Origin: an uncultured virus (IMG/VR IMGVR_UViG_3300026479_000008)
Taxonomy: Duplodnaviria; Heunggongvirae; Uroviricota; Caudoviricetes
Virus record (IMG/VR): IMGVR_UViG_3300026479_000008
Direction: 5' to 3' (one strand)
Length of the DNA stretch: 64,000 nt
Numbering within the stretch: the first letter of the stretch is position 1; the number at the start of each line of letters is the position of its first letter. Shown in pieces: positions 1-64,000 of this stretch. The notes under the pieces are model-generated. The model was given only the letters and a program-made list of their open reading frames with translations. It did no database searches and was not told the DNA's origin. The translations under genes and the position numbers were made by a program.

Positions 1-63
1 TTCAGTTTCTTCTACTGCTTCAGTTTCTTCTTCTTCAGTTTCTTCTACTGCTTCAGTTTCTTC
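1..63. repeat. Coding direct repeat (30 nt, period 33) encoding EETEAVEETE
   Basis: ttcagtttcttctactgcttcagtttcttc at 1-30 and 34-63. Confidence 0.85.
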
Positions 64-1488
64 TACGAATTCTTCTGCATTTTCTTTATCTTCAGCATCA
101 ACGTCTTCAACTTTATAAGTTTCTCCGTCTACTGTAAATTCTTTTTCTCCGTCTGCGATTGCTTTTGCTCTTGCAGCACCAAATGCATTTCCTTCTTCAA
201 CGTCTTCTTCTTCAGTTTCTTCAACTGCTTCAACGTCTTCTTCTTCAGAAATTTCTTCGTCACCTGCATCGTCAACTGTGTCTTCTAATTCGTCTTCTAA
301 CTCGTCAGATTTGTCTTCAACTTCTGCACCGTGATCTAATTCATTATCTTCAGCATCAACTGTAGGTTCAGTAACATCTGTAGAATCGTCTTCATCTTCA
401 ATTTCTTCAACTTCTTTACCAGCTTCATCTTCTAGTAATAAGTTAGAATTAACTGTTTCTGCAACGTATTCTGCGTATTCAGTAACTTTTTCTAAATTTT
501 CTTTTAAGTATTCAATATACTTTAATAAGCCTTCATGAGTTGTTGCACCTTCATTATAAGATTCTGCTAAATAATTAGTATAGTCTTTAATTGATTCAAC
601 ACCTTCAGCAACATGCTCAGTATATGCAACGCTATTATCTAATTTCTCAGATATTTCGTTATTTGTAGTTATTGTATTATCTAAGTTTTCAGCAAGGTAT
701 GCAGAATACTCGATAGTCTTTTCTAATTTCTCAGCAAGATAGTTTGAATATTCTTTAACGCTTTCAACTTCAGACTTTACAGATTCATCACTATTTAAAG
801 ATTCCATTCCCTCTTTAATAGTTTTTATTTCGCTTGATAAATACTGTGAATATTTATTAAAATCATCAGTACTTACGAATTTTGATTCAGCCATTTTGTT
901 TTCAGTTTTATTTTCGGTTGTTAAAAGTTCTTTTGTATTTCCAATTTCATAAATTTGAATGCTAGAATCGTTATCAAATCCGAAAGATTCGTTAACTCTT
1001 TTTAATTCAGCATTTTCAAAGCCAGGATCTGCAACTAAATCATAAGTGAATAATTGCTTAATTTTAACAGTCCCGTTAGATTCAACTGTACCAGCTGCTC
1101 TAGATGAAATTTGTAAAGGAACACCAGCATCAACCAAAGCTTTAGCCTGACGACCAGCTTCAGTATCAAGTAATCTGATTTTACCTTTTACTTGTTTTGT
1201 TTCGCTATCATAGGATAATTCTTCAATAACGTGAGATACGTTTTTTAAAGATACATCAAATGTTTGTGGGTGATCTAATTCTCCTAAAAGTTTAGAAGAA
1301 CCTATTTTAGATTGAAGAGCTTCAATTTGTGGAACATATTCTGACTCAGTATAGATTCTATTATTTCTATTCTTTTTGTCAATTTCTCCAAATATACCTT
1401 CAAGGACATAAGCCCCATCACCATCTTGTTTGAATTCTAATTCACTAGAAGATCTTTCTAGGATTAATAGATTGTTTTTTGTATTCAT
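1..1488 (-). CDS. gp21: Prohead protease (T4 gp21-like) fused to acidic scaffold/prohead-core region; runs off the left edge
   Basis: Absent from the ORF track; translated by hand from ATG at 1488: MNTKNNLLILERSS...LEGIFGEIDKKNRNNRIY...LLGELDHP...VSHVIE...ISSRAAG...YDLVADPGF (gp21 motifs). The frame stays open through YLAE repeats and an E/D-rich tract to base 1. It lies downstream of the portal as in T4. Confidence 0.9.
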   Translation of the reverse strand, partial: MNTKNNLLILERSSSELEFKQDGDGAYVLEGIFGEIDKKNRNNRIYTESEYVPQIEALQSKIGSSKLLGELDHPQTFDVSLKNVSHVIEELSYDSETKQVKGKIRLLDTEAGRQAKALVDAGVPLQISSRAAGTVESNGTVKIKQLFTYDLVADPGFENAELKRVNESFGFDNDSSIQIYEIGNTKELLTTENKTENKMAESKFVSTDDFNKYSQYLSSEIKTIKEGMESLNSDESVKSEVESVKEYSNYLAEKLEKTIEYSAYLAENLDNTITTNNEISEKLDNSVAYTEHVAEGVESIKDYTNYLAESYNEGATTHEGLLKYIEYLKENLEKVTEYAEYVAETVNSNLLLEDEAGKEVEEIEDEDDSTDVTEPTVDAEDNELDHGAEVEDKSDELEDELEDTVDDAGDEEISEEEDVEAVEETEEEDVEEGNAFGAARAKAIADGEKEFTVDGETYKVEDVDAEDKENAEEFVEETEAVEETEEEETEAVEETE

Positions 1489-1513
1489 ATATTTTAATAC
1501 TATGTTTGTTGTT

Positions 1514-1521
1514 TATATATC
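1514..1521 (-). promoter_or_regulatory. Putative late promoter GATATATA upstream of the protease
   Basis: The same octamer recurs just upstream of 10 minus-strand genes, mostly virion genes. Confidence 0.7.
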
Positions 1522-1550
1522 TTTTGAAGAATAATGATTTTTCATTTTTT

Positions 1551-1919
1551 CTATATTTCTAAATCTCCTAGCTCATCTTCTAAGCCTCCAGCACCTTCTT
1601 CGCCACCTTCTTCCTTCTTAGCAGCTTCTTCCTCCTCAGTTTCCTTAGCCTTTACTTCTGTTTCAACTTCTAAATAATAAGTGACTAGAGTTTGCATATC
1701 TTCTTCGGTAAATGCGTTATTACCGTATTCTTTATAAAAATATTCTTTGAATTCTTTCTCTGTTTTACTTGTATTTATTACTCCTATAATTTCAGCAGAT
1801 TTAATCTTTTCACCTGAATCTAAAAGAATATCATCTACTATTACATCTGAATCGTCTCCGACTTCTAGTGCATCTTCTGTTAAATTAGAGTAGTTTTTAA
1901 ATGTTTTTAAGTGTTTCAT
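1551..1919 (-). CDS. Small acidic prohead core/internal protein (position of T4 gp67/gp68)
   Basis: 122 aa between portal and protease; N-terminus MKHLKTFKNYSNLTE resembles a capsid-targeting peptide; acidic C-terminus. Confidence 0.55.
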   Translation of the reverse strand: MKHLKTFKNYSNLTEDALEVGDDSDVIVDDILLDSGEKIKSAEIIGVINTSKTEKEFKEYFYKEYGNNAFTEEDMQTLVTYYLEVETEVKAKETEEEEAAKKEEGGEEGAGGLEDELGDLEI

Positions 1920-1941
1920 TGCTAATTATATATTCTTTTTT

Positions 1942-3537
1942 CTAGAATCCCATGTCCATAGGGTCCACCTCAGGTTCTTCTGCTTCTTCAGAAGCTTGTC
2001 TTTGTTTATAAGCTTCGTTTGCAGCTTTATCGTCAGGGGATAATTTTAAATATCTGTCTACTAAGAATTCCATATCAAAGTAAGGCATTTCTTCCATAGT
2101 AACTGGATCTGTTTTCATTAGAGAATCTTGCATTGTAGATATAAAGTCTAATCGTTTCTCCATGATTTCCATTTGTTTTAATTCAGCAAACATATTCTCT
2201 TCATTAAATTGAATAGCTATTTGAGTTCTAAAACCTGCATCATCTTTAAATTCAGGAAATTTAAGACACATTTGTAACCATAGGGGTTTTACTAAAATTT
2301 CTTGGAAAGAAGAACGTAATCTTTTGATAAATTTAGAAAACTTAATTTCATCTCTAATCATACCATCAGCTGCAAGGTTAAAGTCACCTCCACCGTCTTC
2401 GTACATGAATCTATTGAATGGTATTTTAGAAACCATTTTTAATTTATCATTAAAATATTTAAGTGCTTCTGTATCTGATAATTCGGGACCGTCTCCTCCT
2501 AAAGTTTCAATCTCTGGAGATTCTCCTTCTTTAGATGGTAACCAATATTCTTTGTTAAATTGGAGCATTGGTTTTCCATTAGTTGCTAATGTAGCTGAAT
2601 CCCAATCAAAATCTACAACTTCTTTATAATTACCCATTAATTGAGCAAGAGATTGTTTAGCTCTTGTTTTAGATTTACCACCAACTGGAATAATAAACTT
2701 CATTCTATATGATGAGTTTGTAACCGCCCAGATAACTCTAGTATGTTCCATTATTCTCATCAGGTTAAATGATCTTATAAGTCTTTCTAAGTAACTTACT
2801 CTCGAGGCAGTGGTTATTGAAGAATAAGAAAGATAGATAATCTGTGAATCATACAGGACTCTCTCCTTAACAGGATCGTCCTTAAATTGAACCCATACTT
2901 TTTTACCATCATCTTTATTATAACCTGGCATTAGTGTAATAGGATCTATTTCCTTAAATCCTATAATCTGATCTTGATCTGGGCTGTAAATAATTTCAAA
3001 AGAAAGATATCCGTCAATTAAGAATTTTCTAAAGAAGTACCATGCCGATTGATCTGAATTAAATCCAAAATATTGATATAAATCTCTGTATGATTTATTT
3101 AAGTACTTTGTAACTTCTTCTGAAACATCCATTCCTATAAGTTCTGGATTTCCAATAAAGTTCTTATTGTCATACACGATAGATTCATCACATAAGATAT
3201 CTAATATATCTTCTATTTCATCATGTGTAGAAAATCTTCTTAATTCTTCTCTTTTACCTTCATAACCTTGGTCAAAGAAAGGAATATTTTTTCTCATATT
3301 GGTATCTGCCATCGATAATGCAGCAAATGCCCCATACATGTTATCGTCATCTAGACCCATCTGATTCATTTGGCCGTAACCAAATTCATCTTCTACAGGG
3401 CCTATTGCCTGAGATTGTCTTAAGACTAAATCATCGTAATACATTCCGAAAGACGAGAGTCTTTTTAATGTATCACTTAGTGTGAATGATCTTTTACCAG
3501 TACTTAATGGTCCGTTTCTTTCTATAAATCCTGCCAT
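1942..3537 (-). CDS. gp20: Portal protein (T4 gp20-like)
   Basis: 531 aa; motifs FRKFLIDG, SYLERLIRSFNLMRIMEHTRVIWAV, EYWLPSKEG-SPEIETLGG, RDEIKFSKFIKRLR. Confidence 0.92.
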   Translation of the reverse strand: MAGFIERNGPLSTGKRSFTLSDTLKRLSSFGMYYDDLVLRQSQAIGPVEDEFGYGQMNQMGLDDDNMYGAFAALSMADTNMRKNIPFFDQGYEGKREELRRFSTHDEIEDILDILCDESIVYDNKNFIGNPELIGMDVSEEVTKYLNKSYRDLYQYFGFNSDQSAWYFFRKFLIDGYLSFEIIYSPDQDQIIGFKEIDPITLMPGYNKDDGKKVWVQFKDDPVKERVLYDSQIIYLSYSSITTASRVSYLERLIRSFNLMRIMEHTRVIWAVTNSSYRMKFIIPVGGKSKTRAKQSLAQLMGNYKEVVDFDWDSATLATNGKPMLQFNKEYWLPSKEGESPEIETLGGDGPELSDTEALKYFNDKLKMVSKIPFNRFMYEDGGGDFNLAADGMIRDEIKFSKFIKRLRSSFQEILVKPLWLQMCLKFPEFKDDAGFRTQIAIQFNEENMFAELKQMEIMEKRLDFISTMQDSLMKTDPVTMEEMPYFDMEFLVDRYLKLSPDDKAANEAYKQRQASEEAEEPEVDPMDMGF

Positions 3538-3569
3538 GTGTTAAAATTACAATTGTATTATACTTCTCT

Positions 3570-4166
3570 TTATATATTCTTTTTTCTACGATGATCTTCA
3601 AATAATCTAATAAGCTGCTGTTTATCAATTCCCTGAAGAGAATCGAAGTCACATATTGCCATCTTACACCAATCTTTATAAGCTACTACAGCTTGATTAG
3701 TTTTTTTAGAAGGCTTATATCTTCTTATTGCAAAATCATATCCAAATGATTCAAGATATCTTTTTGCACCTTTATATGAAAATCTGGGTAAACCTTTTTG
3801 TTTTTTAGCGTCTTCCTTTTTAGAAGCGGATTTTATAGATGATTCGTATCTACCATATATCTCGTCTAAGAATTCTTCTCTAAATTTAGGAGGAAGCATT
3901 GTTATATTAATTCCTATGTCGTCTCCTTCATAAGGATCTAAGGCTAGAACAACAGGATTATCATCATACCATTTAATATCCTCTGTTATTGGGGTATATT
4001 CAAATACATACATTTTTCCTGGAACAAATCTAGATCTAATAGAACCCACTGCCTTTTCCTTTTTATCCTTTAAACTTTTTTGAAACCACTGTTCAGCCTC
4101 GTTGGCCGCCTTGGCCCTACCCTTGCCCTTTATTAATTTTTTTATTTCCTCTTTAATGTAGCCCAT
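3570..4166 (-). CDS. gp2: DNA end protector protein (T4 gp2-like)
   Basis: PGKMYVFEY...YDDNPVVL...GINITMLPPKFR...AIRRY; adjacent to gp4. Confidence 0.75.
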   Translation of the reverse strand: MGYIKEEIKKLIKGKGRAKAANEAEQWFQKSLKDKKEKAVGSIRSRFVPGKMYVFEYTPITEDIKWYDDNPVVLALDPYEGDDIGINITMLPPKFREEFLDEIYGRYESSIKSASKKEDAKKQKGLPRFSYKGAKRYLESFGYDFAIRRYKPSKKTNQAVVAYKDWCKMAICDFDSLQGIDKQQLIRLFEDHRRKKNI

Positions 4167-4641
4167 TTATTATAGTTTCTTCTGTTAGAACTATGAAGTT
4201 CCAATTTCTTTGAGAGCAGAATTCTTTAGCTGCATTATATTTATCCATATTTTTAACATATTGCTCTGCTAAAAATTTATATGACTTAAGAGCCTTCTTA
4301 GAATTTACTCTAGGAGGCTCTGGTTTTATTATCTGTTGCTTTGGTTTGATTTCTACTAGATATTCTTTAGTAGTTTTATCGGGCTGAATTGCCTTAAAAT
4401 AAAAATCAGGGTAATATTTCCTTTTGGTAGAATCTTGTCTAGACCAATATGGTATTTCAACTGGTTCGCTTGACCACATACTTACCTTTTCATTTTTGTC
4501 ACACCACATCATAAACTTACGTTCCCAGGAACTTCTATATATGATAGGAGTAGGTCCTGCATATTTAGAAGGATTATTAGGTTTATAATAACCTTGATTA
4601 AATCCTGAATTTTTAGTTGGTTTGACATTCTTTATTGACAT
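4153..4641 (-). CDS. gp4: Head completion nuclease (T4 gp4, TnsA-like)
   Basis: YKPNNPSKYAG..IIYRSSWERKFMMWCD...WSSEPVEIPY...YYPDF...LVEIKP...FIVLTE. Confidence 0.9.
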   Translation of the reverse strand: MSIKNVKPTKNSGFNQGYYKPNNPSKYAGPTPIIYRSSWERKFMMWCDKNEKVSMWSSEPVEIPYWSRQDSTKRKYYPDFYFKAIQPDKTTKEYLVEIKPKQQIIKPEPPRVNSKKALKSYKFLAEQYVKNMDKYNAAKEFCSQRNWNFIVLTEETIINGLH

Positions 4642-5024
4642 TAGATGCTATAAATTCCTGTTTGATTTTCAGAGTTGCCTGATCCTTTGTCTATAGATAG
4701 AGTTCCTTTGTATTTTTGAGGGTGAATCTTATTCCATCCTTTGGCGTATCCTCTCTTTGCTATCTCTGTGAAATAAGCAAATGCATTTGGATATTTAGGA
4801 TTGAAGTTTCTCCAATATTTTAAAAGGTCTAATATAGCGAATTGTAGACAATCGTTCCTATCATCTTCACTAACATACCTCATCCTATTGATCGCCTTTT
4901 CTGCCAAGAGAATTAGCATTTTTTCAGCATCTCTTGTTAATTTATCCTGTTCTTTTGAAAGGACCATTTGATCAAAGAGGTCTCTGTTATTTAAATAGTT
5001 TTTTGATTTTCTTCTTTTAGCCAC
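4641..5024 (-). CDS. gp55: Late-transcription sigma factor (T4 gp55-like), compact
   Basis: NYLNNRDLF...DCLQFAILDLLKYWRNFNPKYPNAFAYFTEIAKR matches the gp55 NF.P...NAFAYFT signature. Confidence 0.8.
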   Translation of the reverse strand: MAKRRKSKNYLNNRDLFDQMVLSKEQDKLTRDAEKMLILLAEKAINRMRYVSEDDRNDCLQFAILDLLKYWRNFNPKYPNAFAYFTEIAKRGYAKGWNKIHPQKYKGTLSIDKGSGNSENQTGIYSI

Positions 5025-5049
5025 AATGTTGTTGGTTTATTTATAGAGA

Positions 5050-5075
5050 TTATACTCAAAAATGTTAAAAAGTTT
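5050..5075 (-). promoter_or_regulatory. Putative pre-replicative promoter AAAC-N16-GTATAA upstream of gp55
   Basis: One of 8 copies with identical 16-nt spacing. Confidence 0.65.
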
Positions 5076-5083
5076 ATTAACCT

Positions 5084-5106
5084 AAAAAAGGGACCAATGG
5101 TCCCTT
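5084..5106 (-). terminator. Intrinsic terminator
   Basis: Minus strand AAGGGACCATTGGTCCCTTTTTT: hairpin plus U-tract. Confidence 0.75.
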
Positions 5107-5128
5107 CTCTATTTTACGATGATACGTC

Positions 5129-5881
5129 TTATGCGTTTAAAGCTTCGATCTTATCTTCCCATACTTTAATCTCTGAATTAATTAAAGCATCAGCAGCTTT
5201 AATTTCTTCAATTGATTTATCAGCTTCAGCTAATAAACCTCTTTGATCTTTTAAGAAAGAAATCATTTCTTCAAACTTTGAAATTTCTTCAGATTTCTTA
5301 GCAAGTTCTAAAGTTTCTCCTTCTAGCATTTCAATTACTACAGCTGAAGCGTCTTCTGAAGTTTCTGCTTTAATATAAGATACTGCTTCGTTAGCGGTAG
5401 CTGAAAAGAATTTATTTAATTTGGTGTCTTTGTTGAATCTTGAAATAAATAGATTTTCATCTAATTTAAATAAATCAACAGTGACACCTCCCTTCTTATA
5501 CGTGGTAGCGAAGTCTAAATACATGAAATTTTCTACAATAGTAGAAAGGCTTTCAAATAATTCAGCTTTATTTTTGTTGTCATATCTAACTAGTCCGCTG
5601 GCTAATACGTATGTTGAGAATGATTCAGTAATTTCAGATGTTCCATTGTAGAACTTTCCTTCTTCAATGTTGTAAATAAATTTTGAACCTTTGTTATACC
5701 ATTTGATATCGTTTCCTACTATATCGAAGTTTTCAAAAGCAGAAATTGCGTTTAAAAATTCTTTATTAGTTGGTCTTTCGATAATTTCAATGTTGTTTTC
5801 TTTTATTTCGTAAGCTCTATTATTTAAATAGAATTGAACGTTTTCTTCAATTTTTACGAAAGGTGCTAACATGTTTGTCAT
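5129..5881 (-). CDS. Hypothetical late protein with C-terminal coiled coil
   Basis: 250-aa ORF preceded by GATATATA at 5912-5919. Confidence 0.5.
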   Translation of the reverse strand: MTNMLAPFVKIEENVQFYLNNRAYEIKENNIEIIERPTNKEFLNAISAFENFDIVGNDIKWYNKGSKFIYNIEEGKFYNGTSEITESFSTYVLASGLVRYDNKNKAELFESLSTIVENFMYLDFATTYKKGGVTVDLFKLDENLFISRFNKDTKLNKFFSATANEAVSYIKAETSEDASAVVIEMLEGETLELAKKSEEISKFEEMISFLKDQRGLLAEADKSIEEIKAADALINSEIKVWEDKIEALNA

Positions 5882-5910
5882 TTTATTATTCGTTTAATTT
5901 TATTGTTTAA

Positions 5911-6804
5911 CTATATATCTGTATCGTTTTCATCAATTATGTTAGGATTGTCAGGTTGTGCCTGTGATTGCTCATCCTTTGCCTCTCCTTTATTAGATGT
6001 AATTGATTTTTGTTTTATTTCAAACATCCTATTTCCAGCGTGAAATTCAGAAGATCCACCTGAACCATATCTATATGCTCTAGATTCTCCAGATTCTCCA
6101 GATGATCCAGAACCTGGATTTCCGTCTGGCGTGTTTGAGAAAGAAGGTATAAATGAATTTACTTCTATTGGAAATGTTATTTTATATTTGTCTTTATCGT
6201 CGAATCCAAAATCTATTGGAGCCTCCACTGTATAATCATCCGGTAAAGAATAATACGAAGGTAATCTGTACGTTCCTTCTTCTAGATGTCCTACTTCTAT
6301 GTTAAAGTAATTAGATTTATATAATTTCTTTACTATCATTTCAGTAATCTTTAAAGAATCTAACATTGAAGATACTAAAACTTCTATGTCAAAATTTATT
6401 AAAATTGGAATCATTTCAAATTCAGAAGAATATGCTTGTAGAGCTCCTTCTTCATCAAGTCTAGAATAATTTCCCATTATTCTTTTATTGACTAGTTTAG
6501 AAGATTCTATAGATATTGAAGAAATTCTAGCGACTCCTCTTGGAATTACATCGTAATTTCCATCTGCAAACCCAGGATCAGGGTAGCAGTCATCGCCACT
6601 TGCTGTTGTAAATAGAAAATTATCTCTTAAAAATTGATCGTCTCCTGTGATCGAATAATAAAAAGGAACGTCTATATCCTTTCTCTCATTAGCGCTTACT
6701 TGTCTTTGAAACCAAACTTTATTATTTAAGTCTGCCAATAGACCGATAATTATATGCCTAATTACAGAATCGTCCGTGTTATATTTAAGATTATATGTAG
6801 CCAT
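5911..6804 (-). CDS. gp15: Tail sheath stabiliser/terminator (T4 gp15-like)
   Basis: SVIRHIIIGLLADLNN...IDVPFYY, PRGVARISSISIE, MIPILINFDIEV resemble the gp15 family. Confidence 0.6.
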   Translation of the reverse strand: MATYNLKYNTDDSVIRHIIIGLLADLNNKVWFQRQVSANERKDIDVPFYYSITGDDQFLRDNFLFTTASGDDCYPDPGFADGNYDVIPRGVARISSISIESSKLVNKRIMGNYSRLDEEGALQAYSSEFEMIPILINFDIEVLVSSMLDSLKITEMIVKKLYKSNYFNIEVGHLEEGTYRLPSYYSLPDDYTVEAPIDFGFDDKDKYKITFPIEVNSFIPSFSNTPDGNPGSGSSGESGESRAYRYGSGGSSEFHAGNRMFEIKQKSITSNKGEAKDEQSQAQPDNPNIIDENDTDI

Positions 6805-6807
6805 TTA

Positions 6808-8145
6808 TTATAGGTATCTTGTCGCTGCTCTTTGCCAGTTTGGTAAACCTGACATTTTTAAACCAGCTGCTTTAACGAATGTTCTCATAGAAATATCGTT
6901 TGCGTTTTTCATAAATTCGTAGATTTCTTCCTTTTCTTTAAGTGGCATCTCGGTAGGTTCTAAATGGGGTAATAACCTTTCCATTCTTTCCATTAAGGTT
7001 GCATCATCAGGATTTACATCTACTAAAATAGATCTAGATCTAATAGCTCCATCTGGATCTGCCTTTTCTTTTGCTAAATTCGAAATAAAAATTACTCTTC
7101 CTGCGAATTCAAATGAGTTAGGAACAATTCCATTTTCTTCTAATGTGAATGCTTCTTCAGGACTCACATCTTTAGGATCATATACTGCTTTAGTCTTTTT
7201 TAAATAAGAGATTTTTCTTACTTTCTTTGTATCTAATGCCGCTTTCATTAAGTTTCTACCGTTTTCATCTCTAAATACTGCATCACAGTCATCAAAGATT
7301 AATGTCTTATTTCTATATTGATAGAATTTCTTATACATCATAATAACAGATGCTGCACCTGAAACCATAACGTAATCTTCTTCGTCAACAAGACCTTCAT
7401 CTTTCATTGCTCTTTCTACATTATATGTTTTACCAGTACCTGCTCTACCTGAAATAAATAAAGAGTTAAATGCACCTGCAGCGACTCTTCTTGATATTTC
7501 GTAAATATCTTCCATTGTTTCTTCAAGATATTTAACCTTATCATTAAGTGTCATATCATTTTGTGTTTCAGCTGCGGTAGGTTTTACTACAACCTGCTGT
7601 CCTTTCTTAATATTCATGATTGAAGAATAAGGAACTTCTAATTCGTCTGCTATTTTATTAACGGCCATTCCAGCTGCTAATTTAGCCTCGATCATTTTAA
7701 TTTCTTCTTTAGAGAATGCTCTTTTAGTTCTTCTTTCTAATAACATTGACTCTTGTATAGATGCAACGTATTTTTTATCCATTAATCTAACGAATTCTCC
7801 AACTAATTTAACAATTGGGAATGTTTCAGATGAAATAGAAAAATCAGATTTAGCGTCTGCTGCATCTGAGAAATAGATTATAGAACCTACAATACCAGGG
7901 TTTTTTGCAGCAGCGGGAGTTACCATAAATGCCTCTGTACCTTTACTTGAGTAAAACATTACTCCAGAACCCATATCAGTTATCATTTCAAATGGAAACT
8001 TTTTAAAGTCCTTCTTTGTTTTCTTATTTACAAATCTTGCGATTATCGTAGCTGCTTTATTTAGAGAAGGATTTACAAGTTCTATTGAACCCGTTTTCAT
8101 AGCTTCATTTAAATACTGATCGTATTTTAAGATTTTATTATTCAT
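6808..8145 (-). CDS. AAA-family ATPase with HTH and N-terminal capsid-targeting-like peptide
   Basis: Walker A GRAGTGKT, Walker B LIFDDCD; HTH-like VNKIADELEVPYSSIMNIK; N-terminus KILKYDQYLNEA; GATATATA at 8173-8180. Confidence 0.75.
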   Translation of the reverse strand: MNNKILKYDQYLNEAMKTGSIELVNPSLNKAATIIARFVNKKTKKDFKKFPFEMITDMGSGVMFYSSKGTEAFMVTPAAAKNPGIVGSIIYFSDAADAKSDFSISSETFPIVKLVGEFVRLMDKKYVASIQESMLLERRTKRAFSKEEIKMIEAKLAAGMAVNKIADELEVPYSSIMNIKKGQQVVVKPTAAETQNDMTLNDKVKYLEETMEDIYEISRRVAAGAFNSLFISGRAGTGKTYNVERAMKDEGLVDEEDYVMVSGAASVIMMYKKFYQYRNKTLIFDDCDAVFRDENGRNLMKAALDTKKVRKISYLKKTKAVYDPKDVSPEEAFTLEENGIVPNSFEFAGRVIFISNLAKEKADPDGAIRSRSILVDVNPDDATLMERMERLLPHLEPTEMPLKEKEEIYEFMKNANDISMRTFVKAAGLKMSGLPNWQRAATRYL

Positions 8146-8181
8146 GTTTAAGTGAAATCTTTTTATTTGATTTATATATCT

Positions 8182-9855
8182 TTATTCTATAACCTCTATC
8201 TCGAGTTTAGAGAATCCATTTTCTCTATATATTTGTATCTTTTTATCAAATAATTCATGGGGAAGAACGGTGTGATTAATTACGAAAGTATTAATCTTAC
8301 TATCTTTAATAACCTGTGATAGAATTTTAAGAATATTATGGACTCCATCTGCATCTACTGAAGATAATAACTCGTCTAAGAATAAAAGATTTAATTGTGG
8401 AAATCTTAACTTAAGTATTTTAATGATAGCAATAATTATAATAAAGTCTGCCTTCTTTCTTTCACCTGTAGATAATGTAAGTGGATTGATCTCTTCTCCT
8501 AAATGATTAATAAGACAATTAAACTTTTCATCGAATCTTATATGGAAAGGTAAGTGCATTGTCTGACCCATTGCGGCAATATTAGCATTAAGACCTGGTA
8601 AAATAGTTTGAATTGCAAGGTTCTTAACGCCATCTTCACCTAGAACCTCTTCTATTATTTCTAAGAAATTATAGTTACCAGAAGTTTCATCCTTTAAATT
8701 TGACTTTGATGATTCTTGTATTTCGAATTCTTCAATGATTTGCTTTAAGTGTGAAAAATCATTATTAGAATTTAAAGAATCTTTTATCTTTACTAATTCA
8801 TTCTTTAAATTTCTAATGTTAGTATTAATAGTAGACACTTTATCGTTAATTGCCTTGTCCTTAATTCTTAAATCTGAAATATTAGATTTAATATCATTCA
8901 CCTTTGTTTCTGCCTTTGAGATATCAGAAGGAAGAGATTCTGCCTTAGACTCTATTTCTTTTTTTCTTTCTTGGTGAAAAGAAGAGGTTAGTTCGCCTTC
9001 ACATGTTGGACATTTATCAGTTTCATATAACGCTAGCTTTTTCTTTAATTCTACTAACTCATATTTAAGTGAAGTATATTTAGATTGTTTTTCCTGTAAG
9101 TCAGAAGAATTAGAAGTAATCATTTTAGATACTTTGGTGCTTGCCTCTTCTAATTTAATTCTATTAGAATCATATTTTTTAAGACTAGTTTTCAAAGATT
9201 CTATTTCTTCTTTGTTTTTAGTGTCAGCTTCTGCTAGTAATTGATTTAATTTCATATTAACTGAAACTATATTTTCACTAAGCTGGCTTAATTCTTTTTC
9301 ATAAGAATCTAATTCTATTTTAAGATCTCTTCTTTCATCTTTAATCTGCTTTTGCATATCATTAAGGATGGAGAATCCAAACATTTTATCGATGATTTGT
9401 CTTTTATCATGATTTGTCATTGTTAAGAACGACTTAAAATCATTTACAGATAAAATTATAATGTTTTTAAATACATGATATGGGATTCCGAATATCTCTT
9501 CTTCTAAATAATCCTGAACTGATTTCTTACCTGCTTTATCAAATTCAATTCCATTTAAAAGAACTTTAAATCTATTAGGCATCAAACCTCTCTCGATTTC
9601 TACTATAGTTCCTTTACATTGAAGTTCTATTCTTACCCATAATTCCTTATTAATTCTATTAGGAAGGTCCGCCATCTTAACACCTTCAACTTTACCGTAT
9701 AGCGCATATACTATTGCATTGGCGATGGTAGTTTTACCATGACCATTTTTACCAAGAGTTAATAACAACTCCGCTTTATCATCTTCGAATTCTATCCTTT
9801 GAATTGAATTTCCGTATGATGCAAAGTTTTTAAATTCTATTGATTTGATTTTCAT
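8182..9855 (-). CDS. gp46: Recombination nuclease ATPase subunit (gp46/SbcC/Rad50)
   Basis: GKNGHGKTT, zinc hook CPTC, signature LSTGE, LFLDE. Confidence 0.93.
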   Translation of the reverse strand: MKIKSIEFKNFASYGNSIQRIEFEDDKAELLLTLGKNGHGKTTIANAIVYALYGKVEGVKMADLPNRINKELWVRIELQCKGTIVEIERGLMPNRFKVLLNGIEFDKAGKKSVQDYLEEEIFGIPYHVFKNIIILSVNDFKSFLTMTNHDKRQIIDKMFGFSILNDMQKQIKDERRDLKIELDSYEKELSQLSENIVSVNMKLNQLLAEADTKNKEEIESLKTSLKKYDSNRIKLEEASTKVSKMITSNSSDLQEKQSKYTSLKYELVELKKKLALYETDKCPTCEGELTSSFHQERKKEIESKAESLPSDISKAETKVNDIKSNISDLRIKDKAINDKVSTINTNIRNLKNELVKIKDSLNSNNDFSHLKQIIEEFEIQESSKSNLKDETSGNYNFLEIIEEVLGEDGVKNLAIQTILPGLNANIAAMGQTMHLPFHIRFDEKFNCLINHLGEEINPLTLSTGERKKADFIIIIAIIKILKLRFPQLNLLFLDELLSSVDADGVHNILKILSQVIKDSKINTFVINHTVLPHELFDKKIQIYRENGFSKLEIEVIE

Positions 9856-10967
9856 GCTTCGTTATCGTAATTATATGCACATTTATCATGCAAGTTTTTT
9901 AAACTAGTCTTAACTCTTTCTCTAGTTTCGTCATCATGTGGAAGACCATCAACGAACGTATTACATAGGTGTAGAATGTTATAGTTCTTATAGAGATCTT
10001 CTATTTCATCCATATCATATAAGTCCTTATCTAAGAAAGAATCTAATTCATATATGTTTGGTTCTATTCTTCTACCTATTTTTTGTATTTTGTTTATTAA
10101 TCTTGACAGTGCACTTGTTGTTGCAATATTAGAAGGAACATATAAATCTACATAATTATTTCTAATCTTATCTTTAAATTCACCAAGAGAAACATTGTAA
10201 AGACCTGTAAGATAAAACTTTACGAACTTAGGTGATATAGTATTTTCGTAAAAGGTTTCTTCCATGGTTCCTAGATCAACCATATCAAAGCCCTTAGTGT
10301 TACCCGAATCAGATCTTGTTAATTCGTAAGGAGTTCCTACTAATCTTAACTTTCCTTTAGTTTGTCTATAATGAATATGTCCTGAATAAACTGCATCATA
10401 GTTTTTATAAGAAATAGTATCTGTTCCATGGTGGTTTTTAACTTTAGAATTTAAAGAAACTCCTGAAACTTCAGAATGGCAAAATACAATATCTGAATTT
10501 GGAAATTGTGCAAGTGTTTCTGCTTCATGTGTGGAATCTCTTCTCCATGGCATTAAGAGAACTTTCTTTCCTCCCCATTTAAATTCCCTAGGTTCCTTAT
10601 ATACTGCAACGTTAGGAATCCACTTTAAAGAATCTATTGAACTTACATCATTGGATTTTTTAGCCCATATATCATGGTTACCGCATATAACATGAACTGG
10701 CAAAATTTCACCTAATCTTTCAAAAAGATCTACTGCATAGTGCAGAACTCTTAAGTTTATACTTTGTCTATTATCGAATGCGTCTCCAACCTGAACTAAA
10801 ATGTCGCCTTCTTTGACATCTCTTTTTAGTGTTGGAATAAATTGGTTTTCGTAAAAATCTTTCTGTGTCTGTAACCATTCCAGAGAATTAGAACGAACTC
10901 CAAGGTGCATATCTCCGAGAATCCAGATTCTATTTACTGGTTTCTCTAATACCTTTGGCTCTATCAT
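9852..10967 (-). CDS. gp47: Recombination nuclease subunit (gp47/SbcD/Mre11)
   Basis: GDMHLG, GDAFDNR, GNHD, SGHIH phosphoesterase motifs; overlaps gp46. Confidence 0.93.
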   Translation of the reverse strand: MIEPKVLEKPVNRIWILGDMHLGVRSNSLEWLQTQKDFYENQFIPTLKRDVKEGDILVQVGDAFDNRQSINLRVLHYAVDLFERLGEILPVHVICGNHDIWAKKSNDVSSIDSLKWIPNVAVYKEPREFKWGGKKVLLMPWRRDSTHEAETLAQFPNSDIVFCHSEVSGVSLNSKVKNHHGTDTISYKNYDAVYSGHIHYRQTKGKLRLVGTPYELTRSDSGNTKGFDMVDLGTMEETFYENTISPKFVKFYLTGLYNVSLGEFKDKIRNNYVDLYVPSNIATTSALSRLINKIQKIGRRIEPNIYELDSFLDKDLYDMDEIEDLYKNYNILHLCNTFVDGLPHDDETRERVKTSLKNLHDKCAYNYDNEA

Positions 10968-10969
10968 TT

Positions 10970-11416
10970 TTAGAAAAGTTTATTTATGTTCTTTCTTTTT
11001 AAGACGTTTGTTTTCTTGTCAAGTTCTTGAATAAGGGCTTCCTTATATTTGTTACTTAGTGAAGAATAAAATTTAGTTGGATTGATATTAAAGTAATCGC
11101 ATAGTTCTGAAAATAAATCTATTATAGAAAACTTTGTGCTTAGTTCGTCATACATAAACCCATACACTTCATTTATGTCTAATTTTCTTAATTTAGTTAT
11201 CTGCTGAAATTCATCTACCTCATTAAACTTCTTAAATCTTGAAGCCTCTATTAATTCATGAATCTTATTTCTGATTTGTTCACTTTCTATTTTATCTTCT
11301 TCGTCTCTGTTATCCGTGTATTGTGGATTAAGGTTAAATGAAATAGTTCCATTTAGTTCAAAGTCTCCGCCGTCTTCGAAAGTGTTGTCAAATATTTTAT
11401 CTCTTTTTGTTCTCAT
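10970..11416 (-). CDS. Possible late-transcription coactivator (T4 gp33-like)
   Basis: C-terminal IIDLFSELCDYFNINPTKFYSSLSNKYKEALIQE resembles the gp33 helical pattern; weak. Confidence 0.4.
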   Translation of the reverse strand: MRTKRDKIFDNTFEDGGDFELNGTISFNLNPQYTDNRDEEDKIESEQIRNKIHELIEASRFKKFNEVDEFQQITKLRKLDINEVYGFMYDELSTKFSIIDLFSELCDYFNINPTKFYSSLSNKYKEALIQELDKKTNVLKRKNINKLF

Positions 11417-11418
11417 AA

Positions 11419-12732
11419 TTATAAGCTGTGTATGTTAGAATTAGTAACTTCATCGGTCTCTGTAAGTCTCATGTAATTATAGTTAATTCCTAATTTACAT
11501 TTAGATCCTCTACCTTCACCGTCTCGTATTTTCAATATTTTAAGCCAGTATTCATAACTAGCTCTCATCATATCGTCTTGTATAATACCAAGCATAATAT
11601 CTGCAGTATGTGATAGACCTGCTGATTCTGCAACATCTGTCATTGTGATATCGCTTGAATTATAACCGTTTCTTGTAATCTGTGTTGCTGTTACAATTAG
11701 CCATCCGTTTCTTACACCCATTGCTCTAAGATCTTCTGCAATCTGCTTGATCTTAAGATATGTGTTTTCAGAATTAGGATTTCTAAAATTAGAAAGAATA
11801 TTAATATAGTCAATAACTACTGCACCTAGTTTTATTTTTCTTTCTTCTTCAATTTGCTTTAAGTATGCTTCAATATCTGGAACAGTCGCCTGTGATGTTG
11901 GAAATTGTTTTACAAATAATTGACCAGGGGGAGTAAAGCCGTCTCCTACTGTTTCTAATTTTCTTTTGATCAAATCAGAATTTTTAGATTTTTCTTCGTA
12001 GTCTGAAATATTTATGCTTAGTAAATTAGAACCGATTCTTTTCATAAATTTAATAGCTGACATTTCTGCAGTGATTACCGCAGTGTTTGTTCCCATCTTT
12101 ACAAAATTAGCGGCATCGTTAGCAAGGTAAATTGATTTACCGATATTCTGTTCACCTACATAAACAACTAAAGAACCATCTTTATCATAACCACCATTTA
12201 AGGCTCGATCTAAAAAGTTATATCCTGTAGATACTTTAACGGCATCTTCGAAAGAGTGATCCTCTGGTTTAAAGAAGTCTAATCCTAGGTCAGAGTTAAA
12301 TACGATAGAGTTTCTATCATTAATTAAAGTTTTAACCTTAGAGATGATCGAGTCTGCATTATCCGGTGTTACTTCAGTTGTTTTAATATACTCGATAGTA
12401 TCTATAAGAGTATTATCAAAGTTACGCCATTTAATCCATGCTTCGGCTGTAGAAGTTAACCATTCTTCGTCATATTGGTCAAGGTCTACATTATATACAA
12501 TATCTATAATAGACTCTTCAACCTTTCCTGAAATCTTATCATTCTTAATAAGCAGTTTCATTTGCTCGTTAGAAGGAGTTTCATGAAACTTATCATAGAA
12601 CTTAGTAGCAAGGAAGTGTATTAAGTCAATATCTTCTGAGGTGTAGAATCCTCGTTTAATATTTCCTAGATACTTGGGTTTCTGTAAAGATAATTTAAAG
12701 AATATTTTTTCAAAATCAGGTCCAAATTTCAT
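11419..12732 (-). CDS. gp41: Replicative helicase (gp41/DnaB-like)
   Basis: GEQNIGKS, ITAEM, VVIDYINIL, TATQITRNG, AESAGLSHTAD. Confidence 0.93.
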   Translation of the reverse strand: MKFGPDFEKIFFKLSLQKPKYLGNIKRGFYTSEDIDLIHFLATKFYDKFHETPSNEQMKLLIKNDKISGKVEESIIDIVYNVDLDQYDEEWLTSTAEAWIKWRNFDNTLIDTIEYIKTTEVTPDNADSIISKVKTLINDRNSIVFNSDLGLDFFKPEDHSFEDAVKVSTGYNFLDRALNGGYDKDGSLVVYVGEQNIGKSIYLANDAANFVKMGTNTAVITAEMSAIKFMKRIGSNLLSINISDYEEKSKNSDLIKRKLETVGDGFTPPGQLFVKQFPTSQATVPDIEAYLKQIEEERKIKLGAVVIDYINILSNFRNPNSENTYLKIKQIAEDLRAMGVRNGWLIVTATQITRNGYNSSDITMTDVAESAGLSHTADIMLGIIQDDMMRASYEYWLKILKIRDGEGRGSKCKLGINYNYMRLTETDEVTNSNIHSL

Positions 12733-12742
12733 ATTATAGTTT

Positions 12743-13336
12743 TTATACTTGTTCTACCACTAAATCACCATTTGTTTTTGCAAAAGGTACATCTGACCAT
12801 AAATTAATTGCAATTGCCTTTCTAGTTCCCTTAGTAACCGTATCGACTGCATGGACATCATCACCTGCTCTAAATATAATTAATCTATTAGGTCGGGTTT
12901 GAATTACATCAGGCGCTTTATCCTTTCCTGCAGTATGAACTATTAATTCTCCTCCTTCAAACTCAGGTTGTGGCGGATAATATACAGTGCCTATTACAGG
13001 TCTTACTATTTCTTCTCCGTTGGTTTTCTTGAACCAAGATTCATCTTTATCAAAATGAAATCCTAAATTGTCCTTATGTCCTAATGTAGGATTAGCAGAC
13101 TGAATACCTGTCCAATATTCAAATCCTGCTATATCCCATACTTCAGATATTGGGCAATCATTTGCCCAAATAGCTGATATAAGCCTTTGTTTTACTGTAG
13201 GTTCATGGCCTGGTTCTTCGTTGAACCATCCTTTCCACCAGTAATAAACACCTGGATCTGCAAAAAATGTGTTATCATTTGCAATATCTCTGAGGAGTTT
13301 TTCATCTTTAATAAAGTTGTCTCTAATTGTTATCAT
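12743..13336 (-). CDS. 2OG-Fe(II) oxygenase
   Basis: HFDKD (HxD), FEGGEL, PNRLIIF, HAV...R.AIAINLW. Confidence 0.8.
   Translation of the reverse strand: MITIRDNFIKDEKLLRDIANDNTFFADPGVYYWWKGWFNEEPGHEPTVKQRLISAIWANDCPISEVWDIAGFEYWTGIQSANPTLGHKDNLGFHFDKDESWFKKTNGEEIVRPVIGTVYYPPQPEFEGGELIVHTAGKDKAPDVIQTRPNRLIIFRAGDDVHAVDTVTKGTRKAIAINLWSDVPFAKTNGDLVVEQV
12752..12777 (-). promoter_or_regulatory. Putative promoter AAAC-N16-GTAGAA upstream of the helicase
   Basis: Motif copy with exact spacing, inside the 3' end of the upstream ORF. Confidence 0.55.
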
Positions 13337-13644
13337 AGGAATGGGTTAATTAATATTTTATAAGCTTCTTTACCTTCGTTCGAATTGGTTTGTTCTATTA
13401 GTCCCATACCAATTGCTTCATTTAATCCGGATTCTACATTTTCATTTTTCCCCTTTGCGAAATATTTATTGAGAGCATGTTTGGTGAAAGACGCCTTTTG
13501 TCTGTCAGGCTGTCTCACTGCTCTAGTTATAAATATATGCATAATGTCAAATGCATCGGGAAAAGATTCTAATTCTTCTTGTATTCCCAGAATATATTTA
13601 ATTGGAAGCTTATCTTCGTTTATCTTGTTTATGTTCAACTTCAT
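13333..13644 (-). CDS. Hypothetical protein (possible winged helix)
   Basis: 103-aa ORF overlapping both neighbours. Confidence 0.5.
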   Translation of the reverse strand: MKLNINKINEDKLPIKYILGIQEELESFPDAFDIMHIFITRAVRQPDRQKASFTKHALNKYFAKGKNENVESGLNEAIGMGLIEQTNSNEGKEAYKILINPFL

Positions 13645-14753
13645 TATGCTTCACTATCTTCTAACATTTCTTCTACGTCAATTTCAGAAATTTCAGTGTT
13701 GTAATTAAACAAAGGTTGAATGTGCGATTCGATTTGCTCTAGTACGGTTTGTGTAAATACCATTTCAGAAAAGAAATCTTTATTCGCAACAGTATGATCT
13801 AGGTGTTTACATATCCATGTTCTTGCTGTTGCCTTTGGAATCTTTTCTCCTTTTACAATATTTCCTCTAGTAATTCCACAAATATCCCATGTAGCATATT
13901 GTTCTAATCCAACATAAGGATTCATACCTTCTGTAAAGTTTAAGTGAAACTTAATAGGATGTGGCTTTGCAAATCTATTTTTATCAGGTTTAGCCGTAAC
14001 TATAATACCTACTTTTTCAGCTCCGTCCTTTAATTGAGCCTTGTTTAACATCAGTACAATTGATGCTGCATACTGTGGTCCTGTTCCACCACCTGCGATT
14101 TGCATTGGAATAAAGGATTGAGATTGGTATGTATGGTTTGTAAATAAGAAAGGTATTTTAAGATCTGCTAATGGAGTCATTATAATTCTAAAGATAGATT
14201 TTAAAACCTTAGATCTAGTCATATCTGATTTGTCAGAACCACTTGCTGCATCTGCTATTTCTTTCGCAGTCGCTAAGTTACCGGCTGAATCTAAAATAAT
14301 CATTACTTTAGGAACTTCACCACCTGCTCTTTTAGCATCTTGCATTTTCTTAGTAATTGTAGTTACAGAAGTTCTAAAATCTTGAACTGTATTTGTAGGT
14401 TGGTAATTTACTTTGGAAGTATCAATTCCAAACTTTTCCATTTGTTCCTTATCAACGGCTGCTTCAGAATCATAATAAATTACACTATATCCTTTATCAA
14501 TAGCTTCTCTAACTGTGTTTAACATTAAGAATGTTTTACCTGTTCCTGAAGGACCAGCGATAGATGATGATCTATTGTTTGGCCATCCTTTAAATAATGA
14601 ACCTGATACACATGCGTTCAAATGATAATTTCCTGTGTGAATCCAATCTGTTACCTTTGAAAAGTTTGAAGTTTCCATGATAGATCCTAATGGATTTAAA
14701 TCAGCTAATTGCTTATTTAAATCGTCGAATGTAAAGTCTTTATTTTTTGCCAT
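13644..14753 (-). CDS. uvsX: RecA-like recombinase UvsX
   Basis: GPSGTGKT, YYDSEAA, ILDSAGNL, TNHTY, GGGTGPQYAAS. Confidence 0.93.
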   Translation of the reverse strand: MAKNKDFTFDDLNKQLADLNPLGSIMETSNFSKVTDWIHTGNYHLNACVSGSLFKGWPNNRSSSIAGPSGTGKTFLMLNTVREAIDKGYSVIYYDSEAAVDKEQMEKFGIDTSKVNYQPTNTVQDFRTSVTTITKKMQDAKRAGGEVPKVMIILDSAGNLATAKEIADAASGSDKSDMTRSKVLKSIFRIIMTPLADLKIPFLFTNHTYQSQSFIPMQIAGGGTGPQYAASIVLMLNKAQLKDGAEKVGIIVTAKPDKNRFAKPHPIKFHLNFTEGMNPYVGLEQYATWDICGITRGNIVKGEKIPKATARTWICKHLDHTVANKDFFSEMVFTQTVLEQIESHIQPLFNYNTEISEIDVEEMLEDSEA

Positions 14754-14928
14754 TTTTAAATATGTTTTTTTCTTGTTTTCTTAGTGTTTCGAGTTCTTTA
14801 ATAAGAACATCGGATTCCTTTTTCATAGAATCCATTTTTTCTTGAAGAGAAACTAGCCTATTATAGAGTGTTTTGTATTTTGCAACAAATACATTCTGTT
14901 CTTCCGTAAGATTATTTGGATCAAGCAT
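14740..14928 (-). CDS. Small coiled-coil hypothetical protein
   Basis: 62-aa ORF overlapping neighbours. Confidence 0.5.
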   Translation of the reverse strand: MLDPNNLTEEQNVFVAKYKTLYNRLVSLQEKMDSMKKESDVLIKELETLRKQEKNIFKNGKK

Positions 14929-15097
14929 TGTTTTTTCTTTCTTCTATTTCGTCAAAGATACTAATTTGTTTAGGATCATTTGAAATTGTTTTTTCTTTAA
15001 AAATTAAAGGCCAAATCATTTTTCTTACCTTATCTCCTAATTCATAATTATTAGGGGTTTGTTCAACCAATTCTATTATTTTACTTTTAAAATCCAT
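14921..15097 (-). CDS. Small hypothetical protein (58 aa, not in ORF track)
   Basis: Hand translation MDFKSKIIELVEQTPNNYELGDKVRKMIWP...RKNNA*; fills the gap; A-rich start context. Confidence 0.6.
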   Translation of the reverse strand: MDFKSKIIELVEQTPNNYELGDKVRKMIWPLIFKEKTISNDPKQISIFDEIEERKNNA

Positions 15098-15108
15098 TTT
15101 GTTTATTT

Positions 15109-16308
15109 TTAGAATAATGAAGATGAATATATTAGATTTCTGTTTAGTCTCTGAAGACCTACTGAAGATAATACTCTATTGATAGGATCTATTACAGATT
15201 TTTCAAATTGTGTTTCATAATCTACCTGTGGTGCAATTTCATAAGGATGGGCACCTGGTTGATATGCATACATTTCACATACATTATGTTTACAATGATA
15301 TAATTTTAGCTTTTCGCCATTACCAATCATTTTATACTTGTTTTTATATTTTGGATTCTGATTCATTAAGAAGTTATAGAATCCTGCTGCCTTGACGTTC
15401 GGAGGACATTTTAAACCATATTGAAATTCTATCGTATCATCTACAATGTATTTTTCAATATTATTAGTTCTTTTATTGAAAGCTATTTCATCAACATTAG
15501 ACATCTTAAACTCTTTCTTTGCCGTTTTCAAAAAAGAAACTAATCTACTTAACATCTCTGCAGTTGGCTTTTCAGATAAAATCAATTTAAGAGCTTCAGT
15601 CAAATGCTTTCTTGCTAATGTAGGAGTAGAAGATTGAATAGTATCAAATCCAATCGTCTTAATCTTCTTAAGAGAAGGGTATCTATCGTCTACTTCGAGC
15701 TTATCTTCCCATGCAATGTCTTGTAAATATTTCTTTTTAGCTAACCATATTCCTGAATATGCAATTGTTTCTAAATCGAAATATAAAAAGTTGTCTGTGT
15801 TCGTAACTTCGGCATACTTTGCCATACATTTCGTGATATAGTCTTTGATTCTGAACGTATATAATTCCATAATAAACTTATCAATTGGTAGTTTATTATC
15901 TCCTAGCCATTCAATAGATTCATACATTTCTTCAAACTGAACGTAACATGAATCTGTATCAATATAAACCACGGAAGGTCTTACTAATTTATTCTTAATA
16001 GAAATATTGAAATGTTCATGGACCACAGTATCTTTAGGCCAAAACTCTTGAAAATATTTATTAAGAATCTTTTCAGAATATAGAATTGCATTCTGTCCTT
16101 GTAGTGTAATAGATTCTGCAATGTCTATATTAAAAAAGTGAAACCACTTATTACCAAATGCACCATAGATCGAGTTAAGAGTTACTTTAACGGCCTGTTC
16201 GTATGCAGTAAACTTGGCGGACATTGTTTGATAGTGATCCGCCAAGGTTTGCATTTCATCCCGTGTAAGGTCGTCTTCGGGCTTGTTAATTAGTGTGTTT
16301 ATATCCAT
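15109..16308 (-). CDS. gp43: Family B DNA polymerase, C-terminal part (gp43B)
   Basis: Motif B KVTLNSIYGAFGN, motif C YIDTDS, KKKY; no exonuclease domain or motif A. Confidence 0.9.
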   Translation of the reverse strand: MDINTLINKPEDDLTRDEMQTLADHYQTMSAKFTAYEQAVKVTLNSIYGAFGNKWFHFFNIDIAESITLQGQNAILYSEKILNKYFQEFWPKDTVVHEHFNISIKNKLVRPSVVYIDTDSCYVQFEEMYESIEWLGDNKLPIDKFIMELYTFRIKDYITKCMAKYAEVTNTDNFLYFDLETIAYSGIWLAKKKYLQDIAWEDKLEVDDRYPSLKKIKTIGFDTIQSSTPTLARKHLTEALKLILSEKPTAEMLSRLVSFLKTAKKEFKMSNVDEIAFNKRTNNIEKYIVDDTIEFQYGLKCPPNVKAAGFYNFLMNQNPKYKNKYKMIGNGEKLKLYHCKHNVCEMYAYQPGAHPYEIAPQVDYETQFEKSVIDPINRVLSSVGLQRLNRNLIYSSSLF

Positions 16309-16311
16309 AAA

Positions 16312-17067
16312 TTACTCTGCTGTTTGGCAAGTTGCAATCGTTAGCAAAGTTTCTGAATCATTAGATCTAAGAACTACTCTATTGTCTAATACATGGGCAG
16401 TGTAATCTTCTTTATCTAAAAGGTTAAGATATTTTTTGAATAATGTAACGTTAGTTCCTGATTCACCGTCATAATCTGGTGTTACTAACATGTTGTAGGT
16501 TTTTCCTAAAAGCTTTACACCATTTCCGTTTGCATTTATTGAGAACGTTTCTTCTTTATCTAAAGAGAATAGGTTTCTTACCTTTGCAAGTGAAGTGTAA
16601 TCTAAATCGAATTTAAAAGTAGAAGCTTCGGTGTTAAAGATACCTTGAATCTGTGCATCAGTTAGATCTTTATAACCTAAAGATGGCTCTGAACATGCAA
16701 GTGTAATTTCTAATTCATCATTAAATATTTTGAATGTAGTTGCAACACAATCTTCTTCGTTTTCAACGAATTCGATTTCAGCTGAAATAGCATCATAGTC
16801 AAATTGTTTGAATGCATCTGTTATTTTAGAAGCGTCAAAGAATGCAATCTTTAATTCTTTGTCTGTAGAGATTTCACCATCTTCGATTTGAAAAACTTGA
16901 GAAATCGGCATTCTGTGATGCTTAACAGCATCTCTTTGTGGTAAATAAGCGGATGCCTGTACGACACCATCTTTTAATTTAAAATAGACAAAAGAATCAA
17001 TTACTTTAAGTCTATTAACGAAGCCGATGAAGTTGTTTGAATCGACCTTACTGATTGAAATTTTCAT
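16312..17067 (-). CDS. Probable sliding clamp (gp45/PCNA-like)
   Basis: 251-aa acidic alpha/beta two-repeat pattern next to the polymerase gene; based on size and context. Confidence 0.5.
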   Translation of the reverse strand: MKISISKVDSNNFIGFVNRLKVIDSFVYFKLKDGVVQASAYLPQRDAVKHHRMPISQVFQIEDGEISTDKELKIAFFDASKITDAFKQFDYDAISAEIEFVENEEDCVATTFKIFNDELEITLACSEPSLGYKDLTDAQIQGIFNTEASTFKFDLDYTSLAKVRNLFSLDKEETFSINANGNGVKLLGKTYNMLVTPDYDGESGTNVTLFKKYLNLLDKEDYTAHVLDNRVVLRSNDSETLLTIATCQTAE

Positions 17068-17094
17068 GAATGTATAATTTTTATTTGTTTATTA

Positions 17095-17120
17095 TTCTAC
17101 ACAAAAATCACAAATAGTTT
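17095..17120 (-). promoter_or_regulatory. Putative promoter AAAC-N16-GTAGAA
   Basis: Motif copy between a terminator and the clamp-like gene. Confidence 0.65.
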
Positions 17121-17124
17121 CAGT

Positions 17125-17163
17125 AAAAAAAGTGAGGCCAGGAAGTAGCGAACTCCTGGCCTC
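17125..17163 (-). terminator. Intrinsic terminator after nrdA
   Basis: GAGGCCAGGA...TCCTGGCCTC 10-bp stem followed by ACTTTTTTT. Confidence 0.8.
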
Positions 17164-17213
17164 GATCCGAGAACTATCTCGGTCCTAAGAAGTGGACTTA
17201 ACCACAACTAATC

Positions 17214-19064
17214 TTATCCATCACATGCTAAACAATCTTCCATTGCTCGCTGTGCGATGTCTCCTCTTAATACAGATTCTGTTCTCATATAATAAAGAGT
17301 TTTTATTCCCTGCTTATAAGCTTCTAAATGAACTTGATTAATATATTTAGGTTCAGCCTGTGTAGGAAAAGCTAAATTTAATGAAACTGCTTGATCAATA
17401 TATTGTTGTCTTACACCAGCTTGTTTAACTAATTCCATTTGATTAATTTCTTTAAAGGTTCTAAATACATCTTTAACAGAAATATAAAGATCCTTTTCGT
17501 GATCTGTTAATTTGTCATAAGTGGCTTGCTTAATCGGGGCATCACTACTTCCTTCCTTTACCCAATATTCTCCTAATACATCAACGCCTTGAACTGAACC
17601 ACCGTCTTCTAGTATTTTGTCCCATACTGTTTTCTTATTTTGCTTGATCTTAGTTAACATATTTTCAAGTGCAGGGTTCTTTCTAATAAAAGTTCCTTTT
17701 GCAGTTTGTTCAGTAAATACATTTGCTGCCCATGGTTCAATGCCTGGTGAAACATTTCCTGCTAATTTAGAATTAGAAACAGTAGGAGCAATTGCTCTTA
17801 AGTGTGTGTTTCTCATTCCAGTTCCTACACACCAAAGAGGTTCTCCAAATTCTGTAGCTAAATCTCTACTTGCTCTTTCACTTTCTACTTTGATTTGAGA
17901 AAATATCTTTCTAGTTTCAAATTGAGCTGTCAAAGAATCGAATGGAATATTTCTATCTTGTAAATAAGTATGCCATCCGAGAACTCCTAAACCTAATGCT
18001 CTACCCTTTTCAGCGGATCTTACTGCATTTTCAAAGCCTCTCATATATTTCGCTCTATGAATAAACTCCTGAAGAACTCCATCTAAAAAGTAAGTTGCAG
18101 TATAGATTAAATCAGTATCTTTCCATTCTTCATATCTTTTAAGATTCACAGAAGATAAACAACATACAAATGAATGATTTTCATCGGTGTGTAAAGTAAT
18201 CTCAGAACAGATGTTAGTCATATAAACCTTTAAACCATTTTGCTTATACGCATCCGGATTCATTCTATTGATATTACCCTTAAACATTATATAAGGTTCT
18301 CCTGTTGCTCTTCTTTTTCTAATCACAGCGGCCCATCTTTTACGAGCTTCTTTATCTCCAGCCTCGATCTTTTGCATAAACCCGTCAGATACTACGATAC
18401 ATTGATGTACGTTTAAACATTGTCTATTTACATCACCCTTAGGTTCTCTAACCTCTAACCATTCCCAAAAATCATCATGTTCTATATCTATATTGACTGA
18501 CGCTGCACCTCTTCTTACTGAACCTTGATTAGTTGCTAAAATAGTAGAATCATAAATTTTTATAAATGGAACTACTCCGTCTGAAGTTCCGTTTCCTGTA
18601 ATGGTTGCTCCTGCCGGTCTTATCTGATTTACTCCGATACCAACACCGCCTCCATGTTTAGCAAGTAACATTAATTCTAAATTCTTTGAACCTATATCGT
18701 GAATTGAATCTGCTACATCTATACCGAAACATGAAATTGGAAGACCTCTTTCTGAACCCGTGTTTGAAAAAACTGGAGTTGCAAGATTTAACCATCCTTT
18801 CCACATATAATCAAAGAATTTACTTGCTAATTCTGGCTTTCTTAATCTTTGTGCAACTGTTGTCGATACTCTCCAGTATGCATCCTTTGGAGTTTCTCCT
18901 TCTAGTAAATATCCCTTAGAAACAGTTTTTACATAAACTTCAGTATTAGCCCATACTGGGAAGTCTACTCCTAATTTCCATCCTTCAGATTCTCCGAAGT
19001 TTCTTTCTTTTCCCTTTTCATTGTATTCGGGGTTTGGTGCGTCGTTGTAATTTCTTATCATCAT
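17214..19064 (-). CDS. nrdA: Ribonucleotide reductase class I alpha subunit
   Basis: ATPVFSN, PISCF, GGGVG, TNICSEI, CCLSS, AIAPTVSNS, KTLYY, C-terminal CLACDG; no ATP cone. Confidence 0.95.
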   Translation of the reverse strand: MMIRNYNDAPNPEYNEKGKERNFGESEGWKLGVDFPVWANTEVYVKTVSKGYLLEGETPKDAYWRVSTTVAQRLRKPELASKFFDYMWKGWLNLATPVFSNTGSERGLPISCFGIDVADSIHDIGSKNLELMLLAKHGGGVGIGVNQIRPAGATITGNGTSDGVVPFIKIYDSTILATNQGSVRRGAASVNIDIEHDDFWEWLEVREPKGDVNRQCLNVHQCIVVSDGFMQKIEAGDKEARKRWAAVIRKRRATGEPYIMFKGNINRMNPDAYKQNGLKVYMTNICSEITLHTDENHSFVCCLSSVNLKRYEEWKDTDLIYTATYFLDGVLQEFIHRAKYMRGFENAVRSAEKGRALGLGVLGWHTYLQDRNIPFDSLTAQFETRKIFSQIKVESERASRDLATEFGEPLWCVGTGMRNTHLRAIAPTVSNSKLAGNVSPGIEPWAANVFTEQTAKGTFIRKNPALENMLTKIKQNKKTVWDKILEDGGSVQGVDVLGEYWVKEGSSDAPIKQATYDKLTDHEKDLYISVKDVFRTFKEINQMELVKQAGVRQQYIDQAVSLNLAFPTQAEPKYINQVHLEAYKQGIKTLYYMRTESVLRGDIAQRAMEDCLACDG

Positions 19065-19091
19065 ATATTTTATATTAGAATTATTGATTTG

Positions 19092-20099
19092 TTATGAAAA
19101 CAAATCGTCTTCATCCCAGTTTTCATCTTCGCCTGCTTTAGAATAATCAGTAGGTCTTACTGCAAAGAAATCCGTATGTGTATGTCCACCTGTTAAGTGA
19201 TAGAACCAATCTAATTCTGAAGCACTTTCTTCATTGTATTCAAAGATAGATTGATATCCTATTTCTGCTAATTTTTCATTAGCTCTTTTCTTAATAAATT
19301 CTTTAAGATCTTCTTTCTTAAGATTTTCTAAATCTCCCATTTCAAACATCTTATCAATAAACTTCATTTCCATTTCAACCATTAACTTAGCTGCTTCTTC
19401 TACTTGAGATTGAACTGAATCTCTAAGATCAGTATATTCTTCGCACATGTGGTTAAATAATTGACAACCCATTTTTGAATGAAGAGATTCATCCCTAACT
19501 GACCACTTCATTTGTTGTCCGATTCCCTTAAGTTTATTTCTCATTTGAAAAGAATAAAGAACGGCGAATGAAGAGTATAATGCAACTCCTTCTCCAAATG
19601 CACTGAATATTGCTAAAGATCTAGCAACATCCTTCCTAGCTGTTGGATTTTTCAAAAGGTCTTCATGAGTATATTCTGCTTCTGTATTCATTAAATAATC
19701 GAATCTTTCTGCTGTTGTTGGTTCATGTAAGAATGCTTCAAAATCTTCAAGGCCTAATGTTTCATTTAAATAAGAGTAAGCGGTTGCATGAATAGTTTCT
19801 TGAGAACCAAACAACATTGCCATGTGTTTGATTTCCCATTTAGGAAACCAATCAGTAACCATCCCTGTCCAATAATCTGAAACTGCACATTCAGTTTGTG
19901 CAAACCCCAAAAGAATATTTCCAACTAAATTCTTTTCAGAATCTGTAAGTGTTTCATTCCAATCCTTGACATCGCCTTGCATTGAAATTTCGGTATGTAA
20001 CCAAAACGCCTGTGCTTGTTTTAACCATCCTTCAGTATAATATACTGGATATTCAAACGGTTTGTATTCTATTCTTTCTTTAAATATTGATGGTTTCAT
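19092..20099 (-). CDS. nrdB: Ribonucleotide reductase class I beta subunit
   Basis: FWLHTEI, ETIHATAY, EGVALYSSF, RDESLH, DFFAVRPTDY. Confidence 0.95.
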   Translation of the reverse strand: MKPSIFKERIEYKPFEYPVYYTEGWLKQAQAFWLHTEISMQGDVKDWNETLTDSEKNLVGNILLGFAQTECAVSDYWTGMVTDWFPKWEIKHMAMLFGSQETIHATAYSYLNETLGLEDFEAFLHEPTTAERFDYLMNTEAEYTHEDLLKNPTARKDVARSLAIFSAFGEGVALYSSFAVLYSFQMRNKLKGIGQQMKWSVRDESLHSKMGCQLFNHMCEEYTDLRDSVQSQVEEAAKLMVEMEMKFIDKMFEMGDLENLKKEDLKEFIKKRANEKLAEIGYQSIFEYNEESASELDWFYHLTGGHTHTDFFAVRPTDYSKAGEDENWDEDDLFS

Positions 20100-20227
20100 A
20101 AATTATGTTTTCTTAAATTTTTTAACTAGTTCCTAAAGTCTACAAAAGACCAACTGGTAACAGATTGGTCTCGTTAGTAGTCTATATATTCATGTAGAAT
20201 AATGGACTGCCTCTCGAGACAAAAAGA

Positions 20228-21625
20228 TTATCTTAATCTTTTTTTAAGTCTGTCGGCTTTAGTGAAATATTCGTATGAGGTTTGTTTATAATCTTTACGC
20301 TGATCATATAAATCTCCTAGAATTTTCTTTAACATTGAAGTCTCTTGTTTATAGACTACTCCGTTTTCACAAACGATTACTTCTTTATCCTTTCTTCGCT
20401 CAGCGACTTCATGCTTTGCTACCTTTTCAACAAAGGCGTCAGGTGAAATATTAAATTGTCTCATTATAGAAGGATATAGTGATGCAAAGTCAAATGCACT
20501 TACACCTGCATAATATCCAGTAATGGGTTCTTTTACATAAGCACCGGCATATTGTGCATTCTTTTCACTGTCTTCCTTCTTTTCAGATCCAATTCGTTTA
20601 CCTTCTTCTGATAATTTTCGTGCAATCAGAGATTCTGTAACTGCCACTGGCGATGCTGCTTTATATAGAGGCATCTTTGTGATGTTTGCCAAGGTTAAAA
20701 GAACTTCCATCGATTTCAACTTTTGATCTATATAATAAACCAATACGGAATCGACTACATTGTAGTAAATGTATTTTACAAAATCATCCCTATATAAATC
20801 CTGTAGAGATCCTGTAAATTTAATCTTGTTAACATTAAGAACTTGACCTGAGACATAATCAAGTGCATTAGATTCTTTTACCTTTACACTTCTATCATAC
20901 TTATCATATAATTGCATGTAATCTAAGATTCCAATATGTAAGGGTCTGCTGTCATTTCTATCCAAAGATTGTGTCATAGAAACTTCAGCAATATCAATTT
21001 GTAATCTTTTACATCTGTTTACAATATATTGCCAATCATAATTAATAAAGTTCCAGCCTGTCATCATTGGAAACTTAGGTAGGAACTTCATTAAGAACGT
21101 ATAGACCATGTCATATTCTGACTCGAATTTCTGATATTTGAATTCCCAATCCTGATCAAAGTCTTTGAAATACTTATTAGTATCGTCTTCAATTTTTTGG
21201 ATGCTTTTAGAATCCATATCTTCCAATCCTAATACAATAGCTTTATGTTCTGGTGTAATTATGGAAAATGATAGGATTCTACTTTTAGCTTCTTCAGCTT
21301 TTGGAAAGCCATCTACGATTTCAGTTTCAATATCGACGAAGTATGTTTTAGGCATATTGTATGCAAAGATTTCTTCTTTATCCTTTGCGGGTAATGAATC
21401 TAAGAAATAAGTTAAAGAAAACTTATTATATCTTCTTGCACTTCCTAGTTTGACTGATCTGCCATCCCAGTTTTTATGATCTAGACTTCTGCCTTTATCA
21501 TTATCATTACATACATACCAGTTCTGATACTGTGAAATTGGATATTGTTTAAATGCTACTTTACCTTCGGTGTCGTAGTAAGAGATGATAACATCCCTGT
21601 CTCTCTGTTCAATATCTAATATCAT
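20228..21625 (-). CDS. gp43: Family B DNA polymerase, N-terminal part (3'-5' exonuclease plus motif A; gp43A)
   Basis: DIETE, GWNFINYDW, YNVVDS, YAGAYVKEP, DFASLYPS; ends in the fingers helix. Confidence 0.9.
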   Translation of the reverse strand: MILDIEQRDRDVIISYYDTEGKVAFKQYPISQYQNWYVCNDNDKGRSLDHKNWDGRSVKLGSARRYNKFSLTYFLDSLPAKDKEEIFAYNMPKTYFVDIETEIVDGFPKAEEAKSRILSFSIITPEHKAIVLGLEDMDSKSIQKIEDDTNKYFKDFDQDWEFKYQKFESEYDMVYTFLMKFLPKFPMMTGWNFINYDWQYIVNRCKRLQIDIAEVSMTQSLDRNDSRPLHIGILDYMQLYDKYDRSVKVKESNALDYVSGQVLNVNKIKFTGSLQDLYRDDFVKYIYYNVVDSVLVYYIDQKLKSMEVLLTLANITKMPLYKAASPVAVTESLIARKLSEEGKRIGSEKKEDSEKNAQYAGAYVKEPITGYYAGVSAFDFASLYPSIMRQFNISPDAFVEKVAKHEVAERRKDKEVIVCENGVVYKQETSMLKKILGDLYDQRKDYKQTSYEYFTKADRLKKRLR

Positions 21626-22092
21626 TAATAGTTATTTTTCTGACGGTTAACATTCTCTTCTGCTTTTGCGAAGTAGTAGTTGTATGCTGTTTTAGCATCT
21701 AGCCCAATTGAAGCGGCGTAATTAATAAAGAAGTGTAGAATGTCTACCCATTCCATATACAATTCTTTTTTGTCGCCTTCGGACATGTCAGAAATTTTTA
21801 ACTTATCATACTTAGTGAAGTCTTTTTTCCAGTATTTCCATACTGCATTACCACTTCCGTCTTTAATACCGCCTAGAGCATCTGTCATTTCATGAATTTC
21901 GTCAACTACTGCATGTGTGTTACAGTGCCAGAAATCCATAATTTCTCGGATTGTCATATTATCAAAGTTAAAACCATAAGTCTGCTCTTGCATCTTCTTT
22001 TGGTTTTCCATGATATCTGCTAAGTGTGTTGTTGATTGGTCGTAAAAATCTTTTACTTCTAGATCTTTACATTCGTTGTCAATGTTTGCCAT
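21625..22092 (-). CDS. All-alpha dUTPase/dCTP pyrophosphatase (T4 gp56-like)
   Basis: DEIHE, WKYWKK, EWVDILHF, KAEENVNRQKNNY. Confidence 0.8.
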   Translation of the reverse strand: MANIDNECKDLEVKDFYDQSTTHLADIMENQKKMQEQTYGFNFDNMTIREIMDFWHCNTHAVVDEIHEMTDALGGIKDGSGNAVWKYWKKDFTKYDKLKISDMSEGDKKELYMEWVDILHFFINYAASIGLDAKTAYNYYFAKAEENVNRQKNNY

Positions 22093-22122
22093 TTTTTCGC
22101 TACTTTTTAATGTTACTTATTA

Positions 22123-22148
22123 TTCTACTTAAAATAATGAATCTGTTT
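22123..22148 (-). promoter_or_regulatory. Putative promoter AAAC-N16-GTAGAA
   Basis: Motif copy upstream of the dUTPase-like and polymerase-A genes. Confidence 0.6.
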
Positions 22149-23352
22149 TTAATTCTACTGGTTTTTCTACTGATCTTTTATTAACATTGTTAATAGCTTC
22201 AAAGAGATCATTGTTAACAACTTCTGGCGCGTTGTGTAATTTAGCTAATCTTAAAGAGTTTTTTCTAAACTCTTCTCTTCTTTCGTTATTGTTTGCTAAT
22301 TCTAAAATCTGTGGAATAGAAGCTGCAATATCTTCTTTGTCTACGAAGATTGCAAAATCTTCAAGTTCTATGAAAGGAACTCCTTCTGTTCTGTGAATAA
22401 CGTGAGTTCCCCAGTGTTTGTCAAATAGTGGTATAGTTCCCGCTGCAATAACCTCACACATTGCATATTCAATCATTGAACCATAGAGTCTTTCTGGTAA
22501 GTTAAAGAATTCTGCACCGAACATTGATTTTCCAAGTTCTGCCATTCCTTCTGCTAAATTATAAGGCCCATACATATACATTCTGTCTTCGACTTGTGGA
22601 TATGTAACAGGGTTTTTGATTTCATGAACTTCAAAGATATCTTCTCTTAGAGTTTTTCTATCTTCTTGTAAAAACATAGGAAGAGCTCCAATAGATCTTT
22701 CAACTCCTCTACATTCTGTTACGAAATTATTACCTTTCAATAGTTCCATAATATCGAACATTCTAAAAGGATCTTTAAATCCAGCAAATCTTCCAAAGTA
22801 TGTAGTTCTTCTTTCTTGTTCTTCAACTGGAACCACAATATTAGACCATGCATCATAGTCATAAGGATTAAGATTCATTTCGATTAATGGAGTATCAGGT
22901 GCATGTTCTCTTAATTTATTTGCAAAATTAGATCTTGCAGAATAGTTGAACATAGCGTCCATTGATTTCATGATTTCCCAATACTTATAATTCTTTGCTA
23001 AGTTTGCAGTGTTATGATCTAAGCAGTTTCCTATTTTAATAGGATTTTCTAAACCATAAATACAGTGCTCAATAAAATCTTCGTTGAATTCATCTCCTAC
23101 TGATTTATGCGGATACGATGTGTAATATACTACATCACTTTTTTCAAGTTCTTTAGCGATATTAGGAATATCCTTTCTTTTAAATTCAGTGCAAACAATA
23201 TCTGTAGTTTTATGGCGAGGCCATTTCTTTTCTACCGCTGCATAAATCGTGGCATCATGGCCTTCTTTTATAAGCCAATTATAAAATTCGATTGTGTGTC
23301 TTGTGAGTCCACAACCTTCAACTCCTTTTGCTAATACTAATGCTATTTTCAT
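22129..23352 (-). CDS. agt: GT-B glycosyltransferase resembling T4 DNA alpha-glucosyltransferase
   Basis: N-terminus MKIALVLAKGVEGCGLTRH parallels T4 AGT (ARGLEGCGVTKF); also YFGRFAGFKDP, GVERS, IEYAMCEVIAAGTIPLF. Confidence 0.75.
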   Translation of the reverse strand: MKIALVLAKGVEGCGLTRHTIEFYNWLIKEGHDATIYAAVEKKWPRHKTTDIVCTEFKRKDIPNIAKELEKSDVVYYTSYPHKSVGDEFNEDFIEHCIYGLENPIKIGNCLDHNTANLAKNYKYWEIMKSMDAMFNYSARSNFANKLREHAPDTPLIEMNLNPYDYDAWSNIVVPVEEQERRTTYFGRFAGFKDPFRMFDIMELLKGNNFVTECRGVERSIGALPMFLQEDRKTLREDIFEVHEIKNPVTYPQVEDRMYMYGPYNLAEGMAELGKSMFGAEFFNLPERLYGSMIEYAMCEVIAAGTIPLFDKHWGTHVIHRTEGVPFIELEDFAIFVDKEDIAASIPQILELANNNERREEFRKNSLRLAKLHNAPEVVNNDLFEAINNVNKRSVEKPVELKTDSLF

Positions 23353-23702
23353 ATTTGTGATCCGTGTTTTATGTTAAATCCTCCATGTTTTCTGTATGAT
23401 TGGTCTTCTTCTCCTATTTGTATTTCTCCTTCATATCCTTTTTCAGATGAATCAGAATATACGTCCATTTCGGAATAGACTAAATCTCCTAATGCGTTAT
23501 GTGTTTCTTCGTCATTTACCCCGATATCAGTTCCTACTAATTCGTCCATTCCTTCCAGCTCCCAATAGTTTTCTGCTAAGTATTGAACGAATTCTTCTTC
23601 GGTTGCTCCTTTATAATTAGGGAATTTTTCAGTGTCTAATGTTACGATAGGAGTTGCTTCGGCAATATATCGATACTCGGTTCTTCTTACCTGTACTTTC
23701 AT
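23349..23702 (-). CDS. Hypothetical acidic protein
   Basis: 117-aa ORF within the operon. Confidence 0.5.
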   Translation of the reverse strand: MKVQVRRTEYRYIAEATPIVTLDTEKFPNYKGATEEEFVQYLAENYWELEGMDELVGTDIGVNDEETHNALGDLVYSEMDVYSDSSEKGYEGEIQIGEEDQSYRKHGGFNIKHGSQI

Positions 23703-23969
23703 TTATTTTCCGTTTTCGTAATTATCTAAACCTTGAATGTATGCTACTGCATCTAAGAGATTATCTCTTTTATGATTGTAACTTTCTCTTGAAAACTTAA
23801 GAGCAACTAATGCTTTAAACATATCAGCGCCACTTACATCATGGCCTGTCATACCTTTAAATATTAGGGCAGCTCTGTCCATGCCTTCTGAAAAAGGACC
23901 GTAATTACGATCCGCTTCTTCACTCCTGTTGTTTACAATTTCGTTTGCTTCTTCTAAGATACTTTTCAT
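23703..23969 (-). CDS. DUF6378-like small protein (nucleotide-modification associated)
   Basis: ILEEANEIVN...RNYGPF...LKFSRE...DNLLDAVAY. Confidence 0.6.
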   Translation of the reverse strand: MKSILEEANEIVNNRSEEADRNYGPFSEGMDRAALIFKGMTGHDVSGADMFKALVALKFSRESYNHKRDNLLDAVAYIQGLDNYENGK

Positions 23970-23986
23970 AAGAATGTGTTTAATTA

Positions 23987-24012
23987 TTATACTCTATATA
24001 TGCGTTTTGTTT
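23987..24012 (-). promoter_or_regulatory. Putative promoter AAAC-N16-GTATAA
   Basis: Motif copy 18 nt upstream of the ATG at 23969. Confidence 0.65.
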
Positions 24013-24170
24013 ACGGCTAATTTTTCTAATTTTGATTCTACTAGAATTATTAGATCTTCAATTCCTTCGTTATACGCGAATTGTGTTTCGTGGTCCATGT
24101 TTGCATACTTAATTTCATCTGCTGCATTGGTTAGTAGATTAACCAATACCTTTACGTCTTCTTTGCTCAT
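23994..24170 (-). CDS. Small hypothetical protein (58 aa, not in ORF track)
   Basis: Hand translation MSKEDVKVLVNLLTNAADEIKY...AVNKTHI*. Confidence 0.55.
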   Translation of the reverse strand: MSKEDVKVLVNLLTNAADEIKYANMDHETQFAYNEGIEDLIILVESKLEKLAVNKTHI

Positions 24171-24177
24171 CTTTGTT

Positions 24178-25119
24178 TTATTTTAGTAAGTTTTCTATTC
24201 CTAATTCTTCGGCGAAAGCAACTGTGATATCCTTTAGCAGCTTTACATTTTCTTCTGAGAAATCAGTGTTATCAAATTTAAATGAAATTGTTTTATCATT
24301 TGCACCTGTGCTTTCTTTTACGAATTCAAAACCTGGAACTTTAGATTTTATACTATCAATTATCTTTCCTGTTTCATCTATGATTCTAGTAAGTCCATGA
24401 TCTTTAACTAAATATCCTGATATTTTAATTCCAAGGTCATGGTTCTTTTGATTAATAACCCATTCTATACCCAATCTAGAACCAGTATAAGCCTTTCCAA
24501 TATAAAGGTATCTACTGCGGTGTGGTAATTCTTTTCTATTTTTGAATCCCATTTCAGATGAAGCGACTTTCATCCATTTTAAACCAAGCTCTTCAAGCGA
24601 AGCGAGTTTAACTGAAACCTTTTCCTTCTTTTCTTCTATTCCATATACATCTGCAAAATAACCTTGATCATTGAACCTTAGATGTATAGCATAAGAATCT
24701 TCCATCTTAGAAAATTCATTAAGATAGGGTGCATCGAATTCTTTAAACGCAATTGCAAATGAATATACTTGTTCGTAATCCTGTTTAAGTCTATTGGATT
24801 TAAGATAGAACTGTTCATGGTGATCATTGTCCCATTTACCCTTTTGAGATTGACTCATCACTTCAAAATAATACATCTGTCCTTCGTCTTCAAACGTAAG
24901 ATCAGCTCTTTTGGTTGCCATTCCAATTGTGATAGGTGTTTCTAATTTTCTGTCTATATCTTCAATGCTGGATAAACCACATGCTTCGATTACAGTGTTC
25001 ATTTCTTCTTTGCCAAAAAAGGCTTCTACGAATTGAGTTTCTCTATTACATTCATAGGCTGAAAATACATCTGTTAATGTGTGGTCGTTGGTTTTAATTC
25101 CTTTCGAATATCTTTTCAT
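24178..25119 (-). CDS. Putative PD-(D/E)xK nuclease-like protein
   Basis: KRADLTFED...YFEVMSQSQKGKWDNDHHEQ resembles NucS/DUF4268-associated nuclease motifs. Confidence 0.45.
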   Translation of the reverse strand: MKRYSKGIKTNDHTLTDVFSAYECNRETQFVEAFFGKEEMNTVIEACGLSSIEDIDRKLETPITIGMATKRADLTFEDEGQMYYFEVMSQSQKGKWDNDHHEQFYLKSNRLKQDYEQVYSFAIAFKEFDAPYLNEFSKMEDSYAIHLRFNDQGYFADVYGIEEKKEKVSVKLASLEELGLKWMKVASSEMGFKNRKELPHRSRYLYIGKAYTGSRLGIEWVINQKNHDLGIKISGYLVKDHGLTRIIDETGKIIDSIKSKVPGFEFVKESTGANDKTISFKFDNTDFSEENVKLLKDITVAFAEELGIENLLK

Positions 25120-25156
25120 TTATTGCTTTGTTTATTAATTACTATACTAATATAAC

Positions 25157-25185
25157 AAAAAAACCCGAGATAAAAAAATCTCGGG
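25157..25185 (-). terminator. Intrinsic terminator
   Basis: CCCGAGAT/ATCTCGGG stem plus U7 on the minus strand. Confidence 0.75.
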
Positions 25186-25214
25186 CTGCTTTTTTTCAAA
25201 AAAAGTGCAATGTT

Positions 25215-25430
25215 TTACAAATCTTCTGGAAAATACTTGTCAAGTGCTTCTAACTTATCATCAGCGTCAACTAACATTGATAAAGCTTCTTCTGCATTTT
25301 TATAGAAATCACCAGTTGAGTGATCTCCAATACCAGATCCTTTATTTCCTAAAAGATCTAAAGATAAAAGTGCTTTTGATTTTTCAGCTAAGGCACTAGC
25401 TCTTAGCATTTCGATTAATTTCTTATTCAT
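25215..25430 (-). CDS. Small hypothetical protein
   Basis: 71 aa with GIGDHS motif; overlaps the rmlB stop. Confidence 0.6.
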   Translation of the reverse strand: MNKKLIEMLRASALAEKSKALLSLDLLGNKGSGIGDHSTGDFYKNAEEALSMLVDADDKLEALDKYFPEDL

Positions 25431-26356
25431 AATTGAGTTTCTAGTAGTTTAAATGTTTCTTCTTTTAAAAATTCTTCAAAGGATAAAGGGATCATTTCTC
25501 CTAAAATAGCATTTACCTTTGAGCTATTAAGTGCGTATCTTCTATCATGTCCTAGACGGTCTGCTACAAATTCAAATTCAGGAGTTTTGCCCATGATGTT
25601 TCCTATCATTTCAATAACTTCTAAATTAGTGTATCTTTCCTCTGAACCAATATTAAATACTTCGTTAATTCGGTCTGACATCATTAAGTTATAAATAACT
25701 AAAGTGTTGTCTGTTACGTCCATCCATTCTCTAACTTGCTTTCCATCTCCATAAACAGGAATTTTCTTTCCTTCTTTAATAGAGCGCATGATAGTTGGGA
25801 TAAATTTTTCTTTATGTTGATGAGCACCATAATTGTTACATGTTCTGGTAATAATATATGGAAGATCAAATGTTCTGTTAGCTGAAAGGACTAGCATGTC
25901 TGATGATGCTTTAGTCGCCGAATAATAAGAAGAAGCTACTAGCGGAAATTCTTCATCCGCTACTACGTCCTTACTAATGTCGTCCATGTCGCCGTAAACT
26001 TCATCTGTAGAAATATGAATAAATTTTCTAAGATTAGGGTTTTGTCTAGCACACTCTAAAAGATTGAACGTTCCTTCAACGTTTGTTCTAACGAAAGGTC
26101 TTCCGTCTTTAATAGAATTATCTACATGACTTTCAGCTGCGAAGTGAACAAGGAAATCATATTCTCCTAGATCTTCTACTGTTACTTCGCAAATATCTTT
26201 CTGAATTAATGTTACTTTAGTTTTAATGTTATTTGGATTTGCAGCATAAGTCATTTTATCAACTACTACAATTTCTGCTGTTGGGTTTTTTCTACCAATC
26301 GTGTTTACAAATTCAGATCCTATAAATCCAAATCCACCAGTTACTATTATTCTCAT
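25427..26356 (-). CDS. rmlB: dTDP-glucose 4,6-dehydratase
   Basis: TGGFGFIG, HFAAESHVDNSI, ISTDEVYG, YSATKASSD, RTCNNYG, DRLGHDRRY. Confidence 0.92.
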   Translation of the reverse strand: MRIIVTGGFGFIGSEFVNTIGRKNPTAEIVVVDKMTYAANPNNIKTKVTLIQKDICEVTVEDLGEYDFLVHFAAESHVDNSIKDGRPFVRTNVEGTFNLLECARQNPNLRKFIHISTDEVYGDMDDISKDVVADEEFPLVASSYYSATKASSDMLVLSANRTFDLPYIITRTCNNYGAHQHKEKFIPTIMRSIKEGKKIPVYGDGKQVREWMDVTDNTLVIYNLMMSDRINEVFNIGSEERYTNLEVIEMIGNIMGKTPEFEFVADRLGHDRRYALNSSKVNAILGEMIPLSFEEFLKEETFKLLETQL

Positions 26357-26847
26357 TTGTTATTAATTATTTTAGCCGCTTCATCAGCTGTTAATGACTT
26401 TACGTTTTCTTCTATAATAGAAGGATTCTGTAAGATGGTTTGCTTAGTTATTAAATCTTTAATTCTTGTCGTAGACCAATTATGTGATCTAGTTGTATAA
26501 ATAACCTCAATTGGCATGTGATCTCCTGTGAATCTTTTACCAATGTAATCATCTCCTAAAATTCTAACATCTGGTTTATAAAATTCCATTAAGTTAATAA
26601 GATCTTCTTCTGTTTGATATGTAACTACTTCGTCTACGTATTTAATAGCCATTAAAGTTTTATATCTTTCGTATAATGGAATTACTGGCTTGTATTTAGT
26701 AAATCTAGTTTCCGAAGGATCTCTTTGCAGAAATACCATAAAGTAATCACAGTGTTCTTTTGCTGTTTCGAATGTGTAAATATATCCAGGGTGAAGAAGA
26801 TCGAAGTTCCCTGCTGTAAATCCTATTTTACCTTTATTTTGATCCAT
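26353..26847 (-). CDS. Cytidylyltransferase (TagD/RfaE-like, HIGH family)
   Basis: GNFDLLHPGY, ER..L.AIKYVDEV, GDDY, R.HNWSTT. Confidence 0.85.
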   Translation of the reverse strand: MDQNKGKIGFTAGNFDLLHPGYIYTFETAKEHCDYFMVFLQRDPSETRFTKYKPVIPLYERYKTLMAIKYVDEVVTYQTEEDLINLMEFYKPDVRILGDDYIGKRFTGDHMPIEVIYTTRSHNWSTTRIKDLITKQTILQNPSIIEENVKSLTADEAAKIINNK

Positions 26848-27079
26848 TTATTTTATTTTCTTGTAACTTAATTCTGAGCCACAACTGGTGAATAATTATT
26901 TCAATAGATTTTTCATCATCTTCTTCAAGTGCAGTGATGATAGTAAAGTTATCAACTAATTTTCTAGCTCCATCTAGATGGGAAAGACTAGAACATGAAT
27001 CAATCACAGTTTCGATTTTCTCTATCGCTTGAATTGACCATGTGTTAAAGTTTTCGGGTCTGAAGATAATGTTATCCAT
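26834..27079 (-). CDS. Hypothetical protein
   Basis: 81-aa ORF downstream of a promoter motif. Confidence 0.5.
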   Translation of the reverse strand: MDNIIFRPENFNTWSIQAIEKIETVIDSCSSLSHLDGARKLVDNFTIITALEEDDEKSIEIIIHQLWLRIKLQENKINGSK

Positions 27080-27085
27080 ATTGTA

Positions 27086-27111
27086 TTATACTTAAAAAAA
27101 CTAAATTGTTT
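27086..27111 (-). promoter_or_regulatory. Putative promoter AAAC-N16-GTATAA
   Basis: Motif copy with exact spacing. Confidence 0.6.
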
Positions 27112-27502
27112 ATATTTTATATTTAGATCTATACCACTTGATAAGAATACTTGCAGTGCTGTAGTTGGTAGCCAAGGGGATGTCATGGACATCGCAAAGT
27201 CTCATTAGCATTGATATATCTACATCATGTGGATGTTTATCTAGAGGGTCTCTCATGAATATTACGCCTGTGATTTCTCCTCTAACTACCATTGCCGCTA
27301 TTTCAGCATCTCCACCTAGAGGACCACTTTGAACAGTAGAAACTCTATCAATTCCAGCATGCTCTACCTTTTTCCCCGTAGTTCCTGTGGTAACTATGTC
27401 TACTGCATCACTGTTAAAGAAATCTAATCTCTTAGATACAAATGCTACCATGTCTGCTTTTTTGTTATCGTGCGCAATTAATGCGAATCTCATCTTGTCC
27501 AT
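27110..27502 (-). CDS. mgsA: Methylglyoxal synthase
   Basis: ALIAHDNKK, TTGTTG, SGPLGGDAEI, DPLDKHPHDVD, LATN. Confidence 0.93.
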   Translation of the reverse strand: MDKMRFALIAHDNKKADMVAFVSKRLDFFNSDAVDIVTTGTTGKKVEHAGIDRVSTVQSGPLGGDAEIAAMVVRGEITGVIFMRDPLDKHPHDVDISMLMRLCDVHDIPLATNYSTASILIKWYRSKYKI

Positions 27503-27513
27503 ACTCTATTAAT

Positions 27514-27543
27514 AAAAAATGCTCTGTAGTTATACAGAGCATT
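27514..27543 (-). terminator. Intrinsic terminator overlapping a promoter motif (27530-27555)
   Basis: AATGCTCTGTA-TAAC-TACAGAGCATT followed by a U-tract; the promoter GTATAA lies in the stem/loop. Confidence 0.7.
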
Positions 27544-27569
27544 CTTAAATTGTTTAAATATTTTAAAGA

Positions 27570-29441
27570 TTACCAGCTAGCAGCCCATACAAATTCAAAG
27601 TTATGTTTCTTACAAAACTTTTCAATCATATCTGAAACCTTAGCTTGAGCAGCTTCGTACTTAGCGTAATCTCTTCCATCTATAATATTATAAGCGCTTT
27701 CTCCATATTCATCAGGATGTCTTAATTCTCTTGGCTCGTCAGTCTTATAATAAACTTTCTTTTCAGCCGTTCTAATATAAGGCATTCTTAATTCTATTCT
27801 TCTATGTGCTTTTCTTCCGCTTGCCTTTGCGATGTCATATTGCTTTTCGATTCTTGGCTTTAATCTAGTCCATTCGGCTAATATTTTATCATTAGCTTTA
27901 AAACCTGCTAGGATAGTTTTCATGTCAAATTCTACTCCGTTTACTCTTTTGTAATCTTTGAAAACTCCAACTACATCATCCATAAATTTATCAAAGCTAG
28001 AAATAGATTGATAAGAACCATGTACAGTTCCCATACCCCAATCATCTTCTACCTTTCCAGTTGATACTTTTTTGGTTCCATTGAATAATTTTGCAAATGA
28101 ATAATTAGGTTTACGCGTTGAGTTGTTAGACTGAAACTTAAATACTTCATGTTTCCATGATTTTCCTCGAAGCTCAATGCTCAAACATAAGTTACCTCCA
28201 TAATTCCATTCTGATCTATAAACTCTACATTTGAATTGAATTTTTGGAAATTCCTTTTTTAAACGTTCAGCCATTTGTAAACCATTACCGAAGTTAGATT
28301 CTCTTTTGTATGCTTCTTTACATTCTTTAGATTTTCTAGCAATAGCTAAAACCTTACTTATTGTATAGTATGTTTCTGAATCGAATATTTCATCATCTGT
28401 TTCTTTATCTAAAATAACATCTTCATTAATAGATTTTAAATGAGTCAGTTTAGTGGATGTTGATTCTGCAAATGCTTCAATATCCCATTGGATTCTTTGC
28501 ATTGGATCATCACCTCTAAAGTTTTTCTCAACCCAATCAATAAGACCTGGTTCGAATTGGGCGTTTTGTGCCATATCATAGGCATTCTTCCAACCGTCGT
28601 TTGATGCAACGTCTTCTAACCATTGGTCATATTTCCTTTGAGTCCATCTTACTTTCTTAACAGCTTTCTTATGAGGACCAGCTCCTAATGTTGACTTTAC
28701 AGTATTATAATGGTCTGGACCAGCAAATACGCCTTCTGCCCATTCTTGATCTCTTTTATTACCGTCCCAATATTTAATTTCTTTTCTGAATCTTCTTAGT
28801 GAATAATTACCACCTTCAATTTGTTTACGCTTTGTTACTTCTCCTTGTCTGTAACCTATTTCAATCTTCTTTTCTTCGGCAGTTTTAGGATCCATTTCAA
28901 AATGTAAAGATTTTACTAAATCTGCAATACCGTCAAACTTACCTTCATTAACCGATTCTAAAATAATAGAATTTAGCTTTACTTCTTTATTAAATCTAGC
29001 GCTGCGTACATCGTCAGTTACTTCTAACTTAACACCATACATTGCAGTTAATTTTACCTTTACTTTTTTACCATTATGTTCTGCTTCAAATTCTTTAAAT
29101 GCATTTGCCTGTCGGCCATAATCCGTAATTTCATAGTTTCCATCTTCTGTATCAAATATAGTACCGATGCTAATTTTATTAAGAACTCTTGCACCCATCA
29201 TAGATATTTTAGAAGAAGATATTGTTTTACCTTCATCAAGTGATCCGAAAGATTCAAATGATATAATGTTTTTCATTTCGCGTTGTTTCTTTTTATTTCT
29301 CTTCTTCTTATACTCTTCTTCGGCATCTCCTTTTCCGGCTGGAATATCCCCTGATCCAACTGATGTTTCAGATGGTAAAGAGACTTCTCCCATTCCGGCC
29401 ATATCGCCAAGTGATAAGTTTTCGTTTTCGTTTAATTCCAT
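27570..29441 (-). CDS. Putative head-packaged modular protein (623 aa)
   Basis: Internal MKNIISFESFGSLDE peptide; linkers ILESVNE|G and KSINE|D. Confidence 0.6.
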   Translation of the reverse strand: MELNENENLSLGDMAGMGEVSLPSETSVGSGDIPAGKGDAEEEYKKKRNKKKQREMKNIISFESFGSLDEGKTISSSKISMMGARVLNKISIGTIFDTEDGNYEITDYGRQANAFKEFEAEHNGKKVKVKLTAMYGVKLEVTDDVRSARFNKEVKLNSIILESVNEGKFDGIADLVKSLHFEMDPKTAEEKKIEIGYRQGEVTKRKQIEGGNYSLRRFRKEIKYWDGNKRDQEWAEGVFAGPDHYNTVKSTLGAGPHKKAVKKVRWTQRKYDQWLEDVASNDGWKNAYDMAQNAQFEPGLIDWVEKNFRGDDPMQRIQWDIEAFAESTSTKLTHLKSINEDVILDKETDDEIFDSETYYTISKVLAIARKSKECKEAYKRESNFGNGLQMAERLKKEFPKIQFKCRVYRSEWNYGGNLCLSIELRGKSWKHEVFKFQSNNSTRKPNYSFAKLFNGTKKVSTGKVEDDWGMGTVHGSYQSISSFDKFMDDVVGVFKDYKRVNGVEFDMKTILAGFKANDKILAEWTRLKPRIEKQYDIAKASGRKAHRRIELRMPYIRTAEKKVYYKTDEPRELRHPDEYGESAYNIIDGRDYAKYEAAQAKVSDMIEKFCKKHNFEFVWAASW

Positions 29442-29444
29442 ATC

Positions 29445-29762
29445 TTAATATTCAAATGGTGGAGTTCCATAATCATCTTGTTCGATGCCATACCATACTC
29501 CTGATACTTGTAAATACCACCATCCATATTTAGTGTCGTCTACTACTTTAAATTTCTTAGGTAATTTAACAGATTTTTTTGGAGCTCTAGCAATATACTT
29601 TAAAACTGGAACACCATCGTCCCATGTTTTTTTAGTAGATCTTGCTTGAACTGATTGTCCATCTGAAAACGCATCAAATGCTTTTGCATCTTCTATTTCA
29701 TCTGCTAATAAATCGATAGCTGATTCATTAATGTATTGTTCAAATAATTTTACTTTTTTCAT
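29445..29762 (-). CDS. Putative internal head protein (105 aa)
   Basis: N-terminus MKKVKLFEQYINE|S, capsid-targeting-like. Confidence 0.6.
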   Translation of the reverse strand: MKKVKLFEQYINESAIDLLADEIEDAKAFDAFSDGQSVQARSTKKTWDDGVPVLKYIARAPKKSVKLPKKFKVVDDTKYGWWYLQVSGVWYGIEQDDYGTPPFEY

Positions 29763-29763
29763 T

Positions 29764-31098
29764 TTACCAAACTATGTTTTTATTATCCCATTTAGCCATT
29801 CTTTGCTTAAGCTCTAGTGCTTTACGCTTAGCATCTCTCATATACCAAGAACTTGATGAACCGAATTTTTCTTCTTCAGTTTTCATATTAACGTATGCTG
29901 AAACATATCCTTGATAATCTGACAATATATTTGCAATATAATTGGTTAAATCTCTAGGTCTAATTTCTCTTCCTTTAGGGTCTTTTCCTATTGTTAATTC
30001 GTTATAGTTTCCTAATTCTTTTTTAGCTAAACCAGCCATTAAGAATTGGTGTGCATCTTCGATAATTTCTTTAACTTTCTTGTCTATTTTATCTGGGTTA
30101 TCAGCTTTCTTCGCAAGAATATCGTTATACCTTGTTAAGTTATCCTCTTTGATTTTCTTAGGGTTTGTAAGTGCAGTAGCTCCAGATTTTGCCTCTGCTC
30201 TTGCAGATGTCTTATCATCGGTAGATAAAGAAGCTCTTAATGTGTCTAAATTAATAATGTAACATTCGTCAGACATTTCCGCAATTCTTTTAATGTTACC
30301 TAATCCCGTTCCACTATATTGGTTGTGTGATTTGTTAACACCGACAGTATCTTTAGATCCAGGGTATTTACCCATGTTCTTAAGTCTTCTTGTGTTTTTC
30401 TTACCACCTATTGTGTCGCTGTTTCTATTCCATATTGAATCGTTCTGAAACATTTCATTTTTTCCATTAGAAACAGCTAATAAACAATTTCCAGGAATCA
30501 TTTCAACATATCTTCCGGAAGAAGGAGCATATTCATTTTCTTTTTCATTTCTAGAAATCCAAAATACAATTACGTTTCCGAATGTTTTTGCTTTCTTATA
30601 AACTTCAACTGGGTTGCTATTAGAAATTATCATATCATCGGTAACTTTATCTAGTGCTACTTTAGCAAGACCGTATATACCTTTAATTAATTCCTTACCA
30701 CCTTTTTTGATGTCTATTAATCCTCTTAACTTGGAAGAAGCTAGAGCTTCATTAAGTTCTAAAGATTCAGTTGCTCTGTATTTTGCAAATTTACCCTTTT
30801 TAATTGTTTTAACTAATTCAGCTTCGCTATCGTCCATGTGACCATATACATCATTATGTGTTGCTGCGTTTACTATTTCACCAGCATCACCAATAAAATA
30901 AGTTCCTCCTGCATATTCGTCTCCATCCATATCTAGATCAAAACCACCGGAATCTAATGAATTTTTAGAAATTGTGAATTCTTTTCCGTCTGCTTTTGAA
31001 AGAGCAGCTGCTAATTTTTTTGCTATTTTAGCAGTATCTTTCTGCTTCATAACCTTTGCTTCATTGATAAAATTATCGAAGTTAGTATATAGTTTCAT
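29764..31098 (-). CDS. Putative head-packaged two-module protein (444 aa)
   Basis: MKLYTNFDNFINE|A; internal ESLELNE|A; GATATATA at 31123-31130. Confidence 0.6.
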   Translation of the reverse strand: MKLYTNFDNFINEAKVMKQKDTAKIAKKLAAALSKADGKEFTISKNSLDSGGFDLDMDGDEYAGGTYFIGDAGEIVNAATHNDVYGHMDDSEAELVKTIKKGKFAKYRATESLELNEALASSKLRGLIDIKKGGKELIKGIYGLAKVALDKVTDDMIISNSNPVEVYKKAKTFGNVIVFWISRNEKENEYAPSSGRYVEMIPGNCLLAVSNGKNEMFQNDSIWNRNSDTIGGKKNTRRLKNMGKYPGSKDTVGVNKSHNQYSGTGLGNIKRIAEMSDECYIINLDTLRASLSTDDKTSARAEAKSGATALTNPKKIKEDNLTRYNDILAKKADNPDKIDKKVKEIIEDAHQFLMAGLAKKELGNYNELTIGKDPKGREIRPRDLTNYIANILSDYQGYVSAYVNMKTEEEKFGSSSSWYMRDAKRKALELKQRMAKWDNKNIVW

Positions 31099-31132
31099 TT
31101 TATATTGTTTTGTTTATAATAGTATATATCTT

Positions 31133-34100
31133 TTAATGTAAGGAATCATGTGCTAATTCATTAGCTAAGTCTGGATTATCATCTGTGAAATCTGATAATT
31201 CTTCGTCAGTCATTTCTTTTCCATTAGAATATTCACCATAACTAAAGAATGCATCTGTGAAATCTGGATAATCTTTCATATCAACATCTTCCATTTCTAA
31301 TGAACTAATATCTACTTTCTTTCCTTTAAATTTAATATAATTAGCTTCGTTAATAAAAGATTCTAATGTTAAACTAACAACTGGTTTAATTCCAGTTAAT
31401 ATTCTTTTTCCAAATTTAGAAAGACCAATTCCATTTTCACTTACTGTAAAGTATTTAGAATTTCTTCTCATCCATCTTTTATTATCGATTGATTTTTCTT
31501 TTAGAATATTATTGAATTCTTCTTCTGTTAATACACCATCCGCTAATGCCTCGATCATTGCGTTTCTGACTTTAGCAGTTCTACCTGAAGTTTGTGCAGG
31601 ATGATTATCGGTATATCTTCTTTTTATTTGAATTTTAGATTCTCTAAGACCCGGTTTCATTACGTTTAATTCCCACCACTGTTCTAATTGGTGATAAATA
31701 TTTGCACCCATGTTTGAAATCATGAAGTCAATTACATCATCATAATTGTCTTTTTCATCTTGATAAAAACCAGGAGTATCGATATATTCTTTACCCATTA
31801 TCTTTCTAACTGCTCTTTCTGGCATAGCATCGATTTCTTTTAAAAATTCTTCGAAATCTTCATCGTTTTTAAAACCCTTAGCTTCAATAACCATTGATTC
31901 CATTAGGCCAATAGCAATCTCTCCAACTTCTCTATCGCCGCCGTCAACATATCTTTTGTTAAGTATTGCAAATTTAAAACCATCTGCTTTTATCGTATAC
32001 ATTGGCATCATACTATCACTATAGTCGTATTTGTATTTACCTGCTTTTAATTCTTTACCGATTGCAAAGAAATCTTTAGCTTTACCTACTAAATCTGCAA
32101 GATTATCTAAGTGGTCACCGGCGTCGTCCTTTTCATTAACTAATGATTCATAAACTCCTTTTTCAATGTTCTTGATTAAGAGTTTAGCACCCTTCTTGTC
32201 AAGTTCATTTTGAATAAAGTCCATCATTTCGTTGGGATCTTCAGCATCTATACCAAATTCAGATGCTAAGTTTTGATATGCATCAAATTCCATATTAGAA
32301 ATAGTGTCTTCTAAGTCTGCATACACATCTTCATTAACTGCTGATTCTACCATTACTAGCCCTATATCCTTATATGCTATTTCATGCTCTCCACCGTCTT
32401 GATCTAGTGCAAATACTGATTTATCATGCCACATTGCAGCATTGTCATCGTTATTAGAATCAGGATTATAAATGATATATTCTTTTCCGTTTCCGGTTTG
32501 AATCATTGCATCATCTGCATCTCCTAATTTTTTTAATAATGACTTTTTAGTATACCTTTCTTCAACAGCTTCACCTGACGTATATTCAAAATCATTATAT
32601 AGTGCCTTTAACCATTCTAAAAACTCTGGAGTTTTCTTCATTACTTTCTTATGTCCGTATTCTTTAAAGAATTCTTTCTGAAAAGTATCAAATGATTTGT
32701 GATTACCTATCATTTGGTGAATGTCAGACATAACACCCTCACTGATAACTAATTTTACATCTTTGTTTTTACCAGCTACTGCATCATCTAGTTCATTTGT
32801 AAGAGCTTTCTTTTTTGCTGTTAAATCTATTAGCTGCTGTCTAGTTGCTGCTTTCTCATCACTTCCATCTTCCGCAGCGATGTATATCTTTACAATATCT
32901 TTCATCTTATTAACTGTTTCTCCAAATTCCTTTGAAATCTTGTTAATAGATCTAGCTTCTAATATATTAGATTCTTCAATGTATTCTCCTAATTCAGGAT
33001 CGTCCCATCCATTAGGATCGGCTAATACTGATTGTAAATCTTCTCTTGAACCTGTCATTTCAACTTCTGGCCAATTGCCACCAGGGCCGTTCATTGTTAA
33101 AACTTTCATTTTAACATTATATTTCTTTAAAAGCTTTTTGAGTGTTTTTGATTTAGGATCTATTGCATCCATTACTACAGTAGCTTCATTTAAATTTTCG
33201 TCTAGCTTATCAAAGAATCCACCATGTTCACTTTGTAAATCTTCACCATACTTGTCGTCCCATATTTTAGCTAATTCATCTTTAGTAATTTTACCTTTAT
33301 ATTTTCCCATGATTTCAACATAGACACTACCATATTCATATTCAAAATCTTCACCATAAGAAAAATCCCATGCCTTTTCAACATCTTTAATTGTAAGCTT
33401 TTTGGCTTCAGTAACCTTTGATTCATACCATCCGTTTTCGTAATCGTCATCATCTTCATAATCATCATACTCAGGTTCTTGATACCATGATTGATTTGGA
33501 TCAGATTCTGCTTCTTCAGTAAAGTCATGTCTTTTCCAATTAAATCTTGGATCTTCAACTAATGCAGGGAATAATGTCTTTTTCTTTTTATCTTTGGTCT
33601 TTATTTTACCGAATGCTAAATCAATACCAAGTTGTCTTAATTCTTTAAATGAACCTTTCATTGTTTTAACATCTTCTTCAGTATATCCATTCATTGTAGC
33701 AACAAGATCATAATAATCCATTCCACCAAATTCACCATATCCTTCATAATCCTTTTCCGTCCACTTGTTACCCATATTATCATACATAAATACTGTAATC
33801 ATGTTCTGTCTTTCAGAACCTATTTGTGTGTTTGTATCGGATGTAAGCCATGAAAATTGACCTTCAACTATCATCTGTTCATGTAACAATTGAGCACCAG
33901 TCGTTACAATGTTTAAATAGCTTTCAGGAATTCCATTTACAAAGTTATGTAATTCTGGTTCGAAATCTGGCATACCACATGCATATCTTGGATATGTTGC
34001 TCCTTCTGTATTTACAAGAATACTCATTCCATAATACTCTCCAAGCTCACCTGATTCAGTGTTACAATATAATACAAATACCTGTGGCACTTGAACTTTA

Positions 34101-34351
34101 AAGTTAGATTGTAATGGATATTCGTTATGACATCCTAATTCTTTAGTAGTGTATACGTCTAAGGAATGTAATTCTTTATCATATTTAGTTAATTCTCTAT
34201 ATGGAATAGAAGCTCTTTGGTTAAATAGATCTCCCCAATAAGAAGGCTTTCTCAAGGAATATTTCCCAGAAACCTTTTTGTATACTTTATATAAATCAAC
34301 GTTTTCGTTCATTGAATTTACAAAGCTTTCGAATGTTTTTTTAGTGCTCAT
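31133..34351 (-). CDS. Putative head-packaged polyprotein (1072 aa, about 11-12 modules)
   Basis: MSTKKTFESFVNSMNE plus about ten E-S-x-[VILM]-x-E-type linkers. Confidence 0.65.
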   Translation of the reverse strand: MSTKKTFESFVNSMNENVDLYKVYKKVSGKYSLRKPSYWGDLFNQRASIPYRELTKYDKELHSLDVYTTKELGCHNEYPLQSNFKVQVPQVFVLYCNTESGELGEYYGMSILVNTEGATYPRYACGMPDFEPELHNFVNGIPESYLNIVTTGAQLLHEQMIVEGQFSWLTSDTNTQIGSERQNMITVFMYDNMGNKWTEKDYEGYGEFGGMDYYDLVATMNGYTEEDVKTMKGSFKELRQLGIDLAFGKIKTKDKKKKTLFPALVEDPRFNWKRHDFTEEAESDPNQSWYQEPEYDDYEDDDDYENGWYESKVTEAKKLTIKDVEKAWDFSYGEDFEYEYGSVYVEIMGKYKGKITKDELAKIWDDKYGEDLQSEHGGFFDKLDENLNEATVVMDAIDPKSKTLKKLLKKYNVKMKVLTMNGPGGNWPEVEMTGSREDLQSVLADPNGWDDPELGEYIEESNILEARSINKISKEFGETVNKMKDIVKIYIAAEDGSDEKAATRQQLIDLTAKKKALTNELDDAVAGKNKDVKLVISEGVMSDIHQMIGNHKSFDTFQKEFFKEYGHKKVMKKTPEFLEWLKALYNDFEYTSGEAVEERYTKKSLLKKLGDADDAMIQTGNGKEYIIYNPDSNNDDNAAMWHDKSVFALDQDGGEHEIAYKDIGLVMVESAVNEDVYADLEDTISNMEFDAYQNLASEFGIDAEDPNEMMDFIQNELDKKGAKLLIKNIEKGVYESLVNEKDDAGDHLDNLADLVGKAKDFFAIGKELKAGKYKYDYSDSMMPMYTIKADGFKFAILNKRYVDGGDREVGEIAIGLMESMVIEAKGFKNDEDFEEFLKEIDAMPERAVRKIMGKEYIDTPGFYQDEKDNYDDVIDFMISNMGANIYHQLEQWWELNVMKPGLRESKIQIKRRYTDNHPAQTSGRTAKVRNAMIEALADGVLTEEEFNNILKEKSIDNKRWMRRNSKYFTVSENGIGLSKFGKRILTGIKPVVSLTLESFINEANYIKFKGKKVDISSLEMEDVDMKDYPDFTDAFFSYGEYSNGKEMTDEELSDFTDDNPDLANELAHDSLH

Positions 34352-34371
34352 TTTTATTTGTATTTGTTTAT

Positions 34372-35451
34372 TTAAACTCGGTTAGGCTTTATTTTATATT
34401 TAAATTTACCTTGTGTAATAGAATATATTTGTAATTCGCTAGTTTTTCCAGGTAATTTCTTGTAATAGTGAAAAGCTACTATTTCATGATCTTTAGACTC
34501 TATAAAAAGGAATGGAGTAGGTATATCTCCTACTGCTGAAATTACATCGTCTTGTATTTCAGTAAATGTTCTAACGGAAGGCTCAGTCTCTATTATACTT
34601 TTAATTTTTTCTGCAGTTTTAGAGTCACTTAGCTTTCCTAATTCTACGTCATTAAATTTAATTACTAATGCGCCGTTATCTTTATCTCCAGGACCTATTT
34701 TAAAATCTCTTTCACTAGAAGAAAGGGCCTGAATATCTGTCTTAGTTAAATTTTGAATATGCTTAAATCTTTTTCCACCTACAGTTCCCCATTCATTTAT
34801 CCAACCTCCACCGGCAGCCATATCTTTACCATCTCCGTCCGGGTTGATTTCTTCAATATTATATTTTACTGCGTCATATAATGCCGTTAACTTCGGTACA
34901 TAAGTACTATTAATTCCCTGGTGTTTTGCACCTGTTCTCCAATTTTGTAACATGCCCTTTGACATTTGAGCTTCTTTTAACTCACATTTACCAAGGGGTG
35001 GTTTAATTGGTGACCACCTTTCATTATATAATTCTAAGTCAGTATCGGCCGCACCTCCACCTATTTTTATATTTTCTACAATATACGCTAGCATTATTTC
35101 TCCAGCACCAATTCCATTATCGTCTCTTCCAATATTAAACAATTCGTTTGCTTCGCTTTTATTTAACATTAAATATTGAAAAACTACTCCGAATGTATCG
35201 TCATCCATTTTAGAAAGCCATAACCTGCCATCAGGTTGTTGTTTAACATCCTGTGTTGAAGTAAACTTAACACCTTGCCATGGACACTTATTCTTTTTAA
35301 ATGTTCTATTAATTGAATTAAATAAATTCTGTTGGGCAGATTTACTTCCGGTCGTTGCAACTCCAATATAGGATTCTATAATTAACGCTTCATTTTCAGC
35401 GTTGGTTTTTGCAGCACTATGTAGTGCTCTTTCAAAATCGTACCTATCCAT
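34372..35451 (-). CDS. Putative restriction-endonuclease-like (PD-(D/E)xK) protein
   Basis: GIGAGEIML...GGGAADTDL...CELKE; LIIE|S near the N-terminus. Confidence 0.45.
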   Translation of the reverse strand: MDRYDFERALHSAAKTNAENEALIIESYIGVATTGSKSAQQNLFNSINRTFKKNKCPWQGVKFTSTQDVKQQPDGRLWLSKMDDDTFGVVFQYLMLNKSEANELFNIGRDDNGIGAGEIMLAYIVENIKIGGGAADTDLELYNERWSPIKPPLGKCELKEAQMSKGMLQNWRTGAKHQGINSTYVPKLTALYDAVKYNIEEINPDGDGKDMAAGGGWINEWGTVGGKRFKHIQNLTKTDIQALSSSERDFKIGPGDKDNGALVIKFNDVELGKLSDSKTAEKIKSIIETEPSVRTFTEIQDDVISAVGDIPTPFLFIESKDHEIVAFHYYKKLPGKTSELQIYSITQGKFKYKIKPNRV

Positions 35452-37315
35452 TGTTTTCTAAAAATTGTTTAAATGTTAATAATGATTCAGCAACTTCATT
35501 TGATTCTGAAGTACCTACTGAATCTTCTAATTTTTTCTTAAGTTCGCCATACATTTTATGTAATGCTTTGGGTGTTGTTGACTTAAATAATCCTTCATCT
35601 CCGTCTAGCATTGCGTTTCTAACCTGAGTCGCTGAAATATTATTGTCTGTTCTTGGAATTTCAAATAATCCAAAATCACTCCTAACTCCAAGATCTTCTC
35701 TATAAGAATCTTTATTTACTTGGAATCCGTAAGTTTTCATTCTATCGCTTCCTGTTCCCCATAATACGGGTTCATAAGTTGGTCTCATTGCATTGAACAT
35801 TGTATCAATACCTCCGGTTGGAATTACAAAGATTTCTTTTAAGAATGGATATTGTTTTTGAACCGCCTTAAACATATCTAATTGTGTCTTCTCATCATAA
35901 GGTCTTTTAAATGCATCTTCCTTTTTCTTATTCTTTGCTTTTACTAATAAAACAACCACAGGATATCCATTTTCTTTGTGTATAGTTTCTAATACTTTAG
36001 CATGTCCAAGTGTAAATGGTTGGAATCTACCAACAAACATATTTACTAATTCTCCTCCTTGTTCAGGATGATCTACTTTAAGTGCTTCATTTAAATTAAC
36101 ACTTGTCTTTACTTTATTATGTAATATGAAATTATTAAAGTCGTATATGGAATTTTCATCGGTATTCTCTACAAATACTTTCTTATCTATAGTTTCTACT
36201 ATTTGATTTAAATGCTCTAACATTTCTGCATTTATGATATCGCTTTCCTTGCTTCTCTTTTTTCTAAAAGAACCTAAAGTTATTTTAAATAATTCTGCAA
36301 GTATTTCGTTTTCAACATAAGAAAGAGTGGTCTCGTTCTTAATGTATTTAGTATTTAGTTTAAAGGAATCTGAATCTGCAAAATCAGCTGATTCAAAGTT
36401 AACACCAATAAACTTAGCAGAGTGTTCTTTAACATACGTATTAAACATCACTGACATTAATTCAATATATCTCCAGTCTGCTGTTTCTTCATTTAGTTGA
36501 ATGTCTTTCATTTCAAATGTAGAAATAAATTCAATAAGACCAGCAATAGTAATTTGATACATGTGGCTTGATCTCTTATTTTCACTAACAGTTCTTGTAA
36601 AATCTTCTAATTTAAAAGATCTAGATTTTTTCTCATCAATAAAAGAAACTATTAATCCGTCAATTTCTACTTCAAAGTCTTCATTTAACGTAGGAGAAAC
36701 TGCATTTGGATTAAATGTCTTAATCATCTTTTGAGTGAAAGGTAATCTTGCATCTGTATTTGGATCATAATCAAATGCTTCAGAAAACTCCTTATCTGAC
36801 ATAGATAAAACACTTATTAATTCTTCTTTTTGCATTTGAGATAGCATACCATCAAACACAATGCTAGGTCCTTGAACCTCTAATATCTTTGCCCATTTAT
36901 TTAATATAATTGGATCGCTAATTGTTTTTCTAATCTTACCTGACTCATTCATAGTTTGAATGTGCGTAAGTATTAAATTGTTTTTAGGTAGTTTAGTATA
37001 TTTATATTCTGACACGTTTAATTCAGGTAAATATTCAAAACCAAATTTCCAATCATGTGGCATTTGTTCCTTTATACTAGGATCTAAACTTTGGATGTGC
37101 TTGACACCTGTTTCATATAAACCTACTATTGTTCTGTCTATCATGTTCATTCTAGAATCTCCAGATTTGTAATATTCAAATTTAGTCTGGTTTCTTCTAA
37201 CGTGAAATGAAGCTCCTTGTATTTTTTCAGTTACTAGAACCCTGCTATTCAACATATCTTGAAATGCATTGATATTAGTTTCCTGAAATACTTGTCTTAG
37301 TTTTTTAAGTGCCAT
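35444..37315 (-). CDS. RNA-ligase-like nucleotidyltransferase domain fused to a HIGH-family (NMNAT/cytidylyltransferase-like) domain
   Basis: VTEKIQGASF (ligase motif I-like), EIDGLIV; C-terminal GRFQPFTLGH, GSDR, ISATQVR; domains separated by VNLNE|A. Confidence 0.7.
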   Translation of the reverse strand: MALKKLRQVFQETNINAFQDMLNSRVLVTEKIQGASFHVRRNQTKFEYYKSGDSRMNMIDRTIVGLYETGVKHIQSLDPSIKEQMPHDWKFGFEYLPELNVSEYKYTKLPKNNLILTHIQTMNESGKIRKTISDPIILNKWAKILEVQGPSIVFDGMLSQMQKEELISVLSMSDKEFSEAFDYDPNTDARLPFTQKMIKTFNPNAVSPTLNEDFEVEIDGLIVSFIDEKKSRSFKLEDFTRTVSENKRSSHMYQITIAGLIEFISTFEMKDIQLNEETADWRYIELMSVMFNTYVKEHSAKFIGVNFESADFADSDSFKLNTKYIKNETTLSYVENEILAELFKITLGSFRKKRSKESDIINAEMLEHLNQIVETIDKKVFVENTDENSIYDFNNFILHNKVKTSVNLNEALKVDHPEQGGELVNMFVGRFQPFTLGHAKVLETIHKENGYPVVVLLVKAKNKKKEDAFKRPYDEKTQLDMFKAVQKQYPFLKEIFVIPTGGIDTMFNAMRPTYEPVLWGTGSDRMKTYGFQVNKDSYREDLGVRSDFGLFEIPRTDNNISATQVRNAMLDGDEGLFKSTTPKALHKMYGELKKKLEDSVGTSESNEVAESLLTFKQFLENNG

Positions 37316-37325
37316 ATTATATTAT

Positions 37326-38696
37326 TTATCTTCCGTACTTTATGATTCCCATCAGCTGATTGATAGCAGCAAAAGTACCTGTTAGTTTCATAGTCTTTCC
37401 TTTATATACAAAAACTATTCCTTCAGTTGGTATGATAGATTCTACTCCTCCAATTCTATCTAATCTCTCTAGTTCTTTCATTACCTTTTCGATCTGAGTA
37501 ACGCTTCCATCTTTTTTGATCTTTTCAGATTCTGATCTAATTTGATTATGTAGTCTTTGCATCTCTTTGTCTGGATTTGCAGCTACAAAATTAGAAGCAT
37601 TCATAAGAATTATAGACCCTAGTTCTAAAAATAAATCTTCAAACGGTCTAATGTTTTCTTTATATTTCTTTTTAACATCTTCTTTGTCAAATTTCTTAAC
37701 AGAAGCAGCTTCATCTTTTCCTATCTCCTTTGCAAGTGATCTCATATTTAAAGACTTTTTATCTCCATAAGCCCATCTTAATAATAAACCTTCCTTATAG
37801 TCTTGTTGTAAATCTGGGAAATTTGCATCTATTGTTTCTCTCCACCACATTTCATGATATCTAGAAACTTCGTCACCGTCTGTTAAGTTATAACGATCTC
37901 TTAATTTTTCAATCTGCTTTATAAATTTAGCTTGATTTTTATCAAAATTAATATCTTTACCTAGTTTTAAAATCTGAGGAGGAATTATTGTAAATGTCTT
38001 TTGAACATCGGCATCTACTTCCTTTAAAGCTTTGACTAATTCTCCTGCTATTTTTCTAGATCCTGTAATATTACCATTCCCATCAGTTTCTTGAATATCG
38101 TGAAATTGAAGAACATCTCTTTCGTAATAGATTACATTTGGGTTTTTAGAATAGATTAATTCTATATTTATAAAATCTTTACCGTCATTAAATATGGACT
38201 GATCTTTAATTTTTGGAAGAGCTTCATTTAGATCTTTAGCTGCAAACACGTATGTTTCTCGCACTAAAGGTACCTCATGCTTTTCAAACATTTCTATAAT
38301 ACCGTCTAAATCAACGGGACTAATTAATTGACCTTTATTTCTAGAAAACATCGTAACTCCGTTTTTTACGGTTGCTAATAGATTTTGACCGTCTGTTTTT
38401 TCAGTGGCTACCTCTTCAAAGTTTAATTCTCCTTGAAGACCGGACGTTACGATCTTTTTAAAATCTGCGAATGTTAAATCTTTTTCATCGAAAGGATGAG
38501 ACATGTGACCAGCTGCACCGCCTTCTAAGATTAATTCTTCTTTAAGTGTATTGTATTTTTCAACGATATATTCGTCAAATGATAAAACTTTACTCTTATT
38601 TTCACTCATATAATGTGCAACATATTCCTCTCTGGTCATGCCTTGTGCATCTGCGTGATGTTGAATAAAATCTACAAAGTTGTTATTTAGTTCCAT
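37326..38696 (-). CDS. Ligase-fold nucleotidyltransferase-like conserved phage protein
   Basis: LILE|GGAAGHMSHPFD, TEKTDGQN (KxDG), EGIVF, KLTG; preceded by VLSFDEYIVE. Confidence 0.65.
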   Translation of the reverse strand: MELNNNFVDFIQHHADAQGMTREEYVAHYMSENKSKVLSFDEYIVEKYNTLKEELILEGGAAGHMSHPFDEKDLTFADFKKIVTSGLQGELNFEEVATEKTDGQNLLATVKNGVTMFSRNKGQLISPVDLDGIIEMFEKHEVPLVRETYVFAAKDLNEALPKIKDQSIFNDGKDFINIELIYSKNPNVIYYERDVLQFHDIQETDGNGNITGSRKIAGELVKALKEVDADVQKTFTIIPPQILKLGKDINFDKNQAKFIKQIEKLRDRYNLTDGDEVSRYHEMWWRETIDANFPDLQQDYKEGLLLRWAYGDKKSLNMRSLAKEIGKDEAASVKKFDKEDVKKKYKENIRPFEDLFLELGSIILMNASNFVAANPDKEMQRLHNQIRSESEKIKKDGSVTQIEKVMKELERLDRIGGVESIIPTEGIVFVYKGKTMKLTGTFAAINQLMGIIKYGR

Positions 38697-38715
38697 GTAT
38701 ATAGCTAATATAATT

Positions 38716-38748
38716 AAAAAACTTGACCCGGAAAAATCCAGGTCAGTT
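38716..38748 (-). terminator. Probable intrinsic terminator
   Basis: TGACCTGGA-TTTT-TCCGGGTCA stem (one G-U pair) followed by a U-tract. Confidence 0.6.
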
Positions 38749-38763
38749 TATTTTTATTTTTTA

Positions 38764-40890
38764 TTATAAATATCTATCGATAAATTCTTCTTTGCTACCA
38801 ACAAATGATCTAGTCTTTGGGCCGAAAAGAACAATCTCAGCACCTTCTGATTTAAGCCAATCTGCAACTTTTTGAGCTTTTTTCTTATCAGCTGATAACC
38901 ATACTGTGTCAAATTCAGGACCATGAGACCTTTGCATTACAATACCTCCTTTTTCATTTGTAAATTTAAACTTATCTCCAAGAGCAACACTTACTTTAAT
39001 ATTTTTATCAAAATTCTTTTTATGATTCTTAAAAGAATATGCTAAAGCACCTGAGTAACTTTTAGTGTCAGTTGTAAATTCATCTAAAGATGTAGTAGTA
39101 CCTTCATAAATATTTGATTCAAATGCTGGAACTAATCCAGTTTCTCCGTAGATATCTGCCATCATCCATTTTTTAGAACCTTCATCCCATAAATAAACGA
39201 ATTCTGCACCACCTTCGTAATTTGCATCTTTAATATATTTGTTAATATTCTTAACATTACCTTTCATCAGATTAACATCTCCGCCATAGAAATTAATTTT
39301 CTTAACGTCTTTATCTAAACCTGAATTATCTCCATTTTTAAGAACAAAATCTACATTTTTACCACTTTTAAAGGTTGATTTAATAATAGGCAACATGTTT
39401 TCAGGATATGAATCATAGTGAGTATATACTGAAGTAATATTTCCTTTCTTGTCTATTTTACCAAATTGACCTCTAGTTCCTTCATTAATTACATAATTGA
39501 TTACTTCGTTAAATTTAGATTCTTTTAAAGAAATTTCTTCTTCAGTTAATTGAAACTTAACTGATTCTTCTACTGCGTTAAATCCTGCTAATAATTTTTC
39601 AGCAAGTTTAGATTCACCAATAGATTCTAAATATAGAGCAGTGCCTTCAGCAACTCCAATACCTGACCATCCGGCAGCATTTGAAATTCTAGAATAATAC
39701 TCATCTAATATCTGTGATATTTTCTTTGCTCCTACTATAATAGCTTGTTTACCAAGAGTTAAAGGATTAACAGTAACACTTCCTAATCTTCCTTTGATAA
39801 TTTTTTCAGTAGCTGTTCTTTCTCTATGGAAATTAGCATCAGTTAATGCTTCAGCGTAAATATATTTAATAGCTCCTAAGTGAGAAATTTTATCAGCTGT
39901 TAAGCTTCCTAGTTCTGCAAATATTTTATTGTATTGAGTTAATACTTTCTTTGCATCTCTTTTATATTTAATATCTAAGGCCTCATTCATTAATGATTCT
40001 CCTAATCCCCAGTAATTTGCGTGATCGTATTCAACTGGGAATATACCTAAATCACCTTCATCACCTTCTTCACTTTTAACAATTTTAGCAAGATAGTAAT
40101 CTCCCTTTGCAGTATCTTCATATCCGTATGAATCTGCATCTGATCCCATTTCTTTTTTAAATTGCTTTGATATCTTTCTCCAATTATCGATAGCGATTAT
40201 TTCAACTTCGCTTCCAATTGAATTTTCAGTAGTATCTCCTACTTTAAATTTAGCTTTTTCAGTAACTAAAGATTCTGAAAATTCTTCAATATGTTCCATA
40301 TCGATTTCATCTTCTCCCTTTAATTCTTTTTGTACTTCTTTAGACTTTACTAATTTTGAAAGATCTTTCATAGTGATTTCTCCATCAATGAAGTCAGCTA
40401 GTATATAGTATTGATTAGAAGAATATCCTTCACTGTCTCTAAAATCACCAATTTCTTCAATTGCTGCTTTAGTAACGGTCTTAGCTTCAGTAACTAAAGA
40501 TTCGCTTAATGAATTTCTTAGACCACAGTGTACGCATTCTACCGTTCCGTCCTTGTCAATTTGCTTATATAAATGTCCTTTTTTATTAGTACACTTTGGT
40601 TCGTCTGATTCAGTAACTTCTTCTGATGCAGTAACATCTTCTACCTCTACTTCTATTTCAGCTATTTCTTCTTCTGAAACATCTCCAAATATTTTTGAGA
40701 TAATTGATTCTTTCTGATCTTCTTCTAAACCTTCGAAAGAAGTTAATCCTAATTCATCTAGAATAGCAGCTATTTTACCAACTGATTCTTGTCTTTTTAA
40801 ATTGTTTTCTTCTCTAAGTTTACTAACAGATTCCTGTTTTCTAATCTCTGTAAACGATTTAAATGAAGAAATTTTATTAACTTGTGCCAT
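38764..40890 (-). CDS. Putative head-packaged polyprotein (708 aa, about 7 modules)
   Basis: MAQVNKISSFKSFTE; linkers EEVTE|S, ESLVTE|A, ESLVTE|K, ESLMNE|A, YVINE|G, ESNIYE|G; GATATATA at 40925-40932. Confidence 0.65.
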   Translation of the reverse strand: MAQVNKISSFKSFTEIRKQESVSKLREENNLKRQESVGKIAAILDELGLTSFEGLEEDQKESIISKIFGDVSEEEIAEIEVEVEDVTASEEVTESDEPKCTNKKGHLYKQIDKDGTVECVHCGLRNSLSESLVTEAKTVTKAAIEEIGDFRDSEGYSSNQYYILADFIDGEITMKDLSKLVKSKEVQKELKGEDEIDMEHIEEFSESLVTEKAKFKVGDTTENSIGSEVEIIAIDNWRKISKQFKKEMGSDADSYGYEDTAKGDYYLAKIVKSEEGDEGDLGIFPVEYDHANYWGLGESLMNEALDIKYKRDAKKVLTQYNKIFAELGSLTADKISHLGAIKYIYAEALTDANFHRERTATEKIIKGRLGSVTVNPLTLGKQAIIVGAKKISQILDEYYSRISNAAGWSGIGVAEGTALYLESIGESKLAEKLLAGFNAVEESVKFQLTEEEISLKESKFNEVINYVINEGTRGQFGKIDKKGNITSVYTHYDSYPENMLPIIKSTFKSGKNVDFVLKNGDNSGLDKDVKKINFYGGDVNLMKGNVKNINKYIKDANYEGGAEFVYLWDEGSKKWMMADIYGETGLVPAFESNIYEGTTTSLDEFTTDTKSYSGALAYSFKNHKKNFDKNIKVSVALGDKFKFTNEKGGIVMQRSHGPEFDTVWLSADKKKAQKVADWLKSEGAEIVLFGPKTRSFVGSKEEFIDRYL
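40258..40503. repeat. Exact 18-nt direct repeat encoding the linker ESLVTE
   Basis: ttcagtaactaaagattc at 40258-40275 and 40486-40503. Confidence 0.85.
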
Positions 40891-40923
40891 TTTTTAATGT
40901 TTATTTAATTTAGTTTCGTTATT

Positions 40924-42432
40924 CTATATATCTCCGTCAAATTTGACTTTCTTAATACTATACTCAAATTTCTCTTGTTTATAAATTTTCTGCCTCGCCT
41001 TACTATGTTTATATAAATAGTTATCCCATTCGTCAGTTCTAATGTCATCCACAAAATCGACAATTAATACAGCTTCTTTAGACTCATGCTGCCTTAGACC
41101 TCTACCAATTGACTGCCTGATGATCACCTCGGACTTAAATGACTCTGTAAAGAATATATTGTGTATTTTCTTAATGGAAATTCCAGTAGAAAATGTACCA
41201 TAACTCGCTACAATAACTACTTCATCTCCTGCTTCCATTTTCTTTTTATATTCTTCTCTAATATCTTTATCTGTTCCTCCATCTACATAAAAAACTCTTT
41301 TATCTGAGTTTTGGCGGAGCTGTTCGTATATTTTTTTACCATGTTCTATTCTATGAAACAGAACTAGAGAGTTCCTAGGGACCTTGCCAACAACATTACA
41401 TATAAAATTAAGTCTACCAAAAGAATTAATAATATAATTTTGTTCCAGTTGAAAAACATCCTTCCTATCATACTTATTAAATGCTAATTCTTCAAATGCT
41501 TTTTTGGCGGAATCAGGTGCGTAATTCATTTCAATTACTTTTACTTTACATTTAGCGATGTGACCCTGACTCTGTAAAAATGCAGCCTTAACTTCGCTAA
41601 TTACAGGACCCGTTTGACTCATTAGTGTTAACTTGTCTAAAGATCCATCTTTAGGAATTGTACCCGATAAACCATATTTATATTGTGCACTTGTACATTT
41701 TTGTAATATAGTCTTAATAGAATTAGATTTCGCTTTATGAGTTTCATCTACAATAACAGCATCGAACTGTTGAAAATATTCTTTAGGCTTTTTAACTAAG
41801 GACTGATATGTACCTATCACTACATTCCTGTCTGACTTTATTTTCTGGCCGGCATATATCTGTTGTATCTTTAGTTTTATTCTATTCTTATTATTGTATT
41901 CGTGGAAATCTTCATGGGCCTGAACAACTAGAGAAACATTAGGAACTATAAATAATATCTTTTCGGCCTTTTCTTTTTCTAACATATACGCCACTGTTAA
42001 AAAACTAATAAGTGTTTTCCCAGCGGAAGTTGCTAATTCAGCTAAACATCTCCTAAACTTTAGGATATTAAATGCTGTTTCTATTTGATAATCCCTTGGA
42101 ACAAATTTACTACCCTCAAAAAATTCTAAAGCCCATGCTTCAAATGATTCTGCACCTATGTTTCTATCAAATAGTCTTTGAATTCCATTAAGTTTAAGAT
42201 CAAACTTATATTCCTTGCAAATGAGCATAACGTATCTCCAAAGACCGGCGGGAATCCACTTATCGTCTTTGATGTATGAAACATATCCGTCCCATATTCC
42301 TTTCTTGACTAAAGGATTAAATCTCCAACTATCAATTCTTTTAGTTAAAGATATTTTAATCTGCTCTAGTTCAAGTTCCTCTGCTTCATCAATTCGTAAG
42401 AATTGATTATCATCTGTTAGAGTTAAAATCAA
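40924..42432 (-). CDS. uvsW: SF2 helicase UvsW
   Basis: PRDYQ, ATSAGKT, VDETH, GLSGT, STGISIK, QSIGRGLR. Confidence 0.92.
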   Translation of the reverse strand: MILTLTDDNQFLRIDEAEELELEQIKISLTKRIDSWRFNPLVKKGIWDGYVSYIKDDKWIPAGLWRYVMLICKEYKFDLKLNGIQRLFDRNIGAESFEAWALEFFEGSKFVPRDYQIETAFNILKFRRCLAELATSAGKTLISFLTVAYMLEKEKAEKILFIVPNVSLVVQAHEDFHEYNNKNRIKLKIQQIYAGQKIKSDRNVVIGTYQSLVKKPKEYFQQFDAVIVDETHKAKSNSIKTILQKCTSAQYKYGLSGTIPKDGSLDKLTLMSQTGPVISEVKAAFLQSQGHIAKCKVKVIEMNYAPDSAKKAFEELAFNKYDRKDVFQLEQNYIINSFGRLNFICNVVGKVPRNSLVLFHRIEHGKKIYEQLRQNSDKRVFYVDGGTDKDIREEYKKKMEAGDEVVIVASYGTFSTGISIKKIHNIFFTESFKSEVIIRQSIGRGLRQHESKEAVLIVDFVDDIRTDEWDNYLYKHSKARQKIYKQEKFEYSIKKVKFDGDI

Positions 42433-42449
42433 TTTTCATTTAACTTTTT

Positions 42450-42887
42450 TTACAGTCTCGAAATATCAAGGCGATTCTTTATTGCAAAGCCCATATTGTC
42501 GAGAGTTTTTACTGAGCCTTCAATAAAGGCCTTTTGGCTTTCAAGTAAATCCAAAATCTGTTTATCATCTGAAAGATCTGCGTCGATAAAACGTTCTCTT
42601 TGTTTATCCGTTATCTTATAATCAAACTTATAATATTCAATCCATTTCTGTTTATATAACTTGTCTACTGTTCCCTTCTGTGTTCTAATTTTACCAGCGA
42701 TAGTTGCTAAATTTTCAACTAATATTTGCCTATAACTTAATGTATATGCACTAACATCTTCTAGGTTAATACCTTCTTTTAAGTTTGCAGTAAGTTCTTT
42801 AATCTTTAAAGTCCATTCTGATCTTTGGTTTGCTAAATATTCGTCTAATTGTACAATCTTAGATTTGTTAGTTGATTGTTCTGTCAT
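42450..42887 (-). CDS. uvsY: Recombination mediator UvsY-like
   Basis: Helical 145 aa ending in LDNMGFAIKNRLDI; adjacent to uvsW. Confidence 0.7.
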   Translation of the reverse strand: MTEQSTNKSKIVQLDEYLANQRSEWTLKIKELTANLKEGINLEDVSAYTLSYRQILVENLATIAGKIRTQKGTVDKLYKQKWIEYYKFDYKITDKQRERFIDADLSDDKQILDLLESQKAFIEGSVKTLDNMGFAIKNRLDISRL

Positions 42888-42897
42888 GTGGTGTTTT

Positions 42898-43110
42898 TTA
42901 GAATAATGAGTTATTATTAGTATTCTTCTTAATATAAACTTGACTCTTAAATTTCTTTTTGTATTTAGGAGTTATTTTAATTTCTTTTTCAGCGTGTGAT
43001 AAATCGGCTGCTGCAAACCCAATAATCATTTTTAGATTTTTGTGTCTTTTTCCATCTTCTTCGAATTGATCTAATTCGTCATTTACCATTTGTACGTAAT
43101 CGTCTATCAT
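42898..43110 (-). CDS. Small hypothetical protein
   Basis: 70-aa ORF overlapping the primase stop. Confidence 0.45.
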   Translation of the reverse strand: MIDDYVQMVNDELDQFEEDGKRHKNLKMIIGFAAADLSHAEKEIKITPKYKKKFKSQVYIKKNTNNNSLF

Positions 43111-44189
43111 AAGTAATAAGCATCTAGTCGTGAATTACTAAAATACTTATCCATTGTGGATAAACATTTATTTTTTGTTTTCCAAGCAGCGATAACTAGA
43201 TCGTTTAGATCTTTAATCTTGCTAGGATATTTATCCATCTTTGATTCAGACATAAATTTGTCCCATGTAAATACTTCTTTACCTCTTTTTAATTTTTGCA
43301 TCATCTTTGATTTTCCTGCTTCGTCATTATCAAACATATATCGTATTGTTGGAATTTCATCTAACTCTTCGGTTGATCTGGTTACAGACGCCAATGCTAT
43401 AGAGTTAGGCATAAATAAGGCATCTAAAGGTCCTTCGAATACCGTACAGGGCATTTGGAAGTTTGCAGTCATGATACCAAACAAAGTTGATAACTTCTTA
43501 GAGGATATAAGCTGTTCATCCTGGAGAGGTATTTCTTTATTCATTTCCTGATATATCTTTTCTATATCGTATGTTAGATATCTTGTGTTTTTACTTTTCC
43601 TTAAAGATCTACTTTGAAATCCTATAACCTTACCTTCAGGTGCTAAGTTTAAAACTAAGATTCTTTTATCTCTGGGAGAATACAAGAAGTGATTAAGCTT
43701 CTTATGTAAAAACCTGTTCTTTAAATAGAAAAAAGCAGGATCTCCTGGTTCTATCTCTACTAGTTTAAAAACTTCTTTAAGTTCCTTTCTCGTAGGTGAT
43801 AAATCATATAAGGTTTTAAATACACCATGTTGTAGAGTGTCTACTTCATTAACAGATACTTTGTGTTCTTTAATGTATTCTATAATTGTAATAGAATCTT
43901 GAGTATCTTTGAATTTTAGGTGATGATCTTTTAAAAAACCATATAGATCTGAGTGTTGTCCACAATTAAAGCAGTGGAATTGTAACGTTGCCCAATATAG
44001 ATTACCTCTTTTCTTATGAGTTTCACCATGCGAGTCACCACAATAAGGGCATGCCAGGTTTAAACGACCTGGCATTTCCTTAATCATGTGTTTGTTAGGG
44101 TCAGTATGTTCTTTTACACAAACTTGTTTAACTAAACTTCTGACCTTCTGCTTTAAATCTTCTGTGATTTTTTTAGATTCCGATTTCAT
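43107..44189 (-). CDS. gp61: DNA primase (gp61-like)
   Basis: Zn finger CPYCGDS...HCFNC; TOPRIM VFEGPLDALF, FDND, KDLND. Confidence 0.9.
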   Translation of the reverse strand: MKSESKKITEDLKQKVRSLVKQVCVKEHTDPNKHMIKEMPGRLNLACPYCGDSHGETHKKRGNLYWATLQFHCFNCGQHSDLYGFLKDHHLKFKDTQDSITIIEYIKEHKVSVNEVDTLQHGVFKTLYDLSPTRKELKEVFKLVEIEPGDPAFFYLKNRFLHKKLNHFLYSPRDKRILVLNLAPEGKVIGFQSRSLRKSKNTRYLTYDIEKIYQEMNKEIPLQDEQLISSKKLSTLFGIMTANFQMPCTVFEGPLDALFMPNSIALASVTRSTEELDEIPTIRYMFDNDEAGKSKMMQKLKRGKEVFTWDKFMSESKMDKYPSKIKDLNDLVIAAWKTKNKCLSTMDKYFSNSRLDAYYL

Positions 44190-45129
44190 CTAAGAAAGAA
44201 TCTAGATCATCGCTATCTGCTGATGCAGTTGAAGATTTTGTTTCTGCTGCCGTTGGAGTCGCTGTCATTGTGTCAGGGAATTCAAAGTTAGCATCATTTC
44301 CTGTTACCGGAGCTGCTTCTTTTACTGCTGCTTTTTTAGCAGCTGGCTTCGGTGTAGAAATTACAGAATCCATTGAAGAACCAGGGTTAAGATATTGTCT
44401 TAAAATACCATTGACAAAGTCAAGAGTTTCAGCATCCCATTTCTTATATCCATAAGGATCTAAAGATGGCGCTGTATCTAATTCACCTTTAATAGATGTC
44501 ATAGCTTCTTGGTTTCTTTCAGCTGGTTTTCCATCAATTGCAATAGCTGATCTAGTTGCAGAGAATTTAGACTTATCATAGTTATTATATTCACCTTGGC
44601 GAGTAATAATAAGTTCAAAGTTCTTTCCTTCGAATAAATCATAAATCTGAGTTGGTTCACCAAATGCAGGTTTAGTTTCTTCTTCGATCTTCTCTTTAAT
44701 TTTGTAACCGAATTTAAATACTTTATAAGTACCTTCTAATTCAGGGTTCTGAGGATCTTTCACTACTTTGATAAGTGAGTAATACTGTTCTCTACGCTTA
44801 AGCTTGTCGCTCATCTTACGGTCTACTGCTGAATCACTCTTACGAAGTTTGAAGAATGCATCTGCAATTGGACACTTATCTCCTACCGTTGAAGGTGAAT
44901 CAATAAGTCTTCCATCGCCGTTAGCGTCAGTTAGCCAGTGTACATACTTTTTAACTAATGAATTTCTTGGGTTTGTTGGGTTTGGAACAAAACGAATAAG
45001 TGCTTTGTAAGTTCCGTCTTTACCATCATCTGCGGATGGTTTGTAGATCTCATTTGTAGAGCTTGAGCTCTTTGTTTCATGAGTTTCAACGTCTGATACG
45101 CTGAGGTTAAAAATGTCAAAATCTGCCAT
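44173..45129 (-). CDS. gp32: Single-stranded DNA-binding protein (gp32-like)
   Basis: ALIRFVP, CPI, VFKFGYKI, YNNYDKSKF; acidic tail DDLDSFLDEIGI. Confidence 0.88.
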   Translation of the reverse strand: MADFDIFNLSVSDVETHETKSSSSTNEIYKPSADDGKDGTYKALIRFVPNPTNPRNSLVKKYVHWLTDANGDGRLIDSPSTVGDKCPIADAFFKLRKSDSAVDRKMSDKLKRREQYYSLIKVVKDPQNPELEGTYKVFKFGYKIKEKIEEETKPAFGEPTQIYDLFEGKNFELIITRQGEYNNYDKSKFSATRSAIAIDGKPAERNQEAMTSIKGELDTAPSLDPYGYKKWDAETLDFVNGILRQYLNPGSSMDSVISTPKPAAKKAAVKEAAPVTGNDANFEFPDTMTATPTAAETKSSTASADSDDLDSFLDEIGI

Positions 45130-45186
45130 GTCTTTAATTGCTTTAATTTACGTTAATGTCTTTAATCTTTAAAAAACTTTCAATAG

Positions 45187-45237
45187 TTATACATGCAATT
45201 CCTAAAAGGTTTCACAATAATAACTATTCTATATATC
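45187..45237 (-). promoter_or_regulatory. Tandem promoters for gp32: GATATATA (45230-45237) and AAAC-N16-GTATAA (45187-45212)
   Basis: Both recurrent motifs are present upstream of gp32. Confidence 0.65.
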
Positions 45238-45263
45238 CGTATTGCAGGGGGCAGGGGGAAGAA

Positions 45264-45455
45264 TTATAACTCTGAATAGGTTGATCCAGATTCGTCAATC
45301 CACTTTGAAGAAGAGTTTGGAAGACGAGCTAAACCAGCCTTTCTTAACATATCTATCATTTCATTTTCTGTTATTCTATGTTGAGTTACCATATCACTTA
45401 AAATCTCTTTAAGCTTTAATAGGTGTGCCGGTATTATTTCTCTATCTGTTTGCAT
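45264..45455 (-). CDS. Small hypothetical protein
   Basis: 63 aa; GATATATA at 45460-45467 immediately upstream. Confidence 0.5.
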   Translation of the reverse strand: MQTDREIIPAHLLKLKEILSDMVTQHRITENEMIDMLRKAGLARLPNSSSKWIDESGSTYSEL

Positions 45456-45535
45456 ATTTTATATATCTTTTTATTTTATGAAACTTTATGGGGAAAAGAC
45501 AGTATAACTTAAGACTTTAAGCCTCAGTGGTAAAT

Positions 45536-46231
45536 CTATTCCTCAGTGGCCGACATCTTTGCTCTAACGAAGTGAGTTAAAAAGTAAGCGTCAACTAAAT
45601 CGTCAAAGGGTTTTGGTATTTTTTTAGAAGGTCCAATTTCTTTCACACAAAAATCTAAAAGAGGATGTTCTGCTAAAATTTGATCTCCTAATACATTACT
45701 TAAAAAGGCATCCCATAATTGAGACTTATTCATGTTTCCTTTTCCAGCGTGTTTCTTAATTGTAGTGGGAGCAATGGTTTGAATATCTAAGATTTCAAGT
45801 TGACTTAGCATTCTTTCTTTAAGTATCGCAGCTCCTGCAGCCATATCTATAATATTATTAGTTCCCATTTTAGAACCGAAAGAAGTTCCTTCAAAAGAAA
45901 TAATATATTGCTTCTTTGTTTTTGTAATATCCGTTATTAAATTAATAATGTCATCTGCGGTTTTAGCGTATCTCTTTATCTTTGCTAATTCAACGCTTGA
46001 ATAATCTTCACCATGTTTTCCCCAGTCAGGTTGATTAATAAGAGTAACTCCCTTTAAATGAGATATGTCTTCTTGCCAAGCTCTTTCTTTCTTGGTTCCT
46101 TGACCTTCTTTAATATAAGATATGAAATGATATTCGTTAGTTTCTTCTTGGTATATAAAAATACCTGGAGAATTTAATGAAAAGTCTACTGATACGTAAT
46201 TCAAATTAGAATGATTTTCCGATAGCCGCAC
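45536..46231 (-). CDS. RuvC-like Holliday junction resolvase/nuclease (true start may be the TTG near 46204)
   Basis: SVDFSLNSPG, SFEG, PTTIKKHAGKGNMNK, DDLVDAY. Confidence 0.75.
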   Translation of the reverse strand: MRLSENHSNLNYVSVDFSLNSPGIFIYQEETNEYHFISYIKEGQGTKKERAWQEDISHLKGVTLINQPDWGKHGEDYSSVELAKIKRYAKTADDIINLITDITKTKKQYIISFEGTSFGSKMGTNNIIDMAAGAAILKERMLSQLEILDIQTIAPTTIKKHAGKGNMNKSQLWDAFLSNVLGDQILAEHPLLDFCVKEIGPSKKIPKPFDDLVDAYFLTHFVRAKMSATEE

Positions 46232-46574
46232 CTAATCCAGCGCCAACTAATCTTGAGGTTAATAAATCGTAAAAAATACCTTTCTGAATTCCTAGAACTT
46301 TAGCAACTGTTTTACCAATTGTTTTACCTAGAGCAAATCCTGTAAGGCCACCAAATATAGAACCTAAGAAACCTTCATTTGTTAATTCCTCATTAAATCT
46401 TTCAAAATCAAACGTTCCATCTTCATTTGCATACTGTCTAGTAAATTCTTCTAAAGCAGCATCTACTTTTTGCTCTAATTCATCAGTCCATTCTGACTGC
46501 AGAGATTCTTCTAAAAGGGTAATTTCCTCTTTAGTTATATTCTCTTCGCTTAAGTATTCAAAAAATGTTTTCAT
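46206..46574 (-). CDS. Small late protein: capsid-targeting-like peptide, acidic pro-region and glycine-rich hydrophobic C-terminus
   Basis: MKTFFEYLSE; LTNE|GFLGSIFGGLTGFALG...; GATATATA at 46600-46607. Confidence 0.65.
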   Translation of the reverse strand: MKTFFEYLSEENITKEEITLLEESLQSEWTDELEQKVDAALEEFTRQYANEDGTFDFERFNEELTNEGFLGSIFGGLTGFALGKTIGKTVAKVLGIQKGIFYDLLTSRLVGAGLGAAIGKSF

Positions 46575-46611
46575 TATATTGGTCTATATTGTTATGGATT
46601 ATATATCTCGT

Positions 46612-47169
46612 TTATTTACCGTCTATCTCTGAGATAATATTAAACTTATTATAATAGAAGTTAAGTGTAAATGTAGAAAAATCAGCAACATTACTTGACA
46701 TGTTTAACTCTAATTCAGAAATAGAATTAAGAATAGGCTTTTCAAAAACTGCACTCATTAAATGTATACCTTCTGCATCCATTATTTGAAGTTTTAGATC
46801 GTTAATAAAAGGGTCTCTAACTTGTTTTGAATAATAATATAATAAAGTATCTTGCATTATCCAATAATTAATATACCCGTCTAATAGCTGTAACTCTATA
46901 GAGAATTGTCTTTCAACTGTATTTTGAATAGGAATAGACCCTCTATGGTATGTGATAGTTCCGTCGTTAGGCGATTGCTGTATTGGATCAAAATTAATTC
47001 CAGGTAAACTTAAACCCTGTATTGAATAATTGACAAAATCAATAGGTTCTTCTATTATGTTGCCTGGCATTTTACCCAAATAAGATCTATATTTGTCAGC
47101 TACTTCCTTCGGAATAAATGTCCTAGGAAATTTAAAGTTAAATAAGTTATTTCTACTATTTAATATCAT
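46612..47169 (-). CDS. Tail tube terminator/tube-fold protein (T4 gp3-like)
   Basis: SIQGLSLPGINF, LLDGYINYW, FEKPILNSISELEL, FTLNFYYNKF. Confidence 0.6.
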   Translation of the reverse strand: MILNSRNNLFNFKFPRTFIPKEVADKYRSYLGKMPGNIIEEPIDFVNYSIQGLSLPGINFDPIQQSPNDGTITYHRGSIPIQNTVERQFSIELQLLDGYINYWIMQDTLLYYYSKQVRDPFINDLKLQIMDAEGIHLMSAVFEKPILNSISELELNMSSNVADFSTFTLNFYYNKFNIISEIDGK

Positions 47170-49226
47170 TATACTATTTCTACTTTTCCATGATACAATA
47201 AGGACTCTGTTTCTCCATTCTTTATATTAATATAGAATTTGTCTTCGAACTTATTTGCATCTGTTTTATCAAATCTTACAGCTGTGCCTTTAGGTATTTT
47301 AAAGAATACTTCTCCTAATCCTAAATCTATATTAGGAAATGAAGGATCATGTACTATTCTCTGTTCTATAGATCCGCTTTTAATAATTAAAATTATATTT
47401 TCAGCGCTTACTAATGAAACCGCTTTTTTATCGTCACCATCGGGCTGAGCAATATTAAATTTCACGAAGTTATCAGATACTTTAGATAATTTAATGCTAG
47501 CTTTACCTTCTTCAAAAAACTTAATGTTATCTAATTCTTCAGATTCTGTTAAATCTGTTGTAACGTTTGTAGCAGATGCTAATATACCATAAGTATCTAA
47601 CGCAACTGGAACATATTTAGTTTCTCCAACGCTCGGTCTAATTGAATTAACAAATTGATTTAATTCTCTATTTACTGTAGTGTTAGGTAGTTTATTATAG
47701 ATAATAGTAGGATCTACGTTTCTTAGATTAATCTTTTCCATACGAGTACCGTATTTCTTAGGATTATATGATGTCATAGTAGCAACCTTAATAATCTGTG
47801 TATTATCGGTTTCATTATACATTCTCATAGTATGTCTAATATAAAATGAACTTGCAATATCAGAATTAAATATGATAGGTCTAAATGGTATCGGAGCTTC
47901 ATAATTTGCGGTTTGAGTAAATGTCATAGAAGATGTGTCTAAGAAATCTAAACCTATTTGTTCACTAACTTCTATGTCATGGAATATTATGATATCATCA
48001 CTTGATGTTTGTATTCTTCCATTTATATAGTTTTCAAAACCTTGCCTAGATCCGTCCTTGGTCCCATATATTTGAAAATAATCCATATCTTCTACTTCCT
48101 CGACGTTTGCTGCAATATCTACATATTCGTCTTCCATTGCGACTGTAACATCAATAGTGTCTTCTACATTGATGTATTCTACATCTCCTTCTTCAGTTAA
48201 AGTGTTTATTAATTTTAAACTTATTTCATAGTTAGTAGAATCTAATATTGCATCTTCGTTTTCTCCAAAGAATGCATCGTGAAAATCTTTATTCTTAGTT
48301 GAAACATCAAAATAAATTAAAGAAGGTACTTTAATTTGTATGTATTTAGAATATGAAGTATCTCCTAATACAAATGAATTAGGATTACTAATTTCAAAAT
48401 TAGAATGATTTAAATACACAATAGATGTGAAATAATTATAGACTCCTGATTCTCTTTTTGCTTTTACCTGAAACATAAAACCTTCTTTACCTCTAGCTGC
48501 AAATGAAAATCCTGTCTTTAAGTGTAATCTTATAGTGTCATACCATACATCACTTACTATACTATCATCTACGTTTGCAAGAGAAGAGTCTGTTCCATTC
48601 CATGATGAACTATCTAAATATGCTAAATCATTTTTTAGTAAAGCCCATTTGCCATCATATTCTGAAGGAACTCCATAATATCTTCCAACTTCACCTGTTG
48701 CAGTTTTAATACTATTTCCAGTTTCTTGTTCTGGTTCTGCAAATAAAGGATTAGCTCTATTTCCTACGTTTATTTCTCCACCTCTAGCACTATCTCCAGC
48801 CATATTTTCATATGAATATTCAAATCTTCCATTAGTTCCTGGAGTATATATGTATGTGTTACCAATTAATTGGGTAGTTGAACCATCTATTGTGAATCCA
48901 GCTATATTGTCTATCGTAGAATCAGATAGGTTAAATTTATAAGTTTTGCCGTTTTTAAGAACTAATTGCCTAGACGCAAAATCATTAATAAAAACATAAC
49001 CATCTTGTATCTTTACACTGAAGTTAACAACATCTGCTCCTAATTCATGAATTAAGAATCTAGAGGCTGAATCGTTAGATGCCTCTGTGTTTAAAAATTT
49101 AAATTGACTTCCGTTGTCGTCGTTTTCTATCTTAGCATCATCTACATAATCAACATTTTGATCATGATACATGAACTCCATTAGAATGTCGTCATCTAGT
49201 CTTAAGAATTTGGATGATTGTGCCAT
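47169..49226 (-). CDS. Putative virion structural protein
   Basis: 685-aa beta-rich ORF in the tail operon. Confidence 0.5.
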   Translation of the reverse strand: MAQSSKFLRLDDDILMEFMYHDQNVDYVDDAKIENDDNGSQFKFLNTEASNDSASRFLIHELGADVVNFSVKIQDGYVFINDFASRQLVLKNGKTYKFNLSDSTIDNIAGFTIDGSTTQLIGNTYIYTPGTNGRFEYSYENMAGDSARGGEINVGNRANPLFAEPEQETGNSIKTATGEVGRYYGVPSEYDGKWALLKNDLAYLDSSSWNGTDSSLANVDDSIVSDVWYDTIRLHLKTGFSFAARGKEGFMFQVKAKRESGVYNYFTSIVYLNHSNFEISNPNSFVLGDTSYSKYIQIKVPSLIYFDVSTKNKDFHDAFFGENEDAILDSTNYEISLKLINTLTEEGDVEYINVEDTIDVTVAMEDEYVDIAANVEEVEDMDYFQIYGTKDGSRQGFENYINGRIQTSSDDIIIFHDIEVSEQIGLDFLDTSSMTFTQTANYEAPIPFRPIIFNSDIASSFYIRHTMRMYNETDNTQIIKVATMTSYNPKKYGTRMEKINLRNVDPTIIYNKLPNTTVNRELNQFVNSIRPSVGETKYVPVALDTYGILASATNVTTDLTESEELDNIKFFEEGKASIKLSKVSDNFVKFNIAQPDGDDKKAVSLVSAENIILIIKSGSIEQRIVHDPSFPNIDLGLGEVFFKIPKGTAVRFDKTDANKFEDKFYINIKNGETESLLYHGKVEIV

Positions 49227-49241
49227 TGTTTATTTATTATT

Positions 49242-50063
49242 TTAAAATCTAAGAAATTTAGGGGACCAGTATACTCCTATACCAATTGATGGACCAGTAC
49301 TTATAACTTGATTGTTATTCAAGTTAAGTCCATATTGAAATCCAACACCAATAGACCACCCTGCTTTTTTCTCATATTTATTATTTAATCTATCGTTAAC
49401 TAAGTTTATATTTTCTATATTAGTGAACGTTACTCCTTTATATGGAGTTGTAATTTTAAGTCTGTCAAATCCTTCTTCATTAATGATGGCAGCACTTAAA
49501 CCTATTCCCTGTATAATATCAAATCTAGAAGAGAATAAATTATAATTAGTGCTATCCTTTAAAAGAGATATACTTCCTTGAAATCTTCTCCAGTTATATT
49601 TATCAAACTCCCACTTATCGTTTACGTCAACTGTTATCGTATCTATATTATTTATAGAATCCGTATCAACGGTTACAACTCCATTTGCGTTTATTATAGA
49701 ATCTTTTACGTTTAAAGTTGTTGAAAGTAAACTATTAACATTCTCTAATTCGTTATTAATATTTAATTGATTAGCATATTTAGAAACTAGTTTCTTATTA
49801 CTTTCAGTTAGGGTGTTTACATCATACTCAAAGGATCTTATACTAGAAACTAATTCTTTATTTTTATTCTTTTCAATTATAATAGTATCTTGCGTGGCTT
49901 TATAGTTATTAAGGTTTCTATCAGATACCTTCTGAACTTGTATAATTTCTCTTTTTAAGTTTTGGTTAGAGTTACATTGTTGTAAAAGACAAAACAACAA
50001 AATCGCAAGTCCTCCGAAAAGAATTACGTTTTTGTAAAGTTTATATGTGTTTATTATATTCAT
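49242..50063 (-). CDS. Membrane-anchored coiled-coil protein, possible spanin-like lysis protein
   Basis: N-terminal hydrophobic helix, coiled coil, C-terminal amphipathic beta-hairpin ending in F. Confidence 0.45.
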   Translation of the reverse strand: MNIINTYKLYKNVILFGGLAILLFCLLQQCNSNQNLKREIIQVQKVSDRNLNNYKATQDTIIIEKNKNKELVSSIRSFEYDVNTLTESNKKLVSKYANQLNINNELENVNSLLSTTLNVKDSIINANGVVTVDTDSINNIDTITVDVNDKWEFDKYNWRRFQGSISLLKDSTNYNLFSSRFDIIQGIGLSAAIINEEGFDRLKITTPYKGVTFTNIENINLVNDRLNNKYEKKAGWSIGVGFQYGLNLNNNQVISTGPSIGIGVYWSPKFLRF

Positions 50064-50072
50064 ATCTTTATT

Positions 50073-53000
50073 TTAATCACATCTCAGCATTCCTCCTAGG
50101 GAAACCGATGCACCGGAACTTGGAGTTGTTATTATTACACTACCGATCGCTGCACAGAATGTTTGTGAAGGTCCATTTACCAGGATCGTATCAAACTGTA
50201 TAACACCGTTACAATCTTCATAAGAGTAAAGTGATGAGGAATTAGTCCCGGCTGTCACCACATGTGACTCACATAGACTAGGGCATGTAGCTGTTGTTAA
50301 AGAACCAGTATACGTAATTTGCGTAGAATTACCCGCTGAATGCTGTATTACAAGATCGTTAGTGGTATATCCCATGCCTAATTGCGAACATGCTGTCACT
50401 GATTGGATATCAATTGTTCCTATTCCAGTATTAATGTTAGGTGGATTTACGGTTGCAGTATACCTAGTTCCATTTCCAGTGTTTTGGGAAGTACCTGAAA
50501 TTACAATAGGAGTTTGAGTAGCATCGTTTGTTATATACTGTACCTGGTCGCTACCGTTTCCCGCTCCAAAGGAATAATCATCCAAATTAAAGGTAGACCC
50601 TCCTTGTATTTGAAGTGCTGAAGTAGGTGGATTATAGTTCTGTACGCACACTGATGGATCGTATCCCATTCCAGCCGGCTGTCTATTCCATGCTGAAGAA
50701 CTGTAATCCGGACTTCCACCGCCATTATATATACCGTTGTCAGTGTCAGGATCTAAATAATCTTCGGTTCCATCTTGTATCTTATCACTCCACCATGCAG
50801 TTCTAAATTTAATAGTAGAACCAGGATTATTATCTAAATAAGAATATATGTCGTTTGAAACTGAAGGTGATACTAGGATTTTAAATTCAACCCTCTGATA
50901 TCTTCTAAATTCAGTATCATTCTGTCCAGTATACCAATAATCCCAATCTTCTCCAGATAATACACCTGTCCCTGGGTTTTCCCATCCTCCGCTATACATC
51001 TTTTCTATGGTACCACCGGGACCGCTTATTGTCGGACCAACTTGTGTACCTATTGTTGCAGCCGTATTCCAGTGATTAGTACCCTCTGTATAGTTATATG
51101 GCATTGAATATTGTGGAAAGTCAGTTGTCGGGTCTATTGTTAAACTATCATAGAGGTCTTCTATTATACCTTTGTTCCATCTTGTAATTATAGGAACTTG
51201 AACCATCGCAACAGTTTGACCTATATCATTATAAATGTCTAAAAAGACCTCTGCTGGCCATGTCCATCTTCCCTGTTGATCATATAATTCTCCGCTTGTT
51301 AATGCGTTTGCTGTGGTAGAATTAGCCTGCTCATAAAGTGAAGGCCATACGGGCTCAAATTGACCAGGGCTTCCCGATATTGGACGTACTATTGCGCCGT
51401 CTGATGTATTAGTAGCCCAATCGCCATATCCTCCTCTACCTCCTGTTAGTGTTAAACTAAATCTGTTGTTCGGCGGAGGAGCAGAATTAGAAGGACTGTT
51501 TGATTGATTCATAGGACTATAGTGCCAACTCTCTTCTTCAGGATCTTCTACTTTAGGCAATCTATAAAAATAACGAGGAGTACCATACCAGCTATTTCCT
51601 CCTTTTTCCCATGAGCTTCCAGTTGCAACTATATGTGCAGATGGATCTGTTATATTTAAAGCCACCGGATCTATTCCCATACTGGACTGTCCGGGAGAAA
51701 CTGTATAAAAGTTGTTTTGATAACTAAAAATCTGACCTTCGTAATATGAACTAGTTGAACTTGGATTAAATTCTCCTACGTAATTCCATGCAGATGTAGT
51801 AGATGTATTTCCATTCCATCTTTCTGACCAGTCAGTAAACCATGAATAAGATTCTGCTTCTCTTTCAGTATTGCAATTAGGTGGTGATTCTGGAGAAGGA
51901 TTTGATGACCATGAGGTATCTTTACCTCTAGCTGTTAATCTTAAGTCAAATATATTAACTTGGCCGTATTCGAGTTGAACATCTGACGTACTTCCTGCTG
52001 ACCATGTTCCTGTTGTAGTATTTTTAATTTCTCTACCTGCTGATTGAAGTGGCTGTCCAACGATAATCGAATTACCTTGATATCCATTAGCATCTACTAA
52101 ATTTATTTCTCTCCATCTATCTGCTCCTGCTTCATCTGGTGAATTAGGAAATACTGCATCGTTATATGTTGTGCTATTGTTATCTAATAATTTAGAATAC
52201 ATGGCAGGGAATGTAAGAGGAGCAGGGCCTGTAACATTATAATATAAATCAGATGCTCCTAAATATATTAATTGAGGAGTTTTAACAACCGCATACTCAG
52301 TTGTTGCATAATTAGAATTAGTTGAAGTCTCACTTACCCATGCCTCTGTAGAATCAACAGTTATATCATATTCAATTGAATTCGCGTCTTGAGAGAAAGT
52401 AAATAGACCTCCTCCTATAAAATTAGGTCTTGATGCACCACTTAGTGATGTTATTTGGCCTACGTTTGTTGTAAAATTAAATGAAAAGGAATTTAAATTA
52501 GGAACAGTGTAGTTTATATTACTATTTTTCCAAGTTTGACCATTACATAAATACCATCCCTCATATTGCGTACCTGCAACTCCTCTTCCAACTACAATAT
52601 CTATCGTACTTGGATCACTATTTAAATTTATTGTTTGATTCTGTGTAAAGTTACTAACATCAATATATGTGTCATAATGAAAAGATATTATTGTTCCTAT
52701 GGGAACACTTGCACCTATTTCAGATGCTTCCTTAAAACCTATCGTTCCAGTATTGTCTAATGCCACCGCAATCTTATCTACATCTGGGTTAGTGTTAGTT
52801 GTTCCACCTACGTAAGAGTTATTAATTTTAAAAATACTACCTGTAAATATTGCATCGTTAGTAGAAAGAAATGATCCTGTAAATTTTACACCGTTAATAG
52901 CGTCCATTGACATCATCTCATTATCATTGACATCGTTGATTATGTACGTATCTGCATTCCATCTATATTCTCCTGCCGCTACACTAGATGCAAATTTAAA

Positions 53001-53555
53001 TTCTAGAACAGACTGTTCGCCAATTGAACTTAAAGCAGGATAATTAGTCAATGCTATGTCTAAATACTTATCTGTTCCTTTTTCAGATATTAATCTAATG
53101 TTAGAATCATGATAATTTGAATTCTTATTAATTAATAAAACGCTATTTAGATACCCCGATATTAAATTTAAATCATTATACTCATCATCATTACTTGCAT
53201 AACCTAATAATACGTTAGTTGGAGGGAAATTCACCTGTGTTGCTGGACCTGCCAGCTCATGTTCAGGTACTATAGTTTTAATATTAAGAGCTCCATTGTA
53301 CCATATTGCTCCGTCTTTCCATTTTGAATTATTAGAAGCGTCAGCAGGTCCTTGAAAACCCTGAGGACCGTCAATACCCTGAGGACCATCGTCACCAGTT
53401 GCACCCTGAAATCCCGTTTCACCAATAGAACCAGTGGCTCCCATTGGTCCACCGCCATTAGCAACTAACTGATCAAAGTTATAATTAACTTTATCCAGTT
53501 TTTCCTGTTGTGTATCAGATTGTAGAATCTGCTTTAAATTAATAGGTATTGGCAT
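50073..53555 (-). CDS. Tail fibre protein (collagen-like GXY, tail-collar-like domain, Cys-rich C-terminus)
   Basis: GPMGATGSIGETGFQGATGDDGPQG; VPIGTII...GWYLCNG...VPNLN; GATATATA at 53579-53586. Confidence 0.7.
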   Translation of the reverse strand: MPIPINLKQILQSDTQQEKLDKVNYNFDQLVANGGGPMGATGSIGETGFQGATGDDGPQGIDGPQGFQGPADASNNSKWKDGAIWYNGALNIKTIVPEHELAGPATQVNFPPTNVLLGYASNDDEYNDLNLISGYLNSVLLINKNSNYHDSNIRLISEKGTDKYLDIALTNYPALSSIGEQSVLEFKFASSVAAGEYRWNADTYIINDVNDNEMMSMDAINGVKFTGSFLSTNDAIFTGSIFKINNSYVGGTTNTNPDVDKIAVALDNTGTIGFKEASEIGASVPIGTIISFHYDTYIDVSNFTQNQTINLNSDPSTIDIVVGRGVAGTQYEGWYLCNGQTWKNSNINYTVPNLNSFSFNFTTNVGQITSLSGASRPNFIGGGLFTFSQDANSIEYDITVDSTEAWVSETSTNSNYATTEYAVVKTPQLIYLGASDLYYNVTGPAPLTFPAMYSKLLDNNSTTYNDAVFPNSPDEAGADRWREINLVDANGYQGNSIIVGQPLQSAGREIKNTTTGTWSAGSTSDVQLEYGQVNIFDLRLTARGKDTSWSSNPSPESPPNCNTEREAESYSWFTDWSERWNGNTSTTSAWNYVGEFNPSSTSSYYEGQIFSYQNNFYTVSPGQSSMGIDPVALNITDPSAHIVATGSSWEKGGNSWYGTPRYFYRLPKVEDPEEESWHYSPMNQSNSPSNSAPPPNNRFSLTLTGGRGGYGDWATNTSDGAIVRPISGSPGQFEPVWPSLYEQANSTTANALTSGELYDQQGRWTWPAEVFLDIYNDIGQTVAMVQVPIITRWNKGIIEDLYDSLTIDPTTDFPQYSMPYNYTEGTNHWNTAATIGTQVGPTISGPGGTIEKMYSGGWENPGTGVLSGEDWDYWYTGQNDTEFRRYQRVEFKILVSPSVSNDIYSYLDNNPGSTIKFRTAWWSDKIQDGTEDYLDPDTDNGIYNGGGSPDYSSSAWNRQPAGMGYDPSVCVQNYNPPTSALQIQGGSTFNLDDYSFGAGNGSDQVQYITNDATQTPIVISGTSQNTGNGTRYTATVNPPNINTGIGTIDIQSVTACSQLGMGYTTNDLVIQHSAGNSTQITYTGSLTTATCPSLCESHVVTAGTNSSSLYSYEDCNGVIQFDTILVNGPSQTFCAAIGSVIITTPSSGASVSLGGMLRCD

Positions 53556-53607
53556 TACTTAAATCTTTATTTATTTAGTATATATCTTTAATTTCTAGAA
53601 CTAATTA

Positions 53608-56600
53608 TTACTGGACCTTTTCCTCTAGCTCTTCAACATTATGGCATAAAATACCGTCTGCAATATAAACATCTTCATTTTCAACATCAATAGAATATGT
53701 GTTAACCGTTTTGTGAATAGTTTCATTAGAGTTAACTCTTGTCCATTTTTCATTAACATATATCATGTCGGTCGTATCAATATAAAGAGCCTGTTTAAAG
53801 AATATTTCTCCATCTGGTCTTTTTATTAATATAGGGTGTTCGTTTGTTATTTTAGTTAATCCGTTATTAATATCTTGATAGTTCTTATAAGTTCCTTTTA
53901 TTATTCTGACTATTTTAGCAGATGACTTAGGAGCCCTGAATTCCATCGCATTAGTTTTAAAATTTCTCCATTCACCACTATCGCTTAATCCTTTTATATC
54001 AAACGAATCTAATACATCTCCTACTTTTAAGTTTTCAACTAATTTAGTAGTTCCATTTGCCATACTAATTACAGTACCTTCAACGTGACATGGATCAATG
54101 GAAATTCCTATAGTAGTATCGCTAGCGAGTTCATTCAATGTACCACTATAATCAAAATCTAAGTCCAATATTTCACTAGGCTCTTCTATTGGCGTCATGA
54201 TACTTAGTGATACATAATTGTCACCTGGGTTGAAACTTACACTAGCCCAATTCATGCTGTTGCTAGGATCCTCTATAGTAAAATTAGAAGAACTAAGCTG
54301 GGATGGAGATATGCCACTAAGCGTAAAATAAACATTTCCATTACCTCCTCCACCGAAATAATTAAGTGTATTATTGGTATTTCCGTCATCCCAGTCAAAT
54401 ATAACACCGGATGGACTTCCTCCCGAGCATTCTGTCGGATTAGTGGCAGTTGCTTGACTATTTGAATCAATAGCTTTATAATGTTCACCTGTATATCCTG
54501 ATGTACCAGAGTCTCCAGTCCAGTCGGCTATTTTTATCGAGATGTTTGTTCCTGGAATAAAGGTATCTGATTTTAATAATGTAAGTGGATATTTTCCAAG
54601 ATTAGCGATTGAACTATAAAGAACTGTGTTAGAACTCTGGTCTTGTCTTACGTATATTTGGTTTGACAACCATGACGAAACTCTACCTTCATTCTCGGCA
54701 TTTGAATTAGATGCACCTAAATTCGTTACGCGCCATGATCCAGGGTTTTCTCCTAATTCAAACATATCAGAAGAATAAAATATATCATTACCTGAAGTTG
54801 CATCACATGCCGTAGTAGCACCTATTCCAAGAGAAAGGTCTCCACTCGACCATTGTACAAATCTAGATTTTATAACATCTCCTTTAAATTCATTATCATT
54901 TGCTGACCAATATTTTCTCCATGCCATATATAATCCAGAATCTATTGTTAACATACCACCGAAGCCAAAATTAACCAGATACGTATCCGTATTTGGTACA
55001 CTCCTATACCAACCATCAGTTAATTGATCTATGGTATTATTTCCATCATTACGTTTCCATATATGTGAAGTATTTTCATAATCTTTAAAATCACTAGAAG
55101 ATCCCACGACATCTGGATGATTGTCTATTTTATTAGAAATAAATACTTTTTCCAAAGAAGTGCCGGCTGGCCATCCAGTAAACCCGGTTACATCTGCCTC
55201 TGTCATTGTTACAGGAGGGAGCAGTCCGTTATTAGAAATACCAATGCTAGAATACGTACCGTCAACTCCATTTACACTTTCAGAATACATCATCCAGCAT
55301 TCTTTAGGCTCTGTTTCTAAAGCGTCATCTGAAGATATCCCAACACCATTAATATATTTTCTTGCATAGCCCCATCCATTCTGTCCACCAGATTCTCTAG
55401 CTAACCATCCGTCTGCTAATTCCTGTCCGTTTGAATAGCATCTTACATTACCATTTGCAAAATTATTATCGTTATTCCAATAAGCATCTAATTGAGCTCC
55501 ATCACTTGGAGCACCGTCTGCCGTCCATTGTATTGTTTCTGGGTTTAATGTAGTTGCATATTGCATTGCAATATCTATGTTAGTGCTGTACGTGCCTGGT
55601 GCGATAGTATTTGAATCCATAGATCCTGTCATCGCGTGATATTGTAATTGTATATTAGAAGAGCTGGTAGAGGCGGCGGCCGTACTCCACTTATAATCAT
55701 ATTCTTTCAAATAAATTATACTAATTTGTTCTCCCATTATGATATGCTCAGAAGGCGCAAACTGTATATTTTCATTGTCATATATTCTTACATCTTCTGT
55801 ACTATTATCAAAAGAATGTGATATGACATTAGGGTTTAATCCAGAACCATCGAGACCCAATGCACTAACTCCTCCTGAAAAAAGTATATTACCATTATAT
55901 GTGGCTAAGCTACCTCCACTTGTACTGCCTGATAAATCTCCCGTTAAACCTGCTATATTAGTAATAGCCCAGTCAAACCCGTTTAAGTTAGGTGTATCGT
56001 ATGCTACGATTCCTCCATCACCCCATGTTTCTCCATTACATAAGTACCATCCTGCATAAAGCCCGGTTGGTTTACCTGATCCGAAGTTTGTTTTAATTAC
56101 TTCATCTCCGTCTACAATTAACATAGGCCCTGTCTCGGCATCCGATAGATTAAAGTTCTCTTCACCAAAGAAGGTATCACTGGGTATTCTTATTATAGAT
56201 CCCACGGGGAATACTTGAAACATGTTAAAAACATCTTCCCATTCAACTCTTCCCTGTGTGTCGTGTGATTTTAGTAATTTATTTAAACTTGGAGAGTGAT
56301 TAGAATACTTTATCTCCCCTACTTTAAATTCTATTACACTACCCGGCGAGGTTGCATCTACATTAAGTTCATACGGAATTACGGATTCGGCACCTAATAC
56401 GTTTTGAATGGTTCCATTAAAATAAAACCTATTGTCTCTATCAAATTTTATAGCAAATTTATTATTTACGTGATCAGCATTGATATCCGGAGTAAATGTT
56501 AAAACAGGAAATTCAATATTATTACTATCTTCTTCTATTTTTAATCCAATATTATATGACTTATCGAGATGTTTATCTTCTGCAAATATGATAGAATTCT

Positions 56601-57102
56601 GAGGAGATGGAGTGGGGTTATTGGGGCTTGAACCGGTTGAAGCTTCTGTTATAATATTTAATGTTCCGCTCTTCGAAGCACTGACAGGCTCTGTTGATAA
56701 TTCACCATAATAAGGACTTATTAATTCCCCATTGCTATCTAAATGAGCCGATGCACCAATTGCTAATGTAACCGTTCCACTCTGATTAACAGCAACGGAA
56801 GGATATATTACCCTTTGTGTTGGATTATTATCATCTGTTATCTCTTGTGATTTCCAAGTTCCACTTGACTCTGGTCCTATCATACCCTGTGTTCCACGTG
56901 GTCCCTCAGTTCCTTGTAGACCGTCTTCACCCTTATCACCATCTTCACCATTTGGTCCTTCAATTCCTACAGGGCCACTTGGCCCTCCGTTTTTCATTAG
57001 TCTAAAATTAAAATTAATTTTATCAATTTTATCCTTTGACCACCATTCACTACTGTTAGGATCTAGATCACTCTTAAAAAGTTCTTTGATTCTTATGTTC
57101 AT
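53608..57102 (-). CDS. Tail fibre protein paralogue with C-terminal Hint domain
   Basis: GXY repeat; FPVGSII...GWYLCNG...TPNLN; C-terminal CHVEGT...TNEHP...ILCHN. Confidence 0.75.
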   Translation of the reverse strand: MNIRIKELFKSDLDPNSSEWWSKDKIDKINFNFRLMKNGGPSGPVGIEGPNGEDGDKGEDGLQGTEGPRGTQGMIGPESSGTWKSQEITDDNNPTQRVIYPSVAVNQSGTVTLAIGASAHLDSNGELISPYYGELSTEPVSASKSGTLNIITEASTGSSPNNPTPSPQNSIIFAEDKHLDKSYNIGLKIEEDSNNIEFPVLTFTPDINADHVNNKFAIKFDRDNRFYFNGTIQNVLGAESVIPYELNVDATSPGSVIEFKVGEIKYSNHSPSLNKLLKSHDTQGRVEWEDVFNMFQVFPVGSIIRIPSDTFFGEENFNLSDAETGPMLIVDGDEVIKTNFGSGKPTGLYAGWYLCNGETWGDGGIVAYDTPNLNGFDWAITNIAGLTGDLSGSTSGGSLATYNGNILFSGGVSALGLDGSGLNPNVISHSFDNSTEDVRIYDNENIQFAPSEHIIMGEQISIIYLKEYDYKWSTAAASTSSSNIQLQYHAMTGSMDSNTIAPGTYSTNIDIAMQYATTLNPETIQWTADGAPSDGAQLDAYWNNDNNFANGNVRCYSNGQELADGWLARESGGQNGWGYARKYINGVGISSDDALETEPKECWMMYSESVNGVDGTYSSIGISNNGLLPPVTMTEADVTGFTGWPAGTSLEKVFISNKIDNHPDVVGSSSDFKDYENTSHIWKRNDGNNTIDQLTDGWYRSVPNTDTYLVNFGFGGMLTIDSGLYMAWRKYWSANDNEFKGDVIKSRFVQWSSGDLSLGIGATTACDATSGNDIFYSSDMFELGENPGSWRVTNLGASNSNAENEGRVSSWLSNQIYVRQDQSSNTVLYSSIANLGKYPLTLLKSDTFIPGTNISIKIADWTGDSGTSGYTGEHYKAIDSNSQATATNPTECSGGSPSGVIFDWDDGNTNNTLNYFGGGGNGNVYFTLSGISPSQLSSSNFTIEDPSNSMNWASVSFNPGDNYVSLSIMTPIEEPSEILDLDFDYSGTLNELASDTTIGISIDPCHVEGTVISMANGTTKLVENLKVGDVLDSFDIKGLSDSGEWRNFKTNAMEFRAPKSSAKIVRIIKGTYKNYQDINNGLTKITNEHPILIKRPDGEIFFKQALYIDTTDMIYVNEKWTRVNSNETIHKTVNTYSIDVENEDVYIADGILCHNVEELEEKVQ
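53638..54090 (-). other. Hint (intein-like/BIL) domain, 151 aa, without homing endonuclease
   Basis: Cys1 (CHVEGTVI), VENLKVGD, block B TNEHP, terminal YIADGILCHN; followed by VEELEEKVQ*. Confidence 0.85.
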
Positions 57103-57104
57103 TT

Positions 57105-60100
57105 TTATGCAATTATTTTAGAATGGACCCTCAAATTATATCGATACCCTGGTTTTTTATTATATATTAATCTGAAATTTAAAGGCTTTTCAGCGAAACT
57201 TCTGATTTCAAAATTAGTAAGTTCAAAAAACCCATCAGATGTAATATCTTCTATATTAGTTACGCTTTCCAATTCACTATATTTAGATTGATTTATATCA
57301 TCACTTGGAAGATACCCTGCTATTTCAGTTCCATATACCTTTATTTGATCTATTATAAATCTAGGTATAATGTTTTCTTCAATGTATATTGTTGAATCAT
57401 CTTCCAATGTTGTTTTATCTCCATACGAATATTCAGAAGTAGCGTACCTTGAATAATACGCAGTTATATTTTCTTCTTTTAATTTTCTTACAATAGAATT
57501 AGCGATGTAGAAGTCAATGTGAATTTTTTGAGAATCTTCAAAAATATAAGCACCATCATCTTCTCTTTCATCATATCTAATTACATCTAACGCTTGAAGA
57601 GATCTTACTCTTTTTAAATTGTATGAAGTTATATCATATTCATTTTTAACTTTCATTATTGTAGATGCAAAGAAAGATCTTTCTTCTATAGGGCTTAATG
57701 TTCCATGGACTTCCTTTGATCTATTTGTTCCACCAAAGGACCTTGTATAATAGTCTTTAGCATATTTACTCTTAAATAGGTTTAAATCTTTTTTATCTAT
57801 TGCTATTTCTCCAATTAATGGATATAGGGGTAGTTTATCTGATTCTTGACTTAGTTTAATAACCTTCGGCTGTAATTCATTTACTTTATGAAAGAAAAAG
57901 TTATTGATAATTCCGTAATTTTCATCAACTCCTAAATTAGAATTAAACATACAATTTACTCCTATCAGTCTGTTGTATTTTTTCAACCTGTTCTCTTGCT
58001 CTTCATTAAAAGAATCTAAGGTATTTCTAAATTTATAATTGCCATAGGGAGATGAAAAAGTTACAACATCTTTAAATAAAGGATCATAGCTACCGTTCAT
58101 TCTTTTAAGAGTAGTGTAATATCCACCATCTTCTCTTGCAACCAGATTATAACCTATATTATCATTATTTAATTTAAATGCCTTAGGTTTATCATCATCT
58201 ATTTCTATGTCTAAAATTGAGGTTTTTACAAACTCAACACCGCTTTGTATTTCTAAACAAAACTGACCTGACTCTATATCTCCATTCTCTAGAATAGTAG
58301 TATACGTTATATCTCTATGTGTATTAATTCTATCTGCAAATCCAAATGAAGAAACGTCTTGTAATGCATTATCCCATGCCTTTTTACCACCGTTATAATA
58401 TTTAAGAGGTATAATGTTAGGAATCGTAGTTGGATCGTCATAGGGTACATCTAAATCCTGATAATATTCTCCAGTCTGCTGATTTAATACCCATAGGTAA
58501 GGAAGACCTTTAACTATTATTTGTGAATCGTCTATCACCGAAACAACCTGTAAAGAATAAGTTTCATTTCCACTTTCAAATAATATATATGAATATTGCT
58601 CATCTATTTTAAAAATGTCTTGTGTAAATTTAGGTGTATTTTCGCCAACTGATTGCACCGAAGCTTCCACTATCGTTGTAATTTCAGGATCTTCAGTATT
58701 CCATACTGTTACTGAGCTACCTCCAAACTCTAAGAAACCTCTAATATTACTATCAAGTATTTCTCCTTCATTTAAAAGGTCATTTAAATTATATAACAAA
58801 TATCTGTCTAATTGTGATATATCATTTGTAGGAACTTGTAAATTTATAAGAATGCTAATAGTTTTAAATTTATTATTTCTTACAACCTCTATATCTACTC
58901 CCGTGTTGTTTATTTCGTCGTTAGAAGTATAGTTAAGTATTGTTGCAACTTTAAAATCATTTACATCAGACGAAGATTTAAAAGATATCGGGCTAGTCGA
59001 TAAAAATTCAGTTCTATCTTTATAAATATATCTTAATCCTTTAAAAACTGTAGATGAAAAATTAACAGAATCTCCACCTTGCATTTTAGTGTACATTTTA
59101 AGTGGGGTTGAATTAACCCATTCACCGGGTTCAATTGTCGCTAGACCTGAGCTATCATTTTGATGAGCACCTGTATAGTTTAATATAGTTGAAAAATAAT
59201 CAAAGTCAGTGCTTTTTAAATTTGCGACTAATTCTGAATAAGGCTTTTCGTACCCTTCATAGACATAATCCATAAGTAATGGAATACTGCTAGGTTCTAA
59301 TAAATATGTAGGAATATTATGTATATAGAAGTGTTCCATATTTAGTTTTTCAGCTGATCTTTCTGAAAGTTTAGTAATATCAGCTGATAAATTATTTACA
59401 CCGAATGCTTCATTGGTGTTTAGGATGTATGATAAATTTCTAGAGTTAGTAGAATCTTTTAAATTAAATTTACATATAGTAGGTACGACTCTTGAATTAA
59501 CACTCGTCTCCTTTAATGAGTTCTCCTTTAACCTATCATATTCATTAATGATTTCTGTATCTATAAAATCACTTTCAACTATATCATCTCTAATAATACT
59601 AGATAAAGATTTAAACTTAAATAATTGACTATTACCAGGACCCGGTTTAAATATAAAATCTTCATAGATATCAGCAACGTTAGACTGGTTGAAAAAATAA
59701 TTAGCAGATGCTAAATCCTTCGTGATTATTTTAGTAAAGAACATCGTACCCATTGATGTATAGATTACATCTTTTACCTCTGTCCATTCCTGTTCACCAG
59801 GATTACCTACCGTATCGACCTTTACAAAGTCTCCTTTTTTAATAAATTCACTAACGTCTATATCATGTATTAATATATAAGGATCTGCTCCAGGAAAAGG
59901 TTGGTCATTGGCTTCGAGGACGTAAATGGAAGAAACATTTGCTACTCCAAACGAAGCTTCATCATTCTTATATTGCATGCTCTCTAAAACTAAAAAGTCT
60001 ATTTTAGAATTTGAAGTATCGTAGAAATCAAAATTAAAATCCTTGAAATCATACGCTGAAAACTTTCCAAAGGGAGTATCATAGGTTTCATAACTTGTAA

Positions 60101-61934
60101 TCACATTGTCCATTGAAAAAACCACCGGTTTTTGAAAAATAACTCTAAAGTTTTCTGAATAAGGATCTTTTATTATTTCTATAATCCTAACATAGTTATC
60201 CTTATTAAGTTCTTTAATAAAATACCCTACCTGTAGGTTTCCTATTTCGTTAGGGGATATTAATACACCCTGATTAACAGAACATCCACCAATCATAGTG
60301 TAAATTTCATAGTCTCCTAATTGCAATCCACCCGTAACAGTTCCACCTTCACTTATAAAGTCGTTATACTTATTTGAAAATGCAAGATTTGCGTCGGTTG
60401 AACTTTGCATATCGATAAAGGGGTTCGGATTAGATGAACTAATACCAAATACAGTTGTATTCTTATTCCTTCCCTGTGAGTAGTCATCTATGATCACCCT
60501 GTTCTTTATAGAGCTAGCATTATACGGTATAACTTCTGCATTTCTAATCGCCGCTGCAAGTGCTGCTGCTATTTGAGAAGTATTACCTATTGCAGAATAT
60601 CTATTTTCTTGAAATGTTCCAATTGGAAGAGAAGTGTCTGCGATTAAAACAAAATCACCCAAATTAAAGTTTTCAATACTTATCTCGAGCAAGTCTCCTA
60701 AAAATACTTTATCATTATCAGAAGGCTGGTCTATTATATTTAATTCTATAAAACCATTAAATGGTGTTTTGTTTATTACGGGGGTGTTAAACTCTGTTTG
60801 TTTTTTATTTACAAAAATAGAAGAGTCTCCATTATATGATGTTAGTATTTGGTTTTTTTCTATTCTAGTCTTTCTAAATCTATTTAAAACGTTATGATAT
60901 TTATTATTAATATCTTTTACCCATCCAAGAATCGGCTGGGTGTAATCCTTTATAGATGGTAATTTATCTAATTCGTCAGACGATGAATTGCTTATATCTA
61001 AATTTAAGTGTCCTATTGAATTTACAGAATTGACAACTACAGTTCCTTCTTGATGTTCATCTACGAAAATTCCAAAATATCTATAAACATTATAGTCGTC
61101 GGCTTCATTATCGTCAAATAAAAATTCTAAATTAATTATATTGTGAGAAACAATTCCGTTTCTTTCAAAGCTAGTTGTTAATGTATTATTAGCTAAAATT
61201 TCGGGAAGGTCTTCTTTAACGTAATCATCATCTATATAATCTGACTTTTCAACAAAGCCACCTAACATTACGTCTATTCCGTTAAAGGAAGTAGGATCAT
61301 CCAGTTCAAAATTAAAATCAATATGCGACTTAGGAATTAAGGGATTAGATACGTGACTATTTAGATATCTCCCTAGCTTAGAGTTATTAGTCATATCATA
61401 CGATTTTATTAAAGTCGCATTAGATAACATTTCTTGAATTCTAGAATTTTGACTAGGATCATCTTCTAAAGATTTTTCTTTAAAATCTACATCTTTAATT
61501 CTATAAATTATAAATTTTTCAGGAACACTTTCTTCTAACCATATTGGAGCAAATATTCTATATTGCTCGTCATAGGCCTTTGTATAATTGAATGAAGCTC
61601 CGTAATTATATAGGTTTTCATATTGTGTAGAATAGTCTTTAGAAACACTTAGATCTGTAAATTCCCTACCGACCTGATATCTTTCATCTTTACTTAATCT
61701 TCCGTAAAACTGAGCAACGTCCCTACAATATTCACCTGAACTAGAAATAGGATATTTCTGATATTCATACTGCGATAGAGTTCTATTTGCCTTGATTGAG
61801 CTTAAATAGATATCTCCCTCTTCGTCAGTAATTAATTTGACATTAGAAGTTAACTTGGGGTTAGTTCTTAATAGGGCAAAGGACTTATCCTTATACGAAA
61901 TACCTTCTGCTTGTGTGTTAATCGTTATCGCCAT
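57105..61934 (-). CDS. Large putative baseplate/virion structural protein
   Basis: 1609-aa ORF in the tail cluster; GATATATA at 61963-61970. Confidence 0.55.
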   Translation of the reverse strand: MAITINTQAEGISYKDKSFALLRTNPKLTSNVKLITDEEGDIYLSSIKANRTLSQYEYQKYPISSSGEYCRDVAQFYGRLSKDERYQVGREFTDLSVSKDYSTQYENLYNYGASFNYTKAYDEQYRIFAPIWLEESVPEKFIIYRIKDVDFKEKSLEDDPSQNSRIQEMLSNATLIKSYDMTNNSKLGRYLNSHVSNPLIPKSHIDFNFELDDPTSFNGIDVMLGGFVEKSDYIDDDYVKEDLPEILANNTLTTSFERNGIVSHNIINLEFLFDDNEADDYNVYRYFGIFVDEHQEGTVVVNSVNSIGHLNLDISNSSSDELDKLPSIKDYTQPILGWVKDINNKYHNVLNRFRKTRIEKNQILTSYNGDSSIFVNKKQTEFNTPVINKTPFNGFIELNIIDQPSDNDKVFLGDLLEISIENFNLGDFVLIADTSLPIGTFQENRYSAIGNTSQIAAALAAAIRNAEVIPYNASSIKNRVIIDDYSQGRNKNTTVFGISSSNPNPFIDMQSSTDANLAFSNKYNDFISEGGTVTGGLQLGDYEIYTMIGGCSVNQGVLISPNEIGNLQVGYFIKELNKDNYVRIIEIIKDPYSENFRVIFQKPVVFSMDNVITSYETYDTPFGKFSAYDFKDFNFDFYDTSNSKIDFLVLESMQYKNDEASFGVANVSSIYVLEANDQPFPGADPYILIHDIDVSEFIKKGDFVKVDTVGNPGEQEWTEVKDVIYTSMGTMFFTKIITKDLASANYFFNQSNVADIYEDFIFKPGPGNSQLFKFKSLSSIIRDDIVESDFIDTEIINEYDRLKENSLKETSVNSRVVPTICKFNLKDSTNSRNLSYILNTNEAFGVNNLSADITKLSERSAEKLNMEHFYIHNIPTYLLEPSSIPLLMDYVYEGYEKPYSELVANLKSTDFDYFSTILNYTGAHQNDSSGLATIEPGEWVNSTPLKMYTKMQGGDSVNFSSTVFKGLRYIYKDRTEFLSTSPISFKSSSDVNDFKVATILNYTSNDEINNTGVDIEVVRNNKFKTISILINLQVPTNDISQLDRYLLYNLNDLLNEGEILDSNIRGFLEFGGSSVTVWNTEDPEITTIVEASVQSVGENTPKFTQDIFKIDEQYSYILFESGNETYSLQVVSVIDDSQIIVKGLPYLWVLNQQTGEYYQDLDVPYDDPTTIPNIIPLKYYNGGKKAWDNALQDVSSFGFADRINTHRDITYTTILENGDIESGQFCLEIQSGVEFVKTSILDIEIDDDKPKAFKLNNDNIGYNLVAREDGGYYTTLKRMNGSYDPLFKDVVTFSSPYGNYKFRNTLDSFNEEQENRLKKYNRLIGVNCMFNSNLGVDENYGIINNFFFHKVNELQPKVIKLSQESDKLPLYPLIGEIAIDKKDLNLFKSKYAKDYYTRSFGGTNRSKEVHGTLSPIEERSFFASTIMKVKNEYDITSYNLKRVRSLQALDVIRYDEREDDGAYIFEDSQKIHIDFYIANSIVRKLKEENITAYYSRYATSEYSYGDKTTLEDDSTIYIEENIIPRFIIDQIKVYGTEIAGYLPSDDINQSKYSELESVTNIEDITSDGFFELTNFEIRSFAEKPLNFRLIYNKKPGYRYNLRVHSKIIA

Positions 61935-61991
61935 TTATAAATAGACTCTATTTTTGTTAGAGTATATATCTTGCTTAGTTACAGCGAGATA

Positions 61992-64000
61992 TTACCTATA
62001 TGGACGAGCATCGAAATCGTATAATCTAGATGAACTAAAATCATTATATCCACTGAAGAATCTTCTTCTATTCCACCACCAGTTTCCGGAACCAAGGGAG
62101 TTTCTATAATTACTCAGCATCACTTTGTTGATACTATTTTTATTTGTTCCAACTGCTCTATATTTAGCGTAAACTTCTACATCGAAGCTAAATTCAGTTT
62201 TATAAGAATCTATGATGTCTAGCCCTATTTTCTTTGAATATGTTAAATTGGTAAATGCATTTCCATATATTCCAGCAACTCTACCTTTACCGGTTTCACT
62301 CTCTCCAAAATAATCTGTCATTCTATATTGGAATACCATATCAACTGACACTGCATTTTGACTTCCACCTTCAATTAATTTTTTACCATACTTGTTAGGT
62401 CCATCTACCGATAGACTAGTTTGGTTTATAGGTGAAAGGTATAAGAAAGAACCACATGAAAGACCACCTAATAAAAATTGATCATCTTCCGTAAATGAGT
62501 TTTTTAAAGACTTTTTACCAATTACATTACCTTGTTCATCTATTGGTCCAGATTCACCGTCACTTCTAAATGTAATTGTCAGCGGTTGATATGCTGTTTG
62601 AATTTTTCCATTCTTATCGTTAGATCTTTTAATAGCATATTTCGGCATCGATACAATTCCCGTTGAAACTATATCCTTTGTATTTAAACCTATGTCAGAC
62701 TGAAGTAGCGGGTGTGATTTATGAAGAAAAAGACCTGAATCATACTTAGCAGCCGTTATTTGAGAAACAGAAACTGTATCAGCTGAGTTCGGAAGAATAG
62801 CTTCAGGAACGTTCGGATCAGATTGGAATCCGTTTTCATCTTCATTCTGCACACCCTGTCCATTATTATTCCATGTTCCATTCCATATAAAATCACCAGC
62901 TCCGTTTAAATTACTAGGTAAATCTTGATGTGGTTGTATTTTAAAGTCTGTAAAATCTCTTAAATGAGTTCTATCAGAAATTGATCCAATTCCAGAATTC
63001 GTGACTGTTGCAAATGTTAATCCATATTCTGCGCTACTTACTCCTGTTAAGTTTGAATCCCTAGACAAGTCAGTATCAGGATCTATAATCGAATAAAGAT
63101 CAGCGTTATTAGCTATATTTCTAAATCTAGAATAAATAAACTGTCCATTTAATTGAGATGATTGGTCTGGCGCAACAGAAAAATGATTGTATGAATTTCC
63201 ATCACCTGTAAGATTTTGATAAACAACAGGGACTAAATCATACTGAGCCTCTGTCATATAATATGTATCATTTGCTATTTTAACATCAGGTGTTGTAGTT
63301 CCAGTTGGTTGTTTATTACCAGTTTCTAAATTAATAATACCTAGGCCATATTCTTGTTGTGATGAAGAAACATAAGCAGGTTGTTTAAGATTTCCATTAA
63401 TTCTTGCACATAATTCTAGATCAGATGCCTTAGTATTATGAAGTTCTACTCTATAATTTTTAGTAACAATATATCCTTTAGTTTCATCATCTGGTTTTTC
63501 ATCTACATAATATCCTGCGAATATTTTAGCAGTTGAATTATTTTTAACTAGCGTTACTTCACCTTCTTCGTCAATAATTTTAATTTGTAATTCTCCAACG
63601 GCACCTTCAACCTTAGCTTGTAGTCTTTCTAATTGATTCTGTAATTCCAATAATTTATCATATACGCTAATAGGATTCTGTTCTCCTGTTAAAAAACCAG
63701 ATGCTAGTGATTCTGCGGCATGGGCATAATAAGTATCTCCTGCCGTAAATCCACTATCAAGGTGTGTAAATAATCCTTGTGATTCTAAATCATCATTTAT
63801 TTCAACCTTAACATTATCTAAATCATTTTGGTTTACTAGGCTATTTGCTCCGTCTGTAGATATTTCTCCTTCAGGAAAAGGAATAGTAATAATATCTGAC
63901 CATTCTGACTCTACTGGGGTTTGTGGGAAACCTGCTTCAGAAACAGATTTAATCATCATTTCTATTTTTTCACCAGGCTGAATAGATAAATCTATTGAGT
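61992..64000 (-). CDS. Large putative virion structural protein, 5'-truncated by the window edge
   Basis: The frame stays open upstream of the track's ATG at 63959 (SIDLSIQPGEKIE-MMIKSVSEAGFP). Confidence 0.6.
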   Translation of the reverse strand, partial: SIDLSIQPGEKIEMMIKSVSEAGFPQTPVESEWSDIITIPFPEGEISTDGANSLVNQNDLDNVKVEINDDLESQGLFTHLDSGFTAGDTYYAHAAESLASGFLTGEQNPISVYDKLLELQNQLERLQAKVEGAVGELQIKIIDEEGEVTLVKNNSTAKIFAGYYVDEKPDDETKGYIVTKNYRVELHNTKASDLELCARINGNLKQPAYVSSSQQEYGLGIINLETGNKQPTGTTTPDVKIANDTYYMTEAQYDLVPVVYQNLTGDGNSYNHFSVAPDQSSQLNGQFIYSRFRNIANNADLYSIIDPDTDLSRDSNLTGVSSAEYGLTFATVTNSGIGSISDRTHLRDFTDFKIQPHQDLPSNLNGAGDFIWNGTWNNNGQGVQNEDENGFQSDPNVPEAILPNSADTVSVSQITAAKYDSGLFLHKSHPLLQSDIGLNTKDIVSTGIVSMPKYAIKRSNDKNGKIQTAYQPLTITFRSDGESGPIDEQGNVIGKKSLKNSFTEDDQFLLGGLSCGSFLYLSPINQTSLSVDGPNKYGKKLIEGGSQNAVSVDMVFQYRMTDYFGESETGKGRVAGIYGNAFTNLTYSKKIGLDIIDSYKTEFSFDVEVYAKYRAVGTNKNSINKVMLSNYRNSLGSGNWWWNRRRFFSGYNDFSSSRLYDFDARPYR

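Follow-up and report, generated by a model that had tools for sequence, protein, structure and literature searches.

We identified two genes in an uncultured T4-like phage that encode chains of small protein modules, several of which are recognisable as whole stand-alone genes of other phages. It is probable that such small genes were captured behind a capsid-targeting leader and chained, and that the chains would be cut to native ends in the prohead; the motifs of the chains point to both cleavage and a role as virion cargo. An initial annotation of this DNA had proposed that formerly independent early genes were converted into cargo behind cleavage linkers. The observation on which it was based is confirmed, and its interpretation is partly supported.

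A T4-like phage with two module chains

The window analysed here is a stretch of 64,000 nt and is part of a single contig of 169,565 bp. Pfam and PHROG scans of the genome identified T4-type genes for the portal, gp32, UvsW, primase and a split family-B polymerase. The genes for a gp23-type capsid protein (Gp23, E 6e-45) and a gp21-type protease-scaffold protein (Peptidase_S77, 39 bits with a cut-off of 27) both lie just beyond the edge of the window. The PDB match of the capsid protein is T4 gp23. Among GenBank phages the capsid match reveals no cultured close relative, the nearest being an uncultured 462-kb phage (52%), Lak (38%), and PTm1 and PAU (about 32%). These relatives and the A-rich start regions point to a predicted host among the Bacteroidota. 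The capsid protein carries LYE at position 44, and the counterparts in three relatives, matched by eye, are LYE, INE and LME, which suggests that the protease of this phage follows the T4 rule. T4 gp21 cuts after L/I-X-E (PMC9026906). No homology was found between the chain and the protease-scaffold protein.

The family-B DNA polymerase is encoded in two genes (window 20228-21625 and 15109-16308) with ribonucleotide reductase and clamp-like genes between them. A DNA alpha-glucosyltransferase-like gene (PF11440) is found near sugar-nucleotide enzymes (window 22129-23352 and 25427-26847); these genes hint at modified DNA, and thus at modification-dependent restriction as a pressure on the cargo. 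The C-terminus of a 1164-aa tail-fibre-like protein (window 53608-57102) matches PHROG 38766, and by eye we take it to resemble a Hint (intein-like) domain.

The two chains consist of about 12 and seven modules, respectively (Table 1). The motifs quoted in the initial annotation are all present: MIVE/GQFSW at residues 163/164 and FINE/ANY at 1002/1003, followed by DYPDF, in the 1072-aa protein, and VINE/GTRGQ at 470/471 in the 708-aa protein. The latter ORF falls outside the interval 31133..34351 in which they had been reported. All three junctions (IVE, INE and INE) fit L/I-X-E. A linker pattern drawn up after inspection of the proteins occurs six times in the 1072-aa chain and four times in the 708-aa chain, compared with 16 times in the remaining 50,998 residues that the genome encodes. 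Shuffled chains average 0.33 and 0.34 occurrences, and the observed number was reached in none of 2000 shuffles of either. The [ILVM]-x-E motif itself is short and is also found inside modules and in ordinary proteins. Internal translation starts at the junctions were considered and rejected, as the P1 codons are GAA or GAG.

Table 1. Features of the chain genes and their surroundings, in window coordinates
Feature	Position	Strand	Basis
1072-aa chain; about 12 small modules, [ILVM]-x-E linkers	31133..34351	-	ORF and sequence
N-terminal leader, 16 residues, ending xxE; putative capsid-targeting propeptide	34304..34351	-	sequence
MIVE junction, residues 160-163; Glu163 at the Met1 position of stand-alone homologues	33863..33874	-	
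GQFSW module, residues 164-315, including acidic tail and next linker	33407..33862	-	homology, fold prediction
390-465 module; PHROG 5922	32957..33184	-	stand-alone 79-85 aa relatives
FINE junction, residues 999-1002, ahead of the last module	31346..31357	-	
DYPDF module, residues 1003-1072; homologous to stand-alone genes of 60-75 aa, same end point	31136..31345	-	
Adjacent genes of 444 aa and 105 aa with leaders; same design with a single cargo	29445..31098	-	
708-aa second chain; exchanges modules with the 1072-aa chain in relatives	38764..40890	-	ORF and relatives
VINE junction, residues 467-470 of the 708-aa chain; Glu470 where PHROG 1987 genes have Met1	39481..39492	-	
GTRGQ module, residues 471-596 of the 708-aa chain; PHROG 1987 / cyanophage T4-GC 66	39103..39480	-	
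GATATATA, putative late-promoter motif ahead of the 708-aa gene	40925..40932	-	
GATAAATA variant at the head of the consecutive 623-aa, 359-aa and 1072-aa genes; putative promoter	37323..37330	-	

The leader pattern, which was made by hand, is common to 13 ORFs of the genome and to many homologues. The leader of the 1072-aa chain presumably resembles the T4 CTS sequence. In a 623-aa cytidylyltransferase-like enzyme (window 35444-37315), in P0003 and P0005, and in 13 other GQFSW proteins, a leader-like F-x-x-F-x-x-E peptide is C-terminal rather than N-terminal, and on the 623-aa enzyme it is possibly a targeting tag. A 445-aa AAA ATPase (window 6808-8145) carries an N-terminal leader ending in LNE together with an internal ESMLLE site, and this enzyme may be packaged and trimmed too.

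Neither chain, whole or as 19 separate pieces, has a Pfam match above cut-off, and the Pfam and PHROG scans named no function for any module. A hit of DUF6329 on the first module fell below cut-off and was rejected. PDB sequence and Foldseek searches of the modules gave no match, the ESM Atlas returned unnamed viral clusters or nothing, and a GTDB scan gave two partial matches.

The motif GATATATA occurs 31 times on the coding (minus) strand of the genome and twice on the other strand. It precedes head, tail and leader-bearing genes, including those for the protease, sheath and tube, and its sites in the window are at 1521, 5919, 8180, 31130, 40932, 45237, 45467, 46607, 53586 and 61970. It is likely a late promoter that differs from that of T4. 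A late-like motif is found ahead of 29 of 30 GTRGQ chains. Only two of 14 fused GQFSW ORFs have one within 100 nt upstream, and there is none directly ahead of the 1072-aa gene. A second, early-promoter-like motif has nine copies, all outside the window, and is absent from the chain gene cluster. Loci L130, L134, L136, L151, L164, L166 and L168 combine a different upstream motif, CATATTTAT, with leaders of the type M-x-x-F-D/N-L-K-K, which suggests clade-specific promoters and targeting peptides.

Stand-alone relatives of the modules

The stand-alone families proposed in the initial annotation exist for all three modules it singled out. The GQFSW module is a whole homologue of stand-alone genes of 112-155 aa. 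We searched for its relatives among proteins of 83-266 aa; from the 120 listed of 184 matches, 10 lacking the module start were dropped. The residue preceding the module is Glu in 107 of the 110 remaining among the matches listed and Met in two, and one protein begins MTE. In 31 of 108 Glu-type forms among the matches listed, the protein consists of nothing but the module and a leader no longer than 36 aa. At fused junctions with distinct upstream 12-mers, P1 is Glu in 77/77 and P3 is I, L, V or M in 77/77 (I or L in 69, V or M in eight), while P4-P10 vary.

With P0108, a divergent Met-start protein, as the seed, a scan of viral contigs gave 47 loci representing 37 distinct contexts. At P1, 27 of these have ATG and are stand-alone genes, 10 have Glu, and none has anything else. 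Each of the 27 start codons is the first ATG to follow an in-frame stop (one of the genes is at a locus edge), and the genes share the pattern MG[QFLMY]FS[WF]. These genes are mostly located within runs of small co-oriented ORFs, and in L147 a stand-alone GTR-family gene lies in the same run. Searches of GenBank phages by tblastn with the GQFSW and DYPDF modules, P0108, P0160 and the whole 1072-aa protein returned nothing, and the stand-alone GQFSW and DYPDF families therefore rest on uncultured contigs.

The GQFSW tree, rooted at its midpoint only, contains 78 rows: a random draw of 40 from 97 Glu-type database proteins, all loci, and the Met forms. All 51 Glu-type rows fall in one group (100/95) that also holds the Met-start protein P0067, and the labels change twice, compared with 22.8 times when shuffled. 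Median identity is 0.63 among fused forms and 0.51 among stand-alone forms, which are thus more diverse, and the stand-alone loci range from 19 to 47% GC. The simplest reading is one capture and one reversion, capture being the probable direction. The module is predicted to fold alone (pLDDT 88.8), and it has no match in the PDB.

The GTRGQ module matches PHROG 1987 from profile position 2 (E 5.5e-12) and 33 records of GenBank phages, in every case from query residue 1 (23-33% identity, E 4e-5 to 6e-3). Eight homologues out of the 33 were examined, and in all eight the annotated CDS begins one codon ahead of the match. These stand-alone relatives are M[GA]TR genes and are found in cyanophages and streptococcal prophages. 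Fused contexts were taken from 80 of 100 viral loci, which reduce to 31 distinct contexts. In 31/31 an xxE with its Glu directly precedes GTRGQ, and the neighbours on both sides differ. The module is predicted to fold alone (pLDDT 93.6). No solved fold matched, and in four of five structural matches with E <0.001 the model resembles predicted phage proteins of 90-162 aa (TM 0.58-0.77); the fifth is 239 aa long.

That the captured genes were early ones is borne out by measured timing in one case. The stand-alone GTRGQ homologue of P-HM2, PHM2_061, is listed as Early (A) in both light and dark (PMC5082946 S2 Table), a class that by our count of the same table comprises 18 of 242 genes, and the neighbourhoods described above fit. 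However, the two streptococcal prophage homologues examined lie between terminase and portal, in a packaging operon.

DYPDF is a real stand-alone family with a loose start register. Word-index searches gave no relatives of either the DYPDF or the first module; these blanks are weak evidence because phmmer later gave 772 representatives as DYPDF relatives, of which 150 were listed, four of them without the anchor motif. In DNA, 53 loci reduce to 41 distinct contexts, and 38 of these are stand-alone DYPDFCDA genes. P1 in the window lies 25 residues before the Asp of the motif. Met1 of the stand-alone forms lies 17-31 residues before this Asp in 20 database proteins among the matches listed, 10 of them within three residues of the window P1, and 14-33 residues before it in the 38 loci, 13 of them within three residues. 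In ten of these 13, a second Met at -14 could be the real start, and many stand-alone genes start at a Met 5-11 residues into the window module. The initial annotation had the modules starting exactly at the predicted cut, for which Met1 of stand-alone homologues within one to three residues of P1' would be support. This is borne out exactly for GQFSW and GTRGQ and loosely for DYPDF. Its counter-scenarios, namely homologues that always span the linkers or a lack of stand-alone homologues, were not seen.

Among the matches listed, 95 of 126 longer DYPDF proteins carry an [ILVM]xE within the 10 positions surrounding P1 (about 25% expected). At the other end, the protein stops 46 residues beyond the anchor in 27 of the 68 terminal forms listed; of the 78 continuing forms listed, 34 carry the Glu of an [ILVM]xE at the same offset. 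It appears that Glu often replaces the DYPDF stop codon, which a TAA-to-GAA change would achieve in one step. The DYPDF tree is poorly resolved, with 13 label changes compared with 18.6 when shuffled.

The 390-465 module has a stand-alone homologue of 79 aa in L161 (E 4e-29 with our own profile), located in the same run as a stand-alone GQFSW gene. Its similarity to genes of 83-85 aa in T4-like phages of Serratia and Klebsiella is weak (E 0.07-0.08), and the Met-at-P1 register of these homologues was set by eye and was not reproduced by MAFFT. In the Klebsiella phage the gene comes after gp32 and is preceded by a sigma-70-like site. A weak hit of FRD3 on the Serratia homologue (E 0.011) was rejected. 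In the close relative L119 (8254-8375), the cytidylyltransferase gene is followed by one that starts with Met directly on this module with no leader, and the locus ends after 40 codons.

Overall, stand-alone forms were found for four of 18 modules and not for the other 14, in a biased pool built mostly around those four. A dedicated search found no stand-alone relatives of the first module, and no stand-alone copy of a module occurs in the phage's own genome. Nearly all modules have relatives with Glu at P1 or within three residues of it, the module at residue 675 (1/4) being the exception. Relatives differ in which modules they carry and in what order, the breaks falling at the linkers, and modules move between the 1072-aa and 708-aa chains. 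Sixteen columns are invariant over 41 rows, in captured modules and stand-alone genes alike.

Proposed capture and cutting, and alternative readings

The route we favour would begin with the fusion of a gene behind a short leader ending in [IL]-x-E, Glu replacing Met1; the leader-plus-module proteins are candidate intermediates. Cassettes would then have been chained and swapped at linkers that resemble worn-down leader ends. The shuffling is observed, and its mechanism may be of this kind. The chain would be made late and carried by its leader into the prohead core, where the gp21-type protease would cut after each Glu. A 10-residue leader is enough for packaging into the T4 head (PMC9026906, PMC9958956). 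By analogy with T4 IPI-III, the pieces would leave the head along with the DNA and do their work before phage genes are transcribed, the likeliest roles being to counter host defences or to help take over the host. A cut after Glu would give GQFSW and GTRGQ the same Gly/Ala N-terminus as Met removal, by the established specificity of MAP (PMC10052503), gives the stand-alone proteins. This identity of ends may be why no spacer is tolerated at these two junctions. The exact Met-to-Glu register is the best sequence-level sign of real cuts.

The modules might also have been captured whole into an uncut, multidomain ('polyvalent') protein in which they work tethered, the xxE linkers being acidic spacers left as relics of leader fusion. 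Some polyvalent proteins, such as the N4 virion RNAP and ArdC, are described as delivered unprocessed (PMC5512222). We consider this very unlikely, because relics should decay, whereas Glu at P1 and a hydrophobic P3 persist at all 77 GQFSW junctions while other positions drift, and there is zero spacer ahead of the GQFSW and GTR modules. It is also improbable, though a little less so, that the chains are cut and discarded as accessory scaffold or core filler like T4 gp22/67/68, the old gene role being lost. T4 core proteins with many gp21 sites are reported to be degraded, not delivered (PMC9958956, PMC9026906), and parts of the chains are Glu-rich and scaffold-like in style. However, the modules retain the invariant residues of stand-alone genes, the modelled GQFSW and GTRGQ modules fold compactly, and the predicted cuts fall at native ends and not within modules.

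A third alternative concerns the direction of transfer. The modules could have arisen as cargo and escaped as stand-alone genes, or could shuttle, which we regard as unlikely, if somewhat less so than either reading above. The Met-start forms P0067, inside the fused GQFSW group, and L119, whose copy ends at the locus edge, suggest that there may be traffic both ways; the DYPDF tree needs at least two changes on starred branches, and the GQFSW tree has no outgroup root. Against this, the fused GQFSW forms make up one well-supported and less diverse group while the stand-alone forms are more varied in identity and GC content, and the GTR stand-alones span cyanophages and streptococcal prophages. 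Capture, as claimed in the initial annotation, is favoured by the single GQFSW group, and is tempered by the lack of a true root, the Met-start row inside that group, and the four of 18 modules with stand-alone forms.

We give about even chances to a broader version of the capture model, in which a wide group of uncultured T4-like phages generally converts early genes to virion cargo, with Glu for the start Met (and often the stop), shuffled chains, and a head protease that frees native ends. If so, the cut motif would be a readable tag listing small phage proteins of unassigned function that act in the first moments of infection, and the proteins so tagged would form a ready list of candidates for anti-defence and takeover. 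PHROG 1987 / T4-GC 66, GQFSW and DYPDF, all widespread and uncharacterised families, would be marked as worth delivering before transcription. The chains would also illustrate how ordinary small genes can give rise to internal proteins of the T4 style. Polyprotein processing is characteristic of RNA viruses, and there are hardly any descriptions of it in tailed phages. We found no description of module chains of this kind in the literature searched, which consisted mostly of papers available without subscription.

Comparison with known systems

The chains share T4-type head genes and a short N-terminal leader ending in an L/I-X-E-type site with the T4 proteins IPI, IPII, IPIII and Alt. As with the T4 internal proteins, small unrelated cargo stands behind a putative common leader (as described in PMC12373910, PMC9026906 and PMC3012670); IP1-3 are reported to be injected restriction inhibitors with only the leader in common (PMC12373910). 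However, T4 internal proteins carry one cargo per gene, giving one small mature protein each, whereas in this phage as many as a dozen cargos follow one another in a chain with internal sites and are shuffled, single-cargo forms being found in relatives. Also unlike the T4 proteins, several cargos here correspond to whole genes that other phages carry separately. The Pfam and PHROG scans gave no sequence match of the chains to the T4 internal proteins or Alt.

Head proteases that cut after Glu at a short motif, with several sites per protein, are also described for the ejection proteins of SPN3US and phiKZ (PMC5694885, PMC7411985, PMC10052503). In those systems, however, the cuts are described as removing propeptides from one mature protein at an A/S/G-X-E motif, and the proteins are not chains of former genes.

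Polyvalent proteins likewise combine many unrelated domains in one polypeptide, with solo versions and proposed virion delivery and processing (PMC5512222), and unrelated domains that also occur solo are found here in the four stand-alone modules and in the shuffling. Polyvalent proteins differ in that they are described as carrying known enzyme domains and a proposed cis-acting zincin MPTase (PMC5512222). No polyvalent-type effector or MPTase-type peptidase domain had a Pfam match above cut-off in the chains or the 19 pieces; the modules here are uncharacterised units of 40-150 aa, and the proposed protease is the head protease acting in trans. Considering these likenesses together, the chains would work like T4 internal-protein delivery, with a polyvalent-like architecture minus the polyvalent domains.
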